DNA of 32,000 bases from Patescibacteria group bacterium (GTDB taxonomy: Bacteria > Patescibacteriota > Patescibacteriia > 2-01-FULL-39-33). This document shows, one piece after another, positions 1-32,000 of the stretch. The stretch lies in assembly GCA_041662745.1 (NCBI GenBank), contig JBAZRV010000004.1, positions 1 through 32,000 on the forward strand. The letters are read 5' to 3'. Both the position numbers and the translations under genes were made by a program. The notes beneath the pieces are model-generated. The model made no database searches. It was not told the DNA's origin and worked only from the letters and a program-made list of their open reading frames with translations. Positions within the stretch are counted from its first letter, which is position 1. The number at the start of each line of letters is the position of its first letter.

Positions 1-187
1 AAATGAAGAGAAACTTCATTTATTCAAAAAAGTCGGTTCGAACTTTATTATTGAAGCTCGAACCGTACTTTTTGAGCCACGCGGAGCGTGGCGAACCCTT
101 TCAGATTCAGGATTTTTTGGGGGGAATTCAGAACAGACGGCGCTTCGTGCCGACCCCATTTCGGCTTCCAATTCCGATTTTCAATTT

Positions 188-277
188 TGGCGGAGAGGGC
201 GAGATTCGAACTCGCGGTCCTTTTAAGGGGACTTCAGTTTTCAAGACTGACGCATTCAACCGCTCTGCCACCTCTCC
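188..277 (-). tRNA. tRNA-Ser (anticodon TGA), CCA encoded
   Basis: The reverse complement reads GGAGAGGTGGCAGAGCGGTTGAATGCGTCAGTCTTGAAAACTGAAGTCCCCTTAAAAGGACCGCGAGTTCGAATCTCGCCCTCTCCGCCA. It has acceptor stem GGAGAGG/CCTCTCC, anticodon stem-loop TCAGT-CTTGAAA-ACTGA, a long variable arm (GTCC..GGAC), and T-arm GCGAG-TTCGAAT-CTCGC. Confidence 0.9.
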
Positions 278-385
278 AGACATCAAATCAAAAAGGAGGG
301 CTACCGCGTTCCGCTCTCCTAACCGTTAAAGAAACTCTTCGGAGCAGTCGGGTTAAGTACCACCAACTGCGGGTTTCACAAGGGT

Positions 386-415
386 ATTATAGCATGATTT
401 TTTAGCGTTCGTCAA
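386..415 (-). promoter_or_regulatory. sigma70-type promoter (TTGACG-18-TGCTATAAT) reading toward tRNA-Ser(TGA)
   Basis: On the minus strand, rc(410-415)=TTGACG. It is followed by an 18-nt spacer and an extended -10, TGCTATAAT (rc of 386-394). This would give a ~100-nt leader before the tRNA 5' end. Confidence 0.55.
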
Positions 416-564
416 TGTACTCGGGTCGGGGTCTAATTTAAAATGAGACAAATGAGACACTATAAAAAGAGGAATAATCTATGTCTCAGTTTGACAGATT
501 TAAAACTTTATAGCGTAATATTATTTAGATATTTTCAAGACAATAAATATGCGTCAGCAATACA

Positions 565-1278
565 TTAATGCTCTAAATCATAACTACTATTGAACATGCC
601 AATTTCTCCTGTTTCTGAATTCCTAACCACACTGTCTATTAATCTTGACTTGCTCTCGCCGATATAACCGTCGAGCGAATAAGATTCTAGGCGCCTTAAC
701 CCGCGTCCGGAATATTCCAAGGTTTTGAACATATACCCGATGAATGATCCGGTAAAACGATAACATCTGATGCAGCCAATTAGCCTGGCCTCCAATTCGT
801 CATTATGCCCCCGCCAGCAGAACAGCTTTGGACAATACTCCAGCCATTGGTTAACCAGGTATTTTAAAAAAATCACGAGCTGCTTTTGAGCGCTTAGATT
901 TCCCTTCTGGGCAATGCGCACCAAAACAATGCTGATTTCATCCCTTAATTTCTTATCGTCCTCGTCTAAAGCAGAAATAAAAATATATAATTTAGAGCGG
1001 TATGCATTTAGAACAACATCGAGTTCTTTTTTATTTCGATATAACTTTATTTTATGGTGGTTTTTTCTGTATGGATGCCATCGAGGCTGGAATTCCCGAC
1101 TAATGCTTCGGATCACTTTGTCCCAATCAATGCTGCCGACCTCGGTTCTGATATTCTTAAAAATAAACCGATAAACGGCCGGCGAGTTTTTCAATATCCA
1201 AGAACTGCTGAAAGTTTTAGGCTGTTGCTCTGATAGGATCAGATTTAGCGATTTTATTACCTGATTAAAATTTTTCAA
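565..1278 (-). CDS. hypothetical protein (237 aa)
   Basis: This is a clean 714-nt ORF, divergent from the 1384 gene. The C-terminal half (LIGCIRCYRFTGSFIGYMFKTLEY) faintly resembles sigma-70 region-2 helices, which is too weak to call. Confidence 0.6.
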   Translation of the reverse strand: MKNFNQVIKSLNLILSEQQPKTFSSSWILKNSPAVYRFIFKNIRTEVGSIDWDKVIRSISREFQPRWHPYRKNHHKIKLYRNKKELDVVLNAYRSKLYIFISALDEDDKKLRDEISIVLVRIAQKGNLSAQKQLVIFLKYLVNQWLEYCPKLFCWRGHNDELEARLIGCIRCYRFTGSFIGYMFKTLEYSGRGLRRLESYSLDGYIGESKSRLIDSVVRNSETGEIGMFNSSYDLEH

Positions 1279-1383
1279 TATTAAAAATAGTTTATTTATG
1301 ACATTACTTTATACCCGGAAAAGCAACAATACAAGATAGAGTCGAAACTAAACAAAATTAATCAAAAATGTTAAAATGGTGTT

Positions 1384-2235
1384 ATGGCAAAAACCACTAA
1401 AAAATCCGCTAATAAAACCAGAAGGACTATATATAATCAGGATTATTATAAGGCGCAAGCCATGGCTAAAGATCCTTGGTTTATTGAAAAAGTCAGCTGG
1501 CTAAAATCACGCTTTGCTGAAATCGGCTGCCCTATTCCAGAGGGCGGTTTTGGAAGTTATAAAGAATACATCGCCTGGAATGGCAGATTCTGGAAAAAAT
1601 TCGCTGAAATGCAAGACAGCCAGGAATTCCATGATGAGAGGACAAAGATTACCGGGGGCAAAAGCAATATATCGCGAGAAGAGTACTGGAAACTTGCTGA
1701 TTTTGAGGAAAAATTCTTGCCGCCCATATACGGCCGCCATATAAAGGAAATTCTCGCGCATTTTGGTTTTCCCGAACAGGGATACTTCCATGATTTTGTC
1801 GAATATGGAATTTTTCTTGGCAAAAAAAATTATTCTAATTCACCATTCAATGTGCAGATGATCCGTAATAAAGACACCAAGAAATGGGAACTTTTCATAC
1901 AAATTTACGGTTTTACAAAAAAAGACGACATTTCCAATAACTGGGATCTTATAGCTAATGAACAAAAATATCTTCCTGATTACTTAGGCAAGAGCAAGGA
2001 ATGGGAAACTTTTAATCGGGATTTGGAGGTCTATGATTTGTATAAAAAACTACTACCCGGCAAGGAAATAAAGAAAAAACGCAATATTGAATATGGAGAC
2101 TTCTTTTTACCGAGATCTGTTGATGCGGCTATATTCGCAAAAATTTATGAAAAATATCCAGAATTAAGCACGGAATTGATCAGAAATATCATCCATCGGA
2201 CGAAAAAACGGCTGGGCGAGTTGCCAAACGGCTAA
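1384..2235 (+). CDS. hypothetical protein (283 aa)
   Basis: An 852-nt ORF with an ATG start, followed by a hairpin terminator. I recognise no motif in it. Confidence 0.65.
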   Translation: MAKTTKKSANKTRRTIYNQDYYKAQAMAKDPWFIEKVSWLKSRFAEIGCPIPEGGFGSYKEYIAWNGRFWKKFAEMQDSQEFHDERTKITGGKSNISREEYWKLADFEEKFLPPIYGRHIKEILAHFGFPEQGYFHDFVEYGIFLGKKNYSNSPFNVQMIRNKDTKKWELFIQIYGFTKKDDISNNWDLIANEQKYLPDYLGKSKEWETFNRDLEVYDLYKKLLPGKEIKKKRNIEYGDFFLPRSVDAAIFAKIYEKYPELSTELIRNIIHRTKKRLGELPNG

Positions 2236-2270
2236 GCATATCGTTTAAAATAAACAATTGACTCTGCAAA

Positions 2271-2299
2271 AAGGCTTACAATTAATGTAGGCTTTTTTT
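2271..2299 (+). terminator. rho-independent terminator candidate
   Basis: AAGGCTTACA-ATTA-ATGTAGGCTT forms a hairpin (with G-U pairs) followed by TTTTTTT. It lies 36 nt after the stop of the 1384-2235 gene. Confidence 0.55.
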
Positions 2300-2320
2300 A
2301 ATTTGCAATAATCGAATAAT

Positions 2321-3592
2321 ATGAAAGAAAAACTCCAATGGTCAACCGCCAAAAGAAGAGTGTCCGATCTCGTTCCTTACGAAAAAAATCCTCGTAAATT
2401 AGACGAAAAACAGGCTGCAGATTTAAGCCGAAGCCTTAAAAAATTCTCTTTGGTCGAAATTCCTGCAATCAATTTAGACGGAAAAATCCTTGCTGGACAT
2501 CAAAGGGTGAAAATTATGAAGTTGCTCGGCCGAGGTGAAGAAATCATCGATGTCAGGATTCCAAATCGAAAACTGACGGAGGCCGAATACAATGAATACC
2601 TTTTAAGAAGCAACGCTAACACTGGGAGCTGGAACTACGACTTGCTCCAAAATTATAATATGGATCTGTTGCTGGACATCGGATTCGATGATACCCAACT
2701 TTCCCAGATTTGGGACGGATTGGAAATTGAGGATGACCAGTTCGATGTCGAGAAAGAAATAAAGCGAGCCAAAAAAACAAACATTAAAACCGGCGATTTA
2801 TTCCAGCTGGGAAATCATTTTCTTATCTGCGGTGACAGCCACGAGCAGAAGACATTAGACCGGCTGCTGGGAAACAAAAAAGTCGGCATGATATACAACG
2901 ATCCGATTTATAATATCGGGATCGACTATGACAATGGCATCGGCGGAAAAGCCAATTACGGCGGAAAAGTTAATGATCACAAAACCGGCAGCGAATATAA
3001 GGATTTTTTAAAACAAGGGCTGGAAAACTCCTTGCGGCATGCGGAAAAAAATTGCCACGTTTTTACCTGGAACGACCAGAACAATATTTGGTTGGTGCAG
3101 ACGCTATATAAAGAATTAGGAATAAAGAATCAGAGAGTCTGCTTTTGGGTAAAAAACGGGTTTAATCCCACCCCGAAGATCGCTTTCAATAAGGCGACGG
3201 AAAGCTGCATTTACGGTACGGTTGGCAAACCATTCCTTTCGCCGTATTCAAAAAAGCTCTGCGAAGTTCTGAATAAGGAAATAGGAACGGGCAACCGGGC
3301 CCTTGATGACATCTTAGATATTTTCGATATCTGGCTGGCAAAAAGGGACGCCGGATCAAACTATAACCACAGCACTCAAAAGCCCTTGACTCTACACGAA
3401 AAACCGCTAAAGCGTTGCACCAAGCCCGGCGATATCGTTTTAGATATTTACGGCGGATCAGGATCGACTTTGTTAAGTTGCGACCAATTGAGAAGGATCT
3501 GCTATACGTCCGAGCAAAGCAATATATTCTGCCAATTAATAATCAACCGCTATGAAACAGCCACAAACGTTAAAGCCAAAAAAATCGCCTAA
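2321..3592 (+). CDS. ParB-like nuclease domain fused to N6-adenine/N4-cytosine DNA methyltransferase
   Basis: The N-terminus (VSDLVPYEKNPRKL...ILAGHQRVKIMKLLG) is ParB/Srx-like. The C-terminal part has the beta-class MTase motif order: NDPIYN (DPPY-like motif IV), then HSTQKP, then VLDIYGGSGST (motif I). Confidence 0.85.
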   Translation: MKEKLQWSTAKRRVSDLVPYEKNPRKLDEKQAADLSRSLKKFSLVEIPAINLDGKILAGHQRVKIMKLLGRGEEIIDVRIPNRKLTEAEYNEYLLRSNANTGSWNYDLLQNYNMDLLLDIGFDDTQLSQIWDGLEIEDDQFDVEKEIKRAKKTNIKTGDLFQLGNHFLICGDSHEQKTLDRLLGNKKVGMIYNDPIYNIGIDYDNGIGGKANYGGKVNDHKTGSEYKDFLKQGLENSLRHAEKNCHVFTWNDQNNIWLVQTLYKELGIKNQRVCFWVKNGFNPTPKIAFNKATESCIYGTVGKPFLSPYSKKLCEVLNKEIGTGNRALDDILDIFDIWLAKRDAGSNYNHSTQKPLTLHEKPLKRCTKPGDIVLDIYGGSGSTLLSCDQLRRICYTSEQSNIFCQLIINRYETATNVKAKKIA

Positions 3593-3593
3593 G

Positions 3594-4325
3594 ATGGGCA
3601 CTATCTGGCAATTGGGCGAACATCGCCTCGCTTATGGCGACTGCCGCAATGCCGAATTGCTTGAGCAGCTTTTCGGCCAAGAAAAAATCAACCTTATTTG
3701 CACTGACGTGCCTTATGGCGTAGCAGCGGTGGAATCGAAAAGAAATTTTCATCGACTGTCAAAAGATAAGGAGATTGCCAATGACCATCTGCAATCGGAC
3801 ATCGAGTATCAAACTTTCACTGGGCAATGGCTGAATGCCGTTACGCCTTTTCTGGCCGTTAAGAATTCTGCCTATGTTTTCAACGCCGATAAAATGATCT
3901 GGCCGCTTAGGGAAGGATTGATTGATTCCGGATTCAAAGTCGCCCAGCTTATTATCTGGGTTAAATCGCAGGCCGTCATCGGCCGCCTGGACTACGCTCC
4001 GCAACATGAATTAATTCTGTACGGCTGGCATGGCACGCACCGCTTCCGGCACTCCAAAGACAAGTCCGTCCTTTTCTACCCGCGCCCGACTAAAAGCAGA
4101 CTCCATCCAAGTACAAAGCCAATCGGACTGATTCGCCGGCTCATTCTTAATTCCTCGGAAGTCGGCGATGCGATTTTTGACGGCTTCCTTGGATCGGGCA
4201 CTGCATTATTAGCTTGCGAGCAAACTAAGCGCCGCTGTTTTGCAGTTGAGATAGATTATGAATATTGCCTGACTGCTATCCGGCAATGGGAAAAAATGAC
4301 AGATAAATTAGCAATAAAAATATGA
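3594..4325 (+). CDS. DNA methyltransferase (N6_N4 family, beta class)
   Basis: Motifs present are TDVPYG (motif IV), HPSTKP and FDGFLGSGTALLACE (motif I). The ATG at 3594 lies directly after the upstream stop. The longest ORF starts at 3552 and would overlap the upstream gene by 41 nt. Confidence 0.85.
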   Translation: MGTIWQLGEHRLAYGDCRNAELLEQLFGQEKINLICTDVPYGVAAVESKRNFHRLSKDKEIANDHLQSDIEYQTFTGQWLNAVTPFLAVKNSAYVFNADKMIWPLREGLIDSGFKVAQLIIWVKSQAVIGRLDYAPQHELILYGWHGTHRFRHSKDKSVLFYPRPTKSRLHPSTKPIGLIRRLILNSSEVGDAIFDGFLGSGTALLACEQTKRRCFAVEIDYEYCLTAIRQWEKMTDKLAIKI

Positions 4326-4726
4326 AAGACGATCAAAAATTAAAACAGTTGGCGATCGAACAATTGGGCAAAACTCCAATCGTCCAGGTTGTTTGCGAAA
4401 AAATCGGCTTGCCTCGCTCAACTTTTTACAAATGGAAAGCTAAGGACGATAAATTTTCAGAAGCGGTCGATAAGGCTATGTTTGACGGGCGGAATTTAAT
4501 CAATGACTTTGCCGAATCACAGCTTATCAGCAATATTAAAAATAATCAGCTGACCGCAATTATCTATTGGCTTAACCATAATCACAAGAATTACGGCAAT
4601 AAACTGGAAATAAACGGCAAGTTGAAAAACGATAATGCTCCGCTGACTCCGGAACAAGAGCAAGCCATTATGAGAGTAGTGGAATTAGCTGATTCCACAA
4701 ATCAACATTTAATAAATAACCCATAA
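4322..4726 (+). CDS. putative terminase small subunit (HTH protein)
   Basis: It has an N-terminal HTH (IGLPRSTFYKWKAKDDKFSEAVDKA) and an IIYWLNHNHKNYGNK motif typical of TerS-like proteins. It overlaps the upstream stop by 4 nt and sits immediately upstream of the large terminase. Confidence 0.6.
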   Translation: MKDDQKLKQLAIEQLGKTPIVQVVCEKIGLPRSTFYKWKAKDDKFSEAVDKAMFDGRNLINDFAESQLISNIKNNQLTAIIYWLNHNHKNYGNKLEINGKLKNDNAPLTPEQEQAIMRVVELADSTNQHLINNP

Positions 4727-4730
4727 ATGT

Positions 4731-6257
4731 ATGGAAGTCCAACAAAATGAAGCTTTGGCTTCAAATGATGTTTCCTTAAGAGAAATCATCTCCAACCAAT
4801 CAATGCGAAGCGAGCTGACCCGTCAAAGCCACTGGTGGTTCTTCAATATCTACCTGAACCACTATGTCTCCTATGCAGCCGCTCCCTTCCACAAGCAAAT
4901 TTTCAGCCTAACTGATGACGAAACTATTAAAACCCTGCTTTTGGTGGCCTTCAGAGGCAGTGCCAAATCAACCATCCTGACTTTGTCTTACCCCATCTGG
5001 GCGATCTTGGGCAAGCAGCAAAAGAAGTTTGTCATTATCCTCGGCCAGACCCAAAGGCAGGCCAGGCAGCATTTGGTTAATATCAGGCGCGAACTCGAGG
5101 CCAATGAACTGTTACGGCAAGATCTCGGGCCCTTTAAGGAGATCGAAGACGAATGGGGCTCGTATTCATTGGTTATTCCTAAATACGGAGCCAGGATTAC
5201 GGCCGCCTCCATGGAGCAGACAATCAGAGGTGTGCGACATAATCAGTTCAGGCCGGACTTAATCGTCTGCGATGACATCGAAGACCTGCAAAGCGTTAAA
5301 ACCAAGGAAGGCCGGGATAAAATCCAGCAATGGATTACCGGCGAGGTTATCCCGGCCGGCGATTTGAACACCAGAATCGTCTTTGTCGGCAATTTACTGC
5401 ATGAGGATTCGCTGTTAATGCGAATCAAGGAAAAAATCATTAAAAAAGATATCGATGGCTATTTTCTGGAAATCCCCTTGATTGACAAGGACGGACAGAT
5501 TACCTGGCCGGGTAAATTCGCCAACCTGGAGGATATCGAAAAAGAAAAGAAAAAAATCGGCAATGAAATCTCCTGGCAGCGGGAATACCTGTTGCGGATT
5601 ATCTCCGACAGCGAGCGAGTCATTCATCCTGATTGGATCACCCATTACGAGAAGCTGCCGCCGTTTGACTTTGAGAAGTTTGACTTTAGGTTTACGGCTA
5701 CCGGCATTGATCTGGCTATCTCACAAAAGGACTCAGCTGATTACACAGCCATGGTTTCAGCCCATGTCTATGGCTATGAGCAGAACCTGAAAATCTACAT
5801 CGTGCCCAACCCGATCAATCAGCGGATGACGCACAGTGAAACCTTGAATACGGCCATGAACTTATCCAAATCACTGGGCGAAGGCGAAATGACACACATA
5901 TTAGTCGAAGATGTCGGCTACCAGCAATCAGTCACTCAGGAGCTGGTACGCATGGGCTATCCGGCCAAATCAGTCAAAGTCCATGGCAGCGACAAACGGT
6001 CAAGATTAGCTTTGACTAGCCATTTGATACAGAACAAAACAATCTTGTTTCCACCGCAGGGAGCTGAGCTATTGATCAGCCAACTGGTCGGCTTCGGCGT
6101 AGAGAAACATGACGACTTGGCCGATGCCTTTTCGCTGCTGATTAACAAAATTATCAGCATGAATCATAAGGAGCAGGGCGTAGGATTGTGGGTGCTGACT
6201 GAAGACGGCTGGAGCGGCGGCCGCTACAGAACCAGGGGCAAGGAATTTGAGGATTAA
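4731..6257 (+). CDS. terL: terminase large subunit
   Basis: Walker A-like AFRGSAKST and Walker B LIVCDDIED are present. The C-terminal nuclease-type region includes GVEKHDDLADAF. Its size (508 aa) and position after the TerS-like gene fit. Confidence 0.85.
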   Translation: MEVQQNEALASNDVSLREIISNQSMRSELTRQSHWWFFNIYLNHYVSYAAAPFHKQIFSLTDDETIKTLLLVAFRGSAKSTILTLSYPIWAILGKQQKKFVIILGQTQRQARQHLVNIRRELEANELLRQDLGPFKEIEDEWGSYSLVIPKYGARITAASMEQTIRGVRHNQFRPDLIVCDDIEDLQSVKTKEGRDKIQQWITGEVIPAGDLNTRIVFVGNLLHEDSLLMRIKEKIIKKDIDGYFLEIPLIDKDGQITWPGKFANLEDIEKEKKKIGNEISWQREYLLRIISDSERVIHPDWITHYEKLPPFDFEKFDFRFTATGIDLAISQKDSADYTAMVSAHVYGYEQNLKIYIVPNPINQRMTHSETLNTAMNLSKSLGEGEMTHILVEDVGYQQSVTQELVRMGYPAKSVKVHGSDKRSRLALTSHLIQNKTILFPPQGAELLISQLVGFGVEKHDDLADAFSLLINKIISMNHKEQGVGLWVLTEDGWSGGRYRTRGKEFED

Positions 6258-6411
6258 TTAACTGATATTAATGAAATGAACGCTGATCATATTTAATTGC
6301 AATTATTGATATTTTGTTGTAATTTAATACAAATAGCATAAAATTATTATCAAAAAACTCTAATTTTAGATAAAATTTACATTTTCCTCAATAACTATCG
6401 ATTTTCAGCTC

Positions 6412-6440
6412 TTGACAAAATTTTGACGATATGCTATAAT
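6412..6440 (+). promoter_or_regulatory. consensus sigma70 promoter TTGACA-17-TATAAT with extended -10 (TGC)
   Basis: TTGACA sits at 6412-6417, then exactly 17 nt, then TGCTATAAT at 6432-6440. It lies in a very AT-rich intergenic region upstream of DGR target gene 1. Confidence 0.7.
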
Positions 6441-6479
6441 TACCTATTAAAATAGTTCATTAAAGCAGTGTAAATTAAT

Positions 6480-6534
6480 ATGAGGCGAGCGCTTTGCAGG
6501 CCATAAATAATGGTTTTCAGAGCGCTCGCCTCAT
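6480..6534 (+). promoter_or_regulatory. conserved 5'-leader stem-loop of DGR target gene 1
   Basis: A 14-bp perfect stem ATGAGGCGAGCGCT/AGCGCTCGCCTCAT encloses an inner CCAT/ATGG helix. It is followed by CATTCCGGGGCAAAAG. A homologous element precedes target gene 2. Confidence 0.5.
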
Positions 6535-6606
6535 TCCGGGGCAAAAGCCGCCAGTCCGAGCGATTCGGGCAAGTCAGCAGTACCAATCAAGAAAGGAAGG
6601 TATGCC

Positions 6607-7380
6607 ATGGGTAATCCCACGGTGAGCCGTACCCTGTCGGTACACAAGGAACACGAAGTATTATTGAAACTGGAAGCCGCCGGCCTCGATGACGATCTGG
6701 CCCAAAAAGTCATTGACTCCAAAGACAACGACTTGGCCATGAAAGTCATCCGGCTGATTCAGAACGGCGGATTCGAAGCGACCACGAGCCAGAAACGCGC
6801 CCGCGAAATCATGGGCACGAACATGTTCGGCGTCGAGGAAGCTATCCTCCATTTCGGCGTCAATCCCAGCAAAGCGCAACTGGCCGCTCTCTCCGAGATT
6901 CCGTTCTCCGAGGCGGTACTCGCTCAATGCAAAGACACGCACGTTTTGGTGGCAATCTTCCCGCTGTCCATCCTGGAGATCCGCGGCAAGGTAAAGCGCG
7001 GTCTGTTCTACAGCTACGAGGACTCCTGGTATAACAAACAGTCGTTCGCGAAAGACCGCGGCGAAGTGGGTTGGCAACTCGTGCGCAAAACGCCGGTTGA
7101 CAACTCAACGGCGAAGAACTGGACGGAACAGCAAGCGTTGCTGGGCAAGGAAGACGAGACGCCGACCGCCCAGGTTCTGGCCTACACCATCATCGGGCAT
7201 TTCCTGGCCACAGGCGAACGGCTGTTCGAAAAGATCTACGTCCGTACGTCCACTGTGGTTTTGGTCGGCGGCCGCGTCCACCTCGGCTTCTTCGATGCTG
7301 CCGGCCTCGGGGTCTACGGCCGCTGGGCTGACGATCGCCATGGCGCTCTGGCCGTCTCCTCCGCCCGGAAGTCCAACTGA
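6607..7380 (+). CDS. DGR target (variable) protein 1, 257 aa
   Basis: An RBS AAGGAAGG sits upstream. It is paralogous to 7684-8463, sharing MGTNMFGVEEA...GWQLVRKTPV...TPTAQVLAYTIIGHFLATGERLFE. The C-terminal 40 aa are encoded by VR1. No signal peptide or TM segment is evident. Confidence 0.85.
   Translation: MGNPTVSRTLSVHKEHEVLLKLEAAGLDDDLAQKVIDSKDNDLAMKVIRLIQNGGFEATTSQKRAREIMGTNMFGVEEAILHFGVNPSKAQLAALSEIPFSEAVLAQCKDTHVLVAIFPLSILEIRGKVKRGLFYSYEDSWYNKQSFAKDRGEVGWQLVRKTPVDNSTAKNWTEQQALLGKEDETPTAQVLAYTIIGHFLATGERLFEKIYVRTSTVVLVGGRVHLGFFDAAGLGVYGRWADDRHGALAVSSARKSN
7247..7368 (+). repeat. DGR variable region VR1
   Basis: This 122 bp aligns with TR 8829-8950. By hand alignment there are about 25 differences, 23 of them at TR adenines. 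The last 21 nt (CTGGCCGTCTCCTCCGCCCGG) are identical and free of A. Confidence 0.85.
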
Positions 7381-7393
7381 ACCTTGAATCTTT

Positions 7394-7456
7394 GAGGGCT
7401 TGACCCTCTTGATTCCTTGAGCCTTCGGCGCGAATTTTTTTCGTCGCCGAAGGCTC
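7394..7456 (+). promoter_or_regulatory. post-VR hairpin pair (possible DGR target-recognition structure and/or terminator)
   Basis: Hairpin 1 is GAGGG-CTTGA-CCCTC (7394-7408). Hairpin 2 is the 12-bp stem GAGCCTTCGGCG/CGCCGAAGGCTC (7419-7456). The same pair follows VR2. Confidence 0.5.
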
Positions 7457-7540
7457 ACTTCTTTCCTACTATAACCATTGATAGTTTAATAATATTAGTA
7501 ATTGTCCCTTAAAATAAATGTGATAAAAAAATAGATTGAA

Positions 7541-7586
7541 ATGAGCGTTTTGGATGCCAAAGAATTTTGGTTTCTAAAACGCTCGT
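7541..7586 (+). promoter_or_regulatory. conserved 5'-leader stem-loop of DGR target gene 2
   Basis: Stem ATGAGCGTTTT/AAAACGCTCGT encloses an inner CCAAA/TTTGG helix. It is followed by CTCATTCCGAGACAAGAC and preceded by an extended -10-like TGTGATAAA (7519-7527). Confidence 0.45.
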
Positions 7587-7683
7587 CTCATTCCGAGACA
7601 AGACGTAACAACGGGATCGTATTCCCATTTCTAGTCGCCCCAAACAAAAAAAACAAGGGGCTAACAGAAAAGGAGCACATACC

Positions 7684-8463
7684 ATGAAGTGGACAGAAAT
7701 CCTTGCAGGAGAATTGCATGCAGCCGAGCAACGCCTCAGGGTCGCCTTGGGCGACAAGGCCAGCGAAGTTGTCGAGAAAATCAACAGCGATGCCGCTTTT
7801 GCGGACTCGGTCGCCGCGCAAATCATTATGATGGCGGGCGAGGCTGACAAAAGTTCCACCAGCTTGAACCCGCAATGGTTGCGCGCCCGCGAAATCATGG
7901 GCACGAATATGTTCGGCGTCGAAGAAGCCATGAAGCATTTCGGCGTCAATCCCAGCAAAGCACAGCTCGCCGCTCTCGCCGAGATTCCCTTCTCGGAGGC
8001 AGTGCTCGAACAGTGCAAGAACACGCATGTCCTGGTTGCGGTCTTTCCGCTGTCGATTCTCGACATCCGGAGCAAGGCCAATGTCAAGAAGCTGTTCTAC
8101 GACCAGTCGTGGTACAATGGCGAGTCCTTCGCCAAAAGCCGCGGCAAGATCGGCTGGCAACTCGTGCGCAAAACGCCGGTTAGCAACTCAACGTCAAAGA
8201 ATTGGAGCGAACAGCAAGCTCTGATCAGTCAAGACGATGAAACGCCGACCGCCCAGGTTCTGGCCTACACCATCATCGGGCATTTCCTGGCCACGGGTGA
8301 ACGGCTGTTCGAACGCATTTACGTCCGTACATCGTCTGTGGGTTCGGGCGGCAGCCGCGTCCCCCTCGGCGACTTCGCTGCTGCCGGCCTCCGGGTCTAC
8401 GGCAGCTGGGATGACCATCGCGATGGCGATCTGGCCGTCTCCTCCGCCCGGAAGTCCAACTGA
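7684..8463 (+). CDS. DGR target (variable) protein 2, 259 aa
   Basis: An RBS AAAGGAG sits upstream. It is a paralog of 6607-7380 with a divergent N-terminal ~75 aa. The C-terminus is encoded by VR2. Confidence 0.85.
   Translation: MKWTEILAGELHAAEQRLRVALGDKASEVVEKINSDAAFADSVAAQIIMMAGEADKSSTSLNPQWLRAREIMGTNMFGVEEAMKHFGVNPSKAQLAALAEIPFSEAVLEQCKNTHVLVAVFPLSILDIRSKANVKKLFYDQSWYNGESFAKSRGKIGWQLVRKTPVSNSTSKNWSEQQALISQDDETPTAQVLAYTIIGHFLATGERLFERIYVRTSSVGSGGSRVPLGDFAAAGLRVYGSWDDHRDGDLAVSSARKSN
8330..8451 (+). repeat. DGR variable region VR2
   Basis: This 122 bp aligns with TR 8829-8950. By hand alignment there are about 21 differences, 20 of them at TR adenines. It shares the identical A-free 3' 21-mer. 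Confidence 0.85.
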
Positions 8464-8476
8464 ACCTTGAATCTTT

Positions 8477-8540
8477 GAGGGCTTGACCCTCTTGATTCCT
8501 TGAGCCTTCGGCGCGAATTTTTTCGCAATGCCGGAGGCTT
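8477..8540 (+). promoter_or_regulatory. post-VR hairpin pair, copy 2
   Basis: GAGGG-CTTGA-CCCTC lies at 8477-8491. GAGCCTTCGGC.../GCCGGAGGCTT lies at 8502-8540 and is followed by a T-rich run. Confidence 0.5.
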
Positions 8541-8542
8541 AT

Positions 8543-8571
8543 TTTCTTTTTAAACTATTTTTTGCTATAAT
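8543..8571 (+). promoter_or_regulatory. candidate promoter for the TR-containing RNA (weak -35, extended -10 TGCTATAAT)
   Basis: TGCTATAAT at 8563-8571 is the same extended -10 as in the other two promoters. The -35 is only TTTCTT. A second candidate, TGTGATAAA, lies at 8674-8682. Confidence 0.35.
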
Positions 8572-8828
8572 TATTTTGTTCGCTAATGCAGGCGCGGTTA
8601 CGGCTTCGCCTCGCGGACAGCTCATCTTTTTGAGACGTCACCAGAGTATCGCCGTCCACGGATTGCGATAGCGTGTGATAAAAAGATTGAGATGGAACTT
8701 CTTGCCCGCTCTTAGTGGAGGTGATCTTACGCTATCTGCTCCCGAATAAAATACAGGAGAGAAAGGACATAGGCCTGTTTTTTAATAGGCAGTAAACCTT
8801 AATTTCCAGTGATCCTGGCGAGAGCTGG

Positions 8829-8950
8829 CAAATAATGTGGATTCGGACGGCAACCGCGTCAACCTCGGCAACTTCGATGCTACCGGCCTCAAGGTCAACA
8901 ACAACTGGGATGACAATCGCAATGGCGATCTGGCCGTCTCCTCCGCCCGG
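8829..8950 (+). repeat. DGR template repeat (TR), non-coding
   Basis: It is adenine-rich (30 A by my count) and has six AAC and two AAT codons in the VR reading frame. Both VRs differ from it almost only at A positions. There is no plausible start or RBS, and homology to the VRs ends exactly at CGCCCGG (8950). Confidence 0.85.
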
Positions 8951-8971
8951 CACTTCCATCTTTTCTTACTA

Positions 8972-9000
8972 AAACACCCTCCTGTTACAGGAGGGTGTTT
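8972..9000. terminator. strong bidirectional hairpin between TR and avd
   Basis: AAACACCCTCCTG-TTA-CAGGAGGGTGTTT forms a 13-bp stem. T-rich flanks lie on both strands. It sits 22 nt after the TR and 15 nt after the avd stop. Confidence 0.6.
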
Positions 9001-9014
9001 CCATTTATTATGGC

Positions 9015-9365
9015 CTACAATTCCTTAGTTGACTTAATCCAGCCGCCGAGCATTCGGCCGACTTCATCGACATCCTGTTGCAATGTCACGTACTTATTAG
9101 CCGCTAAGGATTTAGTTTCTTTCATCAGCCGCAAGAATATCCTGAGGAAATTCAGCTTTAAGCTGGCTTTTTGCAAAACCGGCAGCTTGTCTGTTTTGGA
9201 CAGCTGGCTGGCCAGCAATATGCTTTCCAAAATATCCAACAGGACATTTTCACAGCGCTGCCACAAAGTGTAGCGGTCTTGCTTAGCCACGCTTTTCCTG
9301 AGGATATAAAATTGCTTGTAGAGATCATAGATTTTTTTAAAGATCGGTATGTCAAAATCTTCCAT
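9015..9365 (-). CDS. avd: Avd-like accessory variability determinant (four-helix-bundle / 23S rRNA-IVS protein family), 116 aa
   Basis: From the ATG at 9365 it reads MEDFDIPIFKKIYDLY...LNFLRIFLRL...DVDEVGRMLGGWIKSTKEL. The C-terminal LRF-LR...EVGRMLGGWI closely parallels Bordetella phage Avd (LRFWLRF...EVGRILGSWI). Confidence 0.75.
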   Translation of the reverse strand: MEDFDIPIFKKIYDLYKQFYILRKSVAKQDRYTLWQRCENVLLDILESILLASQLSKTDKLPVLQKASLKLNFLRIFLRLMKETKSLAANKYVTLQQDVDEVGRMLGGWIKSTKEL

Positions 9366-9401
9366 ATAATTATGAAAATTTATAAAGATATTTATAATGA
9401 G

Positions 9402-9512
9402 ATGATTTCCCTGGAGAATTTGTTTTCCGCCTGGGATAAGTTCAAGATTGGCAATTTTTGCTGGAGTTGGATTTTCCTGATCAATGCTATAATAATTATT
9501 ATATGCGATTAA
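9402..9512 (+). pseudogene. reverse transcriptase 5' remnant (first ~16 codons only)
   Basis: The ATG at 9402 gives MISLENLFSAWDKFKIG, which matches the conserved RT N-terminal pattern I-x-x-ENL-x-x-A-x-x-K-x-x-x-GK. Resemblance is then lost and a stop occurs at 9510-9512. No RT motifs occur downstream in any frame. Confidence 0.5.
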
Positions 9513-9662
9513 AACTAAACGCCCATCATCACCCCTTAATATTTTTAAAAGACCCAACTCTTGGTCAAGAATAATCTGACCTACAAGATTAAATTCAGTT
9601 ATTTCGAATGATACAAATTCATCCATATAATTATAATTAATACCTGTATTGAATATTACCAA

Positions 9663-9685
9663 AAAATCGCCATTTAGGCGATTTT
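9663..9685. terminator. bidirectional hairpin terminator candidate
   Basis: AAAATCGCC-ATTTA-GGCGATTTT carries A/T runs on both sides. It lies downstream of the minus-strand XRE/378-aa operon. Confidence 0.4.
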
Positions 9686-9774
9686 ATTTAGCTAACAAAA
9701 TAATATACATATACTATTTGAGTCGCCCCACCATCATAGGACGGTGAGTCGGCTCCGATACTTAGTTCTACTAC

Positions 9775-9875
9775 CGGTGTGTTTACAAAAAAATTCGAAC
9801 CGATTTCACCCCCAAAAATTGATGAGCGGGCGGATTTCCTCCCCCAACCCCTCCATCCGCCCGCCCTTTCGGATT
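9775..9875. repeat. 101-bp inverted repeat, left copy (X)
   Basis: It is the perfect reverse complement of 11388-11488, checked base by base. It contains the 10-bp stem GCGGGCGGAT/ATCCGCCCGC (9826-9835 / 9855-9864) around a 19-nt C-rich loop, plus a TTCGAACCG motif. Confidence 0.9.
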
Positions 9876-9883
9876 TGCGATTT

Positions 9884-11020
9884 TCAGTTTTTCTTTGGCG
9901 ACAAATTCTTTTTTTCTAGCATTCTTACCACCTTAAAATCCGTAGTGATTATTGGAATATTACTTGGTATGACATCTAATATTTCTTGTGGTATCTGCTC
10001 AATATCTTTGTTGATAACAACCGCTACAAAATCTTTCGGTGATATATTACCAATTACTCCCATATCACCCTCACTATTTTCTAATGGCCCTAGAGTATGA
10101 TGTTTGTTTGGGACTTTAAATAAAATTGATAAATCATCCCAAAAGTATTTTTTCATCTCACCGGTTTGTTCATAATCGCTTTTTACTAACTCTGGTGGAT
10201 AGGTTGAAATCATGTTGGTTCCAAAAAGTAAATCCGCCATATTCCTAAAGGGGTCATCATATATTTCGAAATCCTCTTTATTTTTAGGCTCCCATCGGCT
10301 TCTCCAATTTTCCTTTTTCAAACGTTCAAATGCAAACTTAGCTAGAGGTGAACTAAAAAAATATGTCTTTATAGACTGATACACCTTATCAGTTGTTTCT
10401 TTTTTTCTTTCATCTCTTATTTCTGGCGTAACCAATAACCAGTCTTGAGCGTAATCTTCTTGTATCGTTTCAATCAAGATATTTGAAAATTCATCGCTGT
10501 TTACCATTTCGTCGTAACTTATGCTATCTAAATTAGCTCCATCGTGAACCCTTTTGTCTAAAAAGATCGACATTGCGCGAATCATCGATTTGCCAAGCTT
10601 TCCCCGCTCATGTTGTACTTCTGGACCATAGCCACCAATAGGAAAATTAACAGCATAACCCTCTTTTTGTAATCGAATTTTCCGATGGCTCAAAATTCCT
10701 TGCCCAAAATAACTTTTTAATTTATTTAAAAGTTCCTCTATTCGCACAATATCTTTTTCATTACGATCTTCAGGCGCTGCATTCAACATCTTAATTAGTC
10801 CTCCTACGAATCTATAGCCACTGTGCTGAGCAACCTTCCTATCGGAAATTAATTGTTTAATTTCTTCAATTAATATTCTCTCATTTTCTTCTCTTTCATT
10901 ATTATTTAAATCAGGACTTTCTCCGCTCATTAGCCCATCAAAACCCGCCTCATTTTCAGTTGGATACTCAAGGCCTTGAATAAAATCTTCTTCTTGTTTT
11001 GGTTGCTCGAGTTTTGGCAT
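9884..11020 (-). CDS. hypothetical protein (378 aa), co-operonic with XRE regulator
   Basis: This 1137-nt ORF starts 5 nt after the XRE stop. It has an acidic N-terminus and no TM segment. I recognise no catalytic motif, and specifically no RT YxDD or HExxH. Confidence 0.7.
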   Translation of the reverse strand: MPKLEQPKQEEDFIQGLEYPTENEAGFDGLMSGESPDLNNNEREENERILIEEIKQLISDRKVAQHSGYRFVGGLIKMLNAAPEDRNEKDIVRIEELLNKLKSYFGQGILSHRKIRLQKEGYAVNFPIGGYGPEVQHERGKLGKSMIRAMSIFLDKRVHDGANLDSISYDEMVNSDEFSNILIETIQEDYAQDWLLVTPEIRDERKKETTDKVYQSIKTYFFSSPLAKFAFERLKKENWRSRWEPKNKEDFEIYDDPFRNMADLLFGTNMISTYPPELVKSDYEQTGEMKKYFWDDLSILFKVPNKHHTLGPLENSEGDMGVIGNISPKDFVAVVINKDIEQIPQEILDVIPSNIPIITTDFKVVRMLEKKNLSPKKN

Positions 11021-11025
11021 ATTTG

Positions 11026-11238
11026 TTATTTTATTAAATCATCAACCGTAACCCCTAACCCTTTGGCAATTTTTGCCATAGTTTCAATCGTGGGATTGGG
11101 CGTAGCCCCCGATTCAATTTTAATTATTACATTATAAGCAATATCAGCCCTTTTCGAAAGTCCATCTTGAGAAATACCTAGTTTATCTCGGCATTTTTTA
11201 ATATTCCTGGCTATTGTTGGCAATTCACTTTGTTTCAT
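11026..11238 (-). CDS. XRE-family helix-turn-helix transcriptional regulator (70 aa)
   Basis: IKKCRDKLGISQDGLSKRADIAYNVIIKIESGATPNPTIETMAKIAKGLGVTVDDL is a canonical HTH_3 sequence. TATAAT lies 6 nt upstream of the ATG, so the mRNA may be leaderless. Confidence 0.9.
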   Translation of the reverse strand: MKQSELPTIARNIKKCRDKLGISQDGLSKRADIAYNVIIKIESGATPNPTIETMAKIAKGLGVTVDDLIK

Positions 11239-11337
11239 AGTATAATTATACTAGTATAGTAGTTAAACAAGTTTTACTACTATAACTTTATCAAAATTCA
11301 TGGATTTTATCAATAATTTTTTTAAGCCCGCTTTTGG

Positions 11338-11366
11338 CCAAAATGAAGTTCGAGCCGATATTTTTT
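11338..11366. repeat. 29-bp inverted copy (B) of recombinase 3' coding sequence
   Basis: CCAAAATGAAGTTCGAGCCGATATTTTTT is the perfect reverse complement of 12969-12997. Confidence 0.85.
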
Positions 11367-11387
11367 CCAGGTTCTTTGGCGGTTTTC

Positions 11388-11488
11388 AATCCGAAAGGGC
11401 GGGCGGATGGAGGGGTTGGGGGAGGAAATCCGCCCGCTCATCAATTTTTGGGGGTGAAATCGGTTCGAATTTTTTTGTAAACACACCG
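11388..11488. repeat. 101-bp inverted repeat, right copy (X')
   Basis: It is the perfect reverse complement of 9775-9875. Confidence 0.9.
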
Positions 11489-11572
11489 CCAATCGGTATT
11501 TGCCCAATTTTCGGGCAGAAGTTTCAGAATTCGCCAACCAGTTTTGGCCTGAAATTCAAATTTTTTGGCTTC
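11486..11572. repeat. 87-bp inverted copy (A) of recombinase 3' end plus the tRNA-Ser 3' terminus
   Basis: It is the perfect reverse complement of 12997-13083, checked base by base. It begins with CCGCCA, the 3' end of tRNA-Ser(GCT). Confidence 0.9.
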
Positions 11573-11634
11573 TGATTCTTAAAGAATTGCCAAAAGCGGG
11601 CTTTAAAAAAATTATTAGTTTTAATCTTAAATAT

Positions 11635-13137
11635 ATGAAGTACTTTATTTACGCTCGCAAGTCCACTGACAGCGAAGAACGGCAGATCTTAAGCATTGAA
11701 TCCCAGATTGCTGAGTTGTATGAATTTGCCGCCAAAGAAAAACTGGAAATCGCCGCTTCGCTGTGCGAAGCGAAAACCGCCAAAGAACCTGGCCGAACTG
11801 TGTTCGGAGAAATGCTGGATCGGATTTGCGCCGGCGAAGCCGGAGGAATTTTGGCTTGGCACCCGGATCGGCTGGCTAGAAATTCAATTGACGGAGGCAA
11901 AATCATTTATCTTTTGGACACAGGCCAGATCAAAGACCTAAAGTTTCCCACATTTTGGTTTGACAGCACACCGCAAGGAAAATTCATGATGAACATTGCC
12001 TTTGGCCAAAGCAAGTATTACATCGACAATTTAAGCGAGAATATACGGCGAGGCCATCGGGCTAAACTAAGAAAAGGGATTTGGCCAGTCTTTGCCCCGC
12101 TTGGCTATCTAAATAATCACAGGACCAAAGGCATAGAATTAGACAGGGAAAGGGCGCCTTTGGTCAAAAAATGCTTTGAGCTATACGCTACGGGCGAATA
12201 TACCCTCAAAGCCCTAAGAGATGTAATCAGCCAAGCGGGGCTAAGAAGCTACCGAGGCAATGTTCTGGCCGTGGCCTGTGTCCAAAGAATGCTCAAGAAC
12301 TCGATCTACTATGGCCTATTCAAATTTAACGACGAATTGCATGAGGGAACGCACGAGCCGATTATTTCCAAGAAACTTTTTGATGAAGCTCAACAAGTAA
12401 TGAGTAATCGAGGCAAGAAGAAACGAAAGCGAAAACACGAATTTGCTTTTTCTGGATTAATGAAATGTGGGGTCTGCGATTGCCTCATAACGGCGGAAAA
12501 ACAAAAAGGCCATAATTACTATCGTTGCACCAAGAAAAAACAAACCTGCGACGAAAAATGTCTGCGCGAAGAATTACTTGTTGAACAGATGAAAGAGATA
12601 ATTCAAAAAGTTTCTTTGCCTGACGATTGGGCAAAAAATATGCTCGCCGAGATTGAGTTGGAACGAGAACAAGCAAGAAAAGACGGCATGATTTTTGGGC
12701 AAAAACTGGAAGTGAGAAAAACAGAAATCGAGCAAACCATGGAACGACTGCTTGATTTGTTTATTGAAGGCAAGCATATCGAGCCAGAGGAATATCACGC
12801 TAAAAAACAAAAACTTCTCATCGAGAAGTGTGAGCTTAATCAACAAATCAAGGATTTTGCCCAAAAAGGAAATAATTGGCTCGAACCCATGAAAGAAATG
12901 ATTTTAGCCAGCAGCCAAGCCAAAATTCTATTGTCGCGAGGCGACAATTCGCAAATCCGAGCATTTCTAAAAAATATCGGCTCGAACTTCATTTTGGAAG
13001 CCAAAAAATTTGAATTTCAGGCCAAAACTGGTTGGCGAATTCTGAAACTTCTGCCCGAAAATTGGGCAAATACCGATTGGCGGAGAGAGAGGGATTCGAA
13101 CCCTCGGTACGCCCATAATAGACGTACAACGGTTTAG
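11635..13137 (+). CDS. large serine recombinase (integrase/invertase type), ~500 aa
   Basis: The N-terminus MKYFIYARKSTDSEERQ carries the catalytic Ser motif, followed by HPDRLARN. A recombinase domain is followed by a Cys-rich zinc ribbon (CGVCDC...YYRCTKKKQTC) and a coiled-coil region. The ORF track start at 11500 is a non-ATG extension through repeat A. The last ~20 codons read antisense through the tRNA (ERDSNPR). Confidence 0.9.
   Translation: MKYFIYARKSTDSEERQILSIESQIAELYEFAAKEKLEIAASLCEAKTAKEPGRTVFGEMLDRICAGEAGGILAWHPDRLARNSIDGGKIIYLLDTGQIKDLKFPTFWFDSTPQGKFMMNIAFGQSKYYIDNLSENIRRGHRAKLRKGIWPVFAPLGYLNNHRTKGIELDRERAPLVKKCFELYATGEYTLKALRDVISQAGLRSYRGNVLAVACVQRMLKNSIYYGLFKFNDELHEGTHEPIISKKLFDEAQQVMSNRGKKKRKRKHEFAFSGLMKCGVCDCLITAEKQKGHNYYRCTKKKQTCDEKCLREELLVEQMKEIIQKVSLPDDWAKNMLAEIELEREQARKDGMIFGQKLEVRKTEIEQTMERLLDLFIEGKHIEPEEYHAKKQKLLIEKCELNQQIKDFAQKGNNWLEPMKEMILASSQAKILLSRGDNSQIRAFLKNIGSNFILEAKKFEFQAKTGWRILKLLPENWANTDWRRERDSNPRYAHNRRTTV
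12969..13083. repeat. B'-A' segment: native contiguous copy of repeats B and A
   Basis: 12969-12997 pairs with 11338-11366, and 12997-13083 pairs with 11486-11572. The segment lies inside the recombinase 3' coding region and overlaps the tRNA by 6 nt. Confidence 0.9.
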
Positions 13138-13172
13138 CAAACCGCCGCCTTCAGCCACTCGGCCATCTCTCC
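13078..13172 (-). tRNA. tRNA-Ser (anticodon GCT), CCA encoded
   Basis: The reverse complement reads GGAGAGATGGCCGAGTGGCTGAAGGCGGCGGTTTGCTAAACCGTTGTACGTCTATTATGGGCGTACCGAGGGTTCGAATCCCTCTCTCTCCGCCA. It has acceptor GGAGAGA/TCTCTCC, anticodon loop TTGCTAA, a long variable arm, and T-arm GAGGG-TTCGAAT-CCCTC. Confidence 0.9.
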
Positions 13173-13190
13173 AAACAACACGACTTGCTT

Positions 13191-13220
13191 ATTCTATCAT
13201 AAAACCATACTTATTGTAAA
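13191..13220 (-). promoter_or_regulatory. candidate promoter for tRNA-Ser(GCT): TTTACA-18-TAGAAT
   Basis: rc(13215-13220)=TTTACA and rc(13191-13196)=TAGAAT. The -10 lies ~19 nt upstream of the tRNA 5' end. Confidence 0.4.
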
Positions 13221-13231
13221 GCCCTCCCGAA

Positions 13232-13891
13232 CTACGCAGCTAAGACAAAACCGCTAATTTCAGCAAATCCTGCGGTTTTTAATGTGTCGGCGCATTCACG
13301 TAAGGTTGAGCCGGTAGTCAAAACATCATCAACTAAGATTATCCTTTTACCCCAGTTATCGCTTAAACAATCCAAATTGACTTGAAATGCCCCAATTACA
13401 TTCTGCTCCCTGTTTTCTTGCGTCTGGCCGACTTGCGGCTTATGATAAACGACTCGCCGAAGCAAATCCGGACAAACCAATAAAGAAGAATTGGTAGCGG
13501 CTAAAGCCCTGGCGATTACTTCCGCCTGATTGAACCCCCGCCAGAGATACCGACGGCGATGCAAAGGCACCGGGACCAAAACGGCCGGAAGATCATCTGT
13601 TTGTACTGATATTTTTTCTTTCTTTATTAACTGATGAACAGTGCGGGACAAGTCAAAGGCAAAATTATATTTTAAAGCGGCAATAATCCTGTCAATAAGC
13701 GGCTGTTCATAATCAAATAAAGCCTTAACCTTGATAAAATTAGCGCCAACAGGCAGAATCAATTGCCTTTCCCTGCTTGGCAATGTTGCTAAGCATTTTT
13801 CACACAGCCACTCACCTTCCTGATGGCAATTCAAACAATAACGCGGGAACAGCAAGTCAACGATTTGCTCTTTAAAACCGCTTATTGCCAT
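13232..13891 (-). CDS. comF: ComF-family protein (phosphoribosyltransferase domain, ComFC-like)
   Basis: The N-terminal zinc-finger-like region has CLNCHQEGEWLCEKC. The C-terminal PRTase motif is ILVDDVLTTGSTLRECADTLKTAG. The start overlaps the upstream gene by 10 nt. Confidence 0.9.
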   Translation of the reverse strand: MAISGFKEQIVDLLFPRYCLNCHQEGEWLCEKCLATLPSRERQLILPVGANFIKVKALFDYEQPLIDRIIAALKYNFAFDLSRTVHQLIKKEKISVQTDDLPAVLVPVPLHRRRYLWRGFNQAEVIARALAATNSSLLVCPDLLRRVVYHKPQVGQTQENREQNVIGAFQVNLDCLSDNWGKRIILVDDVLTTGSTLRECADTLKTAGFAEISGFVLAA

Positions 13892-14451
13892 TTAGCTTGG
13901 TTTACCAACCATTCCGTGCCCGATTTGATGAAATTAAGCTGTAAATTACGATAATAAACATTAGGCGTAATGCCATCGCCGCTGGTCTGTGAAACTTGAG
14001 TTTTCACTACTACCGTCGCCGAGTCTGTTTTGACGCTTTGCAAATCGGCAGAAAGCGCCTTAACCGAGTAACCGGAAAAACCGGCAGCGCCGATAACCGG
14101 AGATTGAGCTAAAGACGCCTTATACATTGTCGGGGTCATTAACGATTCCAAATCCTTGATATTCTTTTGCGGTTCATCAGTGGAATAACTGCCATAACGT
14201 TCGGCAAAAGACATGGCTAACTGCTTTAGTCCGATAGGATATTGGTTTTCCTGCTCCAATCGCTCCGGTGGCGTAGCCGGCAGACCGAAGGCGGCGGCGT
14301 TACCGCTCGTTTCTACCTGCGGCGTAGATCCGGGCTGTTGATTTACCGGCGTTTTTTGCGGTCTGAAGACTAACCACAAAACTATAATTAATGCTACCGC
14401 TATGGCAACAGCCAAAATAATTAACACTACTCGTCGTCGATCTTCAAACAT
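13882..14451 (-). CDS. bitopic membrane protein (189 aa), possible VirB8/TcpC-like T4SS subunit
   Basis: It has a single N-terminal TM helix (VVLIILAVAIAVALIIVLWLVF) and a ~150-aa beta-rich C-terminal domain ending YYRNLQLNFIKSGTEWLVNQAKWQ, which has an NTF2-like feel. The function is inferred from context only. Confidence 0.6.
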   Translation of the reverse strand: MFEDRRRVVLIILAVAIAVALIIVLWLVFRPQKTPVNQQPGSTPQVETSGNAAAFGLPATPPERLEQENQYPIGLKQLAMSFAERYGSYSTDEPQKNIKDLESLMTPTMYKASLAQSPVIGAAGFSGYSVKALSADLQSVKTDSATVVVKTQVSQTSGDGITPNVYYRNLQLNFIKSGTEWLVNQAKWQ

Positions 14452-14495
14452 ATGGAAAATTAGATTATTTTATCTATAATAATAATTGAATATCG

Positions 14496-16400
14496 CTAAT
14501 TGTTCTGCGATAGCATTGCCTCAGCAAATTCCTTCTTGGCCGCTTCAATTTCCAACAACTGCCGCGGATCGGAAGTAATCAACTGATCTTCAGAATATGA
14601 GGCCACCACTTTAACGGCCACGTGTTTGGCGCCGGCAAAGAAAATACCTTCGCCCACCGCGCTTTCCAACAACAAATATTTTTCTCCTTCAGTCAATAAA
14701 AAGGTCTTTTGCACCAAATCAATGGCCGCCGGAGACTGCTTAAGCAATAATTGAAGGGCGGAATTATTGACAATGGCCTGGCCATAAGGAGAGGTCAAAA
14801 AATCATTAACATCCTGAGTGATGGTCGTAACGCCCAAATAATATTTGCGGCAACGTTTGACCAGAGCAAAAATGAATTTGGCTGAATCTTCGCGCTGCAT
14901 CAGCCACCAAGCTTCATCTACCACTAAAATCCTCTTTTTCATTTCGGAACGGACAATATTCCAAATATAATTGACAATAGTATAGATTGCCAGCGGCTTA
15001 AGCTCATCTTCCAAATCACGGACGGAAAAAACCACCAGCTGATTATTTAATTGGACGTTTGTCGGATGATTAAGCAGGCCGGAAAAAGTGCCTTCAGTAT
15101 ATTTTTTAAGGCGCAAAACAATACTGCTGCCGCCCTCCATACCTTCCAAAATATCCTGAAAATCCTGCATGATAGGCGGTTCCACCGAACGCAAATCAGC
15201 ATCGGGAGTGATGTCTTTCTTGGCATAAGTTTCCAACAATGCGCGATCAATAATGGAATCCTCCTCCGGCGTAACATCGCCGATCATTAATCGCACTAAC
15301 CCCTTAACGGTAATAACGGCATTGCGGATAATATCTGCCGGTTTGGCGTCTTCACCGATAGCCCGAGGCAAGTCAAAGGGATTGATTTTGCCCTCAGAAT
15401 TAAGCGAAATATCGATGTAAGTGCCGCCAACGGCTTCACACAGGTGATTATACTCCCGTTCCGGATCAATAATGATCACATCGGTTCCAAACATCATGCT
15501 GCGCAAAACTTCCAATTTGATCGTATATGACTTGCCGGCGCCGGAAGTGGCAAACACCACGGAATTGGCATTCTGCAAGGAGAAACGATCAAACAGGATT
15601 AAACTGTTATTGTGGCGGTTAATGCCATACAAGATGCCGTGATCGGAAGTCAAATCCGAGGATACGAACGGAAAAGAAGACGCGGCCGGCGAAGAGTTTA
15701 GATTGATATAGACTTGAAGTTCATCATACGCCATGGGCAAGGTAGAATTAAATCCTTGCTCAGCCTGATAAAACACTCGGCGAGAAAAAATCAGAGTGCC
15801 GCCGAAAAAGTTCTCAATGCGTTCCGAAGTTTTGTCCAATTCCTCCAATGTCTTGGCATATAAAGTCACATACAAAGAAAATTGAAAAAAATGCTCAATA
15901 CCTTGAGTCAGATCATCGCGCAATTTCTCCATATCGCGCAAAGCGGTTTCAGACAAAGGATCGCGGGGCGCTCCCTTTTCCGCCGCGCCGATAATCGTCG
16001 CTTCCAACACGCCGACTTTTTTCTTTAATTGCTTCAAAATGACCGCGGCTTTAACCGGAAAAAAATACATGGCCATGTCCGCCTCAATATCCATATTGAT
16101 AATCGGCGCAAACCAGCCGACGGCGATATAGCGAGGATATTCAAAAACAAAAATCGTCCGAATATAAAGCTCGCCCAACCTGATATGATCGGAATTAACC
16201 TCCAAGGCGGCCGGAGCAATCAAATCCCGGACAGAAACGACGCCGCGCCGATAAATTCTCTCCTCCTCCAACACTTCGCGCGCCGTTTGCAACTCCTTAA
16301 CTTCCGCTTGTTTCTTCTGCTGTTGCGTTGGCGGCGGCGGCGGAGCATAACCGACTGAAGCCGGGGTTGTTTGCTTATTGATATCTTCTGGAGTAAACAT
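14496..16400 (-). CDS. virB4: VirB4/TrsE/TraC-type type IV secretion ATPase (634 aa)
   Basis: Walker A is VFATSGAGKSYT and Walker B is ILVVDEAWWLM. The N-terminal region (ELYIRTIFVFEYPRYIAVGWFAPIINMD) is typical of the VirB4 family. Confidence 0.85.
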   Translation of the reverse strand: MFTPEDINKQTTPASVGYAPPPPPTQQQKKQAEVKELQTAREVLEEERIYRRGVVSVRDLIAPAALEVNSDHIRLGELYIRTIFVFEYPRYIAVGWFAPIINMDIEADMAMYFFPVKAAVILKQLKKKVGVLEATIIGAAEKGAPRDPLSETALRDMEKLRDDLTQGIEHFFQFSLYVTLYAKTLEELDKTSERIENFFGGTLIFSRRVFYQAEQGFNSTLPMAYDELQVYINLNSSPAASSFPFVSSDLTSDHGILYGINRHNNSLILFDRFSLQNANSVVFATSGAGKSYTIKLEVLRSMMFGTDVIIIDPEREYNHLCEAVGGTYIDISLNSEGKINPFDLPRAIGEDAKPADIIRNAVITVKGLVRLMIGDVTPEEDSIIDRALLETYAKKDITPDADLRSVEPPIMQDFQDILEGMEGGSSIVLRLKKYTEGTFSGLLNHPTNVQLNNQLVVFSVRDLEDELKPLAIYTIVNYIWNIVRSEMKKRILVVDEAWWLMQREDSAKFIFALVKRCRKYYLGVTTITQDVNDFLTSPYGQAIVNNSALQLLLKQSPAAIDLVQKTFLLTEGEKYLLLESAVGEGIFFAGAKHVAVKVVASYSEDQLITSDPRQLLEIEAAKKEFAEAMLSQNN

Positions 16401-16404
16401 AAAG

Positions 16405-17088
16405 TTAAACGAAATCCTCGGTTCTTAATTTGTTAACATCGACCAATTTCTCACTGCGGGAAACCGTCGGATTATAAGTATTATAAAAAACCTCAATTAA
16501 CGACTGGGTGTCTAAAACTTGGGCTCGCAAACCGATACTGGCCAAACCCGTTAAAACTTTATCCACGATAGTCAACAGTTCCCGCTGTCTTTGCATGAAT
16601 TGTTTCTGTCCCAAAGATAGGATCTTGGTCGGCGACAGAACATCACCGCCCCTTTGCCAGAAGCTCCTGGTTTTTGAACGGAAGGGTTCATAAGGAACTA
16701 CGACCAAAAAACGCTTTGTCATAATATTTCCCAATTCTACCAATTCGGTGACATATTGCCGATACTCGGCCATTTGCATCTTTAATAAGTCATTGGTCTG
16801 TTTGACCTCGGCGTCTTTCAAAAATTCCAAATACGATTCCAAATCCAATTGCCGTGACTGGATAATGATCTGCAATGGCATATCCAAAGAATTCAAGAAA
16901 CTGACATAACCGGAAATAATGGCGTTCTGTTCATCCTCGGACTTAAGCGCGAAATTAATTGAAGACACCAAAATCACCGATCGCAAAGTGCCGTTTTTCA
17001 TAACAATGGTATCATCCCTGATCTCCGCTATCTGTAAATATTTCTGAGTTGAGGGAGTGGCTTTTGTGGCTTGCCGATTTTTAGCCAT
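16405..17088 (-). CDS. hypothetical protein resembling the N-terminal (pre-ATPase) module of Gram-positive VirB4/TrsE proteins (227 aa)
   Basis: From the ATG at 17088 it reads MAKNRQ...LQIAEIRDDTIVMKNGTLRSVILVSSINFALKSEDEQNAIISGYVSFLNSL. The longest ORF (to 17187) would overlap the upstream gene by 53 nt. Confidence 0.6.
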   Translation of the reverse strand: MAKNRQATKATPSTQKYLQIAEIRDDTIVMKNGTLRSVILVSSINFALKSEDEQNAIISGYVSFLNSLDMPLQIIIQSRQLDLESYLEFLKDAEVKQTNDLLKMQMAEYRQYVTELVELGNIMTKRFLVVVPYEPFRSKTRSFWQRGGDVLSPTKILSLGQKQFMQRQRELLTIVDKVLTGLASIGLRAQVLDTQSLIEVFYNTYNPTVSRSEKLVDVNKLRTEDFV

Positions 17089-17134
17089 AAGATAAAATCT
17101 TCTATTTATGGTCCATCGGTTGACGGACTTATTC

Positions 17135-17584
17135 TTAACTTTGATTATTGATCCCATTCTCCCCTTGGTACACGCCTCCGGTATCAATGACCAAGGCGAT
17201 TTCTGACAAGCGGGACTTGCTGACGGGTTGACGCGCCGCCATTCTAACTGCCGGCTTTTCTTCTTTAGGCTTGGCCAAATCAGCCCTTATTTCATCTAAG
17301 GTAAAAAATTTACGCCAAACCTTGAGTTTAGGATTCTTTAAAGTTTGAAAAAAGTTAAGCAAAAATAAATGAAAGGGTTGGCCGTTTATCTTGGCAAAAG
17401 CGATAATCAGGGTTAGAGCCAAAACCGCCAAGCCGGAAACGGCGAATAAAGAAAAATCAAATATCCTATAAAAAATCACGATGATCAATCCGCCGACAAT
17501 AAGTTCAATGAACTGACGGACGGAAACCGGTCCGATAATCTTATCTTCAACATCCAAAAATTGTGGCACTACCACCTGTTGCAT
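17135..17584 (-). CDS. PrgI-family (VirB3-like) small membrane protein (149 aa)
   Basis: The N-terminus is VPQFLDVEDKIIGPVSVRQFIELIVGG, followed by two hydrophobic helices. This is the characteristic PrgI-family signature, and it sits upstream of VirB4. Confidence 0.6.
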   Translation of the reverse strand: MQQVVVPQFLDVEDKIIGPVSVRQFIELIVGGLIIVIFYRIFDFSLFAVSGLAVLALTLIIAFAKINGQPFHLFLLNFFQTLKNPKLKVWRKFFTLDEIRADLAKPKEEKPAVRMAARQPVSKSRLSEIALVIDTGGVYQGENGINNQS

Positions 17585-17586
17585 AA

Positions 17587-18999
17587 TTAGTAGCGTAAAT
17601 TGCGATTAAGTTCCATAACGGCATGGAATTCGTCAAGCGACAAGGTCGGCTTGCCGGCGGTTAAGCGTTCTTTGATTACCATTTCTATATCTTTGCCCTC
17701 AGCCATGGCCGCTTGCCCCAACAAACGATAAAACTTACTGACTTCATTTTTGTGCCAAGCCGCTATGCCCTCAATTTTCTTGCCAAAATATTCTTTCTCC
17801 AACAAGTCAATTTTTTCTTTAAGCTTGGCTGTTACGACCTTCGGATCGGGAGACAGGCGTCGAAAATCAATCAAGGTCATATTCTCCAACTCCTCAATCG
17901 GTCCCATTAGTTTTTTATTGAACTTTACATCGTCCAAATTCGGTCGGCTGGTCGGTCGTGGCAGAGCCAAATTGCCAGCCAAAGTTTCTTTCGTTGCAAA
18001 CGGCTGAGGTTGCGGCAAAGGCAAATCCTTAACTACCTTAAGTTTAACATCTTGCGCGCTTGGGGGCAATTGTGTTTCTTTTTTTATCGTCTTAGACAGA
18101 GGCGTTAAACCGATTTTTTTCTCTAAAATTTCAGAATCATCGCGCGGTTTGACCATCAAATCATCAGGTATCCGGATTACCGGCAAACCGTCTTCCATTT
18201 CTATGGTCAGGGCGGAACTGTTAGCTTGCGGCTTAGCGGTAACCGTCATGACCGCTTCGTTTTCCCCGTCTTCCGTCAAATCATCCGGTGATTCTCCGGA
18301 GGCGGGCGCGGGACTAACCGGCCCTGCTGGTCCGGCGGCAACCGCTTTAATGATCTTTAACATCCGATCAGCATCGGCTTCCGAAAAATCCATTCCCCCG
18401 ACTTTGCGGCTCTTCATCAAGTTCTCCTTGGTTTCCATTTCGTCTCGAACATCTTTTAGCCGAGCGATAATAATTGAGCCCAAACGCTTAACCATTACCT
18501 CGTCAGCGGCCGGGTAACCGAATGACAAAACAATAGAAGTGGCGGCTTCAGTATAATCAATAGTCCTCGGCGACGCCTTGACTGCTTGAGTGTATTTTTT
18601 AATTTCCTCTTCATCCTCGCGGGAAAAAGTTATAACGGTGGAATTCTTTGGTTTATTTAACGCTTCAGGCTGAAACTTTCTATCAACATCCATTAAAGAA
18701 GGAGCGACTGGGGCCTTCCCGGCCGGCCGGCCGTAATATCCGACTTCATTCACTACCTCCCTAACGCCGTTAGCTACCTGATGCGCCAAAAAATCATTAA
18801 AACCGTAATCGATTTTTAGTTTGTCCGCCAGGACATCGGTCGTCACTTCGCCCAAAAAAATACTGACCACTAAAGACGTGGATTTAATGCCGAATTTTTC
18901 ATCCAAAGCATCCAGCTTATCCAATATCTCGTCCGTGGATAACTTATCCTTGACTGTCGGCGGCAATGATTTAAGTTTATTTAAATATTCTTGAGGCAT
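17587..18999 (-). CDS. hypothetical protein (470 aa) with central Pro-rich linker
   Basis: It lies 2 nt from the downstream gene. It has a low-complexity AAGPAGPVSPAPASGESPDD segment and a conserved-looking C-terminus (DFRRLSPDP...AWHKNEVSKFYRLLGQ...LSLDEFHAVMELNRNLRY). Confidence 0.7.
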   Translation of the reverse strand: MPQEYLNKLKSLPPTVKDKLSTDEILDKLDALDEKFGIKSTSLVVSIFLGEVTTDVLADKLKIDYGFNDFLAHQVANGVREVVNEVGYYGRPAGKAPVAPSLMDVDRKFQPEALNKPKNSTVITFSREDEEEIKKYTQAVKASPRTIDYTEAATSIVLSFGYPAADEVMVKRLGSIIIARLKDVRDEMETKENLMKSRKVGGMDFSEADADRMLKIIKAVAAGPAGPVSPAPASGESPDDLTEDGENEAVMTVTAKPQANSSALTIEMEDGLPVIRIPDDLMVKPRDDSEILEKKIGLTPLSKTIKKETQLPPSAQDVKLKVVKDLPLPQPQPFATKETLAGNLALPRPTSRPNLDDVKFNKKLMGPIEELENMTLIDFRRLSPDPKVVTAKLKEKIDLLEKEYFGKKIEGIAAWHKNEVSKFYRLLGQAAMAEGKDIEMVIKERLTAGKPTLSLDEFHAVMELNRNLRY

Positions 19000-19006
19000 A
19001 ATAATT

Positions 19007-19531
19007 TTAATTTCCTGCTAACTGTTGGCTCTTTAGGTATTCGTCCAACTCCTGCCGGCTAACGCCCAATTCTTCCAACAGCAGACGGCGCTCCAAGCCG
19101 GAAATAGTTGACCAATCATACCTGCTTAACATATCGCTCCGACTATTAACCGATTCAACCGGAGCAGGTATAACCGATACTGCCGAATCATTCTCAATTT
19201 CTCTGGAAGTGTCATTATCCGCAGTTAAAAAATCCTTGGATTGCAACCCCTCAATAAAGGCGTCAATATCGCCAAGATCATCCTGAAAATCCCTAAAACG
19301 ATTTTTGGCTATTTCCAAAGCCAAACGCCGCTTAGTGCCATTACTTTGGATAACTGCCTTTTGTAATGCCAACCAAAATTCATTCAAATCAATATCACCC
19401 CAAATAACTTGGCCGATTAAATCCATAACCGCATAAATCTCAGAATCAGATAACTGAAAAGAGCCAAGCCAAGGATTTAACTGCTTTAACTCGTTAATTG
19501 TGCCCAGTTCATTTACCTGTTGGGTAACCAT
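19007..19531 (-). CDS. hypothetical protein (174 aa)
   Basis: It is tightly packed in the operon, with 3-nt and 7-nt gaps to its neighbours. I recognise no motif. Confidence 0.65.
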   Translation of the reverse strand: MVTQQVNELGTINELKQLNPWLGSFQLSDSEIYAVMDLIGQVIWGDIDLNEFWLALQKAVIQSNGTKRRLALEIAKNRFRDFQDDLGDIDAFIEGLQSKDFLTADNDTSREIENDSAVSVIPAPVESVNSRSDMLSRYDWSTISGLERRLLLEELGVSRQELDEYLKSQQLAGN

Positions 19532-19534
19532 ATT

Positions 19535-22500
19535 TTATATTTCCTCCTCAAAATTTCCACCCTTTTTACCGCCTTTAATCGCCCGGGCCTTTTTGTCCCA
19601 ATCGGTCGGCTTAAATTTCGGACGGTCTTCGTTAATATCCACAAAATAATTCTCATTCTGCTTCAAAAAATCTTCAATCGCATCATTTATTTTCTTTCTT
19701 TCTCCTACCCTACCGCTAACCTGATCGCCTCTCAATTCCAGCTGTCTCTGCATCAACGTATTAATTTCATTTTGCGATGTTGGATCTCTTTTTGCTCGCA
19801 GACTTGCCAAATTTTTCTCTATTTGCTCATCTTCGGATCTTAATTTTTTAGCTTGATCAATCAAATCCTTATATCCGATTTTCACCGGATCATTCTCCGC
19901 TTCGTCAAGAATCCTTTGTTTAACTCCTTTTATCAACTCATTATTATTGCCTCTTGCGCCAATTACCCGCAAAGTATTAACATCCATGCCGCGCGCCACC
20001 GCTTTCTGATCAACGTCTGACAAACTGCCCCACTTGATTTTTTCCGCGTCTTCTGCCTTAAGCGATCCGATAACATTTGATTTATTTTCCGCATTAACTC
20101 GGTCAGAAATACCCTCAAAAGAACCCTTGGACAACACATATTTTTTTATCATTTCCTCGGCATCCCTCAGATTCTTTGATGCTTGGTCAACAGCCTGCTG
20201 AGCGGCGCCCCTATTCTCCTCAGTGGCATCATTTAATCCTTTTCTAGCATCCGCCAATTCAGAGTTCAATCGGCTAAAATCATAAGGATCAACGCTGCTG
20301 CCATTGCCAATAATCGCTTCTTTAAGAGCATTATCAATTTTATCTTTATGCTCCTTACTGCGATCACCGAATTTTTCCTGCAGCTCCTTGGGCGAAGCCA
20401 GATCGCCAAAATCACGCATAAAGTCTGCTGTCATGCCATCAACATGCATATTCTCCAAAACCTTATTGCGATTTTCGCTGAAATATTTACGAGCCTTTTC
20501 TTTTTGTTCCGGATCGCTGCGATCATAGGCTTTGGCCACGTCATATTTCGTTGATAAATATTCTTTACGCGAATCTTCATCATAAATAACCTTACCGCTG
20601 GCATCAGTAATATTATTGCCCTGCGCATCTTTTTTAGCAAAAGACATATGAGAAACTCCAGACCAAATATCCTTCTTGATCTCTGAAGACATGGCCTTGT
20701 CTAATTTAGATAAATCACCGGCACCATGCTTCATTAAGAACTTAGCCAACGTATCGTCAAATCCTCCGGCACTATCTTTTTTACCGCCTAATGCTTCATT
20801 AAGATTAGTTAAGGTGGCTGAATCCATACTGCCCATGATCTTGTTTAAGTCAATCTTATCGGTCTTAAGATCCGACTCCAGTTTTTCAAGATTAATCTTG
20901 CCCTCCTTGGCGTACATGGTATTCATGGCCAAATTGGGATTATATTTTCTCAGATTATCATCAAATTCCTTACCTAATTCTGTTCCGGTCAAAGCGGTGC
21001 GCGCCTGATTAATCAAATCAATATTATTACGCTTTTTACTTTCATCAATTTCATCATCCCTAATTAGACCCTTCTTCATCAAGGTTTGAGTAGCGGCAAT
21101 TTTTTCATATTTAGTACCGCCGGAAGCCAAATTACGCAATTGATTCTCATTCTTCTTATCAATCTTAGCTCCTCCCGCCACCGCCCTGATGCTTTCATTA
21201 AATCTTTTGGTCGTACCCGCTTCCAGAGACGCCATTTTGCCGCCTAAAGCTTCGCGCGCAAAGGGTATATTCTTGCCACCGGCTTGATAAAGTCCAGAAT
21301 ATAACCTTTGTCTAACGCCTAATCTATCGTCAACGGCCGTGCCGATTGCTCCCGGAGCTTTTTTAGCTGCGGTTTTAGCCAAATTAAGGCCGCTGAAACG
21401 TTTGCCCTGCTTAGTCAAAAATTTCATGCCCGCACCGGCCCAGGAACTGCCGGCCGTGCCGAGTTTTTGACCGATAATGAGAGAGCCGACGAGCAAACCG
21501 ATCAGCAAACCGAAGTTAATTATTTTTTCTACCGTACCCATTTTTGACAAGGCAAGAACAGTGGACTCATTACTGGCGCTACTGGCGCTTAGTCCGGCGG
21601 CCGCAGTCCCTTCTTGTTGTAATGCCGCACTGCCGCCGACGCCGGTAGTCTGTAAATCATAAGAAATCGTATCATCAAAACGCCCGTCATTCCCAAGGTC
21701 TTTAAGCGTAGTCAAAGAGACATAAATAAAAAACATCATAGCCGGGCCAACGATCAAATATTTTACCAAATCGCCAAGAACCTGGCCGGTATATTTGCTA
21801 GCGGCCGGAAAGGCCAAGCCAAAAAAATATAAAGGCGATAAGACCACCAAAAACAGCATATAAACTATGCGGTACATCAAAACGGCGGTAATGCAAAAGA
21901 TTACGACCAAAGCGACAAAAGTAAAAATAGTCGCAAACAGCATAGCCGCAACCAAGTTCCAAGTGCTGAACCCGGTGTCAGTCAGCTGGTCAGCTACGCC
22001 GTTCAAAGACATTAAATCAGGCAAACCTAAAGCGTTTAAAATCACGTTATAGCCGGTGCTTTGCGCCAGTGGCGCGGCAAAAGTCAACATCAGAATCTGC
22101 GAGGCGTCAATCATTAAGCCGAAAAACATCTTAGAAAAGTTTATCAGTATCGCCGCCACCAGAATCTTAGGCATCATAGTGCGGAAATCATAATTTTTCT
22201 GATGTAAAATCGTACCGACCGCCGAGACTAAAAGCAAAATAATGAAAAAATTATTACAAACATCCCTGATAACGGTCCAACCGATAGTAACCACTTTGTG
22301 ATTGGTAAAATTATTGAAAGTGGCAACAGCCAGCATGGCTTTAGTAACCAAAATCAAAATCCAACCCAAGCCGTAAGTCAAACCATAAAGTATCCAAGTC
22401 AACATGCGGGCGATGACGTCAGAAAGAGTGGATTGAGCCTCTGTCCTTCTCCCTGCAGTTGCTTGCGTTACAGATTCGCCAGATTCAGGATTAACTAAAT

Positions 22501-22777
22501 TACCATTCTCATCGGCGGGCATAGCCGTATCTTCGCCTTTCCCGGCAGGATTTACTAAATAATATTCGGGCGGATTACCAAACTGCCAGACTTGATATTC
22601 TATGTTTTCACTGTCAGTCAGTCGTATTCTTTTATCTGTTAATTGTCCTCCACTTGTTATATAACTATTAGTATATGCATAAGAATAATTAGCAGAAATG
22701 CCTAAAACTCCGCCACCTACTAAGGCGGCTAACAATAAAGTTACAATTATTCTTTTGTACTTTTGATAAAACATCAC
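19535..22777 (-). CDS. VirB6/TrbL-like polytopic membrane protein with ~600-aa charged C-terminal extension (1080 aa)
   Basis: An N-terminal signal/TM segment is followed by at least six hydrophobic helices in aa ~130-470 (for example LVAAMLFATIFTFVALVVIFCITAVLMYRIVYMLFLVVLSPLYFFGLAF). A K/D/E-rich region follows that looks largely helical. Confidence 0.55.
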   Translation of the reverse strand: MMFYQKYKRIIVTLLLAALVGGGVLGISANYSYAYTNSYITSGGQLTDKRIRLTDSENIEYQVWQFGNPPEYYLVNPAGKGEDTAMPADENGNLVNPESGESVTQATAGRRTEAQSTLSDVIARMLTWILYGLTYGLGWILILVTKAMLAVATFNNFTNHKVVTIGWTVIRDVCNNFFIILLLVSAVGTILHQKNYDFRTMMPKILVAAILINFSKMFFGLMIDASQILMLTFAAPLAQSTGYNVILNALGLPDLMSLNGVADQLTDTGFSTWNLVAAMLFATIFTFVALVVIFCITAVLMYRIVYMLFLVVLSPLYFFGLAFPAASKYTGQVLGDLVKYLIVGPAMMFFIYVSLTTLKDLGNDGRFDDTISYDLQTTGVGGSAALQQEGTAAAGLSASSASNESTVLALSKMGTVEKIINFGLLIGLLVGSLIIGQKLGTAGSSWAGAGMKFLTKQGKRFSGLNLAKTAAKKAPGAIGTAVDDRLGVRQRLYSGLYQAGGKNIPFAREALGGKMASLEAGTTKRFNESIRAVAGGAKIDKKNENQLRNLASGGTKYEKIAATQTLMKKGLIRDDEIDESKKRNNIDLINQARTALTGTELGKEFDDNLRKYNPNLAMNTMYAKEGKINLEKLESDLKTDKIDLNKIMGSMDSATLTNLNEALGGKKDSAGGFDDTLAKFLMKHGAGDLSKLDKAMSSEIKKDIWSGVSHMSFAKKDAQGNNITDASGKVIYDEDSRKEYLSTKYDVAKAYDRSDPEQKEKARKYFSENRNKVLENMHVDGMTADFMRDFGDLASPKELQEKFGDRSKEHKDKIDNALKEAIIGNGSSVDPYDFSRLNSELADARKGLNDATEENRGAAQQAVDQASKNLRDAEEMIKKYVLSKGSFEGISDRVNAENKSNVIGSLKAEDAEKIKWGSLSDVDQKAVARGMDVNTLRVIGARGNNNELIKGVKQRILDEAENDPVKIGYKDLIDQAKKLRSEDEQIEKNLASLRAKRDPTSQNEINTLMQRQLELRGDQVSGRVGERKKINDAIEDFLKQNENYFVDINEDRPKFKPTDWDKKARAIKGGKKGGNFEEEI

Positions 22778-22804
22778 AAAAATCTAATGAATAAAATGGA
22801 TAAG

Positions 22805-25800
22805 TTAGTATCCGCAGTTGCCATAACGGTTGCAGAGACGAAAATTCAAGGACGGCGAAACATTCACCTGGGCCGCCTTATAAGGACGGGACGCATCTTC
22901 TTCGGTATTCAAGAAAGTCGGCGACTGGTCTTCTCCTCCCGCATACAGGGTCACATCGTACAAGCTCGCCTCAATCGGACTGCCGGCTTGCGCTGAATTG
23001 GTTACCACTCTTAAAACCACTCGATCGCCGATTCCCACTTTATCAGCCGGACCATCACAACTTTGATTCTGACAAACCTTAAAATAAACATCGCCGTCCG
23101 CGCCACAGGCATCCAAATAAGCCTTCCAATCGCTCGGATCAGCGCCAAATAATTGTTGCAACCAAGTCGGCTGTGTCTTATAAATATTCAACTTGATCGG
23201 ACTAACCACGGGAATTGACGCGGCATCAGCCGGTTTGACCGCTGATGTTGCCGGACAACTATTTGAACCGGAACCGTAAGAATCCTTAAAACACGGCACT
23301 AAGCGGAAAATGTCGCCGTAACGCAATTGCTTATCACTCTCGGCGTCATTAGGCGCATAAACCAAATCAAGAAAATACTCAATGCTACTGCTAACGGCAT
23401 AGCCGGCAAAAGTGCTGGCATCAGCATTAAAATTAAAATTGCCCTTGCTTTCGCCCCGCTCATCATTGTATTCCCCTTCTTCTCCGGTTCCGGGAGCTCC
23501 GCCGCAACCGCCACCCACCGTGTTTATCGCCATAAACGCCTTCCAGTCATAACTGTCATGGGCCAGCGTAATCAGACTGCCTTGGCCCAAAGGACAATCA
23601 ATATCATCATCCAATGACTTGGTTTCCGGACAAACGCCATCAGCGTAATCAATGGGAGCAACATCGGCCACGACATTGCCACAATCATCCGGACTGTAAT
23701 TATCAGTATTGGGATCAATGGCTTGTTCGCCGATATCGCAATAACCGTCGCCTATCTCTCGACAGCGGCGCCAACCGCCGGTATAAGTGGCGCAACATGT
23801 TTTCTGAGTGGAATCAGTGGGGTCAATATTAAGATTGACCTCGTTTTCCGGCAACCAATAACAAGTGGCCGAGCAACAGGGGTTGCCACTGGAGCATTGT
23901 TGGCCCAAAGCCGAGCTGTAACTGGCCGGTTTGCATTCGGCCAAAGCATCCTGCTGTTCCGCATCATAAGTATCCCGCCTTAAGACAATCAAATCCTTAA
24001 TCGTTATGGAATTAACCGAAGCCCAATTATCCCGTACCGTTAATTTAATCGGCACGTGGAAAGCAGCGGGATTGGAAGTTGATCTTACCGGTTCTTGGCA
24101 AGCGCCTTTGGTCAAGTCGTCATTGTATTCTTCAACTGTTTCCGTGGTGCCATCGCCCAAAGGCAAGATGCCGACTTTTGTCTCGCATTCCCGTAAATTC
24201 TTATTGGCTAAGCTGTCATAGTTATAAAAATGATACAGATTAAAAGCGTTAGAGGAAGTGGGGCGGCTAGCCAGAGACAAGCCGGCGTAAGATGATACGT
24301 TGCCATCGCCCCAATCAATATCATAAGAACGAATAGGCACCTGATCCGGATCAATCTTGGAATTAAAGCTTACTTTAACCGCGCCGATACTGTTAACAAT
24401 AGTGGGGTTGACCTGGGCTAAAGTGAATTCCGGCCTAACCAAGCAGAATGACAAATAAGTATTGGCGGGACGGGAGTTATTGGGACAATACAACGTCGGC
24501 AAACTCCAAACCGAGTTATTAGAGCTGATGGCGCCGGAAATATCAGTATAATGCCCTATCAAGGGATCGCTGGATTTATCCGCCTGCCATTGCCATAAAC
24601 TGTAAGAACGCCCGAATAATTGCAACAAGTCCGGCTTGCTGACGGAGAAATTGTCAACATAGTATAGGGAATTATCTGATTTCTGACCGGCGCGCGCTTG
24701 GTAGGGTGGCGCACTGCCGCCGGGGAATTCATAAAAAATCGGTTGATTACCGCCGGAGTCGGGACGAGTATCCCATTCATTGGGGTATTGGCCGTTTTCC
24801 GGCGCCACCGTAGAGCCGAAAGGTTTGTAATCGGTAGCGTAATTGTAGCCGACGGCCGCATAAATGCGGCGATAAATCAGCTTTTTATCCCTCAAAATGC
24901 CGATTGCTCCGAAATTCCTATCATTGACGCAAAAATATTTATAATTAATCCGACAATCATTTATGGCAATAGAGGGGGTATCTTTGGCAAAACTATGAAC
25001 TTGAAAATAATTATTATCCGCTGATTCTCCGATGGGACGAGAGTTATAAGCAATCTCGCAGTTCAGGGCATTAGCCTGATTAAGATAAGCGGTGCGTTGT
25101 CTTCCCTCCAAGGATATACCTTCAGCGCAATATAATTTGCGCGTCGGATCATCGGGATCGTTGACTCCCTGACCATTATCAATGCCAATAAAATTCTGGC
25201 ATAAATTCAAGGGATAAAAACCTAATAAAGCGCCATCAGCATCATAGAGGCGACGGCTTTCAGCCAAACAATAAGCGGAACTGTAGAAACAGCCATCAGA
25301 AAACAACTCGGCATTGCTTGGCGTAACAATGCCCACACCGGAAGGAATAGCATCTCCGGAAATTGAACTGTCTTTAACGCAATCTTTGCCCAAATAATCC
25401 AAATATTGCGAACCGGACGATAAACGACTGGCCCAAGCTTTGTTCTCATTGCCGGAATTAACCACTTGAACCAACTTGTAGCAATACTCCACCACCTGTT
25501 TGCCGGCAAAATTACCCACAACGGCTATACCGCCCATTTTATCGCCCATGCCGGCCGGCTTATTGAAATCCAAGAACTTGGCAAACCCCAGAACATCTCC
25601 GGTTACTGCGGGATTGGGGTCGGTCAGATCCTTGCCGAACTCCGAATCTTCATCAGTAATAATCCTTAAGCCGAAAGTGGAAATTCCCAAGTCTACACCG
25701 GCCGCCTGGATAAGCATGCCAGCCAAATTGCCCAAAACTCCTCCGGAAGTGTCAAACTTCTTAGCGGTATGCCAAGGCAGTTCAACATGCAAGACAATAT

Positions 25801-28800
25801 TAACCGGAACAAAACTCAATAGCTGTCCGTAACCGGCGACAGCCACCGCCCCCCAACCGCCCCAAGAATCTTCATCAGCCAAGTTAAGCGAATTGGGAGC
25901 AAAAACTATGTCCAGCAAATTGCCCAGACTGCCGAAAATAGAATTGAAAAATTGACTAATGCCTGACCAAGTATTGGTCCAGAAACTGGAAGTTTGTCCT
26001 TCACAATCTTCAGTTGAACCCCTGCAACCTCCATAAAGGTCATTCAAAGATTGATTTTGCTGAGAAATCGTTTGCGCCACTCCGACTGCTCCGGCTGAAG
26101 CGCCGCTGTCAACAAACACTTTGGCGCATTTATTGGTGCCGGGATTAGAGCAGTGGACTGAGTCTTCACAATTCGCGATACCGCCGGTACAAGAACACGG
26201 CTCAGCCGTTGTCTCGCAAAAATAAGTATAATCGCTGATCGGCTTGGCGTACTTTTCGGCTAAGTCTGCAGTAATACAATTATTATTGGAAGAGAAAGCT
26301 TCTGTGGAGTTAACGCAATTGGCAGTATTAACGACGCTCTGACAAGTGCTATTGGCATTGTCTTCCGGATTATCGCACGAGCAAGGCTTTAATCCTCCGC
26401 CAGATGAGTCATTAAGCGTGGCTAAAACGGAATATTCGCAAACCCTGCCACTGGGATTGCTTTGCACCCAGGATTGCACTTCCTCTTGAGCCGGAGTGGT
26501 CACGGAGCTTGTGTCCGAAACGGTAATTAACCCGTTGCCGGCCGGAACATAACAAATAGGCAAAGGAATGATGCCTAACGGTTTGGCGCAAACTAAATTC
26601 TTCCACATGCCGACTGACAGGGCTCCGCCAAACAGGGTGTGACTGGCCGTATCGCCGATAGCGATAAAAATGCCGTCAAATTGGAATTTATAAATAAACG
26701 GATAACGGAAGAGCGGCGACCAAGTCGGACTGATTCTAAACGAGGTAGCTTTGGTTTGTTTGGCATTAGTGTCAAATTTCAACGCCTCCATGCCGGAATC
26801 ATTCACGCCTTCGCCGAACAAGCCGAAATTACTCGTGTATTGCGACACGTCAAGAACCATAGTTCTCTTTTCCAAGCAATAATACAAAGGATAGCGCTCG
26901 CTGTAATAACCGGAAAAATCGCTTAAAGTCTCACCGCGAATGGAATCAACCGGCCACCATTGCAAACACTGCTGATTATTGGCCGGGTCCGGCGTCAAAC
27001 AATAGCCGTATTGGCCATAAAAATAATTATTACCGTCATTATACTTGCAAGCCGGAGCATTCAGGCTGGGATAAACGCGACAAGTGCGATCAACATAGCC
27101 ATTGGCGCTGGATTTAAGCAACGGCTTAAGATTGACGTTATCCCACAAGGTATAACCGCCGAGTTTGGAGTTATCTATGCCTTTGCTGCCGTCGGGATTC
27201 ATATTGAATAAGGCGAGTTGCACTCCGGAAACATTGTCTCCCGTACGGAAATGCACTATTACCTGCCTCCAGGGCAAGCCGGTAGGAATCTGCATTATCT
27301 CGCCTTTGACCCAGTCGCCTTCATAAACCCCGCCATCAACAATGGCTAAGCCGGGACGCGGCTGACTCTTGGAATTAAGAAAGCGCAAACGCAATTCCGC
27401 ATAAGGCAAGCGACCGCCGGAACCCGGACCTTGTAAATCCTTGGTATGAACCCAGGCGGACAAAAAATATTCCTGATTGGGCAGTATATCAACCGACTCG
27501 GAAATAACGCCCCAACCCGAATTAACTTTTAAATAACCTACGCCATCTTTGGCCTTGGCGCCGTCACGGCTGATATTGACATAGCTTGATTGCCAATTCC
27601 TGTAGACGATATCAGGATTGCCGCTGGCGCAATCAGAATTGCTGGCGCAATAATAAACGGCCAAACGCCAGCCCAACGGCTGAGTCGTAGCGCCGAAAGT
27701 CTCTTCAAAATTACCATTAACCACATTAGACGACTGGCCGACTTGCGTCATGGCATCAAAAGAATAATAGCCAACGCGTGAAAAACCGGATTTATTGGCA
27801 TCCAACGAGGGAGAATAGTCATCGTTGCTAACAGCATCATTAGTCAGATAATTATTGCAAATACCGTTATCGCCCAAAGAATTGCAAGCGCTGACCTCCA
27901 AGCAAGAATCCTGATCGCTGAAAAAATACGGAGCTAAAGTGGATGACTGCCCCTCTTCTTTCTTCTCAAAAGTAGAGCAAGTCAGCCAATTGGCGCAGGC
28001 GCGGTTGGGTTGCGATTTCAAAATAACATTAGCGTCTTTGGGTTTGCCTTCAGCGGTCGCGGCTGTCGGCGGAACCGAGCGGGATAAACCGTTAATGCCT
28101 TGCGGATAATTATTATCCCGAGTCAAACGGCTGGAAAAAGCCAACGAGGTGGTGGCGCTATTAATCAGATTGCTGTAATCAAGCTGACTGCGATCATTGA
28201 ATAAAACACAGCCTTTATGATAATCAACTTGACCGTTGCAATCGCCGCCGCTAACCTTGGAATTCAAAATATAAGAAACGCTGGCCAAGCCCACTTTATC
28301 CCTGACTAAATCTATCGGTGATCCGTCTTTGGTCTTGAAAGCCACGCGACAAGTCAATGATTTGGGGTTATCCACGGCTAAATAAAGATAATGGCCAAAA
28401 TTATCGGAGAGATTATTACTTACGTTTTGGACATCGCTGCAAATTATATCGCCGACTTGCAGATTGTCGGACAGGACATACAAAATATTTTTCTTAATAG
28501 ACACATCTGCGCAGACATCCTTGCCCTCACAGCGTTGCGGGATAAGATTGGACGCTAAATTTTCTAATGGATCAATATATTCGCTGCAACCGGATTGTTC
28601 GGCTGAACAGGACCCGACCCAGCCGCTGTAAGCCGGATCAGACGATTCTTGCAGAGTCACTGAGTTGATCGGGCCGAGCGGTTGCAATTTGTCCGTCGCC
28701 GCCTTATAGCTTAAGCCCAGCGTTTGCTGGTAAGTGGTAGGACAAGTCTCGGTGGTGCCGGATTTAACCCATTTATCCAAATTATTGGTATTATCAGCGG

Positions 28801-31800
28801 AAGTAAACTGGCAAACCTTGCCGTGCGGATCCTTGAAGTAAGCCAAGGTGTTATTCCCGACCCACTCTTCGCACCATAAATTTTCGGCTGAGCATAGATC
28901 AGTGGAATAACGATCCGGATCGTTTTTAATATAGATATCCCGATAACCGGTAATCTCATCCCATTTGTCTATCAAAGGCAAACCATAGCGAGTGCAACCC
29001 TTATCATTCTTGGCGCAGGCATATTTATCGTCATTGACCAAATAAACCAAGGTATCAGTTGCCACAAAAATATCATCATGATTAACGCTATTGGCGATAT
29101 TAAACGATTGCGCCTGAGGCGCGCTGGAATTAAAGGTATCAATCAAGGCCTCGCAACCGGCCGCTTCGGGGCGACACAAGGAAGCAAAGGATCTTAAGTA
29201 AGCTGTTTTATTCTTACGATCCGAGTAACCGGCGCAACCCAGCATTTCTCCGACGGAGCAACGTCCGGACTGGGTATCCTGGCAAACACCCTCAGCTTTG
29301 GCCTTGCTGCCGTCAGGATCATCCAATTTATTGTCGCAAGAAAGCGGAGTGAACCAAGAATTTTCTATGGCGTAAACTTGGTTAGTGATTTCCTTAAGAA
29401 TAACATTATCCAAATAAACGATCTGGCCGTTGGGCATGGAAAATTCCAAGTAATTGCCGTCGCCCGGTTCCCAGGTTACGAATAACGGCCCCAGTTCATA
29501 ACGCTTCCAGTCTGCCGTCAACTGCGTCCGCGGACTGATTAGATTTTCTCCGAATAAACGGCTGGCAGAAAAATAATTATTGCCGGCGGCGGCAGAGTTG
29601 TCATTCCAATTAACACCGCTCTTTTCGGCAAATCTGATATTGTCAAAATAATAAGAAGCATTGCCTTTAGCCCAGAATGACAGGGTATAGGCCTTGCCCT
29701 TGTTAATTGTTATCGGATAATGAATGGTGGAATTATCAACCTTATTAGATAAAGAATTACCGCCGGGGAAGGTTGACTCGGAAGAAATGAATAAGCCGTT
29801 TTTGCCGCCATTGGCATCCTCCCATAAATCCAAAGCGGTGCTGCTGGCGGTAAAATTAACCACGCTAATGGCATTTTTGACGTTATTACCCCGGTTGCCG
29901 GTGTAAGCGCGGCAGCCCTGAGCGGCGGCAGGACAAGTTTTTCCCTGTCCGGGGATAGCCATATAAATACATTCACTGCTATCATTCCACCAACCGCTAT
30001 GGCTTTCGCAATTGGCCTTGGCCTCGGTAAACGAGGTTTCGGTCATGGTGCGGCGATACGGGTGGCAATTATCGGAAACGGAAACAGTGCGGGATAATAA
30101 ACGATAATGAATATTGCCGTTTACATCATACAATTCGCGGCAATCCGGGTTGCTAACCATATCATCCTTGGTACAGACGCCAAAATCATAACGATCGCGA
30201 TCCGCACCGCGAGCGCTCGTTGGATCATTGCAAACGGCATTGCCCGAAGCGTTATAAGCCAAATTAACGCAAGGAGCGCTGCCATTGCCAACGCCGGCCG
30301 TTTCTGGGTCGCTGGCGATCTGTGATTTCTTTAAGCTGAACGCCACCAGCTGGTAACCGGTGATATCGGAACCCTCCCAAGTATAATAAGCGCCGTCATC
30401 AACCGATGGTTTCTGGCAGGCCTGGATTTGACTATAATATTCTTTCTGCTCCCCGCCCTGGCCGGCAACGTCAAGATTGGTGAATTCATCGCAACCGGCA
30501 TAACTGGCAGAACAAGTCTTGAGTTTGTTGTCGGCGATGAACTGCCTGAAAGCTTGATTGATAAAACTGGTCTCTTCTTGATTGTATAACTGATAGCCGG
30601 CGCATTCCTTAGGACAAGCATCAAAATCCTGCGCCACACCCGGTATTGACGGGTCACCATTAAGGGGGCGATATAATTCACAACCGACTTCTTGCGGCGT
30701 ACAAACACCGGAATACAGGGCGCAATTGGCATTCTTATTCTTTAAGACGCCAGTTAGCTCCTGTTGATTTTGGGGCCATTGCAAGCCGGCAAGATCCGGA
30801 TAAGCATCATAACAACTAAAGTAACTGGGGGCCTTCTTAAGGTAAGCCACTTGTTCAATCGGCCGGGTTGAAGGATTATAATCGCTATAATTACTGGGAT
30901 AAGTAGCATTAAAAGAAATCGCCTCAACCTTGGCATTATCAATAATCGCCTCCTGGCCGGCCGATCCGGTGGAGAACCACAATTCCAGTTTAGCGGCGTT
31001 ATCCGGCGCCTTAAATTTACAGAAAAACCGACTGGAAGTGGCAAAGGAAGTCGGAGTAAACTTCAAAGCCAATGTTTGCGGGACACTGCCATCCTTGTCT
31101 CTGGCCCAGTCGCAAGTCGCCGAAGAAGTGGCTACCTGCAAAACGGCTCCGGCCTTGGATTTGAATCTCAAAAAAGTCTCAATCGGAACTGCCTGGTCAA
31201 CGGAAGCTTGATAACCGTCAATAGCCAAAAAATAATATTGGCCGGGAGTAACTTGGATTGCCTTATTAACATTAGCGCTATCCAAACCACTTAAATAGCC
31301 GATCTTGGCTCTGGTGTTATCTGCCAAGGTCAGATTGCTCCAATCATATAAAGTGCCGTCAAAGCCGCCGTTAATGACAACATTACCGCCCAAATTTGAT
31401 TTAGTGCGGATGAATTGGCTGCAGCCGTCGCTTAAAGACGAGCAAGTCTGAGCATCACGATCAAAATACATTTCAGTTGCGCCCTCGCGCGAAGAAACAA
31501 GGACTGATACGGCGCCGACGCCGCAAGCAGTACTGATGGGATAAAATTCAAAATCATCAAGATATAAATCGGCGTAAACCCCGGCAGGATTGCGCGCCAC
31601 CAAAATCACCCGTTCATTGTCGCCGGAATTAAAATTCAAATTAGCTTCGCGCCAACCGGAGGAACCGCTGGTCAATTGCAAATTATTCAATAAGGAAGGC
31701 CATAATGAGCTGTCTTGATCAAAAGACGTAAAGTCTTTGCTATCGGCCCGCACTTCCACATTAACATTGCCGTTAATAGACCCTTTATAATAAAATCTAA

Positions 31801-32000
31801 CATTATAATTGGTGTTCTTCTCTACCGGTATAGCCGGCTCGTAACTGATCAGATCGGCCGGAGCATAAAGCGTCTTAATAAAAAGCGCGGCGGCGCCACT
31901 GTGTTTTTCGGTGGTAACGCGAAGATGGCGATTGTTGTTGTCAATAAACGCCAAAGTCCAAGAAGCGGCTTTCCAGCTTTCCTGGCTGTTAAGCAACGCT
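22805..32000 (-). CDS. giant Cys-rich multidomain surface/secreted-type protein, partial (more than 3063 aa; N-terminus beyond window)
   Basis: There is a single uninterrupted frame from the window edge to the stop at 22805. It contains several jelly-roll CBM-like modules (NGGFDG..., VVNGNFEE...LSAWVHTKD, TLSFWAKGN), a PKD-like segment (IDWGDG, ~24300), and 13 copies of a C-x(3-10)-C-x-x-[YFLW] motif. Confidence 0.85.
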   Translation of the reverse strand, partial: ALLNSQESWKAASWTLAFIDNNNRHLRVTTEKHSGAAALFIKTLYAPADLISYEPAIPVEKNTNYNVRFYYKGSINGNVNVEVRADSKDFTSFDQDSSLWPSLLNNLQLTSGSSGWREANLNFNSGDNERVILVARNPAGVYADLYLDDFEFYPISTACGVGAVSVLVSSREGATEMYFDRDAQTCSSLSDGCSQFIRTKSNLGGNVVINGGFDGTLYDWSNLTLADNTRAKIGYLSGLDSANVNKAIQVTPGQYYFLAIDGYQASVDQAVPIETFLRFKSKAGAVLQVATSSATCDWARDKDGSVPQTLALKFTPTSFATSSRFFCKFKAPDNAAKLELWFSTGSAGQEAIIDNAKVEAISFNATYPSNYSDYNPSTRPIEQVAYLKKAPSYFSCYDAYPDLAGLQWPQNQQELTGVLKNKNANCALYSGVCTPQEVGCELYRPLNGDPSIPGVAQDFDACPKECAGYQLYNQEETSFINQAFRQFIADNKLKTCSASYAGCDEFTNLDVAGQGGEQKEYYSQIQACQKPSVDDGAYYTWEGSDITGYQLVAFSLKKSQIASDPETAGVGNGSAPCVNLAYNASGNAVCNDPTSARGADRDRYDFGVCTKDDMVSNPDCRELYDVNGNIHYRLLSRTVSVSDNCHPYRRTMTETSFTEAKANCESHSGWWNDSSECIYMAIPGQGKTCPAAAQGCRAYTGNRGNNVKNAISVVNFTASSTALDLWEDANGGKNGLFISSESTFPGGNSLSNKVDNSTIHYPITINKGKAYTLSFWAKGNASYYFDNIRFAEKSGVNWNDNSAAAGNNYFSASRLFGENLISPRTQLTADWKRYELGPLFVTWEPGDGNYLEFSMPNGQIVYLDNVILKEITNQVYAIENSWFTPLSCDNKLDDPDGSKAKAEGVCQDTQSGRCSVGEMLGCAGYSDRKNKTAYLRSFASLCRPEAAGCEALIDTFNSSAPQAQSFNIANSVNHDDIFVATDTLVYLVNDDKYACAKNDKGCTRYGLPLIDKWDEITGYRDIYIKNDPDRYSTDLCSAENLWCEEWVGNNTLAYFKDPHGKVCQFTSADNTNNLDKWVKSGTTETCPTTYQQTLGLSYKAATDKLQPLGPINSVTLQESSDPAYSGWVGSCSAEQSGCSEYIDPLENLASNLIPQRCEGKDVCADVSIKKNILYVLSDNLQVGDIICSDVQNVSNNLSDNFGHYLYLAVDNPKSLTCRVAFKTKDGSPIDLVRDKVGLASVSYILNSKVSGGDCNGQVDYHKGCVLFNDRSQLDYSNLINSATTSLAFSSRLTRDNNYPQGINGLSRSVPPTAATAEGKPKDANVILKSQPNRACANWLTCSTFEKKEEGQSSTLAPYFFSDQDSCLEVSACNSLGDNGICNNYLTNDAVSNDDYSPSLDANKSGFSRVGYYSFDAMTQVGQSSNVVNGNFEETFGATTQPLGWRLAVYYCASNSDCASGNPDIVYRNWQSSYVNISRDGAKAKDGVGYLKVNSGWGVISESVDILPNQEYFLSAWVHTKDLQGPGSGGRLPYAELRLRFLNSKSQPRPGLAIVDGGVYEGDWVKGEIMQIPTGLPWRQVIVHFRTGDNVSGVQLALFNMNPDGSKGIDNSKLGGYTLWDNVNLKPLLKSSANGYVDRTCRVYPSLNAPACKYNDGNNYFYGQYGYCLTPDPANNQQCLQWWPVDSIRGETLSDFSGYYSERYPLYYCLEKRTMVLDVSQYTSNFGLFGEGVNDSGMEALKFDTNAKQTKATSFRISPTWSPLFRYPFIYKFQFDGIFIAIGDTASHTLFGGALSVGMWKNLVCAKPLGIIPLPICYVPAGNGLITVSDTSSVTTPAQEEVQSWVQSNPSGRVCEYSVLATLNDSSGGGLKPCSCDNPEDNANSTCQSVVNTANCVNSTEAFSSNNNCITADLAEKYAKPISDYTYFCETTAEPCSCTGGIANCEDSVHCSNPGTNKCAKVFVDSGASAGAVGVAQTISQQNQSLNDLYGGCRGSTEDCEGQTSSFWTNTWSGISQFFNSIFGSLGNLLDIVFAPNSLNLADEDSWGGWGAVAVAGYGQLLSFVPVNIVLHVELPWHTAKKFDTSGGVLGNLAGMLIQAAGVDLGISTFGLRIITDEDSEFGKDLTDPNPAVTGDVLGFAKFLDFNKPAGMGDKMGGIAVVGNFAGKQVVEYCYKLVQVVNSGNENKAWASRLSSGSQYLDYLGKDCVKDSSISGDAIPSGVGIVTPSNAELFSDGCFYSSAYCLAESRRLYDADGALLGFYPLNLCQNFIGIDNGQGVNDPDDPTRKLYCAEGISLEGRQRTAYLNQANALNCEIAYNSRPIGESADNNYFQVHSFAKDTPSIAINDCRINYKYFCVNDRNFGAIGILRDKKLIYRRIYAAVGYNYATDYKPFGSTVAPENGQYPNEWDTRPDSGGNQPIFYEFPGGSAPPYQARAGQKSDNSLYYVDNFSVSKPDLLQLFGRSYSLWQWQADKSSDPLIGHYTDISGAISSNNSVWSLPTLYCPNNSRPANTYLSFCLVRPEFTLAQVNPTIVNSIGAVKVSFNSKIDPDQVPIRSYDIDWGDGNVSSYAGLSLASRPTSSNAFNLYHFYNYDSLANKNLRECETKVGILPLGDGTTETVEEYNDDLTKGACQEPVRSTSNPAAFHVPIKLTVRDNWASVNSITIKDLIVLRRDTYDAEQQDALAECKPASYSSALGQQCSSGNPCCSATCYWLPENEVNLNIDPTDSTQKTCCATYTGGWRRCREIGDGYCDIGEQAIDPNTDNYSPDDCGNVVADVAPIDYADGVCPETKSLDDDIDCPLGQGSLITLAHDSYDWKAFMAINTVGGGCGGAPGTGEEGEYNDERGESKGNFNFNADASTFAGYAVSSSIEYFLDLVYAPNDAESDKQLRYGDIFRLVPCFKDSYGSGSNSCPATSAVKPADAASIPVVSPIKLNIYKTQPTWLQQLFGADPSDWKAYLDACGADGDVYFKVCQNQSCDGPADKVGIGDRVVLRVVTNSAQAGSPIEASLYDVTLYAGGEDQSPTFLNTEEDASRPYKAAQVNVSPSLNFRLCNRYGNCGY

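Follow-up and report, generated by a model that had tools for sequence, protein, structure and literature searches.

A diversity-generating retroelement of a Patescibacteria bacterium that has probably lost its own reverse transcriptase

We analysed a 32,000-nucleotide stretch of DNA (hereafter the window; part of a 137-kb contig) from the Patescibacteria MAG WC668 and found that it carries a real diversity-generating retroelement (DGR) of a Patescibacteria (CPR) bacterium, which rewrote the tips of two neighbouring proteins. In all likelihood, this is a Patescibacteria-specific cassette with intact cis-acting parts and a destroyed reverse transcriptase (RT) gene. Being non-autonomous, it would now either hold its variable repeats (VRs) frozen or depend for their rewriting on an RT-Avd complex made elsewhere, states that we rate about equally likely.

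Adenine-directed differences in two target genes

The template repeat (TR) and the genes that it matches are laid out as follows.

6607-7380, + strand: DGR target gene 1 (WC668_03235), ORF of 257 aa
7247-7368, + strand: VR1, 3′ end of target gene 1, with an IMH-like 21-mer at 7348-7368
7684-8463, + strand: DGR target gene 2 (WC668_03240), ORF of 259 aa
8330-8451, + strand: VR2, 3′ end of target gene 2, with an IMH-like 21-mer at 8431-8451
8829-8950, + strand: TR, non-coding, ending in an IMH-like 21-mer at 8930-8950

The original prediction had matched the TR by hand to the 3′ ends of two paralogous genes, and both matches proved gapless when we compared it base by base with VR1 and VR2 in ungapped alignments. 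The TR contains 30 A, 39 C, 31 G and 22 T. Formal tabulation returned the predicted adenine-specific pattern, with 23 of 25 mismatches to VR1 and 20 of 21 to VR2 falling on TR adenines (Fisher's exact test, p = 1.3e-16 and 1.4e-14, respectively); the adenine changes leading to VR1 are A>G (10), A>C (7) and A>T (6). Realignment thus gave no even spread of substitutions over the TR bases. The two VRs were also said to differ from each other at the same adenines, and 15 of their 17 differing sites are indeed TR-A sites. Nearly all TR adenines (29/30) occupy codon position 1 or 2 of the VR frame, in which the TR translates as ANNVDSDGNRVNLGNFDATGLKVNNNWDDNRNGDLAVSSAR.

The 5′ boundary of the TR is less sharp: positions 8829-8835 are rich in A, and T8833 is mismatched in all VRs examined, including those of the related locus L090, so that homology is firm only from 8836. 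Within the clean core (8836-8950), VR1 has 19 mismatches at A and 1 at another base (C8844>T), while VR2 has 16 and 0. At the 3′ edge, the A-free 21-mer CTGGCCGTCTCCTCCGCCCGG is present in three exact copies in the window (starting at 7348, 8431 and 8930) against none expected, and TR/VR homology ends directly after it, as the original prediction had described. Beyond each VR, the ORF continues for 12 nt, made up of three sense codons and the stop.

Target 2 is a paralogue of target 1, with 67% amino-acid identity and a different N-terminus. The gene bodies differ by 36 synonymous codon differences per 142 codons, and the sequences flanking the VRs are nearly invariant between paralogous counterparts (7163-7246, 1 difference in 84 sites; 7369-7440, 0 in 72, being 100% identical to 8452-8523). 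Judged from these comparisons, retrohoming rewrote VR1 and VR2 independently of each other, and did so recently when set against the age of the paralogues. Variants of target 2 within its 90% cluster vary chiefly in VR codons, and between strains both target 2 and L090 vary chiefly at the A sites of their VRs.

We considered whether these are three ordinary repeats that diverged by duplication, gene conversion or A/T-biased mutation, given that the 3′ parts of both target genes show signs of homogenisation. However, the mismatches are confined to a single strand's adenines, in the non-coding copy alone (p ~1e-14 to 1e-16), a curated Avd gene adjoins that copy, the start of an RT gene remains, and the same layout with an intact RT recurs in dozens of species. 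The adenine-only mismatches, an Avd protein that passes its profile cut-offs and the family layout refute such an origin, to which we assign practically no probability.

Homologues of target 1 number >1167, all of them Patescibacteria hypothetical proteins and none with a Pfam domain, and hypervariability in the family alignment is confined to the last ~40 residues. The target protein returned no family match among Pfam, PHROG, NCBIfam or PADLOC profiles and no sequence-level match to Pfam, PHROGs or PDB. In a structure model (pLDDT 88), the VR forms beta strands closing an alpha/beta domain. The model weakly resembles C-type-lectin/FGE folds: its Foldseek neighbours are nearly all FGE, EgtB, SenA, C-type-lectin or DUF1566 proteins, but the best E-values reach no more than 0.06-0.2, which leaves the fold assignment tentative.

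A structured template RNA and hairpins around the targets

Several predicted signals and RNA structures accompany the TR and its targets.

6412-6440, + strand: promoter-like site of target gene 1 (TTGACA-17-TATAAT with TG; 12/12 consensus match), putative function
6480-6534, + strand: long hairpin (inverted repeat I2) in the 5′ leader of target gene 1, ATGAGGCGAGCG...CGCTCGCCTCAT
7386-7455, + strand: two folds 3′ of VR1, a GAGGG/CCCTC stem-loop and then a 14-bp terminator-like stem
7534-7593, + strand: long hairpin (inverted repeat I1) in the 5′ leader of target gene 2
8469-8539, + strand: two hairpins 3′ of VR2
8563-8571, + strand: extended -10-like box TGCTATAAT, conserved in 31 loci, likely start of the TR transcript
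8579-8831, + strand: structured non-coding leader of the TR RNA, 10 helices supported by covariation
8972-9000, + strand: perfect 14-bp terminator-like hairpin (inverted repeat I11) between the TR and the convergent Avd gene

RNAalifold applied to 31 species-level loci predicted 66 pairs in the TR leader, 48 of them with compensatory changes. In this alignment 96.3% of cells are paired, compared with 43-48% when the partners are slid, and the covariation score is 0.484 compared with 0.11-0.14; none of 500 shuffles attained the observed values. The window copy fits the covarying structure, whose long-range helix pairs 8702-8713 with 8820-8831 and closes at the 5′ boundary of the TR, and the leader matches no Rfam family. 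On the other side of the TR, the hairpin at 8972-9000 (fold z = -8.1) was also picked up by a terminator scan.

Folds were predicted around the targets as well, both 3′ of VR1 (-25.4 kcal/mol, z = -8.5) and VR2 (-21.0 kcal/mol, z = -5.5) and in the 5′ leaders of target gene 1 (-21.7 kcal/mol, z = -7.0) and target gene 2 (-18.4 kcal/mol, z = -5.9). The block downstream of VR2 (8452-8510, with an equivalent counterpart at VR1) is conserved in 31 related loci, and at least 29 of 59 related target genes have the 5′ leader hairpin of target gene 1, placed 40-90 nt before their start codon.

On the model of characterised DGRs, a non-coding RNA would be transcribed from ~8575 to the hairpin at 8972-9000, comprising a structured leader of ~250 nt and then the 122-nt TR. 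An RT-Avd complex would copy the TR into cDNA, misincorporating opposite template adenines, and this cDNA would replace the homologous 3′ ends, VR1 and VR2, of the two tandem paralogous genes. It may be anchored there by the A-free 21-mer common to TR and VRs and by the hairpins 3′ of each VR.

An intact Avd gene, a truncated RT gene and their relatives

Downstream of the TR, the window continues with the following features.

9015-9365, - strand: Avd accessory gene, 116 aa, intact
9372-9454, + strand: remnant of a DGR reverse transcriptase, codons 1-27, MKIYKDIYNEMISLENLFSAWDKFKIG, from tblastn and DNA homology
9455-11300, no strand assigned: unrelated segment in place of the remaining RT, without RT similarity
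9627/9662, - strand: start of an ORF within this segment
9884-11020, - strand: 378-aa ORF within this segment
11026-11238, - strand: HTH gene within this segment (HTH_3, E = 8e-14)

The Avd-like gene noted originally passes the cut-offs of both PF22296 (bAvd; 64.6 bits, cut-off 40) and NF033474 (DivGenRetAVD; 82.6 bits, cut-off 80). The NCBI annotation already calls it a DGR Avd.

With intact RTs as tblastn queries, the match is limited to residues 1-25/27 of the remnant, and DNA homology to seven related loci (L002-L006, L088 and L089) stops at 9445-9454. The intact RTs of relatives have a full gene with GIPIGNLTSQ and YTDD. We found neither a YxDD box in the six frames of the window nor any other RT or RT motif within these 32 kb. 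A DGR-type RT (RVT_1, [IL]GxxxSQ motif, YxDD box), a defining component of DGRs, is thus missing from the window, and with its RT cut after codon 27 the cassette is not autonomous. The ORF at the right edge of the region first described (to 9512) holds RT codons 1-27 only, a truncation that had been overlooked. The segment that follows has no similarity to RT or to 90 related loci, except that its HTH gene weakly matches L010 (35% identity); the 378-aa ORF has no family match other than a weak PADLOC HerA hit (E = 7.7e-4, 16.4 bits). Mutagenic retrohoming, of which the original prediction saw the hallmark, is therefore recorded here as past events, which the cassette can no longer carry out unaided.

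Sequence comparison places the cassette in a large family, confined to Patescibacteria lineages according to NCBI names, that is arranged as target(+), TR, Avd(-), RT(+). In ~40 species-level loci with this layout, the TR lies in the same 115-nt register and shows 5-26 A mismatches, non-A mismatches numbering 0-2 in most. RTs of the close relatives all come from Patescibacteria MAGs, and RTs of related loci carry repeat tracts. The window does contain the reported terminase (PHROG 38 TerL, E = 1e-79). Two tandem targets in a terminase island had been considered notable, but both are common among related loci, which are often linked to a methylase-terminase-integrase module, making the arrangement less remarkable than proposed.

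How the cassette came to lack an RT can be weighed against these relatives. Among 81 related loci, the RT is intact in 31 and has been lost from 21. This loss of DGR machinery in 21 of 60 assessable loci (RT, Avd and TR all missing in 18, a C-terminal RT remnant alone in 3) favours plain decay. It is quite possible that the window is at an early stage of the same process, having lost its RT recently in a cell with no compatible RT, so that the VRs are frozen and will decay like the numerous orphan targets of this family. The lack of any RT motif in 32 kb, VRs that are identical in the two assemblies covering them and the binning of the intact-RT relative in another MAG are consistent with this, whereas the Avd gene, TR and structured leader show no decay. 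Moreover, the TR is identical (122/122) to those of L089, which has an intact RT, and L090, and the Avd genes differ almost entirely by synonymous changes: 27 nt (7.7%; 20 synonymous and 3 non-synonymous codons; 92% identity) from L089 and 10 nt (2.8%; 9 changed codons, all synonymous) from L090. The VRs carry a single non-A difference in the core besides the boundary mismatch at T8833. The undecayed Avd, TR and leader and the near absence of non-A differences fit either very recent loss or continued use.

Continued use would require that the RT (with Avd) of a sister DGR with the same TR, such as L089/L088, diversifies the cassette in trans and makes its own RT dispensable, and we hold this to be just as credible as a recent loss. 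L089/L088 has a TR and terminator 100% identical to those of the window (237 nt in L089) and encodes an intact 349-aa RT. L089 was assembled from the same sample (ERZ27249449) as L001, a contig identical to window positions 1-8918 that ends inside the TR, and the two contigs overlap by 141 nt, exactly the assembler's k. The window and L090 are both RT-truncated, yet the Avd that they have in common appears from its codon changes to be under purifying selection, and of the 31 sites that distinguish their VRs, 29 are TR-A sites. In addition, two other loci (L010 and L037) each carry two RT/Avd pairs. On the other hand, L088 was assigned to another MAG than the window (WCT26, Candidatus Buchananbacteria) and may therefore belong to a different cell. 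The RT of L090 is truncated 10-11 nt further in and has a different right flank; because the junctions differ, the truncations may be independent, recent and later than all diversification. The last 46 nt of L090 could also be a contig-end artefact.

A third, improbable, account is that the real locus runs from Avd into an intact RT and that the 137-kb contig was joined near 9454 into a chimera or a mosaic of strains. The junction is supported by one assembly alone, the left-side contig of ERZ27249449 ends in the TR and overlaps, by k, a contig reaching an intact RT, and that sample gave no match to the exact Avd protein of the window. However, the junction shows no repeat that might mislead a de Bruijn assembler, and the right-side haplotype turns up in a second sample (L090), where the RT is truncated as well. 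The 27-nt distance between the window and L089 Avd genes likewise marks the right side of the window as a distinct haplotype rather than a mis-join within L089.

Relation to known DGRs

CPR DGRs were reportedly first surveyed by Paul et al. in Nat Microbiol in 2017. In the DGR literature searched, we did not find a ~250-nt structured leader before the TR, a target 5′ leader hairpin, a frequent methylase-terminase-integrase link or RT repeat tracts.

Among the closest counterparts is DGR clade 2 of Patescibacteria (Roux et al. 2021, PMC8144416), which matches the window family in host phylum and consists of cell-encoded elements. Clade 2 targets have no transmembrane segment or recognisable domain, and the same is true of the window target. 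Adenine-specific TR/VR pairs are also shared, and the window's relatives encode a 349-aa RVT_1 RT and a bAvd. Unlike in clade 2, the window RT is reduced to 27 codons, making an RT-based clade assignment of this copy impossible.

Like the prototype DGR, that of Bordetella phage BPP-1 (mtd-avd-TR-brt), the cassette combines TR-to-VR adenine mutagenesis at the 3′ end of the target ORF with an Avd accessory protein and a GC-rich, A-free segment common to TR and VR where homology ends. In BPP-1, hairpins just 3′ of the VR are required together with the IMH (PMC3240598), and the window has predicted hairpins just downstream of its VRs. RNA segments flanking the BPP-1 TR are needed for cDNA synthesis, according to a preprint (bioRxiv 10.1101/2023.10.23.563531), and the window TR is likewise flanked by RNA segments, although its 5′ flank is a large structured domain and its 3′ flank measures only about 60 nt. 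The window differs from BPP-1 in gene order and strands, its Avd gene converging on the TR and diverging from the RT, with 6 nt between the two start codons. Its TR belongs to a separate non-coding RNA, where BPP-1 has an avd-TR-spacer transcript, and the 21-mer is identical in TR and VR without IMH/IMH* differences. It also has two targets, small proteins without a clear phage-tail context, and lacks the RT. Finally, the window target has an extra N-terminal helical region compared with the C-type-lectin-fold variable proteins Mtd, TvpA and archaeal AvpA (PMC5006420, PMC6328139), but shares with them a VR that makes up the C-terminal ~40 residues.

Adenine-specific variation and its recency

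Ungapped alignment of the template repeat (TR) with the two variable repeats (VR1 and VR2) reproduced every number of the original prediction. Of 25 mismatches between the TR and VR1, 23 fall on TR adenines, as do 20 of the 21 mismatches to VR2 (Fisher p = 1.3e-16 and 1.4e-14, respectively), while 15 of the 17 sites at which the VRs differ from each other are sites where the TR has adenine (TR-A sites). The TR contains 30 adenines, which become G, C and T in the VRs, and 29 of them occupy codon position 1 or 2 of the VR frame. The A-free 21-mer CTGGCCGTCTCCTCCGCCCGG, which closes all three repeats, has 3 exact copies in the window against 0 expected, and TR/VR homology ends past it, as had been claimed. 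At the 5′ edge, the alignment from 8829 was reproduced, but homology is firm only from 8836 because T8833 is mismatched in every VR, including those of a related strain; across both VRs, the firm core (8836-8950) holds one non-A difference from the TR.

Features of the cassette
6480-6534 and 7534-7593: long 5′-leader hairpins of the targets, ATGAGRCGAGYR...YRCTCGTCTCAT
6607-7380: target gene 1, 257 aa
7247-7368: VR1
7684-8463: target gene 2, 259 aa
8330-8451: VR2
8563-8571: conserved -10-like box TGCTATAAT, 5′ of the TR leader RNA
8579-8831: structured TR leader RNA, ~250 nt, multi-helix, directly 5′ of the TR, 31 species
8829-8950: TR
8972-9000: perfect 14-bp hairpin, predicted end of the TR transcript
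9015-9365, minus strand: accessory variability determinant (Avd), above the curated cut-offs of PF22296 and NCBIfam DivGenRetAVD
9372-9454: remnant of the reverse transcriptase (RT) gene, codons 1-27

Patescibacteria (CPR bacteria) are rich in diversity-generating retroelements (DGRs), so a DGR in such a host is expected. By analogy with the Bordetella phage BPP-1 system, from which each step is borrowed, we infer that the VR pattern was made by mutagenic retrohoming: TR RNA would be transcribed, RT and Avd would synthesize cDNA from it with misincorporation at adenines, and the cDNA would home at the 21-mer and hairpin.

The target gene bodies are 58-88% identical (50-column blocks), with synonymous differences in 36 of 142 codons. 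Set against their paralogous counterparts, 7163-7246 shows a single difference over 84 sites and 7369-7440 none over 72, while the VRs between them differ at 17. Near-identity outside the VR spans ~280 nt at the 3′ end of both target loci (7163-7440 versus 8246-8523). Such near-identical flanks beside diverged bodies indicate that the 3′ parts of the targets were homogenized recently and that both VRs were rewritten later. The pattern suggests recent gene conversion, reaching the hairpin region past the TR homology.

Avd, the lost reverse transcriptase and its possible replacement

The gene described as Avd-like is an Avd by both curated models, and the NCBI annotation of the source MAG, in which the two targets are WC668_03235 and WC668_03240, already calls it a DGR Avd. 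The predicted DGR likewise proved to be a real cassette, although the loss of its RT had gone unnoticed. The remnant ORF, whose product begins MKIYKDIYNEMISLENLFSAWDKFKIG, starts 6 nt from the Avd start codon on the opposite strand and corresponds to the RT N-terminus (88-93% identity to intact relatives, residues 1-25/27). Searching the window by tblastn with intact RTs revealed no RT past codons 1-27. Since the remnant stops at 9454 and no YxDD box occurs in any of the six frames of the 32 kb, the cassette is without its RT. DNA homology to relatives extends from 8460 to 9445-9454 and then ends; the segment from 9455 to ~11300 is unrelated to RT and to the 90 fetched loci, apart from a single weak match of its HTH gene to L010. 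Beyond the junction, an intact RT allele would read ...GGCAAAAGGCGGAGAGCGGATGTG.... Judged from these alignments, the locus is a genuine DGR cassette whose RT has been lost.

We consider it improbable that the junction is an assembly artefact. Looking up encoding contigs that might span the junction gave short ones alone, each breaking off within or close to the TR, or else where the leader hairpin lies, and an exact 31-mer of the RT 5′ end had no match among JGI metagenome contigs. In L090, a related locus from another sample, the RT is truncated too, 10-11 nt further in, with different DNA joined on. A simple inversion of the cassette was rejected, as it predicts an RT remnant between the large terminase gene (TerL) and target 1, where none was found. 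Near 9454 there is neither a copy of the integrase-flanking repeat nor tRNA sequence that would mark an att-like site.

The Avd frame is open upstream: as a 215-aa ORF (9015-9662, minus strand; ATG at 9627, MDEFVSFEI...), it crosses the RT remnant in antisense and enters the foreign segment, so that Avd could be made as an N-terminally extended fusion protein. At 9614-9634 there is a 21-nt near-repeat of the region around the Avd start.

Two close relatives, L089 (ENA ERZ27249449 contig k141_416786) and L088 (JGI and NCBI MAG WCT26, Candidatus Buchananbacteria), carry an intact 349-aa RT beside purA and other chromosomal genes. Their TR and terminator are 100% identical to the window over 8778-9014, and their Avd shares 92.3% nucleotide identity with that of the window (20 synonymous and 3 non-synonymous codons). 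One and the same sample yielded both L089 and L001, a contig identical to window positions 1-8918; the end of L001 and the start of L089 overlap by exactly 141 nt, the assembler's k, and the two thus share one assembly-graph node. L090 has two targets, a TR identical to the window's and the window's exact Avd protein, with 10 nucleotide differences, all synonymous; its VRs differ from those of the window at 31 sites, 29 of which are TR-A. Among proteins from other samples that share the 90% cluster of target 2, variation likewise falls mainly on VR codons. By these comparisons, the relatives show what appears to be an actively diversifying lineage with Avd and TR under continued constraint, and place a seemingly compatible RT in the window's community at the level of the sample, the one that yielded L001.

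Against this background, the cassette may be a young fossil, a reading to which we give somewhat less than even weight. Servicing in trans is a possibility we rate just as highly, with the identical TR and intact RT of the sister locus on record from the same community. We are more doubtful of a further reading, in which the RT-less island cassette continues to be rewritten in trans as the satellite of a chromosomal master DGR that has an identical TR (L089/L088 type). Some relatives have another RT close to the family DGR, namely a divergent RT/Avd pair in L010 (1791-3192; 36% and 29% identity) and a partial RT in L037 (1564-2145), so the group does include genomes with at least two DGR RTs.

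RNA elements, target proteins and the surrounding island

Two hairpins follow each VR (z = -8.5 and -5.5), in a block kept across 31 loci. In BPP-1, the target is defined by the IMH and a downstream hairpin or cruciform (PMC3240598). The TR leader RNA comprises 66 pairs, 48 of which have compensatory changes; 96.3% of cells are paired, compared with 43-48% in slid controls, and the observed values were reached in 0 of 500 shuffles. At the 5′ edge of the TR, the fold is closed by a long-range helix that pairs 8702-8713 with 8820-8831. Rfam holds no family for the leader or the hairpins. By analogy, the leader domain is probably the family's counterpart of the TR-flanking RNA segments of BPP-1. 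At least 29 related target genes, among them orphans that have no DGR, are also preceded by the target leader hairpin, and its G-T pairs are compatible with sense RNA alone.

Targets 1 and 2 are paralogues with unrelated N-termini (~60 residues). Their family exceeds 1167 proteins, from Patescibacteria throughout, every one annotated as hypothetical and none with a Pfam domain, and its hypervariability is limited to the last ~40 residues. Sequence searches of Pfam (28 members, E <= 10), PHROGs, NCBIfam, PADLOC and PDB profiles returned nothing meaningful. An AlphaFold model built from 28 close homologues alone reached a pLDDT of 43.7, rising to 88.2 (pTM 0.81) once a divergent subfamily was added; the N-terminal part is predicted to be helical and the C-terminal domain alpha/beta, with the VR on its last strands. 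Foldseek gave no match to the model below E = 0.06, and nearly all the weak matches were EgtB, SenA, FGE, C-type-lectin or DUF1566 proteins, which suggests the usual DGR scaffold without establishing it. GC content is 55-62% in target genes and 37-46% in RT/Avd (within the window, 6607-8463 versus the Avd/RT remnant at 9015-9454), irrespective of the surrounding locus (38-52%), in the window, L002, L033, L004 and L089.

The terminase-bearing island of the original prediction was confirmed, with two N6/N4 methylases, TerS and TerL (PHROG 38, E = 1e-79) upstream of the cassette, and an HTH gene, a large serine recombinase and tRNA-Ser downstream. This methylase-terminase-integrase module (window 2321-6257 with 11500-13137) recurs with the DGR family in L002, L033, L046, L059, L067, L070, L074, L075 and L086, the DGR lying either way relative to it; L033 has the window's gene order with an intact RT. 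Neither the window's module nor those of these relatives showed a capsid or portal gene, and no relatives turned up when IMG/VR was scanned with the target or TerL as query. The gene content suggests a small terminase-bearing integrative island, possibly satellite-like, that would carry DGRs among CPR bacteria.

A perfect 87-bp inverted repeat (11486-11572 and 12997-13083) surrounds the large serine recombinase gene. Its right arm overlaps the 3′ end of tRNA-Ser(gct) (13078-13172, minus strand), and a degenerate tRNA-like stretch follows the left copy. Long inverted repeats also lie on both sides of the L002 integrase (5678-7273), which adjoins a tRNA-Arg gene. The bracketed recombinase may represent an invertible integrase segment or an att-site duplication. 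Further on, the predicted products of 13232-32000 include a PrgI-like protein, a phosphoribosyltransferase resembling ComF and an ATPase resembling VirB4/TraG (E = 3.5e-30). Two ORFs there, of 470 and 1080 aa, lack annotation, and a third, of 3063 aa, reaches the window end and has weak CBM_4_9 and Endotoxin_C matches. These products mark the stretch, which lies outside the island, as a type-IV-secretion-like or surface-protein cluster.

The DGR family across Patescibacteria

We fetched 79 species-representative loci and counted RT status over 81 non-redundant loci. The canonical order is target (+), TR, Avd (-) and RT (+), with an RT of ~349 aa. At ~40 loci, the TR lies in a common 115-nt register; mismatches number 5-26 at A and, for the majority of these loci, 0-2 at other bases. 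Two or three tandem targets also occur in L076, L033, L030, L035, L052, L059 and L037. A full RT is present at 31 loci and an RT split into two reading frames at 8; a C-terminal RT remnant alone remains at 3 (L012, L013 and L028), and 18 keep the target with neither RT nor Avd nor TR within 2.5 kb of it (L020, L021, L024, L025, L032, L042, L055, L057, L058, L065, L066, L069, L073, L075, L079, L080, L081 and L087). Loci with machinery loss make up about one-third of those assessable, often with the leader hairpin retained beside the target. As the 3 remnant and 18 machinery-less loci show, the family commonly loses the machinery and keeps the target.

Repeat tracts were found in the RT genes of relatives; the window carries none. 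A (GA)n or G10 tract occurs in 8 of ~39 full-length RT genes surveyed, in the loop directly before the GIPIGNLTSQ motif, as (GA)8-15 or G10.

Loci with RT tracts
L004: 12202-12244
L018: ~8211
L023: ~8225
L050: ~4480
L052: 4069-4131
L085: 8040-8082
L083
L034
Tract-related proteins: P0130, P0132, P0139, P0142, P0194, P0202, P0216, P0341

The reading frame shifts exactly at the tract in 6 of the 8 genes (six species), and adding or removing one GA unit restored the full RT ORF in 4 of 4 tested. In-frame (ER)3-6 occupies the tract position in 7 of the best 120 database homologues, and one 90% cluster pairs 357-aa proteins with a 190-aa ORF that has, as its N-terminus, the frameshifted reading of the same RT gene. 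At split-RT loci, VR/TR pairs remain cleanly A-specific. The tracts look like a means of phase-variable RT expression, which would act as an on/off switch of hypermutation. Repeat lengths are identical in L004, L005 and L006, and these loci thus give no direct evidence of length variation. Our literature search found no paper describing phase variation at RT tracts.

The locus is a clean natural dissection, with cis elements and Avd constrained and the RT gone, and the sister locus, with its identical template and intact RT in the same community, makes trans servicing of DGR cassettes testable. If the satellite reading is right, a mobile methylase-terminase-integrase island carries DGR targets that draw on an RT encoded elsewhere, and the RT supply of the CPR family would be genetically switched on and off through loss, sharing and the (GA)n/poly-G tracts in relatives' RT genes. 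The covarying RNA domain 5′ of the TR, the target mRNA leader hairpin and the RT repeat tracts, which appear to switch the RT on and off in relatives, could help in rebuilding a CPR DGR.

A DGR clade confined to CPR bacteria, with targets devoid of recognisable domains, has been described (PMC8144416), and the window family fits that description. The kind of DGR and the Avd annotation were thus known already, and what is new here is a degenerate member; more unusual, from the comparison set, are the structured RNA ahead of the TR, the hairpin in the target leaders, the link with the island and the relatives' RT tracts.

Follow-up and report, generated by a model that had tools for sequence, protein, structure and literature searches.

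A small tRNA-Ser-associated element with inverted copies of a probable large serine recombinase attachment site in a Patescibacteria group bacterium

Three-domain large serine recombinases are known from phiC31, Bxb1, the A118/LI and SPbeta prophages, the TnpX/TndX transposons and the Ccr/SCC systems. Elements of this kind are flanked by hybrid attL and attR sites with a short core, and they integrate without the need of long homology. The DBD2 motifs of large serine integrases lie about 5 bp nearer the centre in attB than in attP (PMC11722253). Serine recombinase genes are also found beside or inside segments bracketed by inverted repeats, as in the Hin H segment, the Gin/G segment of Mu and Cin of P1, which use small recombinases and 26-34-bp sites and switch frequently and reversibly. 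In the yeast 2-micron circle, 599-bp inverted repeats with an FRT target for the tyrosine recombinase FLP separate two arcs; the circle replicates, and its isomers are equimolar. Tycheposons are small cargo elements with site-specific integrases, mostly tyrosine recombinases, which are found at tRNA genes (tRNA-Ser among them), accumulate in arrays as one copy inserts after another, and duplicate the 3' part of the tRNA as direct repeats (bioRxiv 10.1101/2020.12.28.424599).

Here we describe a locus in a 32,000-nt stretch of Patescibacteria group DNA (the window, meaning the whole stretch that was analysed) in which each of two perfect 101-bp inverted repeats probably consists of the P arm of an attachment site for a large serine recombinase plus a conserved hairpin, both repeats being carried by a small integrative element that targets tRNA-Ser. 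The locus shares with large serine integrase elements the three-domain recombinase, the hybrid attL and attR flanks, the short core and a DBD2-type motif lying about 5 bp further out in attP, and it would likewise integrate without long homology. Unlike them, it targets the very 3' end of tRNA-Ser genes and has its P' arm within the coding sequence of the recombinase; it also retains an additional complete attP-like site, internal and inverted, which gives two repeat-bracketed arcs, and it shows no evident directionality factor. As in the Hin, Gin and Cin systems, a serine recombinase gene adjoins an inverted-repeat-bracketed segment; one arc holds its own recombinase, as in hin, and a palindromic element in the 5' portion of this recombinase gene corresponds in place to the Hin/Gin enhancer. 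In contrast to those systems, the locus encodes a 500-aa integrase, its 87-225-nt arms double as integration junctions, and its orientation is strongly biased. A small Hin/Gin/Cin-type recombinase (~190 aa, with a C-terminal HTH) was rejected, the protein being 500 aa with recombinase and zinc-ribbon domains. The resemblance to 2-micron lies in two inverted repeats, each with a recombinase target and kept identical, that divide the molecule into two arcs, although here the circle is hypothetical and the second copy is split; the 3.3-kb element has no replication gene, no circular contig was seen and one isomer dominates, and a 2-micron-like mode with autonomous replication and equimolar isomers was rejected on these grounds. 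Small size, cargo, tRNA-Ser location and arrays formed by successive insertion recall the tycheposons, for which a bipartite inverted-repeat layout has not been described (bioRxiv 10.1101/2020.12.28.424599).

A repeat search confirmed that arms A and A' are exact inverted repeats (101 nt, 100% complementary) with 1512 nt enclosed between them, and that the enclosed DNA holds the two genes named in a preliminary description of the locus, one encoding a 70-aa XRE-family protein and the other a 378-aa ORF, both on the minus strand. The reported tRNA T-loop-like motif, GGTTCGAAT, is present in the repeat, and the large serine recombinase gene begins 147 nt from it. The GC hairpin of the arms is also real and has the 19-nt loop that had been given, but its stem comprises 12 bp rather than 10 bp. 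The 27-nt outer part of the arm occurs exactly twice in the window, against 0 occurrences expected from 100 shuffles. At both gathering and permissive thresholds, Rfam found nothing in the arms and matched only two tRNAs and antisense-tRNA look-alikes; the arm as a tRNA was also rejected, since ARAGORN makes no tRNA call there. In IMG/VR, the hairpin-stem pattern gave one chance match in a high-GC phage, and the P-arm 25-mer gave 0 matches. A terminal-inverted-repeat (TIR) transposon or MITE was likewise rejected, as there is no target-site duplication at 9775/11488, where the flanks are host DNA and arm E, and only 2 copies of the repeat exist within the window. Coordinates of all features are collected in Table 1.

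Table 1. Features of the element and its surroundings (positions in the window)
Feature	Positions	Strand	Description
Integrated element	9775-13083		3.3 kb; cargo arc + recombinase arc, at 3' end of tRNA-Ser(GCT)
Arm A (distal)	9775-9875		read as attR; core CGG 9775-9777; P-type half-site, reverse complement of GGTTCGAAT at 9793-9801; GC hairpin 9824-9866
B	9877-9908		inverted 94% copy of recombinase codons ~30-40 (B', 11722-11753); directly inside arm A
378-aa cargo gene	9884-11020	-	orphan
XRE-family HTH regulator	11026-11238	-	70 aa; HTH_3 8e-14
P_out	11217-11246	+	predicted rightward promoter-like sequence, TTGGCA-18-TATAAT, 11/12 match
Palindrome TATACTAGTATA	11247-11258		just after P_out
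F	11312-11341		inverted copy of recombinase upstream region F' (11587-11616)
C	11338-11366		inverted copy of recombinase codons ~446-454, C' (12969-12997)
D	11367-11387		inverted copy of recombinase codons ~47-53, D' (11772-11792)
Arm A' (proximal)	11388-11488		P arm of internal attP-like site; hairpin 11397-11439; GGTTCGAAT 11462-11470
Internal attP-like site S2	11388-11572	+	complete, A'-CCG-E; core 11486-11488
Arm E	11486-11572		inverted repeat (100%) of the element's final 87 nt: C-terminal codons of the recombinase + tRNA-proximal CCA
Large serine recombinase	11635-13137	+	500 aa as read; Resolvase + Recombinase + Zn_ribbon_recom
Palindrome s	11754-11771		CGCTTCGC-TGT-GCGAAGCG; between B' and D' in recombinase gene; matches itself on the minus strand
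Arm E'	12997-13083		read as attL; recombinase C-terminal coding; ends TGG-CGG against tRNA
tRNA-Ser(GCT)	13078-13172	-	integration target; ARAGORN; Rfam tRNA 60 bits

A second perfect repeat, E/E' (87 nt), which the preliminary description did not contain, brackets the recombinase gene, and A' and E overlap by 3 nt, the two repeat pairs sharing the sequence CCG. One A-type arm abuts host DNA that is different in every locus, while the other abuts an inverted copy of the recombinase 3' end. Alignment of the sites S1, S2 and S3 from nine loci gave the arrangements P-O-host, P-O-P' and tRNA-O-P', with host flanks unrelated between loci and CCG(CCA) as the core common to the att sites. On the basis of these junctions, the internal A'-CCG-E reads as attP, the left end (A and host DNA) as attR and the right end (E' and the 3' end of tRNA-Ser-GCT) as attL. 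Element boundaries were set by the same att-type junction alignment, and the mobile unit is not the interval 9775-11488 first proposed, whose ends abut the locus-specific host DNA and the inverted recombinase copy, but 9775-13083. The tRNA-Ser(GCT) gene remains intact, its CCA being supplied by the element. The motif GTTCGAAT and CCG are 15 nt apart in the arm and 10 nt apart in tRNA-Ser, with no indels among 33 arms, an offset that fits the attP/attB rule of large serine integrases (PMC11722253), and we infer that this motif is the actual DBD2 site. The locus combines hybrid attL and attR sites containing the attP core, insertion-specific flanks and a ~5-bp motif offset, as expected for a large serine recombinase integrative element. 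The central dinucleotide of the core may be CG, a palindrome that would blur site polarity.

The recombinase contains all three domains of its class (PF00239, 2e-16; PF07508, 3e-14; PF13408, 6e-7) and matched the phrog_95 integrase at 7e-73. Its ORF runs into tRNA-Ser(GCT), the last ~18 codons being antisense tRNA sequence, and its homologues carry the C-terminal sequence WRRGRDSNPR, in which RDSNP is the antisense T-loop peptide. Searches of PLSDB plasmids and INPHARED phages by tblastn returned only relatives of <30% identity, and an exact look-up of the 500-aa protein gave no match, probably because another start was chosen in the gene call. Apart from the recombinase gene, only that of the 70-aa XRE protein is conserved in the element; nothing marks this protein as a recombination directionality factor, and no such factor was identified.

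The XRE gene is the conserved first gene of the cargo arc (~60-65% nucleotide identity in relatives). The predicted promoter P_out reads toward F-C-D-A'-E and the recombinase, a -35/-10 pair occupies the same position in 13 loci, and the palindrome that follows is a likely XRE operator. The 378-aa protein had no Pfam, NCBIfam, PHROG or meaningful PADLOC match and only 19 remote homologues, and its AF2 model (pLDDT 79.7) found no match with Foldseek in PDB and BFVD. In relatives, the cargo includes a ThaI restriction enzyme with its methylase, SMODS, a UvrA-like ATPase, HD, EamA and a Na/Ca exchanger.

The same layout was found in ~20 genomes from several phyla and in >100 metagenome contigs, nearly always at a tRNA-Ser gene and with unrelated host flanks and varied cargo; the order of segments is common to Patescibacteria, Gammaproteobacteria, Dehalococcoidales, Desulfaltia and others. 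In 23 of 28 loci, the recombinase end adjoins a tRNA-Ser gene, whatever its anticodon; in a separate tally of tRNA adjacency, some rows without a tRNA are matches to E, the inverted copy. The window itself contains the end of another family member, at positions 1-187 against tRNA-Ser(TGA), and one relative (L010) has a 97-99% identical backbone at a different tRNA-Ser and with different cargo. Arm identity is ~98-100% within an element (median 0.98) as opposed to ~67% between elements (0.67), a difference that indicates concerted evolution, and the nearest match is the arm's own partner for 27 of 38 arms. A search of the literature found no description of this architecture, and the element belongs to a large and apparently undescribed family that spans many bacterial phyla.

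The cargo arc also carries four shorter inverted copies of recombinase-locus segments (B, F, C and D) that had not been recognised before. B is overlapped, in another frame, by the last 8 codons of the 378-aa ORF and has the same position in relatives. F, C and D form a contiguous block (11312-11387) that is almost invariant across 13 loci, and these copies follow lineage-specific variants of the recombinase gene. The A arms occupy the cargo-arc position equivalent to palindrome s, and at its edges the cargo arc resembles a copy of the recombinase gene opened at this palindrome. Simple histories for the layout (tandem or inverted dimers, successive insertions, single inversions per repeat pair) were tried, and none gives the observed order.

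One intact relative, L019, has its cargo arc flipped. In addition, deletion derivatives were found at C'..C' (L006-9), D'..D' (L125 and L041) and B'..B' (L059), and such products require co-directional, i.e. flipped, precursors; the intact flipped relative and the decayed ones together indicate that inversion happens. The orientation seen in the window was present at at least 13 of 13 internal sites in a metagenome sample, where intact flipped forms numbered 0, and in about 11 of 12 genome loci. This strong bias argues against a frequent, neutral flip-flop, and frequent phase switching by the element is not supported. The earlier suggestion of an invertible or transposable cassette thus holds in so far as the cassette lies in the mobile element of the adjacent recombinase and has been inverted in the history of the family; A and A' are not, however, inversion sites in their own right that flank an operon to be switched; on the outside they end in attachment-site junctions.

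In the model that we favour, the ~190-bp attP region (A'-CCG-E) is carried twice in inverted orientation. One copy would be the intact internal site (11388-11572), and the other would have been used for integration and now be split into attR (host DNA-CGG-A, at 9775) and attL (E'-CGG-tRNA, at 13083), the two dividing the element into a cargo arc (XRE and a variable gene, A to A') and a recombinase arc (E to E'). The junctions, the tRNA-Ser target, the 10/15-nt spacing and the layout across phyla are read directly from the DNA, as are the variability of the cargo, the concerted evolution of the arms, the single intact flipped relative and the several deletion derivatives. The recombinase would bind GTTCGAAT in the tRNA T-arm with B-type spacing and in the arm with P-type spacing, with crossover at CCG; excision would release a circle with two inverted attP copies and leave an empty site reading tRNA-Ser...CTCTCCG followed by GTAGTAGAAC... 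Recombination between the copies would occasionally flip an arc, and gene conversion would keep the arms identical; host homologous recombination across the 100-nt identity is the most likely agent of both, the recombinase itself a less likely one. In flipped, co-directional forms, B, C, D and F would become direct repeats through which the recombinase is deleted, and this loss would explain the rarity of intact flipped forms. Several points weigh against the model. Among 156 loci there was no circular contig, and no directionality factor was identified. A tRNA-Ser upstream of the recombinase, as expected from integration through the internal copy if both attP copies were equally usable, occurs only with truncated recombinases; homologous recombination does not readily explain why copies as short as C, D and F (20-29 nt) vary in step with the gene; and a CG central dinucleotide would blur site polarity.

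We also entertain, more tentatively, the idea of a class of bipartite serine-integrase elements in which the inverted attP copies make both arcs invertible and the short copies B, C, D and F serve as a fuse built into the element. The flip of an arc would create direct repeats, followed by precise loss of the recombinase and the internal attP, and the cargo would be fixed irreversibly beside the tRNA; three independent deletion classes exactly at the short repeats have already been found in nature. In a related scenario, the F-C-D leader might control the recombinase by antisense action, in cis or in trans.

Among the other explanations, an unlikely one is a phase-variable cassette that the adjacent recombinase flips often by crossover at A and A', switching either the XRE/378-aa operon or the recombinase. 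Such a cassette would agree with the adjoining recombinase gene, the perfect arms, the occurrence of both orientations in the family (L019) and the outward promoter in the arc, which would drive the recombinase in one orientation only. It is opposed by the orientation bias described above, by the co-directional forms being mostly deletion wrecks, by arm ends that are integration junctions to host DNA, and by the P-type half-sites of both arms, a combination on which canonical large serine integrases do not act (PMC11722253). A Hin/Gin/Cin-type switch with both orientations common was rejected, since the ratios of at least 13:0 and about 11:1 favour one orientation.

It is rather more doubtful that the cargo arc is an independent non-autonomous element (A...A') with symmetric P-type ends, which inserts in either orientation beside recombinase units bounded by E/E' and on excision would form a circle closed by the palindrome A'-CCG-A. 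Arcs next to tRNA-Ser that have no recombinase arc (L105, L155 and L101) could be read in this way, as could a 50%-identical relative with an E/E'-bounded recombinase unit and no A pair (L036) and a locus where cargo arcs flank one recombinase arc on both sides (L020); the CG core would also permit insertion in either orientation. However, of 22 recombinase genes whose upstream sequence could be read, about 19 have A' immediately 5' of E; the A'-CCG-A joint was not seen, and circular or fold-back contigs were absent among the 156 fetched loci. The recombinase-less cases look more like products of a collapsed E/E' palindrome than like insertions of their own, and random insertion would give ~50:50 in place of the observed bias.

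To the same low degree, we credit a role of the repeats in RNA or transcription, in which hairpins in the arms would insulate the cargo arc bidirectionally, the P_out leader containing F, C, D and E antisense would throttle the recombinase, and selection for pairing would preserve arm identity, a view compatible with the attachment-site reading. The hairpin structure is conserved with different stems and a compensatory change from AA/TT to AT/AT, the position of P_out is conserved, the leader has a predicted fold with z = -5.4 and a 30-bp F:F' stem, and variation in F, C and D is matched in F', C' and D'. On the other hand, the mismatches between C and C' are not enriched in wobble pairs (G:U in 2 of 7), on which ground selection for RNA pairing was rejected as the reason for C/C' identity, the arm hairpin has no U-tract and received no call in a terminator scan, B is on the wrong strand for antisense RNA, and the exact arm ends at the host and tRNA junctions are left unexplained.

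Finally, a fold-back chimera or a merging of two population variants by the assembler, which the preliminary description had raised and to which perfect repeats shorter than the k=141 of MEGAHIT-type assemblers might have pointed, is effectively refuted, because ENA k141 contig L001 and Logan unitig L002, which are independent assemblies of the same strain, contain the junctions at 100% identity and the architecture recurs in dozens of MAGs and contigs from different assemblers, with arms of 101-225 nt, some of them only 86-98% identical; perfect identity of the arms here points instead to ongoing homogenisation.

If the attachment-site reading is correct, these minimal integrase elements would constitute a family that is very widespread yet experimentally unstudied, comprising thousands of recombinases (~75% identity) in Patescibacteria, Nitrospira, Brocadia, Gammaproteobacteria, Kiritimatiellia and others. 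The attB would be simple and universal, consisting of the tRNA-Ser T-arm and acceptor end, and since the att logic can be read from sequence, the recombinases are candidate genome-engineering enzymes with a predictable target. The internal inverted attP, the perfectly homogenised arms and the self-derived repeat fragments are unusual for a large serine integrase, and the layout raises testable questions as to whether such an enzyme can act on attP-like/attL-like pairs and how 20-nt repeats track the gene. Overall, the family would provide a defined cargo slot for restriction-modification systems, CBASS-like genes and transporters, and would account for the recurrent contig breaks and small islands beside tRNA-Ser genes in the genomes of uncultured bacteria.

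A repeat scan of the window recovered the inverted repeat given in the preliminary description, its arms A and A' being 100% complementary over 101 nt with 1512 nt between them. As reported there, the arms enclose an XRE gene and a gene for a 378-aa protein, with a large serine recombinase gene close by. The XRE gene (HTH_3) encodes 70 aa, both cassette genes are on the minus strand, and the recombinase gene begins 147 nt downstream of the repeat. Each arm contains GGTTCGAAT and folds into a GC stem with a G-rich 19-nt loop; the loop length agrees with that first given, and the stem measures 12 bp instead of 10 bp. The outer 27-mer of the arm occurs twice in the window versus zero expected, and the A/A' junctions are identical (100%) in two further assemblies of the same strain (L001 and L002). 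Among related loci (L numbers), the hairpin is kept as a structure, the stems of L065, L089 and L051 being different, and the window's hairpin carries a compensatory change (AA/TT to AT/AT). In the L091 arm ending at position 1813, the G-rich loop is reversed relative to the other arms (CCCCCCACACCCCC) with the stems on either side unchanged, which suggests inversion of the loop across an 11-bp stem.

The scan also found a second perfect inverted repeat, E/E' (87 nt), which shares 3 nt (CCG) with A' and encloses the recombinase gene. The 500-aa product is of the large serine type (Resolvase, Recombinase and Zn ribbon domains), and its ORF extends through E' and enters tRNA-Ser(GCT) on the antisense strand. 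At the internal junction (S2) the sequence reads ...GGTTCGAATTTTTTTGTAAACACA-CCG-CCAATCGG... (P-O-P'), while the left end (S1) has the same P arm followed by CCG and host sequence (P-O-B'), and at the right end (S3) the tRNA, ...GGTTCGAATCCCTCTCTCT-CCG, is followed by CCAATCGG... as in S2 (B-O-P'). Judged by composition, S2, S1 and S3 are putative attP, attR and attL sites, respectively. Eight further loci show the same pattern with mutually unrelated host flanks, and the common core at the junctions spans from CCG (3 nt) up to CCGCCAATT (9 nt). The T-loop-like motif noticed earlier in the arms is present (GTTCGAAT), and its distance from CCG is 15 nt in every arm versus 10 nt in the tRNA. In large serine integrases, the DBD2 motifs of attB lie ~5 bp nearer the centre than those of attP (PMC11722253). 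Since the 15- versus 10-nt spacing fits this rule, the motif is best read as a P-type half-site mimicking the tRNA T-arm, at which we infer protein binding. Overall, A and A' are likely to be attachment-site arms, present in duplicate, of a large serine recombinase element that is specific for tRNA-Ser and has an unusual bipartite inverted-repeat architecture, a layout for which no description was found in the literature searched; any specific purpose for the duplication can be proposed with low confidence only. The earlier proposal of an invertible or transposable module holds in that the cassette is mobile, recombinase-associated and can invert (L010, L019), but the S1-S3 junctions place its boundaries elsewhere, and the primary role assigned to it is probably wrong.

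Positions in the window of the element's segments and of neighbouring features
Feature	Position	Remarks
Second recombinase, 3' end	1-187
tRNA-Ser(TGA)	188-277
Retroelement target genes	6607-7380, 7684-8463	paralogous
Variable repeats	~7254-7368, ~8337-8451	in target genes
Template repeat	8836-8950	all mismatches at template adenines
bAvd gene	~9015-9365	minus strand
Whole element	9775-13083
A / A'	9775-9875 / 11388-11488
B (B')	9877-9908 (11722-11753)	inverted copy of recombinase codons ~30-40
Rightward promoter	11217-11246	overlaps XRE start codon
Promoter plus palindrome	11217-11258	12-bp palindrome TATACTAGTATA directly after promoter
F (F')	11312-11341 (11587-11616)	inverted copy of recombinase upstream region
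C (C')	11338-11366 (12969-12997)	inverted copy of recombinase codons ~446-454
D (D')	11367-11387 (11772-11792)	inverted copy of recombinase codons ~47-53
E / E'	11486-11572 / 12997-13083
Palindrome s	11754-11771	CGCTTCGC TGT GCGAAGCG, 8-bp stem; in recombinase CDS, between B' and D'
tRNA-Ser(GCT)	13078-13172

Short inverted copies of the recombinase locus (B, F, C and D) are positioned at the edges of the cargo arc, the cassette between A and A', and are almost unchanging across phyla. On the plus strand the segments run A, B, [378 aa + XRE, leftward], F, C, D, A', E, F', ATG, B', s, D', gene body, C', E', tRNA-Ser. C' (ATCGGCTCGAAC) is similar to the arm motif ATCGGTTCGAAT. Palindrome s is conserved in relatives, and the equivalent position in the cargo arc is taken by the A arms; the cargo-arc edges (D' C' F' ... 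B') look like a recombinase locus minus its body and attP, opened at s. Simple histories, as series of dimerisation, insertion or inversion steps, were tried and none gave the observed order. Two relatives suggest that the repeat-bounded arcs are modular: L036 (50% identical) has a perfect 95-nt E/E' pair with neither an A pair nor a tRNA, and in L020 cargo arcs flank the recombinase arc (between E and E') on both sides. The second L020 cargo arc, downstream of the recombinase, has its own arm pair (6444-6668 / 11109-11333; 225 nt, 99% identity), and the 3' end of another recombinase comes after it, indicating that arcs can be chained. Integration via the internal attP, which is retained intact and inverted, was not seen with an intact recombinase.

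Median arm identity was 0.98 within elements versus 0.67 between them, with the arm's own partner being the nearest arm in 27 of 38 cases; most arm pairs detected were 100% identical, over 101-117 nt, and E/E' followed the same pattern. D' (GAAAACCGCC, AAAAACTGCC or GCAAACCGCC), C' and F' (GCAGGC in L014, GCGTGC in L022) each vary by lineage, and the cassette copies D, C and F carry the matching variants. Because the few mismatches in the short copies show no enrichment of G:U pairs (2 of 7), DNA-level homogenisation is favoured over selection for RNA pairing as the probable source of their identity, in repeats as short as 20 nt.

In one intact element, L019, the cargo arc lies in the flipped orientation (A, D', C', F' ... 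B', A'). In L006-9 the recombinase is cut off exactly after C' and joined to F'-promoter-XRE, L125 and L041 read F'-ATG-B'-D'-C'-F'-XRE, and in L059 recombinase codons 1-46 are fused to A'; these are C'..C', D'..D' and B'..B' deletions, respectively. The C', D' and B' segments become direct repeats only if both arcs are co-directional, and in the 40 loci where the recombinase 5' end is complete, a co-directional tRNA-Ser upstream of the recombinase occurred only with truncated recombinases. A metagenome sample contained at least 13 internal sites of the window type (D-A'-CCG-E-recombinase, XRE divergent) and, among the matches listed, none that was intact and flipped; the distal arms of the matching B'-A'-host type numbered at least 24. 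In three contigs among the matches listed (L101, L105 and L155), the recombinase arc has shrunk to a ~40-nt palindrome. Judged from the surviving forms, the cassette does invert, but rarely. Given L019, the deletion derivatives and the orientation bias, the repeat-rich design probably flips occasionally and flipped forms would decay; the element does not resemble a phase switch in balance between its two states.

The rightward promoter is near-consensus, and a -35/-10 pair of varying sequence occupies the equivalent position in 13 related loci. It is predicted to transcribe F-C-D-A'-E and the recombinase, and the predicted leader fold is strong (z = -5.4), with a 30-bp F:F' stem. The XRE protein probably controls both divergent promoters, a hypothesis that would explain the preference for the divergent orientation.

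Elsewhere in the window, positions 6607-9365 make up a diversity-generating retroelement in which no reverse transcriptase is visible, and differences from the sister-strain contig L001 are almost confined to 8400-9100. Upstream (2321-6257), two N4/N6 DNA methylases, a small-terminase-like HTH protein and a weak large-terminase match suggest a prophage remnant. The region downstream of the tRNA (14496-31996) carries a cluster like those for conjugation/type IV secretion (VirB4/TraG-type ATPase, PrgI, weak TrbL/VirB6 match) with a 3063-aa ORF reaching the window edge.

Cargo arcs among relatives range from 0.8 to 3.8 kb, always beginning with the XRE gene beside F-C-D and finishing with B. The genes between are unrelated from element to element: a ThaI endonuclease with an N4/N6 methylase, a SMODS nucleotidyltransferase, a UvrA-like ABC ATPase, an HD hydrolase, a SAM methyltransferase, an EamA transporter and a Na/Ca exchanger. 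The window's 378-aa protein is an orphan, with no match in four family libraries and just 19 homologues, all remote; its confident AF2 model (pLDDT 79.7) had no structural match in PDB or BFVD.

Recombinase homologues number in the thousands (~75% identity, many phyla), and many have the C-terminus WRRGRDSNPR, the antisense T-loop sequence; tRNA-Ser of any anticodon adjoins the recombinase end in 23 of 28 related loci. PLSDB plasmids and cultured phages yielded no relative above 30% identity. A P-arm pattern scan of metagenomes gave at least 138 arms on at least 120 contigs. Five contigs (L053, L060, L092, L135 and L144) carry two or three P arms in direct orientation, consistent with repeated insertion at one tRNA-Ser and with older copies that have decayed. 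The window's segment order recurs in L004, L010, L014, L016, L020, L021, L023, L029 and others, from Patescibacteria, Gammaproteobacteria, Dehalococcoidales and Desulfaltia. The first 187 nt of the window are the 3' end of a second recombinase from the family (...KKVGSNFIIEA...FQFW/RRGRDSN), which runs into tRNA-Ser(TGA), so two or more family members, located at different tRNA-Ser genes, are present in this genome. L010 has a backbone 97-99% identical to that of the window, a different target, tRNA-Ser(GGA), and a different cargo gene, which directly documents recent mobility and turnover of the cargo.

Follow-up and report, generated by a model that had tools for sequence, protein, structure and literature searches.

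A large serine recombinase element at a tRNA-Ser 3' end with a predicted inverted spare copy of its own attachment site

Introduction

Large serine recombinases (LSRs) such as phiC31, Bxb1, A118/LI and SPbeta SprA join attP to attB through a very short crossover, with a 5-bp offset between the P' and B' arms. Serine integrases are major tools of genome engineering whose directionality is generally considered to require a separate factor. The locus described here is like these systems in its domains, its attP × attB logic, its crossover and its offset, and departs from them in that the attP core lies within the integrase ORF, the tRNA half-site on its own very nearly defines the target, the element carries an inverted second attP, and a directionality factor is not evident. 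Like tycheposons and Islander-type islands, the element inserts at the 3' end of a tRNA gene and restores the tRNA, its cargo is small and variable, and tandem arrays occur. Those islands mostly use tyrosine integrases and carry long direct repeats of the tRNA 3' part; their abstracts report no internal inverted att copy.

Other described systems resemble parts of the arrangement. Two inverted attP sites flank a cassette in the phiC31 docking cassettes of MiMIC/RMCE, of which two loci of the present family (L077 and L112) are an apparent natural counterpart; those cassettes are synthetic and sit in the target genome, whereas here the attP pair is carried on the mobile element and single-site integration is the norm. 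Hin/Gin and the yeast 2-micron FLP/FRT system likewise place a recombinase gene in or beside a segment bounded by inverted repeats with its own site, and share the circle with two flippable segments, but they employ small invertases or a tyrosine recombinase at identical short sites in an enhancer-dependent or amplification role, whereas the present locus combines an LSR integrase with 87-200-nt repeats and a strongly skewed orientation. Its 500-aa enzyme with LSR domains and its repeats of 87-101 nt also differ from the small invertase, C-terminal HTH and 26-bp sites of Hin/Gin. Several inverted repeats delimit segments near the recombinase gene in the R64 shufflon too, but its tyrosine recombinase Rci, its one repeated 19-bp site type and its alternative PilV C-termini have no equivalent here. 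In the immunity systems of mycobacteriophages BPs and Brujita, attP lies inside a gene and integration, by a tyrosine integrase, truncates the repressor; here, too, integration alters the 3' end of the reading frame that spans attP, and it is the integrase's own tail that changes, with a putative functional consequence. The first-pass annotation of this DNA had not recognised the arrangement as a described system, and this judgement stands: literature searches on internal or inverted attP sites and on a tRNA-Ser serine recombinase family gave synthetic RMCE cassettes and unrelated systems only, with no description of the arrangement.

Results

The window, by which we mean the whole 32,000-nt stretch of DNA analysed, contains a patchwork of four perfect inverted copies that fills positions 11338-11572 without seams (Table 1). 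A repeat search resolved five different sequences, A, B, C, D and X, with two copies each, the copies in inverted orientation being primed; perfect inverted repeats of 87 and 101 nt in 32 kb cannot have arisen by chance. The search confirmed the earlier description of interleaved, rather than nested, inverted repeats around the recombinase gene and corrected it in detail. A 21-bp stretch taken for a spacer proved to be C', D' had been missed, and the 15-mer reported as bounding the module is present but belongs to a longer inverted repeat of 22 nt and 95% identity. The D' piece also adjoins X in relatives, and C' was present in 42 loci at 94-100% identity to the C of the same locus. The B/A breakpoints share the microhomology GCCAAAA and are located at small palindromes. 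The sole compact description of the module is one turn of a 237-bp circle, A-X-C-B, opened at the boundary between B and A; origins through an inverted dimer, through a tandem array plus inversion or through pseudo-site crossovers were considered, and none yields the order B'-C'-X'-A'.

Table 1 Features of the element and of the repeats around the recombinase gene in the window.
Feature	Position	Strand	Description
Whole element (predicted)	9775-13083	+	attL crossover CGG (9775-9777) to attR crossover CGG (13081-13083)
X	9775-9875	+	Predicted P' arm of attL; TTCGAAC 17 nt from crossover; perfect inverted partner of X'
D'	9877-9908	-	94% inverted copy of recombinase nt 11722-11753, adjoining X; sense orientation; end of cargo unit; contains stop codon of 378-aa ORF
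Cargo ORF, 378 aa	9884-11020	-	No Pfam family
XRE-type HTH regulator (cargo unit)	11026-11238	-	Pfam HTH_3, E 8e-14
Promoter-like site TTGGCA-18-TATAAT	11217-11246	+	11/12 matches, consensus scan only; points toward module
IR-L	11317-11338		Left arm of 22-nt inverted repeat bounding module; mirrors recombinase leader
B'	11338-11366	-	Inverted copy of recombinase nt 12969-12997 (29 nt, 100%); co-varies with B in 36 loci
C'	11367-11387	-	Inverted copy of recombinase nt 11772-11792 (100%)
Internal inverted attP (predicted)	11388-11572	-	X' (11388-11488; reverse complement of 9775-9875, 101 nt, 100%) plus A' (11486-11572; reverse complement of 12997-13083, 87 nt, 100%); core CCG 11486-11488
Small hairpin	11574-11588	+	Between A' and IR-R; structure kept through compensatory changes between lineages
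IR-R	11589-11610		Right arm of bounding inverted repeat; inside recombinase leader
Large serine recombinase gene, 500 aa	11635-13137	+	3' end crosses attR core, antisense into tRNA
D / palindrome / C	11722-11753 / 11754-11772 / 11772-11792	+	In recombinase gene; D' and C' are copied from these
B (12969-12997) and A (12997-13083)	12969-13083	+	Last ~38 recombinase codons; predicted P arm of attR
tRNA-Ser(GCT)	13078-13172	-	Predicted B' half of former attB

The first-pass annotation had not recognised this stretch as an integrated element. Comparison with relatives indicates a 3.3-kb, LSR-driven integrative element inserted at the 3' end of tRNA-Ser(GCT): homology among relatives begins exactly at 9775 and stops near the tRNA junction, the flanks to the left of X are unrelated from locus to locus, and the right end abuts a tRNA 3' end in every case among the loci compared. 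The tRNA-Ser(GCT) is intact according to ARAGORN and Rfam, and the final TGGCGG of A gives it its discriminator base and CCA, the TGG that encodes the CCA coming from the element, so that the tRNA is restored by element sequence as in tRNA-integrating genomic islands. In the window the two junctions have nothing but CGG in common, and a long direct repeat of the tRNA 3' part was not found at the far end, which shares 3-9 nt only; such short identity is expected of a serine rather than a tyrosine integrase. A transposon or insertion sequence with terminal inverted repeats was considered and rejected, because both A'/A and X/X' match one end of the element to an interior site, the two ends (X and A) bear no relation to each other, and nothing past the crossover is duplicated.

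By sequence comparison, A, which covers the last ~29 recombinase codons, is the P arm and X the P' arm, and integration has given attL (host-X) and attR (A-tRNA) by crossover within the shared CGG. X mimics the T-arm of the tRNA at a 5-bp offset, and it carries a GC-rich terminator-like hairpin (fold -27.4 kcal/mol, z -2.2). The junction of A with X on the minus strand of the module, which had also escaped recognition, is by the same comparison the attP junction of the element, and the module upstream of the recombinase gene is a complete inverted copy of attP (X'-A') accompanied by short recombinase-derived pieces. This spare attP sits between mirrored copies of the recombinase leader, with inverted B' and C' (and D' next to X). 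Because of the internal inverted attP and the mirrored pieces, the element resolves into two mirror-image units, a cargo unit (X/X') and a recombinase unit (A'/A).

The relation between the module and the attachment sites was maintained across lineages. In 17 loci with eight tRNA specificities, the reverse complement of the module reads as the P arm followed by the P' arm, and the recombinase end reads as the same P arm followed by the tRNA. Target tRNAs across lineages were Ser, Gln, Ala, Asp, Trp, Glu, Asn and Val, and the P-arm terminus follows the tRNA discriminator base and CCA (TGGCGG for Ser, TGGCTG for Gln, TGGTGG for Ala and Val). In several clades, the distance of T(T/C)CGAAC to the crossover is 17 nt in P' and 12 nt in the tRNA, a difference that we equate with the 5-bp displacement of zinc-ribbon motifs between attP and attB in the Rutherford/Van Duyne model of LSRs. 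Judged by sequence comparison, the hybrid attL and attR, the crossover of ~2 bp and the offset of ~5 bp that make up LSR attachment logic are all found.

Pfam places three domains in the recombinase, namely the resolvase catalytic domain (Resolvase PF00239, E 2e-16, residues 4-149) and the recombinase and zinc-ribbon domains of an LSR (Recombinase PF07508, E 3e-14; Zn_ribbon_recom PF13408, E 6e-7). S10 and R8 of the catalytic domain are invariant in alignment A2, and there is a weak sequence match to the A118 integrase structures 4KIS and 6DNW (C-terminal domain). The stretch around residues 330-420 has the length to accommodate a putative coiled-coil motif of the kind inserted in LSR zinc-ribbon domains. 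No integrase of the INPHARED phages or PLSDB plasmids reached 30% aa identity, and exact-protein look-ups with the recombinase and the module ORF returned no record. Among 8,000 candidates scored, at least 7,898 homologues had E below 1e-20, and clade members came from Patescibacteria, Proteobacteria, Nitrospira, Chloroflexi and other phyla. The recombinase belongs to a large, uncharacterised LSR clade that inserts at tRNA 3' ends. Its ORF ends in FLKNIGSNFILEAKKFEFQAKTGWRILKLLPENWANTDWRRERDSNPRYAHNRRTTV, antisense within the tRNA, and two recombinase C-terminal tails were distinguished (…DWRRERDSNPRY… versus …DWRCVYKKIRTDFTPKN).

Cargo is hypervariable, differing at almost every relative locus, and there is no second conserved gene; the XRE-type HTH regulator was found again in 7 of 32 relatives. 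No directionality factor for excision was identified among the element genes of the loci compared; the host or a phage might supply one. A search for an unoccupied tRNA-Ser(GCT), made through the flanking ComF-like protein, returned occupied copies only, and a search across loci for a circular or attP form at the recombinase 3' end returned none: A was followed by a tRNA, by a fragment of one or, at L015 and L057, by an adjoining element's X.

The comparison with related genomes that had been proposed as a check was made on 30 genome loci and 80 metagenome loci down to 50% identity. Wherever flanking sequence sufficed the architecture recurred, and it is common to ~110 uncultured relatives with 50-97% aa identity from many phyla, including two at 95% aa (L003 and L004). 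The arrangement is a conserved feature of the whole family, not a local rearrangement. Two independent assemblies contain the same DNA, one matching the window from 11464 to 8460 and 100% identical from 9037 (L001, ENA ERZ27249449), the other matching it from 14003 to 11384 at 99.9% (L115, JGI 3300014208). An assembly or MDA chimera is ruled out, as the junctions are repeated in these two other samples and in >100 relatives, with different assemblers.

Repeat copies inside one element were ~98-100% identical over their full length despite lineage divergence and tRNA target switches, and A/A', B/B' and C/C' co-varied from lineage to lineage. Across 72 A pairs and 45 X pairs, the copies in one element differed by ~2%, evenly along their length. 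Such identity within elements, while lineages diverge and switch targets, is concerted evolution, in which the copies exchange sequence at the DNA level. A genuine DGR adjoins the element at 6600-9450 and is absent from the loci of relatives. Its reverse transcriptase was considered as a source of cDNA and rejected, given that the copies match at 100% and show no adenine-specific changes, that the RT itself is truncated and that relatives are without a DGR; the module copies are inverted and identical, not the adenine-differing direct repeats of a TR/VR pair.

Defined natural isomers derive from the repeats. Of 44 loci that could be classified, two (L014 and L051) have the segment from X to X' in flipped orientation, and L019 and L026 are D-D deletion derivatives of this inverted isomer. 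L057 is a tandem array with an A2-X1 junction, which implies that the incoming attP used either the resident A-tRNA or the host-X site. The tRNA is joined directly to A' at the core in L077 and L075, in the latter as a plus-strand tRNA upstream of the recombinase gene, and the recombinase segment lies between two convergent tRNA genes in L077 and L112; these three are the only loci with a tRNA joined upstream on the A' side, and L077 could also come from homologous recombination between two elements. Orientation is skewed 42 to 2 for the cargo and ~70 to at most 3 for the recombinase, which indicates that inversion is rare or counter-selected and that the spare attP may have another primary role. 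The earlier proposal of a multi-state locus thus finds evolutionary support for the X/X' pair only. The window itself has the majority configuration, with cargo divergent and recombinase convergent with the tRNA, and nothing indicates active switching in its population.

Discussion

We consider it probable that the locus is an LSR element with two mirror-image units in which the inverted spare attP is a live recombination site. The role that we infer for this site is that the recombinase would react there in cis or with a second tRNA gene, prior excision being unneeded, while the long inverted repeats would allow inversion of the cargo or the recombinase segment and one orientation, with cargo divergent and recombinase convergent with the tRNA, would be strongly favoured. 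There is precedent in the A118 integrase, for which attP × attP recombination runs at <5% of the attP × attB rate (PMC3556126), but attP × attL and attP × attR are not among the reactions of canonical LSRs (PMC3556126), which counts against the spare-attP model. Nor does the model account for the short pieces B', C' and D' (20-29 nt) or for the way they co-vary. A more far-reaching version, which we put forward only tentatively, is a dual-attP element that flips its own gene against attR, swaps cassettes between convergent tRNA genes and inverts chromosome segments between tRNA genes. The recombinase would then act without excision or a directionality factor, the swap between convergent tRNA genes would be a natural form of RMCE, and the mirrored unit running from the leader through D to X' would be a slot for one-gene cargo.

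An unlikely alternative to a live spare attP is a regulatory insulator or operator, in which the internal attP would be a binding site where the recombinase represses its own gene without strand exchange, the X' and A' hairpins would terminate cargo-side transcription, and repeat identity would be a by-product of inverted-repeat gene conversion. The layout lends itself to this, as the module lies exactly between the recombinase start and a strong promoter-like site directed into it, X' offers a 12-bp GC stem followed by a U-run, and the strong orientation skew suits a fixed regulatory layout; KplE1 intS, an integrase gene reported to be regulated via an att-overlapping promoter, is a precedent. 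However, an operator needs ~50 bp, whereas the copies match evenly over 87-200 nt and are no better conserved close to the core; the joining of A' to the tRNA exactly at the core in L077 and L075 is an outcome of strand exchange, and B', C' and D' stay unexplained.

Control at the RNA level is improbable. Read-through transcripts with antisense B', C' and A' and with pairing of IR-L to IR-R would fold back and be silenced, a likeness to the fold-back inhibition of IS10 and IS50. Read on the plus strand, every module piece is indeed antisense to the message of the recombinase, the short pieces co-vary with their targets, and the hairpin at A'/IR-R shows compensatory changes, with three plus-strand-only U:G cases (L037, L047 and L058). 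Yet wobble-compatible changes between A' and A are not in excess, the mismatches comprising 36 of G:U type, 43 of A:C type and 66 of transversion type, a neutral spectrum; the copies are near-identical, which is more than complementary, the flipped isomers L014 and L051 no longer have B and C in the leader, and D' lies sense in the cargo transcript. RNA pairing as the force that keeps A equal to A' was likewise rejected, being unsupported by the mismatch spectrum, and conservation is not focused on the core.

The first-pass annotation had itself predicted a multi-state, shufflon-like locus, here taken as a phase-variable switch in which recombination between A and A' would invert the recombinase gene and exchange its C-terminal tail, and we regard this as very improbable. 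The geometry permits it, the flipped ORF would end in TDWRCVYKKIRTDFTPKN, L075 has its tRNA joined to A' upstream of the recombinase gene, and the X/X' segment exists in both orientations. Against this, the recombinase 3' end faces the tRNA in 70 of the 70 loci with a tRNA detected there, and the flip is at best rare, in at most 3 of ~73. The locus is not shufflon-like either, as A, B, C, D and X have no single short crossover sequence in common and the sole recombinase is a serine integrase, not a tyrosine recombinase such as Rci; the supposed alternative tail is simply the attP-form as opposed to the attR-form read-through. Scarcely credible is a neutral fossil of an old inverted duplication, or an assembly chimera. 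The breakpoint microhomology and the small palindromes speak for it, as does the likeness to one turn of a deleted circle, which suggests a single historical accident, but different assemblers and samples give the same arrangement, which is kept in >100 loci across 50% aa divergence and eight target switches with its copies held ~98% identical.

The clade has thousands of homologues in many phyla, a tRNA-half targeting that has moved to at least eight tRNA types, an attachment site inside the enzyme's own frame and a second inverted copy kept sequence-identical, and the textbook integrase cycle covers none of these properties. If the spare site is active, it would let rearrangement and cassette exchange proceed in nature without a separate factor, and would account for many of the broken contigs and the rearrangements linked to tRNA genes that genomes of uncultured bacteria show. 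Were the dual-attP reading true, the family would be a retargetable, broad-host platform for delivering cassettes to tRNA 3' ends, and even if the spare site is merely regulatory, it would represent a new way of controlling an integrase gene.

Organization of the locus

The inverted-repeat map proposed in the first-pass annotation was correct, with A/A', B/B' and X/X' each confirmed at full identity, and is extended here by C' and D' (table below). A to D denote stretches of the recombinase gene, X the left-end arm and primed letters second copies; the patchwork B'-C'-X'-A' upstream of the recombinase gene, flanked by IR-L and IR-R, is referred to as the module, and genes between X and X' (in the window, a 378-aa ORF and an XRE regulator) as cargo. 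What had been annotated as a 21-bp spacer is C', which repeats recombinase sequence perfectly in inverted orientation.

Coordinates of repeats, genes and neighboring features in the window
Feature	Position	Inverted partner	Length, identity	Remarks
A'	11486-11572	rc(12997-13083)	87 nt, 100%	Repeat search of window
B'	11338-11366	rc(12969-12997)	29 nt, 100%	Repeat search of window
X'	11388-11488	rc(9775-9875)	101 nt, 100%	Repeat search of window
C'	11367-11387	rc(11772-11792)	21 nt, 100%	Repeat search of window
D'	9877-9908	rc(11722-11753)	32 nt, 94%	Adjoins X
Bounding repeat, IR-L	11317-11338	11589-11610 (IR-R)	22 nt, 95%	
Recombinase ORF	11635-13137			Resolvase, Recombinase, Zn_ribbon_recom; 3' end antisense into tRNA
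tRNA-Ser(GCT)	13078-13172			Minus strand
DGR target ORFs	6607-7380, 7684-8463			Two paralogous; variable repeats 7254-7368, 8337-8451
DGR template repeat	8836-8950			Differences adenine-specific
bAvd gene	9018-9362			Strand opposite to target ORFs
RT-like N-terminus	9366-~9445			Only ~27 codons left

The recombinase leader is mirrored in the DNA on the left side of IR-L, giving the cargo unit the look of a mirrored leader-recombinase copy in which cargo would have replaced codons 1-28 and X' would cut the copy after D. The stop codon of the 378-aa ORF falls within the D copy beside X (D'). Within X', a 12-bp GC stem precedes a U-run. This structure marks the end of the cargo operon at X, and in X' it stands between a promoter-like site (11217-11246) and the recombinase gene. 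On the minus strand, A forms the trailer and hairpin following the tRNA. Between A' and IR-R, compensatory changes preserve a small hairpin, with three U:G cases possible on the plus strand only. Small palindromes of the recombinase coding sequence sit exactly where the copied pieces break off: CGCTTCG-CTGTG-CGAAGCG separates D from C, CCGAAC-TGT-GTTCGG follows C (both within 11754-11807), and TTTTGG-AAG-CCAAAA lies where B meets A (12990-13004). C and D also have CCGCCAAAGAA in common, the CCGCCA of which is the tRNA-Ser 3' end.

A diversity-generating retroelement (DGR) lies directly left of the element (6600-9450), and its reverse transcriptase appears truncated or lost. A second tRNA-Ser (TGA) occurs at the left edge of the window (188-277), and an ORF at 4731-6257 weakly resembles a terminase (E 0.0018); the stretch separating the two tRNA-Ser genes may be what remains of an older prophage at this hot spot. 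The TraG/VirB4-like ATPase gene and the 3063-aa ORF right of the tRNA (14496-16400 and 22805-31996) belong to the host or to other mobile DNA and have no connection with the element.

Attachment sites and element identity

We compared the two copies of the A arm side by side and found that the recombinase end reads ...TGGCGG:tRNA (colons mark junctions), while the reverse complement of the module has the same arm joined to X, ...TGGCGG:TGTG..TTCGAAC... Host flanks left of X are unrelated between loci, with similarity to the module beginning within or beside CGG. These comparisons indicate that window 9775-13083 is an integrated element with attL at host:X and attR at A:tRNA, that A and X are its P and P' arms, and that the module holds an intact attP (A:X) in inverted orientation. 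The former attB is inferred to have been ...TTCTACTAC:CGG:AGAGAGAGGGATTCGAACCC. In other subclades, which target tRNA Gln, Ala, Asp, Trp, Glu, Asn or Val, the P-arm terminus matches the discriminator plus CCA of the respective tRNA, the module joins that same arm to a P' arm, and the distance from the crossover to the start of T(T/C)CGAAC is 17 nt in P' compared to 12 nt in the tRNA T-arm. A 5-bp shift is the attP/attB signature of zinc-ribbon-domain recognition by large serine recombinases (LSRs), and this one lends independent support to the proposed att assignment.

Read on the minus strand, the module runs A:X-C-B and corresponds exactly to a single turn of a 237-bp circle whose A:X boundary is the attP junction and whose B and A are contiguous, as in the gene. 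Module breakpoints are identical down to clades of ~51-59% identity, and the module therefore arose once.

The enzyme, although a genuine LSR, reaches 30% identity with no integrase from sequenced phages or plasmids and matches A118 structures only weakly. Membership tests rejected a shufflon, a Hin-type switch, a TIR transposon and a DGR repeat as the identity of the locus. A literature search found no description of a natural internal or inverted attP, matches for the latter being synthetic RMCE cassettes only, or of the present tRNA-targeting clade.

Independent assemblies and relatives

The arrangement is no artefact, as two independent assemblies jointly reproduce every junction: L001, from another ENA sample, corresponds to window 11464 to 8460 (100% identical from 9037 on), and L115, from a JGI sample, to 14003 to 11384 (99.9%). 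Both contigs stop inside X' or at its edge, as a repeat would predict. Left of 9037, L001 (2934-4387) diverges by ~10% from window 8460-9037 and has one DGR target gene versus two; the boundary is sharp and lies inside the 3' end of the Avd gene, which suggests recent recombination or transfer. Contigs of many relatives (L007, L008, L012, L013, L034, L043 and others) begin inside the module or end exactly at the end of A. Inverted repeats systematically interrupt short-read assembly at such loci, possibly hiding alternative arrangements.

A scan of one genome per species yielded 30 loci (50-97% aa identity) in Patescibacteria lineages, Gammaproteobacteria, Dehalococcoidales, Nitrospira, Kiritimatiellia, Desulfaltia and a deltaproteobacterium. 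Self-comparison revealed A'/A (78-95 nt, mostly 98-100%) in almost every locus whose flanks were long enough, and B'/B, C'/C, X/X' (101-117 nt), D' and the bounding repeat were present in most closer relatives. Wherever a tRNA was detected among these loci, the recombinase 3' end meets the 3' end of a tRNA-Ser, of any serine anticodon, on the opposite strand. A metagenome scan built on an alignment of 26 homologues added 80 loci (50-95%), which keep the architecture throughout (A'/A 75-167 nt, X/X' 95-200 nt, usually 96-100% identical within a locus). Across both scans, the recombinase 3' end faces the tRNA 3' end in 70/70 loci with a tRNA beside that end, and several more have tRNA fragments there. 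In L027 (1-5200), a ~3.4 kb insertion splits the recombinase gene after about residue 62.

The nearest relative (P0001; 95% aa, Patescibacteria MAG, loci L003/L004) has a module with identical breakpoints, with its own copies less alike (X/X' 94%, A/A' 86%). The window and L003 share only X plus D' and the module plus recombinase gene, with different intervening genes. In L003 (11430-21470), the 95%-identical recombinase is beside phage lysis and tail genes (Amidase_2, LysM, BppU_N), and the arm at its own 3' end differs from the one in the module. The element is also carried inside a phage genome, either as a whole or as its integrase module.

Cargo (0.6-3.3 kb, 1-4 genes) differs at nearly every locus and includes genes for an ABC ATPase, HD domain protein, SAM methyltransferases, radical SAM enzyme, DNA methylase, Na/Ca exchanger and racemase, with many genes without family. 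An XRE regulator occurs in 7/32 loci, and cargo is opposite in strand to the recombinase in 29/32, judged by cargo gene strand alone.

Concerted evolution of the copies

A diverges strongly among lineages (window/L005, L006, L008 and L010 types), while A' equals A inside each locus, and lineage-specific substitutions in C and B recur in C' and B'. In 42 loci, C' lies 216-311 nt ahead of the start codon, with 94-100% identity to the C of its own locus. Within-element divergence was ~2% and flat along the arms (72 distinct A pairs, 45 X pairs), with no added conservation near the core, and mismatches (36 G:U-type, 43 A:C-type, 66 transversion-type) were not biased toward wobble pairs. Lineage-matched copies, flat divergence and unbiased mismatches together point to homogenization at the DNA level, by recombination or gene conversion between copies, rather than to selection on RNA pairing or protein binding alone. 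Exceptions look like lineage-to-lineage module swaps (L017) or local deletions (L014).

Isomers and derivatives

Inversion, deletion, tandem and tRNA:A' variants exist. The X..X' segment is inverted in 2/44 classifiable loci, L014 (host:X-C-B-IR-L'-cargo(+)-D-X':A'-hairpin-IR-R-rec-A:tRNA) and L051. L019 and L026 (host:X-C-B-IR-leader-cargo-D-palindrome-C...A:tRNA) lack recombinase codons 1 to ~29 as well as the internal attP, the layout expected from a deletion between the D copies that lie in direct orientation in the flipped isomer; L053 and L054 have the same recombinase truncation, their left ends being outside the sequence seen. In L057 (2230-7200), two complete elements stand in tandem at one tRNA-Ser and meet in a hybrid A2:X1 junction near 3897; L015 probably has a tandem array too. 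Given this junction, the incoming attP used the resident A:tRNA or host:X as target, so that the non-tRNA target arm hardly matters, in agreement with the unrelated left flanks. In principle, A2:X1 is also a complete attP, directly oriented relative to the proximal attR, and would allow the proximal element to excise with no need for a directionality factor.

A' adjoins a tRNA in 2-3 of ~110 loci. In L077, tRNA-Ser(gct)(+) is joined at ...CCGCCA straight to A' and a second tRNA-Ser(tga)(-) follows A; L075 reads tRNA-Ser(+):A'-rec; and in L112, two convergent tRNA-Gln genes enclose the recombinase. These would be the expected products of the internal attP, or the A' arm, recombining with a second tRNA gene, or of a flip of the recombinase segment. 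Such a flip with tail exchange, as the first-pass annotation envisaged, is at best rare considering these counts and the uniform orientation of recombinase ends toward the tRNA. The multi-state locus it predicted holds as a repeat system with several states on evolutionary time, with no sign of switching in the window.

Proposed mechanism

We regard element identity, the att arms, the internal inverted attP and family-wide conservation with concerted evolution as established by sequence comparison. The spare attP may be used catalytically: the A118 integrase performs weak attP × attP exchange, a biochemical precedent, and also shows that canonical enzymes ignore attL and attR (PMC3556126). The module may alternatively act in fold-back silencing of read-through RNA or as an operator with terminators for autoregulation of the recombinase, but either role would leave B', C' and D' unexplained. 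Inversions could arise via the recombinase or via homologous recombination between the 87-200-nt repeats. The family is a serine-integrase integrative element with conserved dual-attP, mirror-unit architecture, in which the favored orientation, with recombinase convergent with the tRNA and cargo divergent, may be under selection.

What the first reader, a model, noticed from the sequence alone, without database searches (positions are those of the whole stretch)
13232..22777. Minimal type IV secretion-like operon without coupling protein or relaxase, terminating in ComF
Eight co-directional genes are separated by 2-44 nt, apart from one start-dependent junction (17088/17135) and the 10-nt overlap at the ComF start. 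They encode a VirB6/TrbL-like polytopic protein, two unknown proteins, a PrgI/VirB3-like protein, a VirB4-N-domain-like protein, a VirB4 ATPase (GAGKS, VVDEAWW), a bitopic possible VirB8 analogue, and ComF. The window contains no VirD4 coupling protein, relaxase, oriT-like region or peptidoglycan hydrolase. The ComF start overlaps the preceding gene by 10 nt, suggesting translational coupling. In Helicobacter, a T4SS (ComB) imports DNA and works with ComEC/ComF. By analogy this cluster could be a DNA-uptake or host-contact machine rather than a conjugation system. The two unknown proteins (174 and 470 aa) would then be lineage-specific components.
Basis: partly seen in the sequence, partly recalled or inferred. 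Interest (0 to 1): 0.75.

Follow-up and report, generated by a model that had tools for sequence, protein, structure and literature searches.

The report
Known Patescibacteria type IV secretion operon
This is the chromosomal, relaxase-free type IV secretion gene cluster typical of ultra-small Patescibacteria (class ABY1), ending in the competence gene comF; the arrangement was described in 2025, so it is a good example of a known system rather than a new one.

Summary
On the minus strand of 13232-22777 lie eight tightly packed genes: an extended VirB6-like protein, a 174-aa and a 470-aa protein, PrgI/VirB3, a TrsD-like VirB4 N-domain protein, VirB4, a VirB8-like protein and ComF. The 189-aa "possible VirB8" is confirmed as a PrgL-type VirB8 by profile and by fold. 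The operon really starts further upstream, with a roughly 3870-aa secreted, cysteine-rich giant protein.

The contig is a Buchananbacteria-like Patescibacterium. The order 470-aa/PrgI/TrsD/VirB4/VirB8 is kept in about 80 related species. ComF follows directly in 37 of 70 loci with room. RadA, RecG, DsbA and pilin/SLT genes recur nearby. No relaxase or coupling protein was found in the window or in the flanks of close relatives.

The neighbouring mobile DNA is a separate 12.8-kb phage-like island inserted between two tRNA-Ser genes. It carries a diversity-generating retroelement cassette.

Quinonero-Coronel et al. 2025 (PMC12102498) already described this relaxase-free, monoderm-derived T4SS, including the comF/recG/radA linkage in ABY1. 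The DNA-uptake idea remains plausible but untested. In Saccharibacteria the T4SS is essential while comEC and comF are not. Interest is modest.

The parts
22805..32000 (-). 3' 9.2 kb of a giant gene (3872 aa in an independent gene call) encoding a secreted, cysteine-rich (3.4% Cys) protein with CBM_4_9 and delta-endotoxin-C-like lectin modules. It is the first large gene of the operon and a candidate host-contact adhesin.
   Evidence: ORF. Length of 3872 aa and position. Pfam CBM_4_9 2.8e-7 and Endotoxin_C 5.5e-5. Signal peptide in the L083 orthologue. Cys count. A large ORF sits in the same position in relatives.
19535..22777 (-). Extended VirB6/TrbL-like polytopic membrane protein (1080 aa). 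It has an N-terminal TM, about 7 TM segments within residues 126-437, then a hydrophilic tail of about 640 aa.
   Evidence: Pfam TrbL E=1.2e-3 (below threshold) and NCBIfam pLS20_p028 2e-4. TrbL is the only family recurrently hit among homologues, 14 of 37, best 4.6e-5. Hydropathy.
19007..19531 (-). 174-aa soluble protein. Its N-terminal ~95 aa equal the N-terminal module of the single 484-aa p470-family protein of relative L004.
   Evidence: No Pfam or NCBIfam hit. BLASTP 45% identity over 92 aa, E=6e-25, to L004:7405-8859. Found as a separate gene only in the closest relatives.
17587..18999 (-). 470-aa soluble, Cys-free protein of a large unannotated Patescibacteria family. It has three all-helical domains joined by disordered linkers. 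Function unknown; it always sits between the VirB6-like gene and PrgI.
   Evidence: No family hit. AF2 pLDDT 77. No fold match in PDB or BFVD. 2699 representatives at E<=1e-3. Present in 68 of the 81 loci scanned, including L001 and truncated contigs.
17135..17584 (-). PrgI/VirB3-like small membrane protein (144-149 aa, 2-3 TM).
   Evidence: Pfam PrgI 30.4 bits, above the gathering score of 27. Hydropathy. Conserved in 74 loci.
16405..17088 (-). TrsD-like protein (227 aa from the ATG at 17088), a separately encoded VirB4 N-terminal domain.
   Evidence: NCBIfam TrsD 4.3e-10; matches CD1110 VirB4 residues 2-119. Precomputed Pfam TraC-like on the 227-aa gene call. Conserved in 79 loci.
14496..16400 (-). 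VirB4 ATPase (634 aa) with Walker A GAGKS and Walker B VVDEAWW.
   Evidence: NCBIfam conju_CD1110 357 bits, above the 325 cutoff. Pfam P-loop_TraG 3.5e-30. Closest plasmid VirB4s are 30-36% identical and come from Firmicutes and Actinobacteria.
13882..14451 (-). VirB8-like (PrgL-type) bitopic protein (189 aa): N-terminal TM, disordered linker, C-terminal NTF2-like domain.
   Evidence: Profile search against PDB sequences: best hit PrgL 7AED, E=0.009. AF2 model pLDDT 79.6. Foldseek top hits are PrgL 7aed (5.9e-5), TcpC 3ub1, OrfG and Rickettsia VirB8. Present in 80 loci.
13232..13891 (-). ComF/ComFC-family protein (219 aa) with an N-terminal CxxC...CxxC zinc ribbon and a PRTase-like domain. Its start overlaps the VirB8-like stop by 10 nt.
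   Evidence: TIGR00201 6.5e-28, residues 21-218. Pribosyltran and DZR_2. Junction read. Adjacency seen in 37 of 70 relatives. Overlap or a gap of <=30 nt in 26 of the 42 hits scored.
13078..13172 (-). tRNA-Ser(GCT). It marks the downstream end of the operon and the right edge of the inserted island.
   Evidence: ARAGORN and Rfam. Homology with relative L002 ends at 13081.

Best explanation
The locus is the core chromosomal type IV secretion system of a Buchananbacteria-like Patescibacterium (GTDB class ABY1). It belongs to the phylum-specific T4SS lineage derived from monoderm (MPF-FATA) conjugation machinery.

Shown here:
- A VirB4 ATPase with a separately encoded TrsD-like N-domain, a PrgI/VirB3 membrane anchor, an extended VirB6-like polytopic protein and a PrgL-type VirB8. 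Together these make up the cytoplasmic-membrane translocon.
- A co-oriented gene, 27 nt upstream, for a roughly 3870-aa secreted, disulfide-rich, lectin-module protein.
- Two soluble helical proteins of unknown role.
- The locus is not on a mobile element. It sits between housekeeping genes in the same order in about 80 species.

Inferred:
- The machine is not used for conjugation, because no relaxase or coupling protein is nearby.
- It acts at the contact with a host cell. The giant protein and the pilin/SLT proteins encoded nearby in relatives would provide adhesion and wall penetration. VirB4/TrsD would power assembly and transfer of macromolecules through the PrgI-VirB6-VirB8 channel.
- comF, whose start overlaps the VirB8-like stop (suggesting translational coupling), and the persistently linked radA and recG suggest that nucleic acid is among the cargoes, or that the genes are co-regulated with DNA processing. 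Neither the direction of transport nor the substrate is established.

My estimates: identity as this known T4SS type, about 0.9. Non-conjugative, host-interaction role, about 0.6. Nucleic-acid import coupled to ComF, about 0.25.
For: - Family and fold assignments.
- Source organism: VirB4 is 100% identical to a protein named 'Patescibacteria group bacterium'; the nearest named relatives are Buchananbacteria and Falkowbacteria.
- Synteny: the order 470-aa/PrgI/TrsD/VirB4/VirB8 holds in 80 genome loci with 70-98% VirB4 identity.
- Chromosomal context: pth, der, femAB, MFS and ksgA lie upstream; tRNAs, recG and radA lie downstream.
- No relaxase or T4CP in the window or among the large ORFs tested in relatives.
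- ComF follows directly in 37 of 70 loci, with start overlaps of 10-23 nt in the window's clade.
- 36 of 38 loci with at least 8 kb downstream carry at least one of comF, radA or recG, across three different gene orders.
- Pilin-domain and SLT proteins and DsbA recur in the neighbourhood.
- Literature: PMC12102498 describes exactly this T4SS lineage, TrsD as its most frequent component, VirB8 homologues almost only in ABY1, and comF/recG/radA in ABY1 loci. PMC10633639 shows the Saccharibacteria T4SS is essential for epibiotic growth.
Against: - No functional data exist for any ABY1 member.
- The VirB6 call rests on sub-threshold matches.
- Pilin and hydrolase genes are not in the window itself.
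- comF is adjacent in only about half of the related loci. In the others a DsbA-like or pilin-associated gene takes its place, so comF is not a fixed part of the module.
- In Southlakia, comEC, comF and dprA are dispensable while the T4SS is essential (PMC10633639). That argues against DNA uptake as the core role of the phylum's T4SS.
- A T4CP encoded far from virB4 cannot be excluded, since only about +/-10 kb could be examined. PMC12102498 reports that distant VirD4 homologues are common.
Confidence: 0.75

Rival explanations
1. One reading: a DNA-uptake machine. The T4SS would capture or import host or environmental DNA, as H. pylori ComB does. It would hand single strands to ComF, with RadA and RecG processing them, for nucleotide salvage or transformation.
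For: - The comF start overlaps the VirB8-like stop, and this is conserved in the clade.
- comF, radA or recG lie within 10 kb in 36 of 38 loci, despite three different gene orders.
- The relaxase and T4CP needed for export are absent.
- PMC12102498 notes the same co-localisation. PMC12857230 describes ComB as a VirD4-less T4SS that works with ComEC.
Against: - Linkage only; no comEC or dprA is in the window.
- comF is replaced by other genes in about half of the related loci.
- tRNA genes separate comF from recG and radA, and radA is convergent, so these are not one operon.
- In Southlakia, transformation depends on comEC, while comEC, comF and dprA are non-essential and the T4SS is essential (PMC10633639).
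- None of the ComB outer-membrane core components is present.
Confidence: 0.25
2. An integrative conjugative element. The T4SS and the adjacent large serine recombinase would form a Firmicutes-like ICE (a CD1110-type VirB4 with a serine integrase) inserted at tRNA-Ser.
For: - VirB4 is of the CD1110 family typical of Firmicutes ICEs.
- A large serine recombinase lies 100 nt beyond comF, next to a tRNA.
Against: - The nearest relative, L002, has the same T4SS, comF and both tRNA-Ser genes but no island. Homology breaks exactly at the tRNA.
- The inserted 12.8 kb carries terminase, methylase and DGR genes and no relaxase or T4CP.
- The T4SS flanks are housekeeping genes in conserved order.
- The operon is syntenic in 80 species.
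Confidence: 0.03
3. A protein or effector secretion or nutrient-extraction conduit in which comF is only a passenger, kept in the operon by genome compaction and with no mechanistic link to the T4SS.
For: - comF adjacency is clade-limited (37 of 70).
- The Southlakia T4SS is essential independently of com genes, and its authors suggest protein export (PMC10633639).
- Patescibacterial genomes are gene-dense, with many short or overlapping junctions.
Against: DNA-processing genes (comF, radA, recG) recur next to the T4SS in three different arrangements. Pure chance would not predict this, although shared ancestry of a conserved chromosomal region could produce it.
Confidence: 0.4

Closest known systems
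Patescibacteria-clade T4SS, ABY1 arrangement (Quinonero-Coronel et al. 2025, PMC12102498)
   Same: - VirB4 of a monoderm-derived clade, with an adjacent TrsD-like gene.
- PrgI/VirB3, VirB6-like and PrgL-like VirB8 (the last reported almost only in ABY1).
- No relaxase or T4CP near virB4.
- Chromosomal location, with comF, recG and radA in the neighbourhood and ksgA nearby.
   Different: Nothing essential. Details added here: the VirB8-like/comF start overlap, the giant secreted protein as the upstream operon gene, the 470-aa family and its detached 174-aa module, and three alternative downstream architectures.
Southlakia epibionticum T4SS, SEML1_0006-0019 (Wang et al. 2023, PMC10633639)
   Same: A Gram-positive-like T4SS without a recognisable coupling protein or relaxase. 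It is the only member of this lineage with genetics, and it is essential for epibiotic growth.
   Different: It belongs to a different class (Saccharimonadia). Its pilin array and hydrolases lie inside the cluster. comF is not reported in the cluster, and comEC, comF and dprA are dispensable there.
Monoderm conjugative MPF-FATA T4SS (pCF10 Prg/Pcf, pGO1 Trs, C. difficile CTn CD1110-type, pCW3 Tcp)
   Same: - VirB4 is 30-36% identical to plasmid CD1110-family ATPases.
- PrgI, TrsD and PrgL/TcpC-type VirB8 folds.
   Different: It has no relaxase, T4CP or PrgB-type adhesin, and no VirB1 in the window. It is not on a mobile element and is conserved as chromosomal core.
Helicobacter pylori ComB DNA-uptake T4SS
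   Same: A VirD4-less, relaxase-less T4SS genetically associated with competence functions.
   Different: ComB is a diderm system with VirB2, VirB7, VirB9 and VirB10. Here there is no outer-membrane core. The link to ComF is positional only, and no uptake has been demonstrated.

Membership tests
Patescibacteria-clade T4SS (MPF-FATA-derived) | VirB4 ATPase of the monoderm (FATA/CD1110) type | tested here: met
   NCBIfam conju_CD1110 357 bits, above the 325 cutoff. The best plasmid relatives are from Firmicutes and Actinobacteria at 30-36% identity. Hundreds of Patescibacteria homologues reach 70-100% identity.
Patescibacteria-clade T4SS (MPF-FATA-derived) | Separate TrsD-like (VirB4 N-domain) gene next to virB4 | tested here: met
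   NCBIfam TrsD 4.3e-10; covers CD1110 residues 2-119 while VirB4 covers 180-732. It is a separate ORF in 79 related loci.
Patescibacteria-clade T4SS (MPF-FATA-derived) | PrgI/VirB3-like membrane protein | tested here: met
   Pfam PrgI 30.4 bits, above the gathering score of 27.
Patescibacteria-clade T4SS (MPF-FATA-derived) | VirB6/TrbL-like polytopic protein | tested here: inconclusive
   TrbL E=1.2e-3, below the gathering score. 14 of 37 homologues hit TrbL, best 4.6e-5, and it is the only recurrent family. The protein has about 8 hydrophobic segments. No structure prediction was run.
Patescibacteria-clade T4SS (MPF-FATA-derived) | VirB8-like bitopic NTF2-fold protein (PrgL type, reported mainly in ABY1) | tested here: met
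   The profile's best PDB hit is PrgL, E=0.009. AF2 model pLDDT 79.6. Foldseek top hits are PrgL, TcpC, OrfG and VirB8.
Patescibacteria-clade T4SS (MPF-FATA-derived) | No relaxase or coupling protein near virB4; chromosomal, syntenic location | tested here: met
   None in the window. None in about 8-10 kb of flanks of close relatives. Synteny shown.
Patescibacteria-clade T4SS (MPF-FATA-derived) | VirB2-like pilin genes associated with the locus | tested here: not met
   No T4SS_pilin domain in any large ORF of the window. In relatives, pilin-domain proteins, one fused to SLT, lie 5-8 kb beyond comF. That region lies outside this window.
Patescibacteria-clade T4SS (MPF-FATA-derived) | ABY1-type neighbourhood (comF, recG, radA) | tested here: met
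   comF is in the window. recG and radA were seen only in relatives; here the island displaces them beyond the window edge.
Conjugative MPF-FATA T4SS (plasmid or ICE) | Relaxase and type IV coupling protein; carried on a mobile element | tested here: not met
   No such genes found. The locus is present without the adjacent island in L002 and sits among housekeeping genes.
ComB-type DNA-uptake T4SS | VirB2, VirB7, VirB9 and VirB10 envelope-spanning core, and demonstrated DNA import | tested here: not met
   No VirB7, VirB9 or VirB10 family hits in the operon. DNA import cannot be tested with these tools.
ComF/ComFC (TIGR00201, GntX) | N-terminal four-Cys zinc ribbon plus C-terminal PRTase-like domain | tested here: met
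   CLNC...CEKC at residues 19-33. DZR_2 24.2 bits and Pribosyltran 33.5 bits. TIGR00201 E=6.5e-28 over residues 21-218, but 98 bits is below the curated cutoff of 233.

The most novel reading that the evidence does not exclude
In ABY1 Patescibacteria the relaxase-less T4SS would be a contact-dependent nucleic-acid import machine, a monoderm counterpart of ComB. The giant lectin-like protein and pilin/SLT proteins would breach the host. VirB4/TrsD would pull in DNA (or RNA). ComF, co-translated with VirB8, would receive the strand for RadA/RecG processing. The widespread 470-aa helical protein would act as the cytoplasmic substrate adaptor in place of a coupling protein.
Probability: 0.2. Interest if true: 0.75.

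Novelty: new member of a known kind. Interest (0 to 1): 0.3.

Why it matters
Patescibacteria make up a large share of bacterial diversity, and how they take macromolecules from their hosts is an open question. Their T4SS is a leading candidate and is essential in the one species tested.

This locus is a clean, complete example of the ABY1 form and gives concrete handles for experiments:
- a translationally coupled VirB8-like/ComF pair;
- a conserved unannotated 470-aa partner family;
- a giant secreted lectin-like protein.

It does not reveal a new kind of system. The arrangement and its comF/recG/radA linkage were published in 2025.

Tried and rejected
- The ICE hypothesis (T4SS plus the neighbouring serine recombinase) was rejected. 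Relative L002 has the T4SS, comF and both tRNA-Ser genes without the island. The island carries phage genes and no transfer genes.
- The 470-aa protein gave no Pfam or NCBIfam hit, no PDB sequence hit, and no Foldseek hit in PDB or BFVD. Its function stays unknown.
- The 174-aa protein compared with the 470-aa family profile by hhalign was not significant. The relationship appeared only against the L004 orthologue.
- The promoter and terminator scan of 13000-32000 gave counts no different from shuffled sequence, so it was uninformative.
- Rfam found only the two tRNAs.
- The attempt to read the source contig beyond the left edge of the window returned only short island contigs. recG, radA and the pilin genes are therefore inferred from relatives, not seen in this genome.
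- The VirB6-like profile against PDB sequences gave only coiled-coil noise from the C-terminal tail.
Full report
**Observation**

The minus strand of 13232-22777 carries eight ORFs of 1080, 174, 470, 149, 260/227, 634, 189 and 219 aa. The spacers are 3, 7, 2, 46 (with the ATG at 17088), 4 and 44 nt. The 189-aa stop and the ComF ATG overlap by 10 nt, read directly.

An independent public gene call on a near-identical contig gives the same genes, with 227 aa for the TrsD-like protein. That call truncates ComF to 176 aa. The TIGR00201 match (residues 21-218) and the zinc-ribbon match (residues 10-40) show that the 219-aa form is the real one.

The same gene call shows that the ORF at 22805-31996, 27 nt upstream and co-oriented, is part of a 3872-aa gene that runs off the window. 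The operon therefore has at least nine genes.

**Identity of the parts**

- VirB4 passes the curated NCBIfam cutoff for the CD1110 family (357 vs 325 bits) and has GAGKS and VVDEAWW.
- The preceding 227-aa protein matches TrsD (4e-10) and the first ~120 residues of CD1110-type VirB4. The 634-aa protein matches residues 180-732. The ATPase's N-domain is therefore separately encoded, and this split holds in 79 related loci.
- PrgI passes Pfam's threshold.
- The 189-aa protein has one TM helix, a disordered linker and an alpha+beta domain (AF2, pLDDT 79.6). The best structural neighbours are PrgL of pCF10, TcpC of pCW3, OrfG of ICESt3 and Rickettsia VirB8. A sequence profile of its family also finds PrgL first (E=0.009). 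It is a PrgL-type VirB8.
- The 1080-aa protein is only weakly TrbL-like (E=1.2e-3). TrbL is the only family that recurs among its homologues, in 14 of 37. It has an N-terminal TM, about seven more TM segments and a hydrophilic tail of about 640 aa. I call it an extended VirB6, with moderate confidence.
- ComF has the CxxC...CxxC ribbon and the PRTase-like domain.

**The two unknown proteins**

The 470-aa protein is soluble and Cys-free. It is predicted as three helical domains with disordered linkers. It has no fold or family match. It belongs to a large family: 2699 representatives at 50% clustering, 1746 of them at E<=1e-30. It was detected in 68 of the 81 loci scanned, always just upstream of PrgI.

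The 174-aa protein is not an independent invention. Its first ~95 residues are 45% identical to the N-terminus of the single 484-aa family member that occupies both positions in relative L004.

**Organism and conservation**

VirB4 is 100% identical to a protein from a 137-kb 'Patescibacteria group bacterium' contig. Named relatives are Buchananbacteria and Falkowbacteria. From my own knowledge, these fall in GTDB class ABY1. PMC11809585 shows that ABY1 genomes are labelled Falkowbacteria by NCBI.

In 80 species-level genome loci with 70-98% VirB4 identity, the block 470-aa/PrgI/TrsD/VirB4/VirB8-like is essentially invariant. A very large ORF and a VirB6-like gene precede it wherever the contig is long enough.

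Downstream there are three architectures that follow the VirB4 tree:
- (A) VirB8-like > ComF > tRNAs > 166 aa > RecG > RadA < SLT-pilin < pilin < DsbA. This is the window's clade.
- (B) VirB8-like > DsbA > RadA > RecG <.
- (C) VirB8-like > ~240 aa > pilin-domain > ~420 aa > DsbA > SLT-pilin > RadA.

ComF is the next gene in 37 of 70 loci with room. Of the 42 ComF hits scored near the VirB8-like gene, the start overlaps the VirB8-like stop by 10-23 nt in 14 and lies within 30 nt in 12 more. Of 38 loci with at least 8 kb downstream, 36 have at least one of comF, radA or recG within 10 kb, and 24 have two or more.

**Not a mobile element**

Upstream of the giant gene, close relatives (85-91% identity) encode pth, der/engA, femAB, an MFS transporter, ksgA and a small TM protein. 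Downstream of comF, the nearest relative L002 has tRNA-Ser(GCT), tRNA-Ser(TGA), tRNA-Arg, recG, radA and pilin/SLT genes. No relaxase or coupling protein appears there, in the window, or among the ten large unlabelled ORFs from relatives' flanks that were tested.

In L002 the two tRNA-Ser genes are about 380 bp apart. In the window they are 12.8 kb apart, and homology breaks exactly at the tRNA ends. Window ~279-13077 is therefore a separate insertion. It carries two DNA methyltransferases, small and large terminase subunits, a DGR cassette and a large serine recombinase. This disposes of the ICE reading, and it explains why recG, radA and the pilin genes are not in the window.

**Comparison with the literature**

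Quinonero-Coronel et al. 2025 (PMC12102498) surveyed 2,474 Patescibacteria virB4 genes. They found:
- a monophyletic clade related to MPF-FATA;
- TrsD as the most frequent accessory component;
- PrgI- and VirB6-like genes;
- VirB8 homologues nearly confined to ABY1;
- almost no relaxases and few T4CPs near virB4;

Wang et al. 2023 (PMC10633639) showed that the Southlakia T4SS is essential for epibiotic growth. In that organism comEC, comF and dprA are not essential, and comEC is required for transformation. The 2025 FEMS review (PMC12857230) lists these systems as a recognised new T4SS group. The finding is therefore a correct rediscovery from raw sequence.

**Mechanism**

Shown: the component set of a monoderm inner-membrane translocon with its ATPase, a co-oriented giant secreted lectin-like protein, chromosomal conservation, and absence of conjugative DNA-processing genes nearby.

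Inferred: a host-contact transfer machine, by analogy with Southlakia. The giant protein and the nearby pilin/SLT proteins would act as the extracellular part. DsbA would serve the disulfide-rich exported components.

The link to comF, radA and recG survives three rearrangements. This is suggestive of nucleic-acid cargo or of co-regulation. However, it could also reflect inheritance of one conserved chromosomal region. comF is replaced by other genes in half of the loci, and the Southlakia genetics argue against competence being the T4SS's core role. I give the DNA-import model about 0.2-0.25.

**Verdict**

This is a new member of a known kind, of modest interest (0.3).

Noticed in passing
window ~279-13077: A 12.8-kb phage-like island lies between tRNA-Ser(TGA) (188-277) and tRNA-Ser(GCT) (13078-13172), which are only ~380 bp apart in the nearest relative L002. 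It carries a ParB-methyltransferase and a second methyltransferase (2321-4325), small and large terminase subunits (4322-6257; PHROG E=1e-79) and a large serine recombinase (11500-13137) whose 3' end overlaps the tRNA. No capsid, portal or tail genes were recognised.
   Followed up: partly
window 6607-9662: A diversity-generating retroelement cassette. Two paralogous target genes (6607-7380 and 7684-8463) each end in a ~115-nt variable repeat (7254-7368 and 8337-8451). A template repeat sits at 8836-8950. Within the repeat, every mismatch falls at an adenine of the template copy. An Avd-like gene lies at 9015-9662 on the minus strand (PHROG E=1e-18). No reverse transcriptase was found in the window.
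   Followed up: partly
window 9775-13083; L001 13318-14946: Perfect inverted repeats flank the recombinase gene and its neighbour: 11486-11572 vs 12997-13083 (87 nt), 9775-9875 vs 11388-11488 (101 nt) and 11338-11366 vs 12969-12997. An independent assembly of the same population has the recombinase segment in the opposite orientation. This is either a real invertible segment or an assembly ambiguity, and it may explain the missing DGR reverse transcriptase.
   Followed up: partly
L004:13283-14845, L075 and L058 homologues: Large serine recombinases occur downstream of the T4SS locus in other species too, directly after comF in L004 and L075. The tRNA-Ser site next to the T4SS locus therefore looks like a recurrent integration hot spot.
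   Followed up: no
L002:17955-19166 (-) and 19189-20238 (-); L040:13153-14424; L063:13510-14556: Proteins of 350-420 aa carry a T4SS_pilin domain, one of them fused to an SLT lytic transglycosylase domain (a VirB2-VirB1 combination). They recur near the T4SS in relatives.
   Followed up: partly
window 22805-32000; L083:7523-19168: The giant 3860-3880-aa protein has a signal peptide, 3.4% cysteine, and CBM_4_9 and delta-endotoxin-C-like modules. DsbA-like thioredoxins recur in the T4SS neighbourhood of relatives, which fits a need for disulfide formation in exported components.
   Followed up: partly
window 17587-18999 and 19007-19531: The 470-aa protein belongs to a large family (2699 representatives) with no Pfam, NCBIfam, PDB or BFVD match. 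The 174-aa gene is a detached N-terminal module that is fused in relatives such as L004.
   Followed up: yes
loci L007, L009, L011, L012 and others (record titles); L039: Many contigs carrying this Patescibacteria T4SS at 70-80% VirB4 identity are titled 'uncultured Gammaproteobacteria bacterium' (TPA assemblies). One is titled 'Nanoarchaeota archaeon'. These are probably mislabelled MAG records.
   Followed up: no
window 13232-13891; L001 12639-13169: The public gene call for comF (176 aa) starts downstream of the zinc ribbon. The 219-aa ORF that overlaps the VirB8-like stop is the form supported by the TIGR00201 and DZR_2 matches.
   Followed up: yes

Follow-up and report, generated by a model that had tools for sequence, protein, structure and literature searches.

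A giant cysteine-rich protein family of Patescibacteria, encoded beside T4SS-like genes, as a candidate host-contact component

The window analyzed here is a 32,000-nucleotide stretch of DNA, and its last 9.2 kb are filled by a single open reading frame on the minus strand that runs off the window edge, as described in the initial annotation. The frame is open from a TAA stop at 22805-22807 to the edge and comprises 3,064 sense codons; internal stops, which the initial annotation had raised as the mark of a pseudogene, are absent from all of them, and the chance of such an open frame in random sequence is ~(61/64)^3064, or ~1e-64. The gene had been taken to be incomplete, and the full-length product (P0001) is indeed 3,856 aa long and 100% identical to the in-window part, so the window lacks the first 792 residues of the protein. 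The 5′ end of the gene, which codes for the signal peptide and a conserved N-domain, lies outside. Against an 89% ortholog, dN/dS ranges from 0.01 to 0.09 in all 13 segments of the gene, which is under strong purifying selection over its whole length. The ORF is a real gene: a pseudogene or spurious frame was rejected because dN/dS is far below 1 and the architecture of the protein is kept across its family. The window also contains the variable repeats of a DGR, at 7254-7368 and 8337-8451; these lie outside the giant gene, and a search for repeats turned up no copy of them between 22805 and 32000, ruling the gene out as a target of that element.

Transcribed from the same strand, the following ORF begins with a GTG at 22777, 27 nt past the giant-gene stop, which bears out the spacing first reported and suggests that the two genes are co-transcribed. 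Its product is VirB6-like, with matches to Pfam TrbL (19 bits) and NCBIfam pLS20_p028 (20 bits) that both fall under cut-off. From their family matches, the VirB4, TrsD, PrgI, and VirB6-like genes, adjacent on one strand, are assigned to a Patescibacteria MPF-FATA-like T4SS gene cluster (Table 1). Pfam and NCBIfam searches of this cluster (13232-22777) revealed no gene for a VirD4-like coupling protein.

Table 1. Features of the giant gene and of the adjacent T4SS-like cluster, in window coordinates. Fractions give the full-length family representatives with a profile match.
Feature	Coordinates	Strand	Description
Giant gene	22805-32000	-	Residues 793-3856 of 3,856 aa, plus TAA stop (22805-22807)
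U0, CBM4/9-like jelly-roll module	31526-31978	-	P0001 800-950; optional in family; 79/152
U1, CBM-like module	30920-31390	-	P0001 996-1152; opens NGGFDG; 147/152; mean pairwise family identity 23%
L1, conserved Cys-rich linker domain	29876-30898	-	P0001 1160-1500; 152/152; mean family identity 44%
U2, CBM-like module	29381-29869	-	P0001 1503-1665; 152/152
L2, conserved Cys-rich linker region	27731-29380	-	P0001 1666-2215; 152/152; 43 invariant alignment columns
U3, CBM-like module	27116-27730	-	P0001 2216-2420; opens NGNFEE; 145/152
L3, short Cys-rich segment	26846-27115	-	P0001 2421-2510; 148/152
Lineage-variable Cys-rich region	25904-26845	-	P0001 2511-2824; covered by few homologs; no Pfam domain
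Subfamily-specific region	25496-25903	-	Gly/hydrophobic motif D-x-WGGWG; only 33/152
PRE, conserved region ahead of terminal domain	24479-25495	-	P0001 2961-3299; 139/152
DWGDG domain	23996-24478	-	P0001 3300-3460; 143/152; C-terminal end of most family members
C-terminal extension	22808-23995	-	P0001 3461-3856; profile match in 4/173 proteins; dN/dS 0.09
VirB6-like neighbor	19535-22777	-	1,080 aa as ORF listed; 8 hydrophobic spans in first 440 aa, then ~640 hydrophilic residues
Rest of cluster	13232-19531	-	Pfam and NCBIfam matches
PrgI/VirB3-like	17135-17584	-	PrgI 30.4 bits, above 27-bit cut-off
TrsD/TraC-like	16405-17187	-	TrsD 39.8 bits, under cut-off
VirB4 ATPase	14496-16400	-	P-loop_TraG 105 bits
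ComF-like	13232-13891	-
Single-span protein	within 13232-19531	-	189 aa
Two ORFs	within 13232-19531	-	174 aa and 470 aa; no family match

The giant protein is built from modules in a fixed order, consisting of a new N-domain, three to four CBM4/9-like modules with conserved Cys-rich linkers between them, a variable region, and the DWGDG domain, and family sub-profiles recover the same order in 152 full-length representatives. The linker L1 carries repeated C-x5-GC-x2-[YF] motifs, and 15 of its 33 invariant columns are Cys; L3 is the most conserved segment, at 48% mean identity. The lineage-variable region shows the top dN/dS of the gene, 0.09. A Gly/hydrophobic-rich stretch described in the initial annotation, GGWGAVAVAGYGQLL, was found at 25817-25861, where it carries the D-x-WGGWG motif of the subfamily-specific region; this region (dN/dS 0.03) reaches a hydropathy of 1.57 over 19 aa, which is under the usual membrane-span threshold. 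Invariant residues of PRE include R2984, P3185, W3201, and C3297, while C2965 is nearly invariant. The C-terminal extension has no Pfam match.

Four jelly-roll units had been proposed from the letters alone, one of them partial at the window edge, and all four hold up at those positions. The edge unit, U0, passes the Pfam CBM_4_9 model (PF02018) with 31.4 bits for the in-window part and 29.6 for the full protein (cut-off 25.9); it also passes Endotoxin_C (24 vs a cut-off of 21). Of 15 family members examined, 14 exceed the CBM_4_9 threshold, the best E-value being 5e-16. Alignment of the family profiles with hhalign gave 96.5% for U0-U2 (95 columns), 95% for U0-U3 (115 columns), 92% for U0-U1, and 94% for both U1-U2 and U1-U3, the matches involving U1 covering only 21-48 columns; U2-U3 by itself reached only 17.9%. 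These profile comparisons support U0-U3 as mutually related modules of predicted jelly-roll type, and the units contain the NGxFE opening and the Y-x-[LF]-S-x-W-x-K strand typical of CBM4/9. Among the domain assignments of the giant protein, only CBM_4_9 has database support. Within the conserved portion of the protein, the modules vary most (23-31% mean identity vs 37-48% in the linkers and in the N-domain), a pattern expected if modules that bind ligands are mounted on a fixed scaffold. CBM4/9 modules usually occur in enzymes or alongside glycoside hydrolases, rather than in adhesins. The likeness to CBM4/CBM9 thus consists of one unit above the Pfam threshold and three related to it, whereas the setting differs, since the modules here lie between new Cys-rich domains and are accompanied by no recognizable glycoside hydrolase.

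The proposal of a PKD-like segment was not borne out as stated. The SYDIDWGDG motif is present (W3355, ~nt 24311-24313), and the surrounding pattern, F..VD.DQLP..Y.IDWGDG...YH.Y...V.V.DNWG, is reminiscent of the PKD pattern; the assignment to PKD itself is unsupported by either Pfam or PDB profile searches. No PKD model (PF00801, PF18911) matches the giant protein at E<=1, and none of the 15 family members matches at E<=0.01. When 22 DWGDG domains were isolated, one matched PKD_4 at E=0.11 and one Big_9 at E=0.0077, and a profile of all 22 retrieved no PKD chain from the PDB, giving two chance-level matches (E=1.6 and E=3.3).

The full-length protein begins with a hydrophobic N-terminus, MVLLGVVFCCLWILYPLNVLA/QV, which is signal-peptide-like as judged by hydrophobicity; signal-like N-termini are also found in homologs. 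Apart from this segment, no window of 19 aa in P0001 exceeds a Kyte-Doolittle value of 1.6, and no membrane anchor was seen. P0001 contains 132 Cys, ~60 of them invariant in an alignment of 15 family members, whereas the other proteins of the cluster have 0-2 Cys each; a DsbA gene lies close by in two loci. The Cys-dense C-terminal third initially described was not borne out: Cys accounts for 3.0%, 3.9%, and 3.2% of successive thirds of the in-window part and is therefore evenly spread on this scale, with most residues in the linkers between jelly rolls and local clusters at P0001 2646-2791 and 3481-3594. With its signal-like N-terminus, its 132 Cys, and no further strongly hydrophobic segment, the protein looks extracellular. 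A sortase-anchored adhesin was ruled out by the absence of an LPXTG signal, there being no LP.[TSA][GAN] motif anywhere in the protein, which ends in ...RLCNRYGNCGY.

Homologs of the giant protein form a large, undescribed family in ultra-small Patescibacteria that falls into 2,900 clusters at 50% identity and covers 559 species genomes, and all homologs come from this group. The 80 best species loci of the family represent 80 different assemblies. The closest species-level locus belongs to Candidatus Buchananbacteria, which supports a Buchananbacteria-like Patescibacterium as the probable source of the window. Searches of Pfam, NCBIfam, and PHROGs with the full protein, 15 members, and 54 segments from the variable or C-terminal regions yielded CBM-type jelly rolls and nothing else, and profiles of the N-domain, L1, and L2 retrieved no credible hit from the PDB; at least three conserved regions are without a match in Pfam or PDB sequences. 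Known T4SS components and adhesin families in Pfam or NCBIfam likewise gave no match to any region of the protein. An NCBIfam scan of the full protein for the Myxococcus-type cysteine-rich repeat, presumably model TIGR02232, gave one chance-level match, to an unrelated kinase model, provided that the repeat model is in the library. The N-domain spans ~550 aa and has invariant charged and aromatic residues, including D176, E498, and E601. A word-indexed homolog search with its alignment found five fragments only. The mean pLDDT of its predicted structure was 47 with 15 sequences and 61 with 44 sequences, and in the latter model, whose N-terminal half is helical, only P0001 ~411-551 is confident; Foldseek comparison of this partly confident model with the PDB and viral models gave no match below E=0.7.

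The genomic setting is conserved as a block composed of ksgA, a membrane-anchored TSP3-repeat gene, the giant gene, and the VirB6-like gene, followed by PrgI, TrsD, and VirB4, and the same gene order is found in loci L001, L002, L004, L005, and L089. In 49 of 57 species loci, the giant gene is followed by a VirB6-like gene in the same orientation, and the full T4SS cluster is present in seven of the nine gene-called homolog loci (L001-L005, L088, L089; 25-89% identity). Where the cluster is split by other genes (L003, L088), the giant gene keeps the VirB6-like gene and the following gene of ~320-340 aa, and its adjacency to the VirB6-like gene persists down to ~25-30% identity. The giant gene is thus linked to T4SS-like genes well beyond chance, supporting its association with the adjacent secretion apparatus as first suggested. 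It probably does not head the operon, as had been claimed, since the small TSP3-repeat gene, preceded by ksgA, lies before it in orthologous loci; in 56 of 65 loci the gene immediately upstream is that of the TSP3 single-span protein, and ksgA is linked in 57 of 65. Two distant members (L086, L087) keep ksgA, TSP3, and the giant gene with no T4SS gene within 10 kb, so the T4SS link is strong but not obligatory. Because the linkage to ksgA, a housekeeping gene, is just as tight as that to the VirB6-like gene, conserved gene order in these small genomes is weak evidence of shared function. Overall, the observations of the initial annotation were confirmed in part, and its interpretation is likewise partly supported.

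Since its gene is nearly always found beside T4SS genes, the giant protein is a candidate host-contact part of the T4SS. We consider it most likely, with a probability of roughly 0.45, that the protein is a Sec-exported, disulfide-braced, multi-domain surface structure that serves as a host-contact arm working with the MPF-FATA-like T4SS. In this model, the N-terminal signal peptide would take the protein over the membrane, and ~65 disulfides would stiffen the Cys-rich linkers into a rigid scaffold. The ~550-aa N-domain is predicted to hold the protein at the cell through the upstream TSP3 protein, the downstream VirB6-like protein, or both, and the TSP3 single-span membrane protein is a possible anchor. 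The three to four CBM4/9-like modules, which are the feature that points to adhesion, may bind glycans on the host surface together with the variable distal parts, so that the secretion channel would come to face the host envelope. The surface location, the binding of glycans or host, and the docking to the TSP3 protein or T4SS are inferred here from sequence features. Delivery of the protein by the apparatus, which had also been proposed, is unlikely by the classical T4SS route from the cytoplasm, because the protein has a Sec-type signal of its own and probably contains dozens of disulfides. In a more specific version, which we regard as speculative and rather doubtful, the giant protein and its TSP3 partner would constitute the missing extracellular arm of the T4SS and a new component class, in which a new N-terminal fold docks on the enlarged VirB6-like protein and bridges epibiont to host, while the fast-evolving jelly rolls set host range.

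The protein might instead be an envelope or surface protein independent of the T4SS, such as a fiber, an S-layer-associated structure, or a general adhesin, held by the TSP3 protein, with T4SS adjacency reflecting frozen gene order in reduced genomes. The loci in which the ksgA-TSP3-giant block stands apart from T4SS genes point in this direction, as do the equally tight linkage of ksgA and TSP3, the Sec-type signal of the protein, and its lack of homology to any T4SS part. It is more difficult to reconcile with a giant gene that stays with the VirB6-like gene where both are split from VirB4, with adjacency retained at low identity, or with the 27-nt same-strand gap, and we consider this explanation somewhat unlikely. 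A secreted degradative or lytic factor, in which the CBMs would target host envelope polymers and the N-domain or linkers would hold the catalytic part of a new carbohydrate-active or wall-attacking enzyme, or of a toxin, appears improbable. Such a factor would account for the CBM_4_9 modules, which are normal companions of glycoside hydrolases, and for the invariant D176, E498, and E601 of the N-domain, and giant Omnitrophota proteins beside secretion loci have been proposed as wall degraders (bioRxiv 10.1101/2023.11.21.568195). However, no enzyme or toxin family matches the 3,856 aa, the 15 homologs, or the 54 variable and C-terminal segments, the N-domain, L1, and L2 have no PDB relative, and the next gene downstream is VirB6-like rather than a candidate immunity gene. 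A polymorphic toxin of the CdiA, Rhs, or MafB type was rejected on the same grounds, the C-terminal extension included among the regions with no toxin match.

The Sec-type signal and the many Cys are also consistent with a Sec-dependent T4SS cargo in the manner of pertussis toxin and Ptl, by analogy with which the protein would fold with disulfides outside the membrane and then be pushed through the wall or S-layer, or built into a fiber, by a T4SS lacking a coupling protein. At 3,856 aa, and with rigid disulfide-rich domains, the protein is above the size of known T4SS substrates, and to our knowledge none comes near that length; in addition, two family members have no T4SS nearby. The absence of a VirD4-like coupling protein from 13232-22777 would fit such a route, given that in Patescibacteria virB4 seldom has a T4CP gene close by and that Ptl functions without a T4CP (PMC12102498). 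We judge this cargo role to be a long shot. On sequence data alone, it is indistinguishable from the host-contact arm.

Among the closest parallels to the proposed contact arm are PrgB/PrgC, the Gram-positive MPF-FATA adhesins of pCF10. These are likewise large, Sec-exported surface proteins, their genes are clustered upstream of VirB6-like (PrgH), VirB3-like (PrgI), and VirB4-like (PrgJ) genes, and they are thought to make or stabilize cell-to-cell contact for a T4SS without an outer-membrane complex, although for the giant protein a contact role is only proposed. The giant protein has no sequence homology to PrgB/PrgC and no LPXTG sortase anchor; it is three times larger and Cys-rich, contains CBM-like modules, and is encoded beside a relaxase-free, probably non-conjugative system (PMC12102498). 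No PrgB-like adhesin was detected in Patescibacteria T4SS clusters in that survey, and we found no mention of the giant protein in its main text (PMC12102498). Extracellular Cys-rich proteins of CPR bacteria (Peribacteria) are also very large, carry signal peptides, occur in episymbiotic CPR, and have a proposed attachment role (Anantharaman et al. 2016, PMC4736985); the published account of them is a general one that notes a weak resemblance to the Cys-rich repeats of Myxococcus, and neither a fixed architecture nor T4SS linkage was reported for them. The giant proteins of Omnitrophota (West-Roberts et al. 2023, bioRxiv 10.1101/2023.11.21.568195) similarly are secreted, come from ultra-small host-dependent bacteria, and are encoded at a conserved location next to a multi-subunit secretion machine. 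They differ in phylum, in being much larger, and in neighboring a T2SS or type IV pilus-like machine. Their domains also suggest that they degrade cell walls, while searches of the Patescibacteria protein gave no enzymatic domain. Pertussis toxin and its Ptl T4SS share with the giant protein Sec export and disulfide bonds (both predicted here) and a T4SS cluster without a coupling protein. The two show no homology and are an order of magnitude apart in size, the cell here is monoderm, and export by the T4SS is in this case purely hypothetical.

Patescibacteria account for a large fraction of bacterial diversity, and their lifestyle is one of attachment to other cells. The T4SS that they carry is widespread and was essential in the one species tested, and its function has been described as completely unknown (PMC11665869, PMC12102498). 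If the giant protein is a true host-contact part of this T4SS, it would be a concrete target for cryo-tomography, proteomics, and genetics in cultivable relatives, and its variable modules could be used for host-range prediction. If the T4SS link is wrong, the family would still represent undescribed major surface proteins with at least three unmatched conserved regions.

The giant gene fills the end of the window as a single minus-strand frame running from the window edge to a TAA stop at 22805–22807, with 3,064 sense codons and no internal stop; the odds of such a frame in random sequence are ~(61/64)^3064, or ~1e-64. As the initial annotation proposed, a gap of 27 nt separates this stop from the GTG start (22777) of the VirB6-like gene on the same strand. 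The full-length product, P0001 (3,856 aa), was recovered by database search from a 137-kb metagenome contig and is 100% identical across the window part; the first 792 residues are therefore missing from the window, and adding 792 converts positions in the window translation to P0001 numbering. Locus L001, on a 958-kb contig from Patescibacteria, encodes an ortholog, P0002 (3,852 aa, 89% identical). Aligning the window gene codon by codon with its L001 counterpart gave dS of ~0.7–1.5 in most segments and dN/dS of 0.01–0.09 in all 13, the variable region and C-terminal extension included; this constraint, together with the 89% ortholog, excludes a pseudogene or spurious ORF.

With a profile of the N-domain (P0001 ~100–660, beyond the window edge), a search of 1.84 billion cluster representatives yielded 2,900 proteins at E≤1e-3, of which 1,142 reached E≤1e-30. 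The 150 top-ranked of the 2,900 are nearly all 2,300–3,900 aa or fragments, with the N-domain at residues ~50–700. Across 152 full-length representatives the order of CBM4/9-like modules (U0–U3), Cys-rich linkers (L1–L3) and other parts is constant (Table). A WGGWG Gly/hydrophobic region is present in just 33 of the 152, and a C-terminal extension like that in the window in 4 of 173 proteins scanned. Judged by mean pairwise identity, the best-conserved parts are L3 (48%), L1 (44%) and the N-domain (40%), and the jelly rolls diverge most (U0 and U1, 23%; U2 and U3, 30–31%). The picture is of a conserved scaffold bearing faster-evolving, binding-type modules. A one-genome-per-species scan found 559 family loci, the closest (89% identical) titled Candidatus Buchananbacteria and others Falkowbacteria, Uhrbacteria and Parcubacteria; the best 80 lie in 80 separate assemblies, so the gene is apparently single-copy. 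Many species loci, including L008, L009, L011 and L015, carry the record title 'uncultured Gammaproteobacteria bacterium' (TPA_asm MAGs), which looks wrong.

The sole strongly hydrophobic 19-residue window of P0001 is at its N-terminus (MVLLGVVFCCLWILYPLNVLA/QV; Kyte-Doolittle 2.23, all remaining windows ≤1.57), and signal-like N-termini are also found in its homologs; inspection of the P0001 sequence revealed neither an LPXTG-like motif nor a C-terminal anchor. P0001 contains 132 Cys (3.4%) and 10 occurrences of the motif C-x5-GC-x2-[YF], and 15 family members with just 30–44% identity share ~60 invariant Cys columns. The remaining cluster proteins have 0–2 Cys apiece, and DsbA-type genes lie near the giant gene in two related loci. 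From its sequence, the giant protein is read as Sec-exported, disulfide-rich and probably extracellular. The Cys-dense C-terminal third claimed initially was not borne out, as successive thirds of the in-window part contain 3.0%, 3.9% and 3.2% Cys.

Pfam recognized the jelly-roll modules alone, with CBM_4_9 scoring 31.4 bits on the window part and 29.6 bits on the full protein (cut-off 25.9), an Endotoxin_C match at P0001 residues 800–950 (24 bits, cut-off 21), and a CBM_4_9 match in 14 of 15 homologs; NCBIfam and PHROGs scans of the giant protein gave no match. Family sub-profiles of the four jelly-roll units, which had been annotated as CBM-like, gave mutual hhalign probabilities of 92–96.5%, though the U1 matches are short and U2–U3 taken alone reach just 17.9%, and we accept the four as related modules. 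The segment originally called PKD-like bears the motif ...DQLPI.SY.IDWGDG...LYHYY...V.DNWG, yet PKD models matched neither P0001 nor 15 family members, and a PDB profile search with this DWGDG domain returned no PKD relative. Two marginal matches were obtained from 22 isolated DWGDG domains (Big_9, E=0.0077; PKD_4, E=0.11), and the domain may be an Ig-like sandwich. Profile searches of the PDB found no relative of L1 or L2. Two AlphaFold2 models of the N-domain, built from 15 and 44 sequences, had mean pLDDT values of 47 and 61, respectively, only P0001 ~411–551 being confident; long helices are predicted in the N-terminal half and short hairpins at the Cys-rich end. Foldseek with this model against PDB and viral models gave nothing below E=0.7, the model being too weak to call the fold new.

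The window cluster downstream of the giant gene is the MPF-FATA-like Patescibacteria T4SS of Quinonero-Coronel et al. (PMC12102498). Its gene order recurs in L001, L002, L004, L005 and L089 (gene calls; homologs at 25–89% identity); in L003 and L088 the cluster is interrupted by unrelated genes, the giant gene still being grouped with the VirB6-like gene and the subsequent ~320–340-aa gene. A VirB6-like match lies downstream on the same strand, 30–3,400 nt past the giant-gene stop, in 49 of the 57 species loci having at least 1.5 kb of sequence 3' of the giant gene. The gene after the VirB6-like gene encodes 174 aa in the window and 341 aa in L001 (24721–25746), with a match limited to ~40 C-terminal residues; this region may be rearranged or fast-evolving. 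Competence-type genes flank the cluster, ComF-like directly downstream in the window and orthologous loci and DprA upstream in L001 (2353–3459), in agreement with the comF adjoining T4SS genes noted for class ABY1 (PMC12102498).

Upstream of the giant gene are ksgA (57 of 65 loci) and the TSP3 gene (56 of 65, loci without T4SS included). The latter encodes a small membrane protein that has a single span, two calcium-binding repeats of the TSP3 type, a Ser/Thr-rich linker and 2–3 copies of the motif IRQ.L..SG......DDEL; this protein may be the tightest partner of the giant protein. The distant members P0031 and P0032 retain ksgA, the TSP3 gene and the giant gene with no T4SS genes within 10 kb, and the giant gene–T4SS link is therefore strong, not universal. 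Overall, what the initial annotation described is upheld except for its PKD assignment and its Cys distribution, and its proposal of a surface adhesin or contact-dependent component tied to the adjacent secretion apparatus is supported in part.

Table. Features of the window, its upstream neighbor and the giant-protein family (parts and downstream ORFs in order)
Feature	Position	Details
N-domain		152/152 representatives
U0 (optional)		79/152
U1		147/152
L1		152/152
U2		152/152
L2		152/152
U3		145/152
L3		148/152
Variable insert	between L3 and PRE	
PRE		139/152
DWGDG domain		143/152
TSP3 gene	L001 8918–9964 (outside window)	equivalents in L002–L005, L086–L089
VirB6-like ORF	minus strand	1,080 aa; 8 hydrophobic spans, then 640-aa hydrophilic tail; weak TrbL and pLS20_p028 matches
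174-aa ORF	19007–19531, minus	no family match
470-aa ORF	minus	no family match
PrgI/VirB3-like ORF	minus	Pfam PrgI, 30.4 bits
TrsD/TraC-like ORF	minus	NCBIfam TrsD, 39.8 bits
VirB4 ORF	minus	Pfam P-loop_TraG, 105 bits
189-aa single-span ORF	minus	one N-terminal hydrophobic span
ComF-like ORF	13232–13891, minus	Pfam Pribosyltran and DZR_2
tRNA-Ser genes	188–277 and 13078–13172	bound the putative phage-like element
DGR variable repeat	7254–7368	in ORF 6607–7380
DGR variable repeat	8337–8451	in ORF 7684–8463
DGR template repeat	8836–8950	
bAvd-like ORF	9015–9662	
101-nt perfect inverted repeats	9775–9875 and 11388–11488	around unassigned ORF 9884–11020
87-nt perfect inverted repeats	11486–11572 and 12997–13083	at both ends of serine recombinase ORF 11500–13137; arms touch tRNA-Ser 13078–13172

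The best-supported reading, with a probability of roughly 0.45, is that the giant protein is an exported, disulfide-stiffened surface structure serving the adjacent T4SS. The conserved N-domain would retain it at the cell by docking to the TSP3 membrane protein, the enlarged VirB6-like protein, or both; the jelly-roll modules and variable distal parts would touch and bind the host surface, and this contact would serve the neighboring secretion system. Of this reading, the export signals, architecture, selection and synteny are shown by the data, localization, binding and docking being inferred. P0031 and P0032, and a ksgA linkage that is equally tight, speak for a surface protein that acts independently of the T4SS, a less likely explanation given the downstream synteny. 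A novel lytic enzyme or toxin whose CBM-like modules provide targeting is improbable, since no catalytic family is detectable in the giant protein; the variable region, its own C-terminal extension and 52 segments from relatives yielded no recognizable enzyme, toxin or lectin domain. Similarly long odds attach to a T4SS cargo exported through Sec, as in the pertussis-toxin model, an alternative that sequence alone does not separate from the surface structure we favor.

The remainder of the window (1–13172) looks like an integrated phage-like element, with two DNA methylases, small and large terminase-like proteins, a diversity-generating retroelement (DGR) and a large serine recombinase. The DGR signature (6607–9662) is clear: mismatches between template and variable repeats are nearly all at template adenines (19/20 for the repeat at 7254–7368 and 16/16 for that at 8337–8451). 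No reverse transcriptase was found within the window. Invertible segments, or else an assembly artefact, could explain both inverted-repeat pairs (9775–13083).

Gram-positive conjugation clusters encode surface adhesins. A T4SS survey detected no PrgB-like adhesin in Patescibacteria (PMC12102498), a 2016 paper gave a general mention of large extracellular proteins rich in Cys from CPR bacteria (PMC4736985), and Omnitrophota are known to encode giant proteins next to secretion loci (bioRxiv 10.1101/2023.11.21.568195). We found no prior description of this family or its cluster position in the full texts searched, which do not cover every journal. The giant protein is best placed among two known kinds, the surface proteins associated with a T4SS and the giant surface proteins of CPR bacteria. 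The family is very large and unannotated, and its interest lies in giving a tangible way to approach the role of the T4SS, called completely unknown in a recent perspective (PMC11665869).
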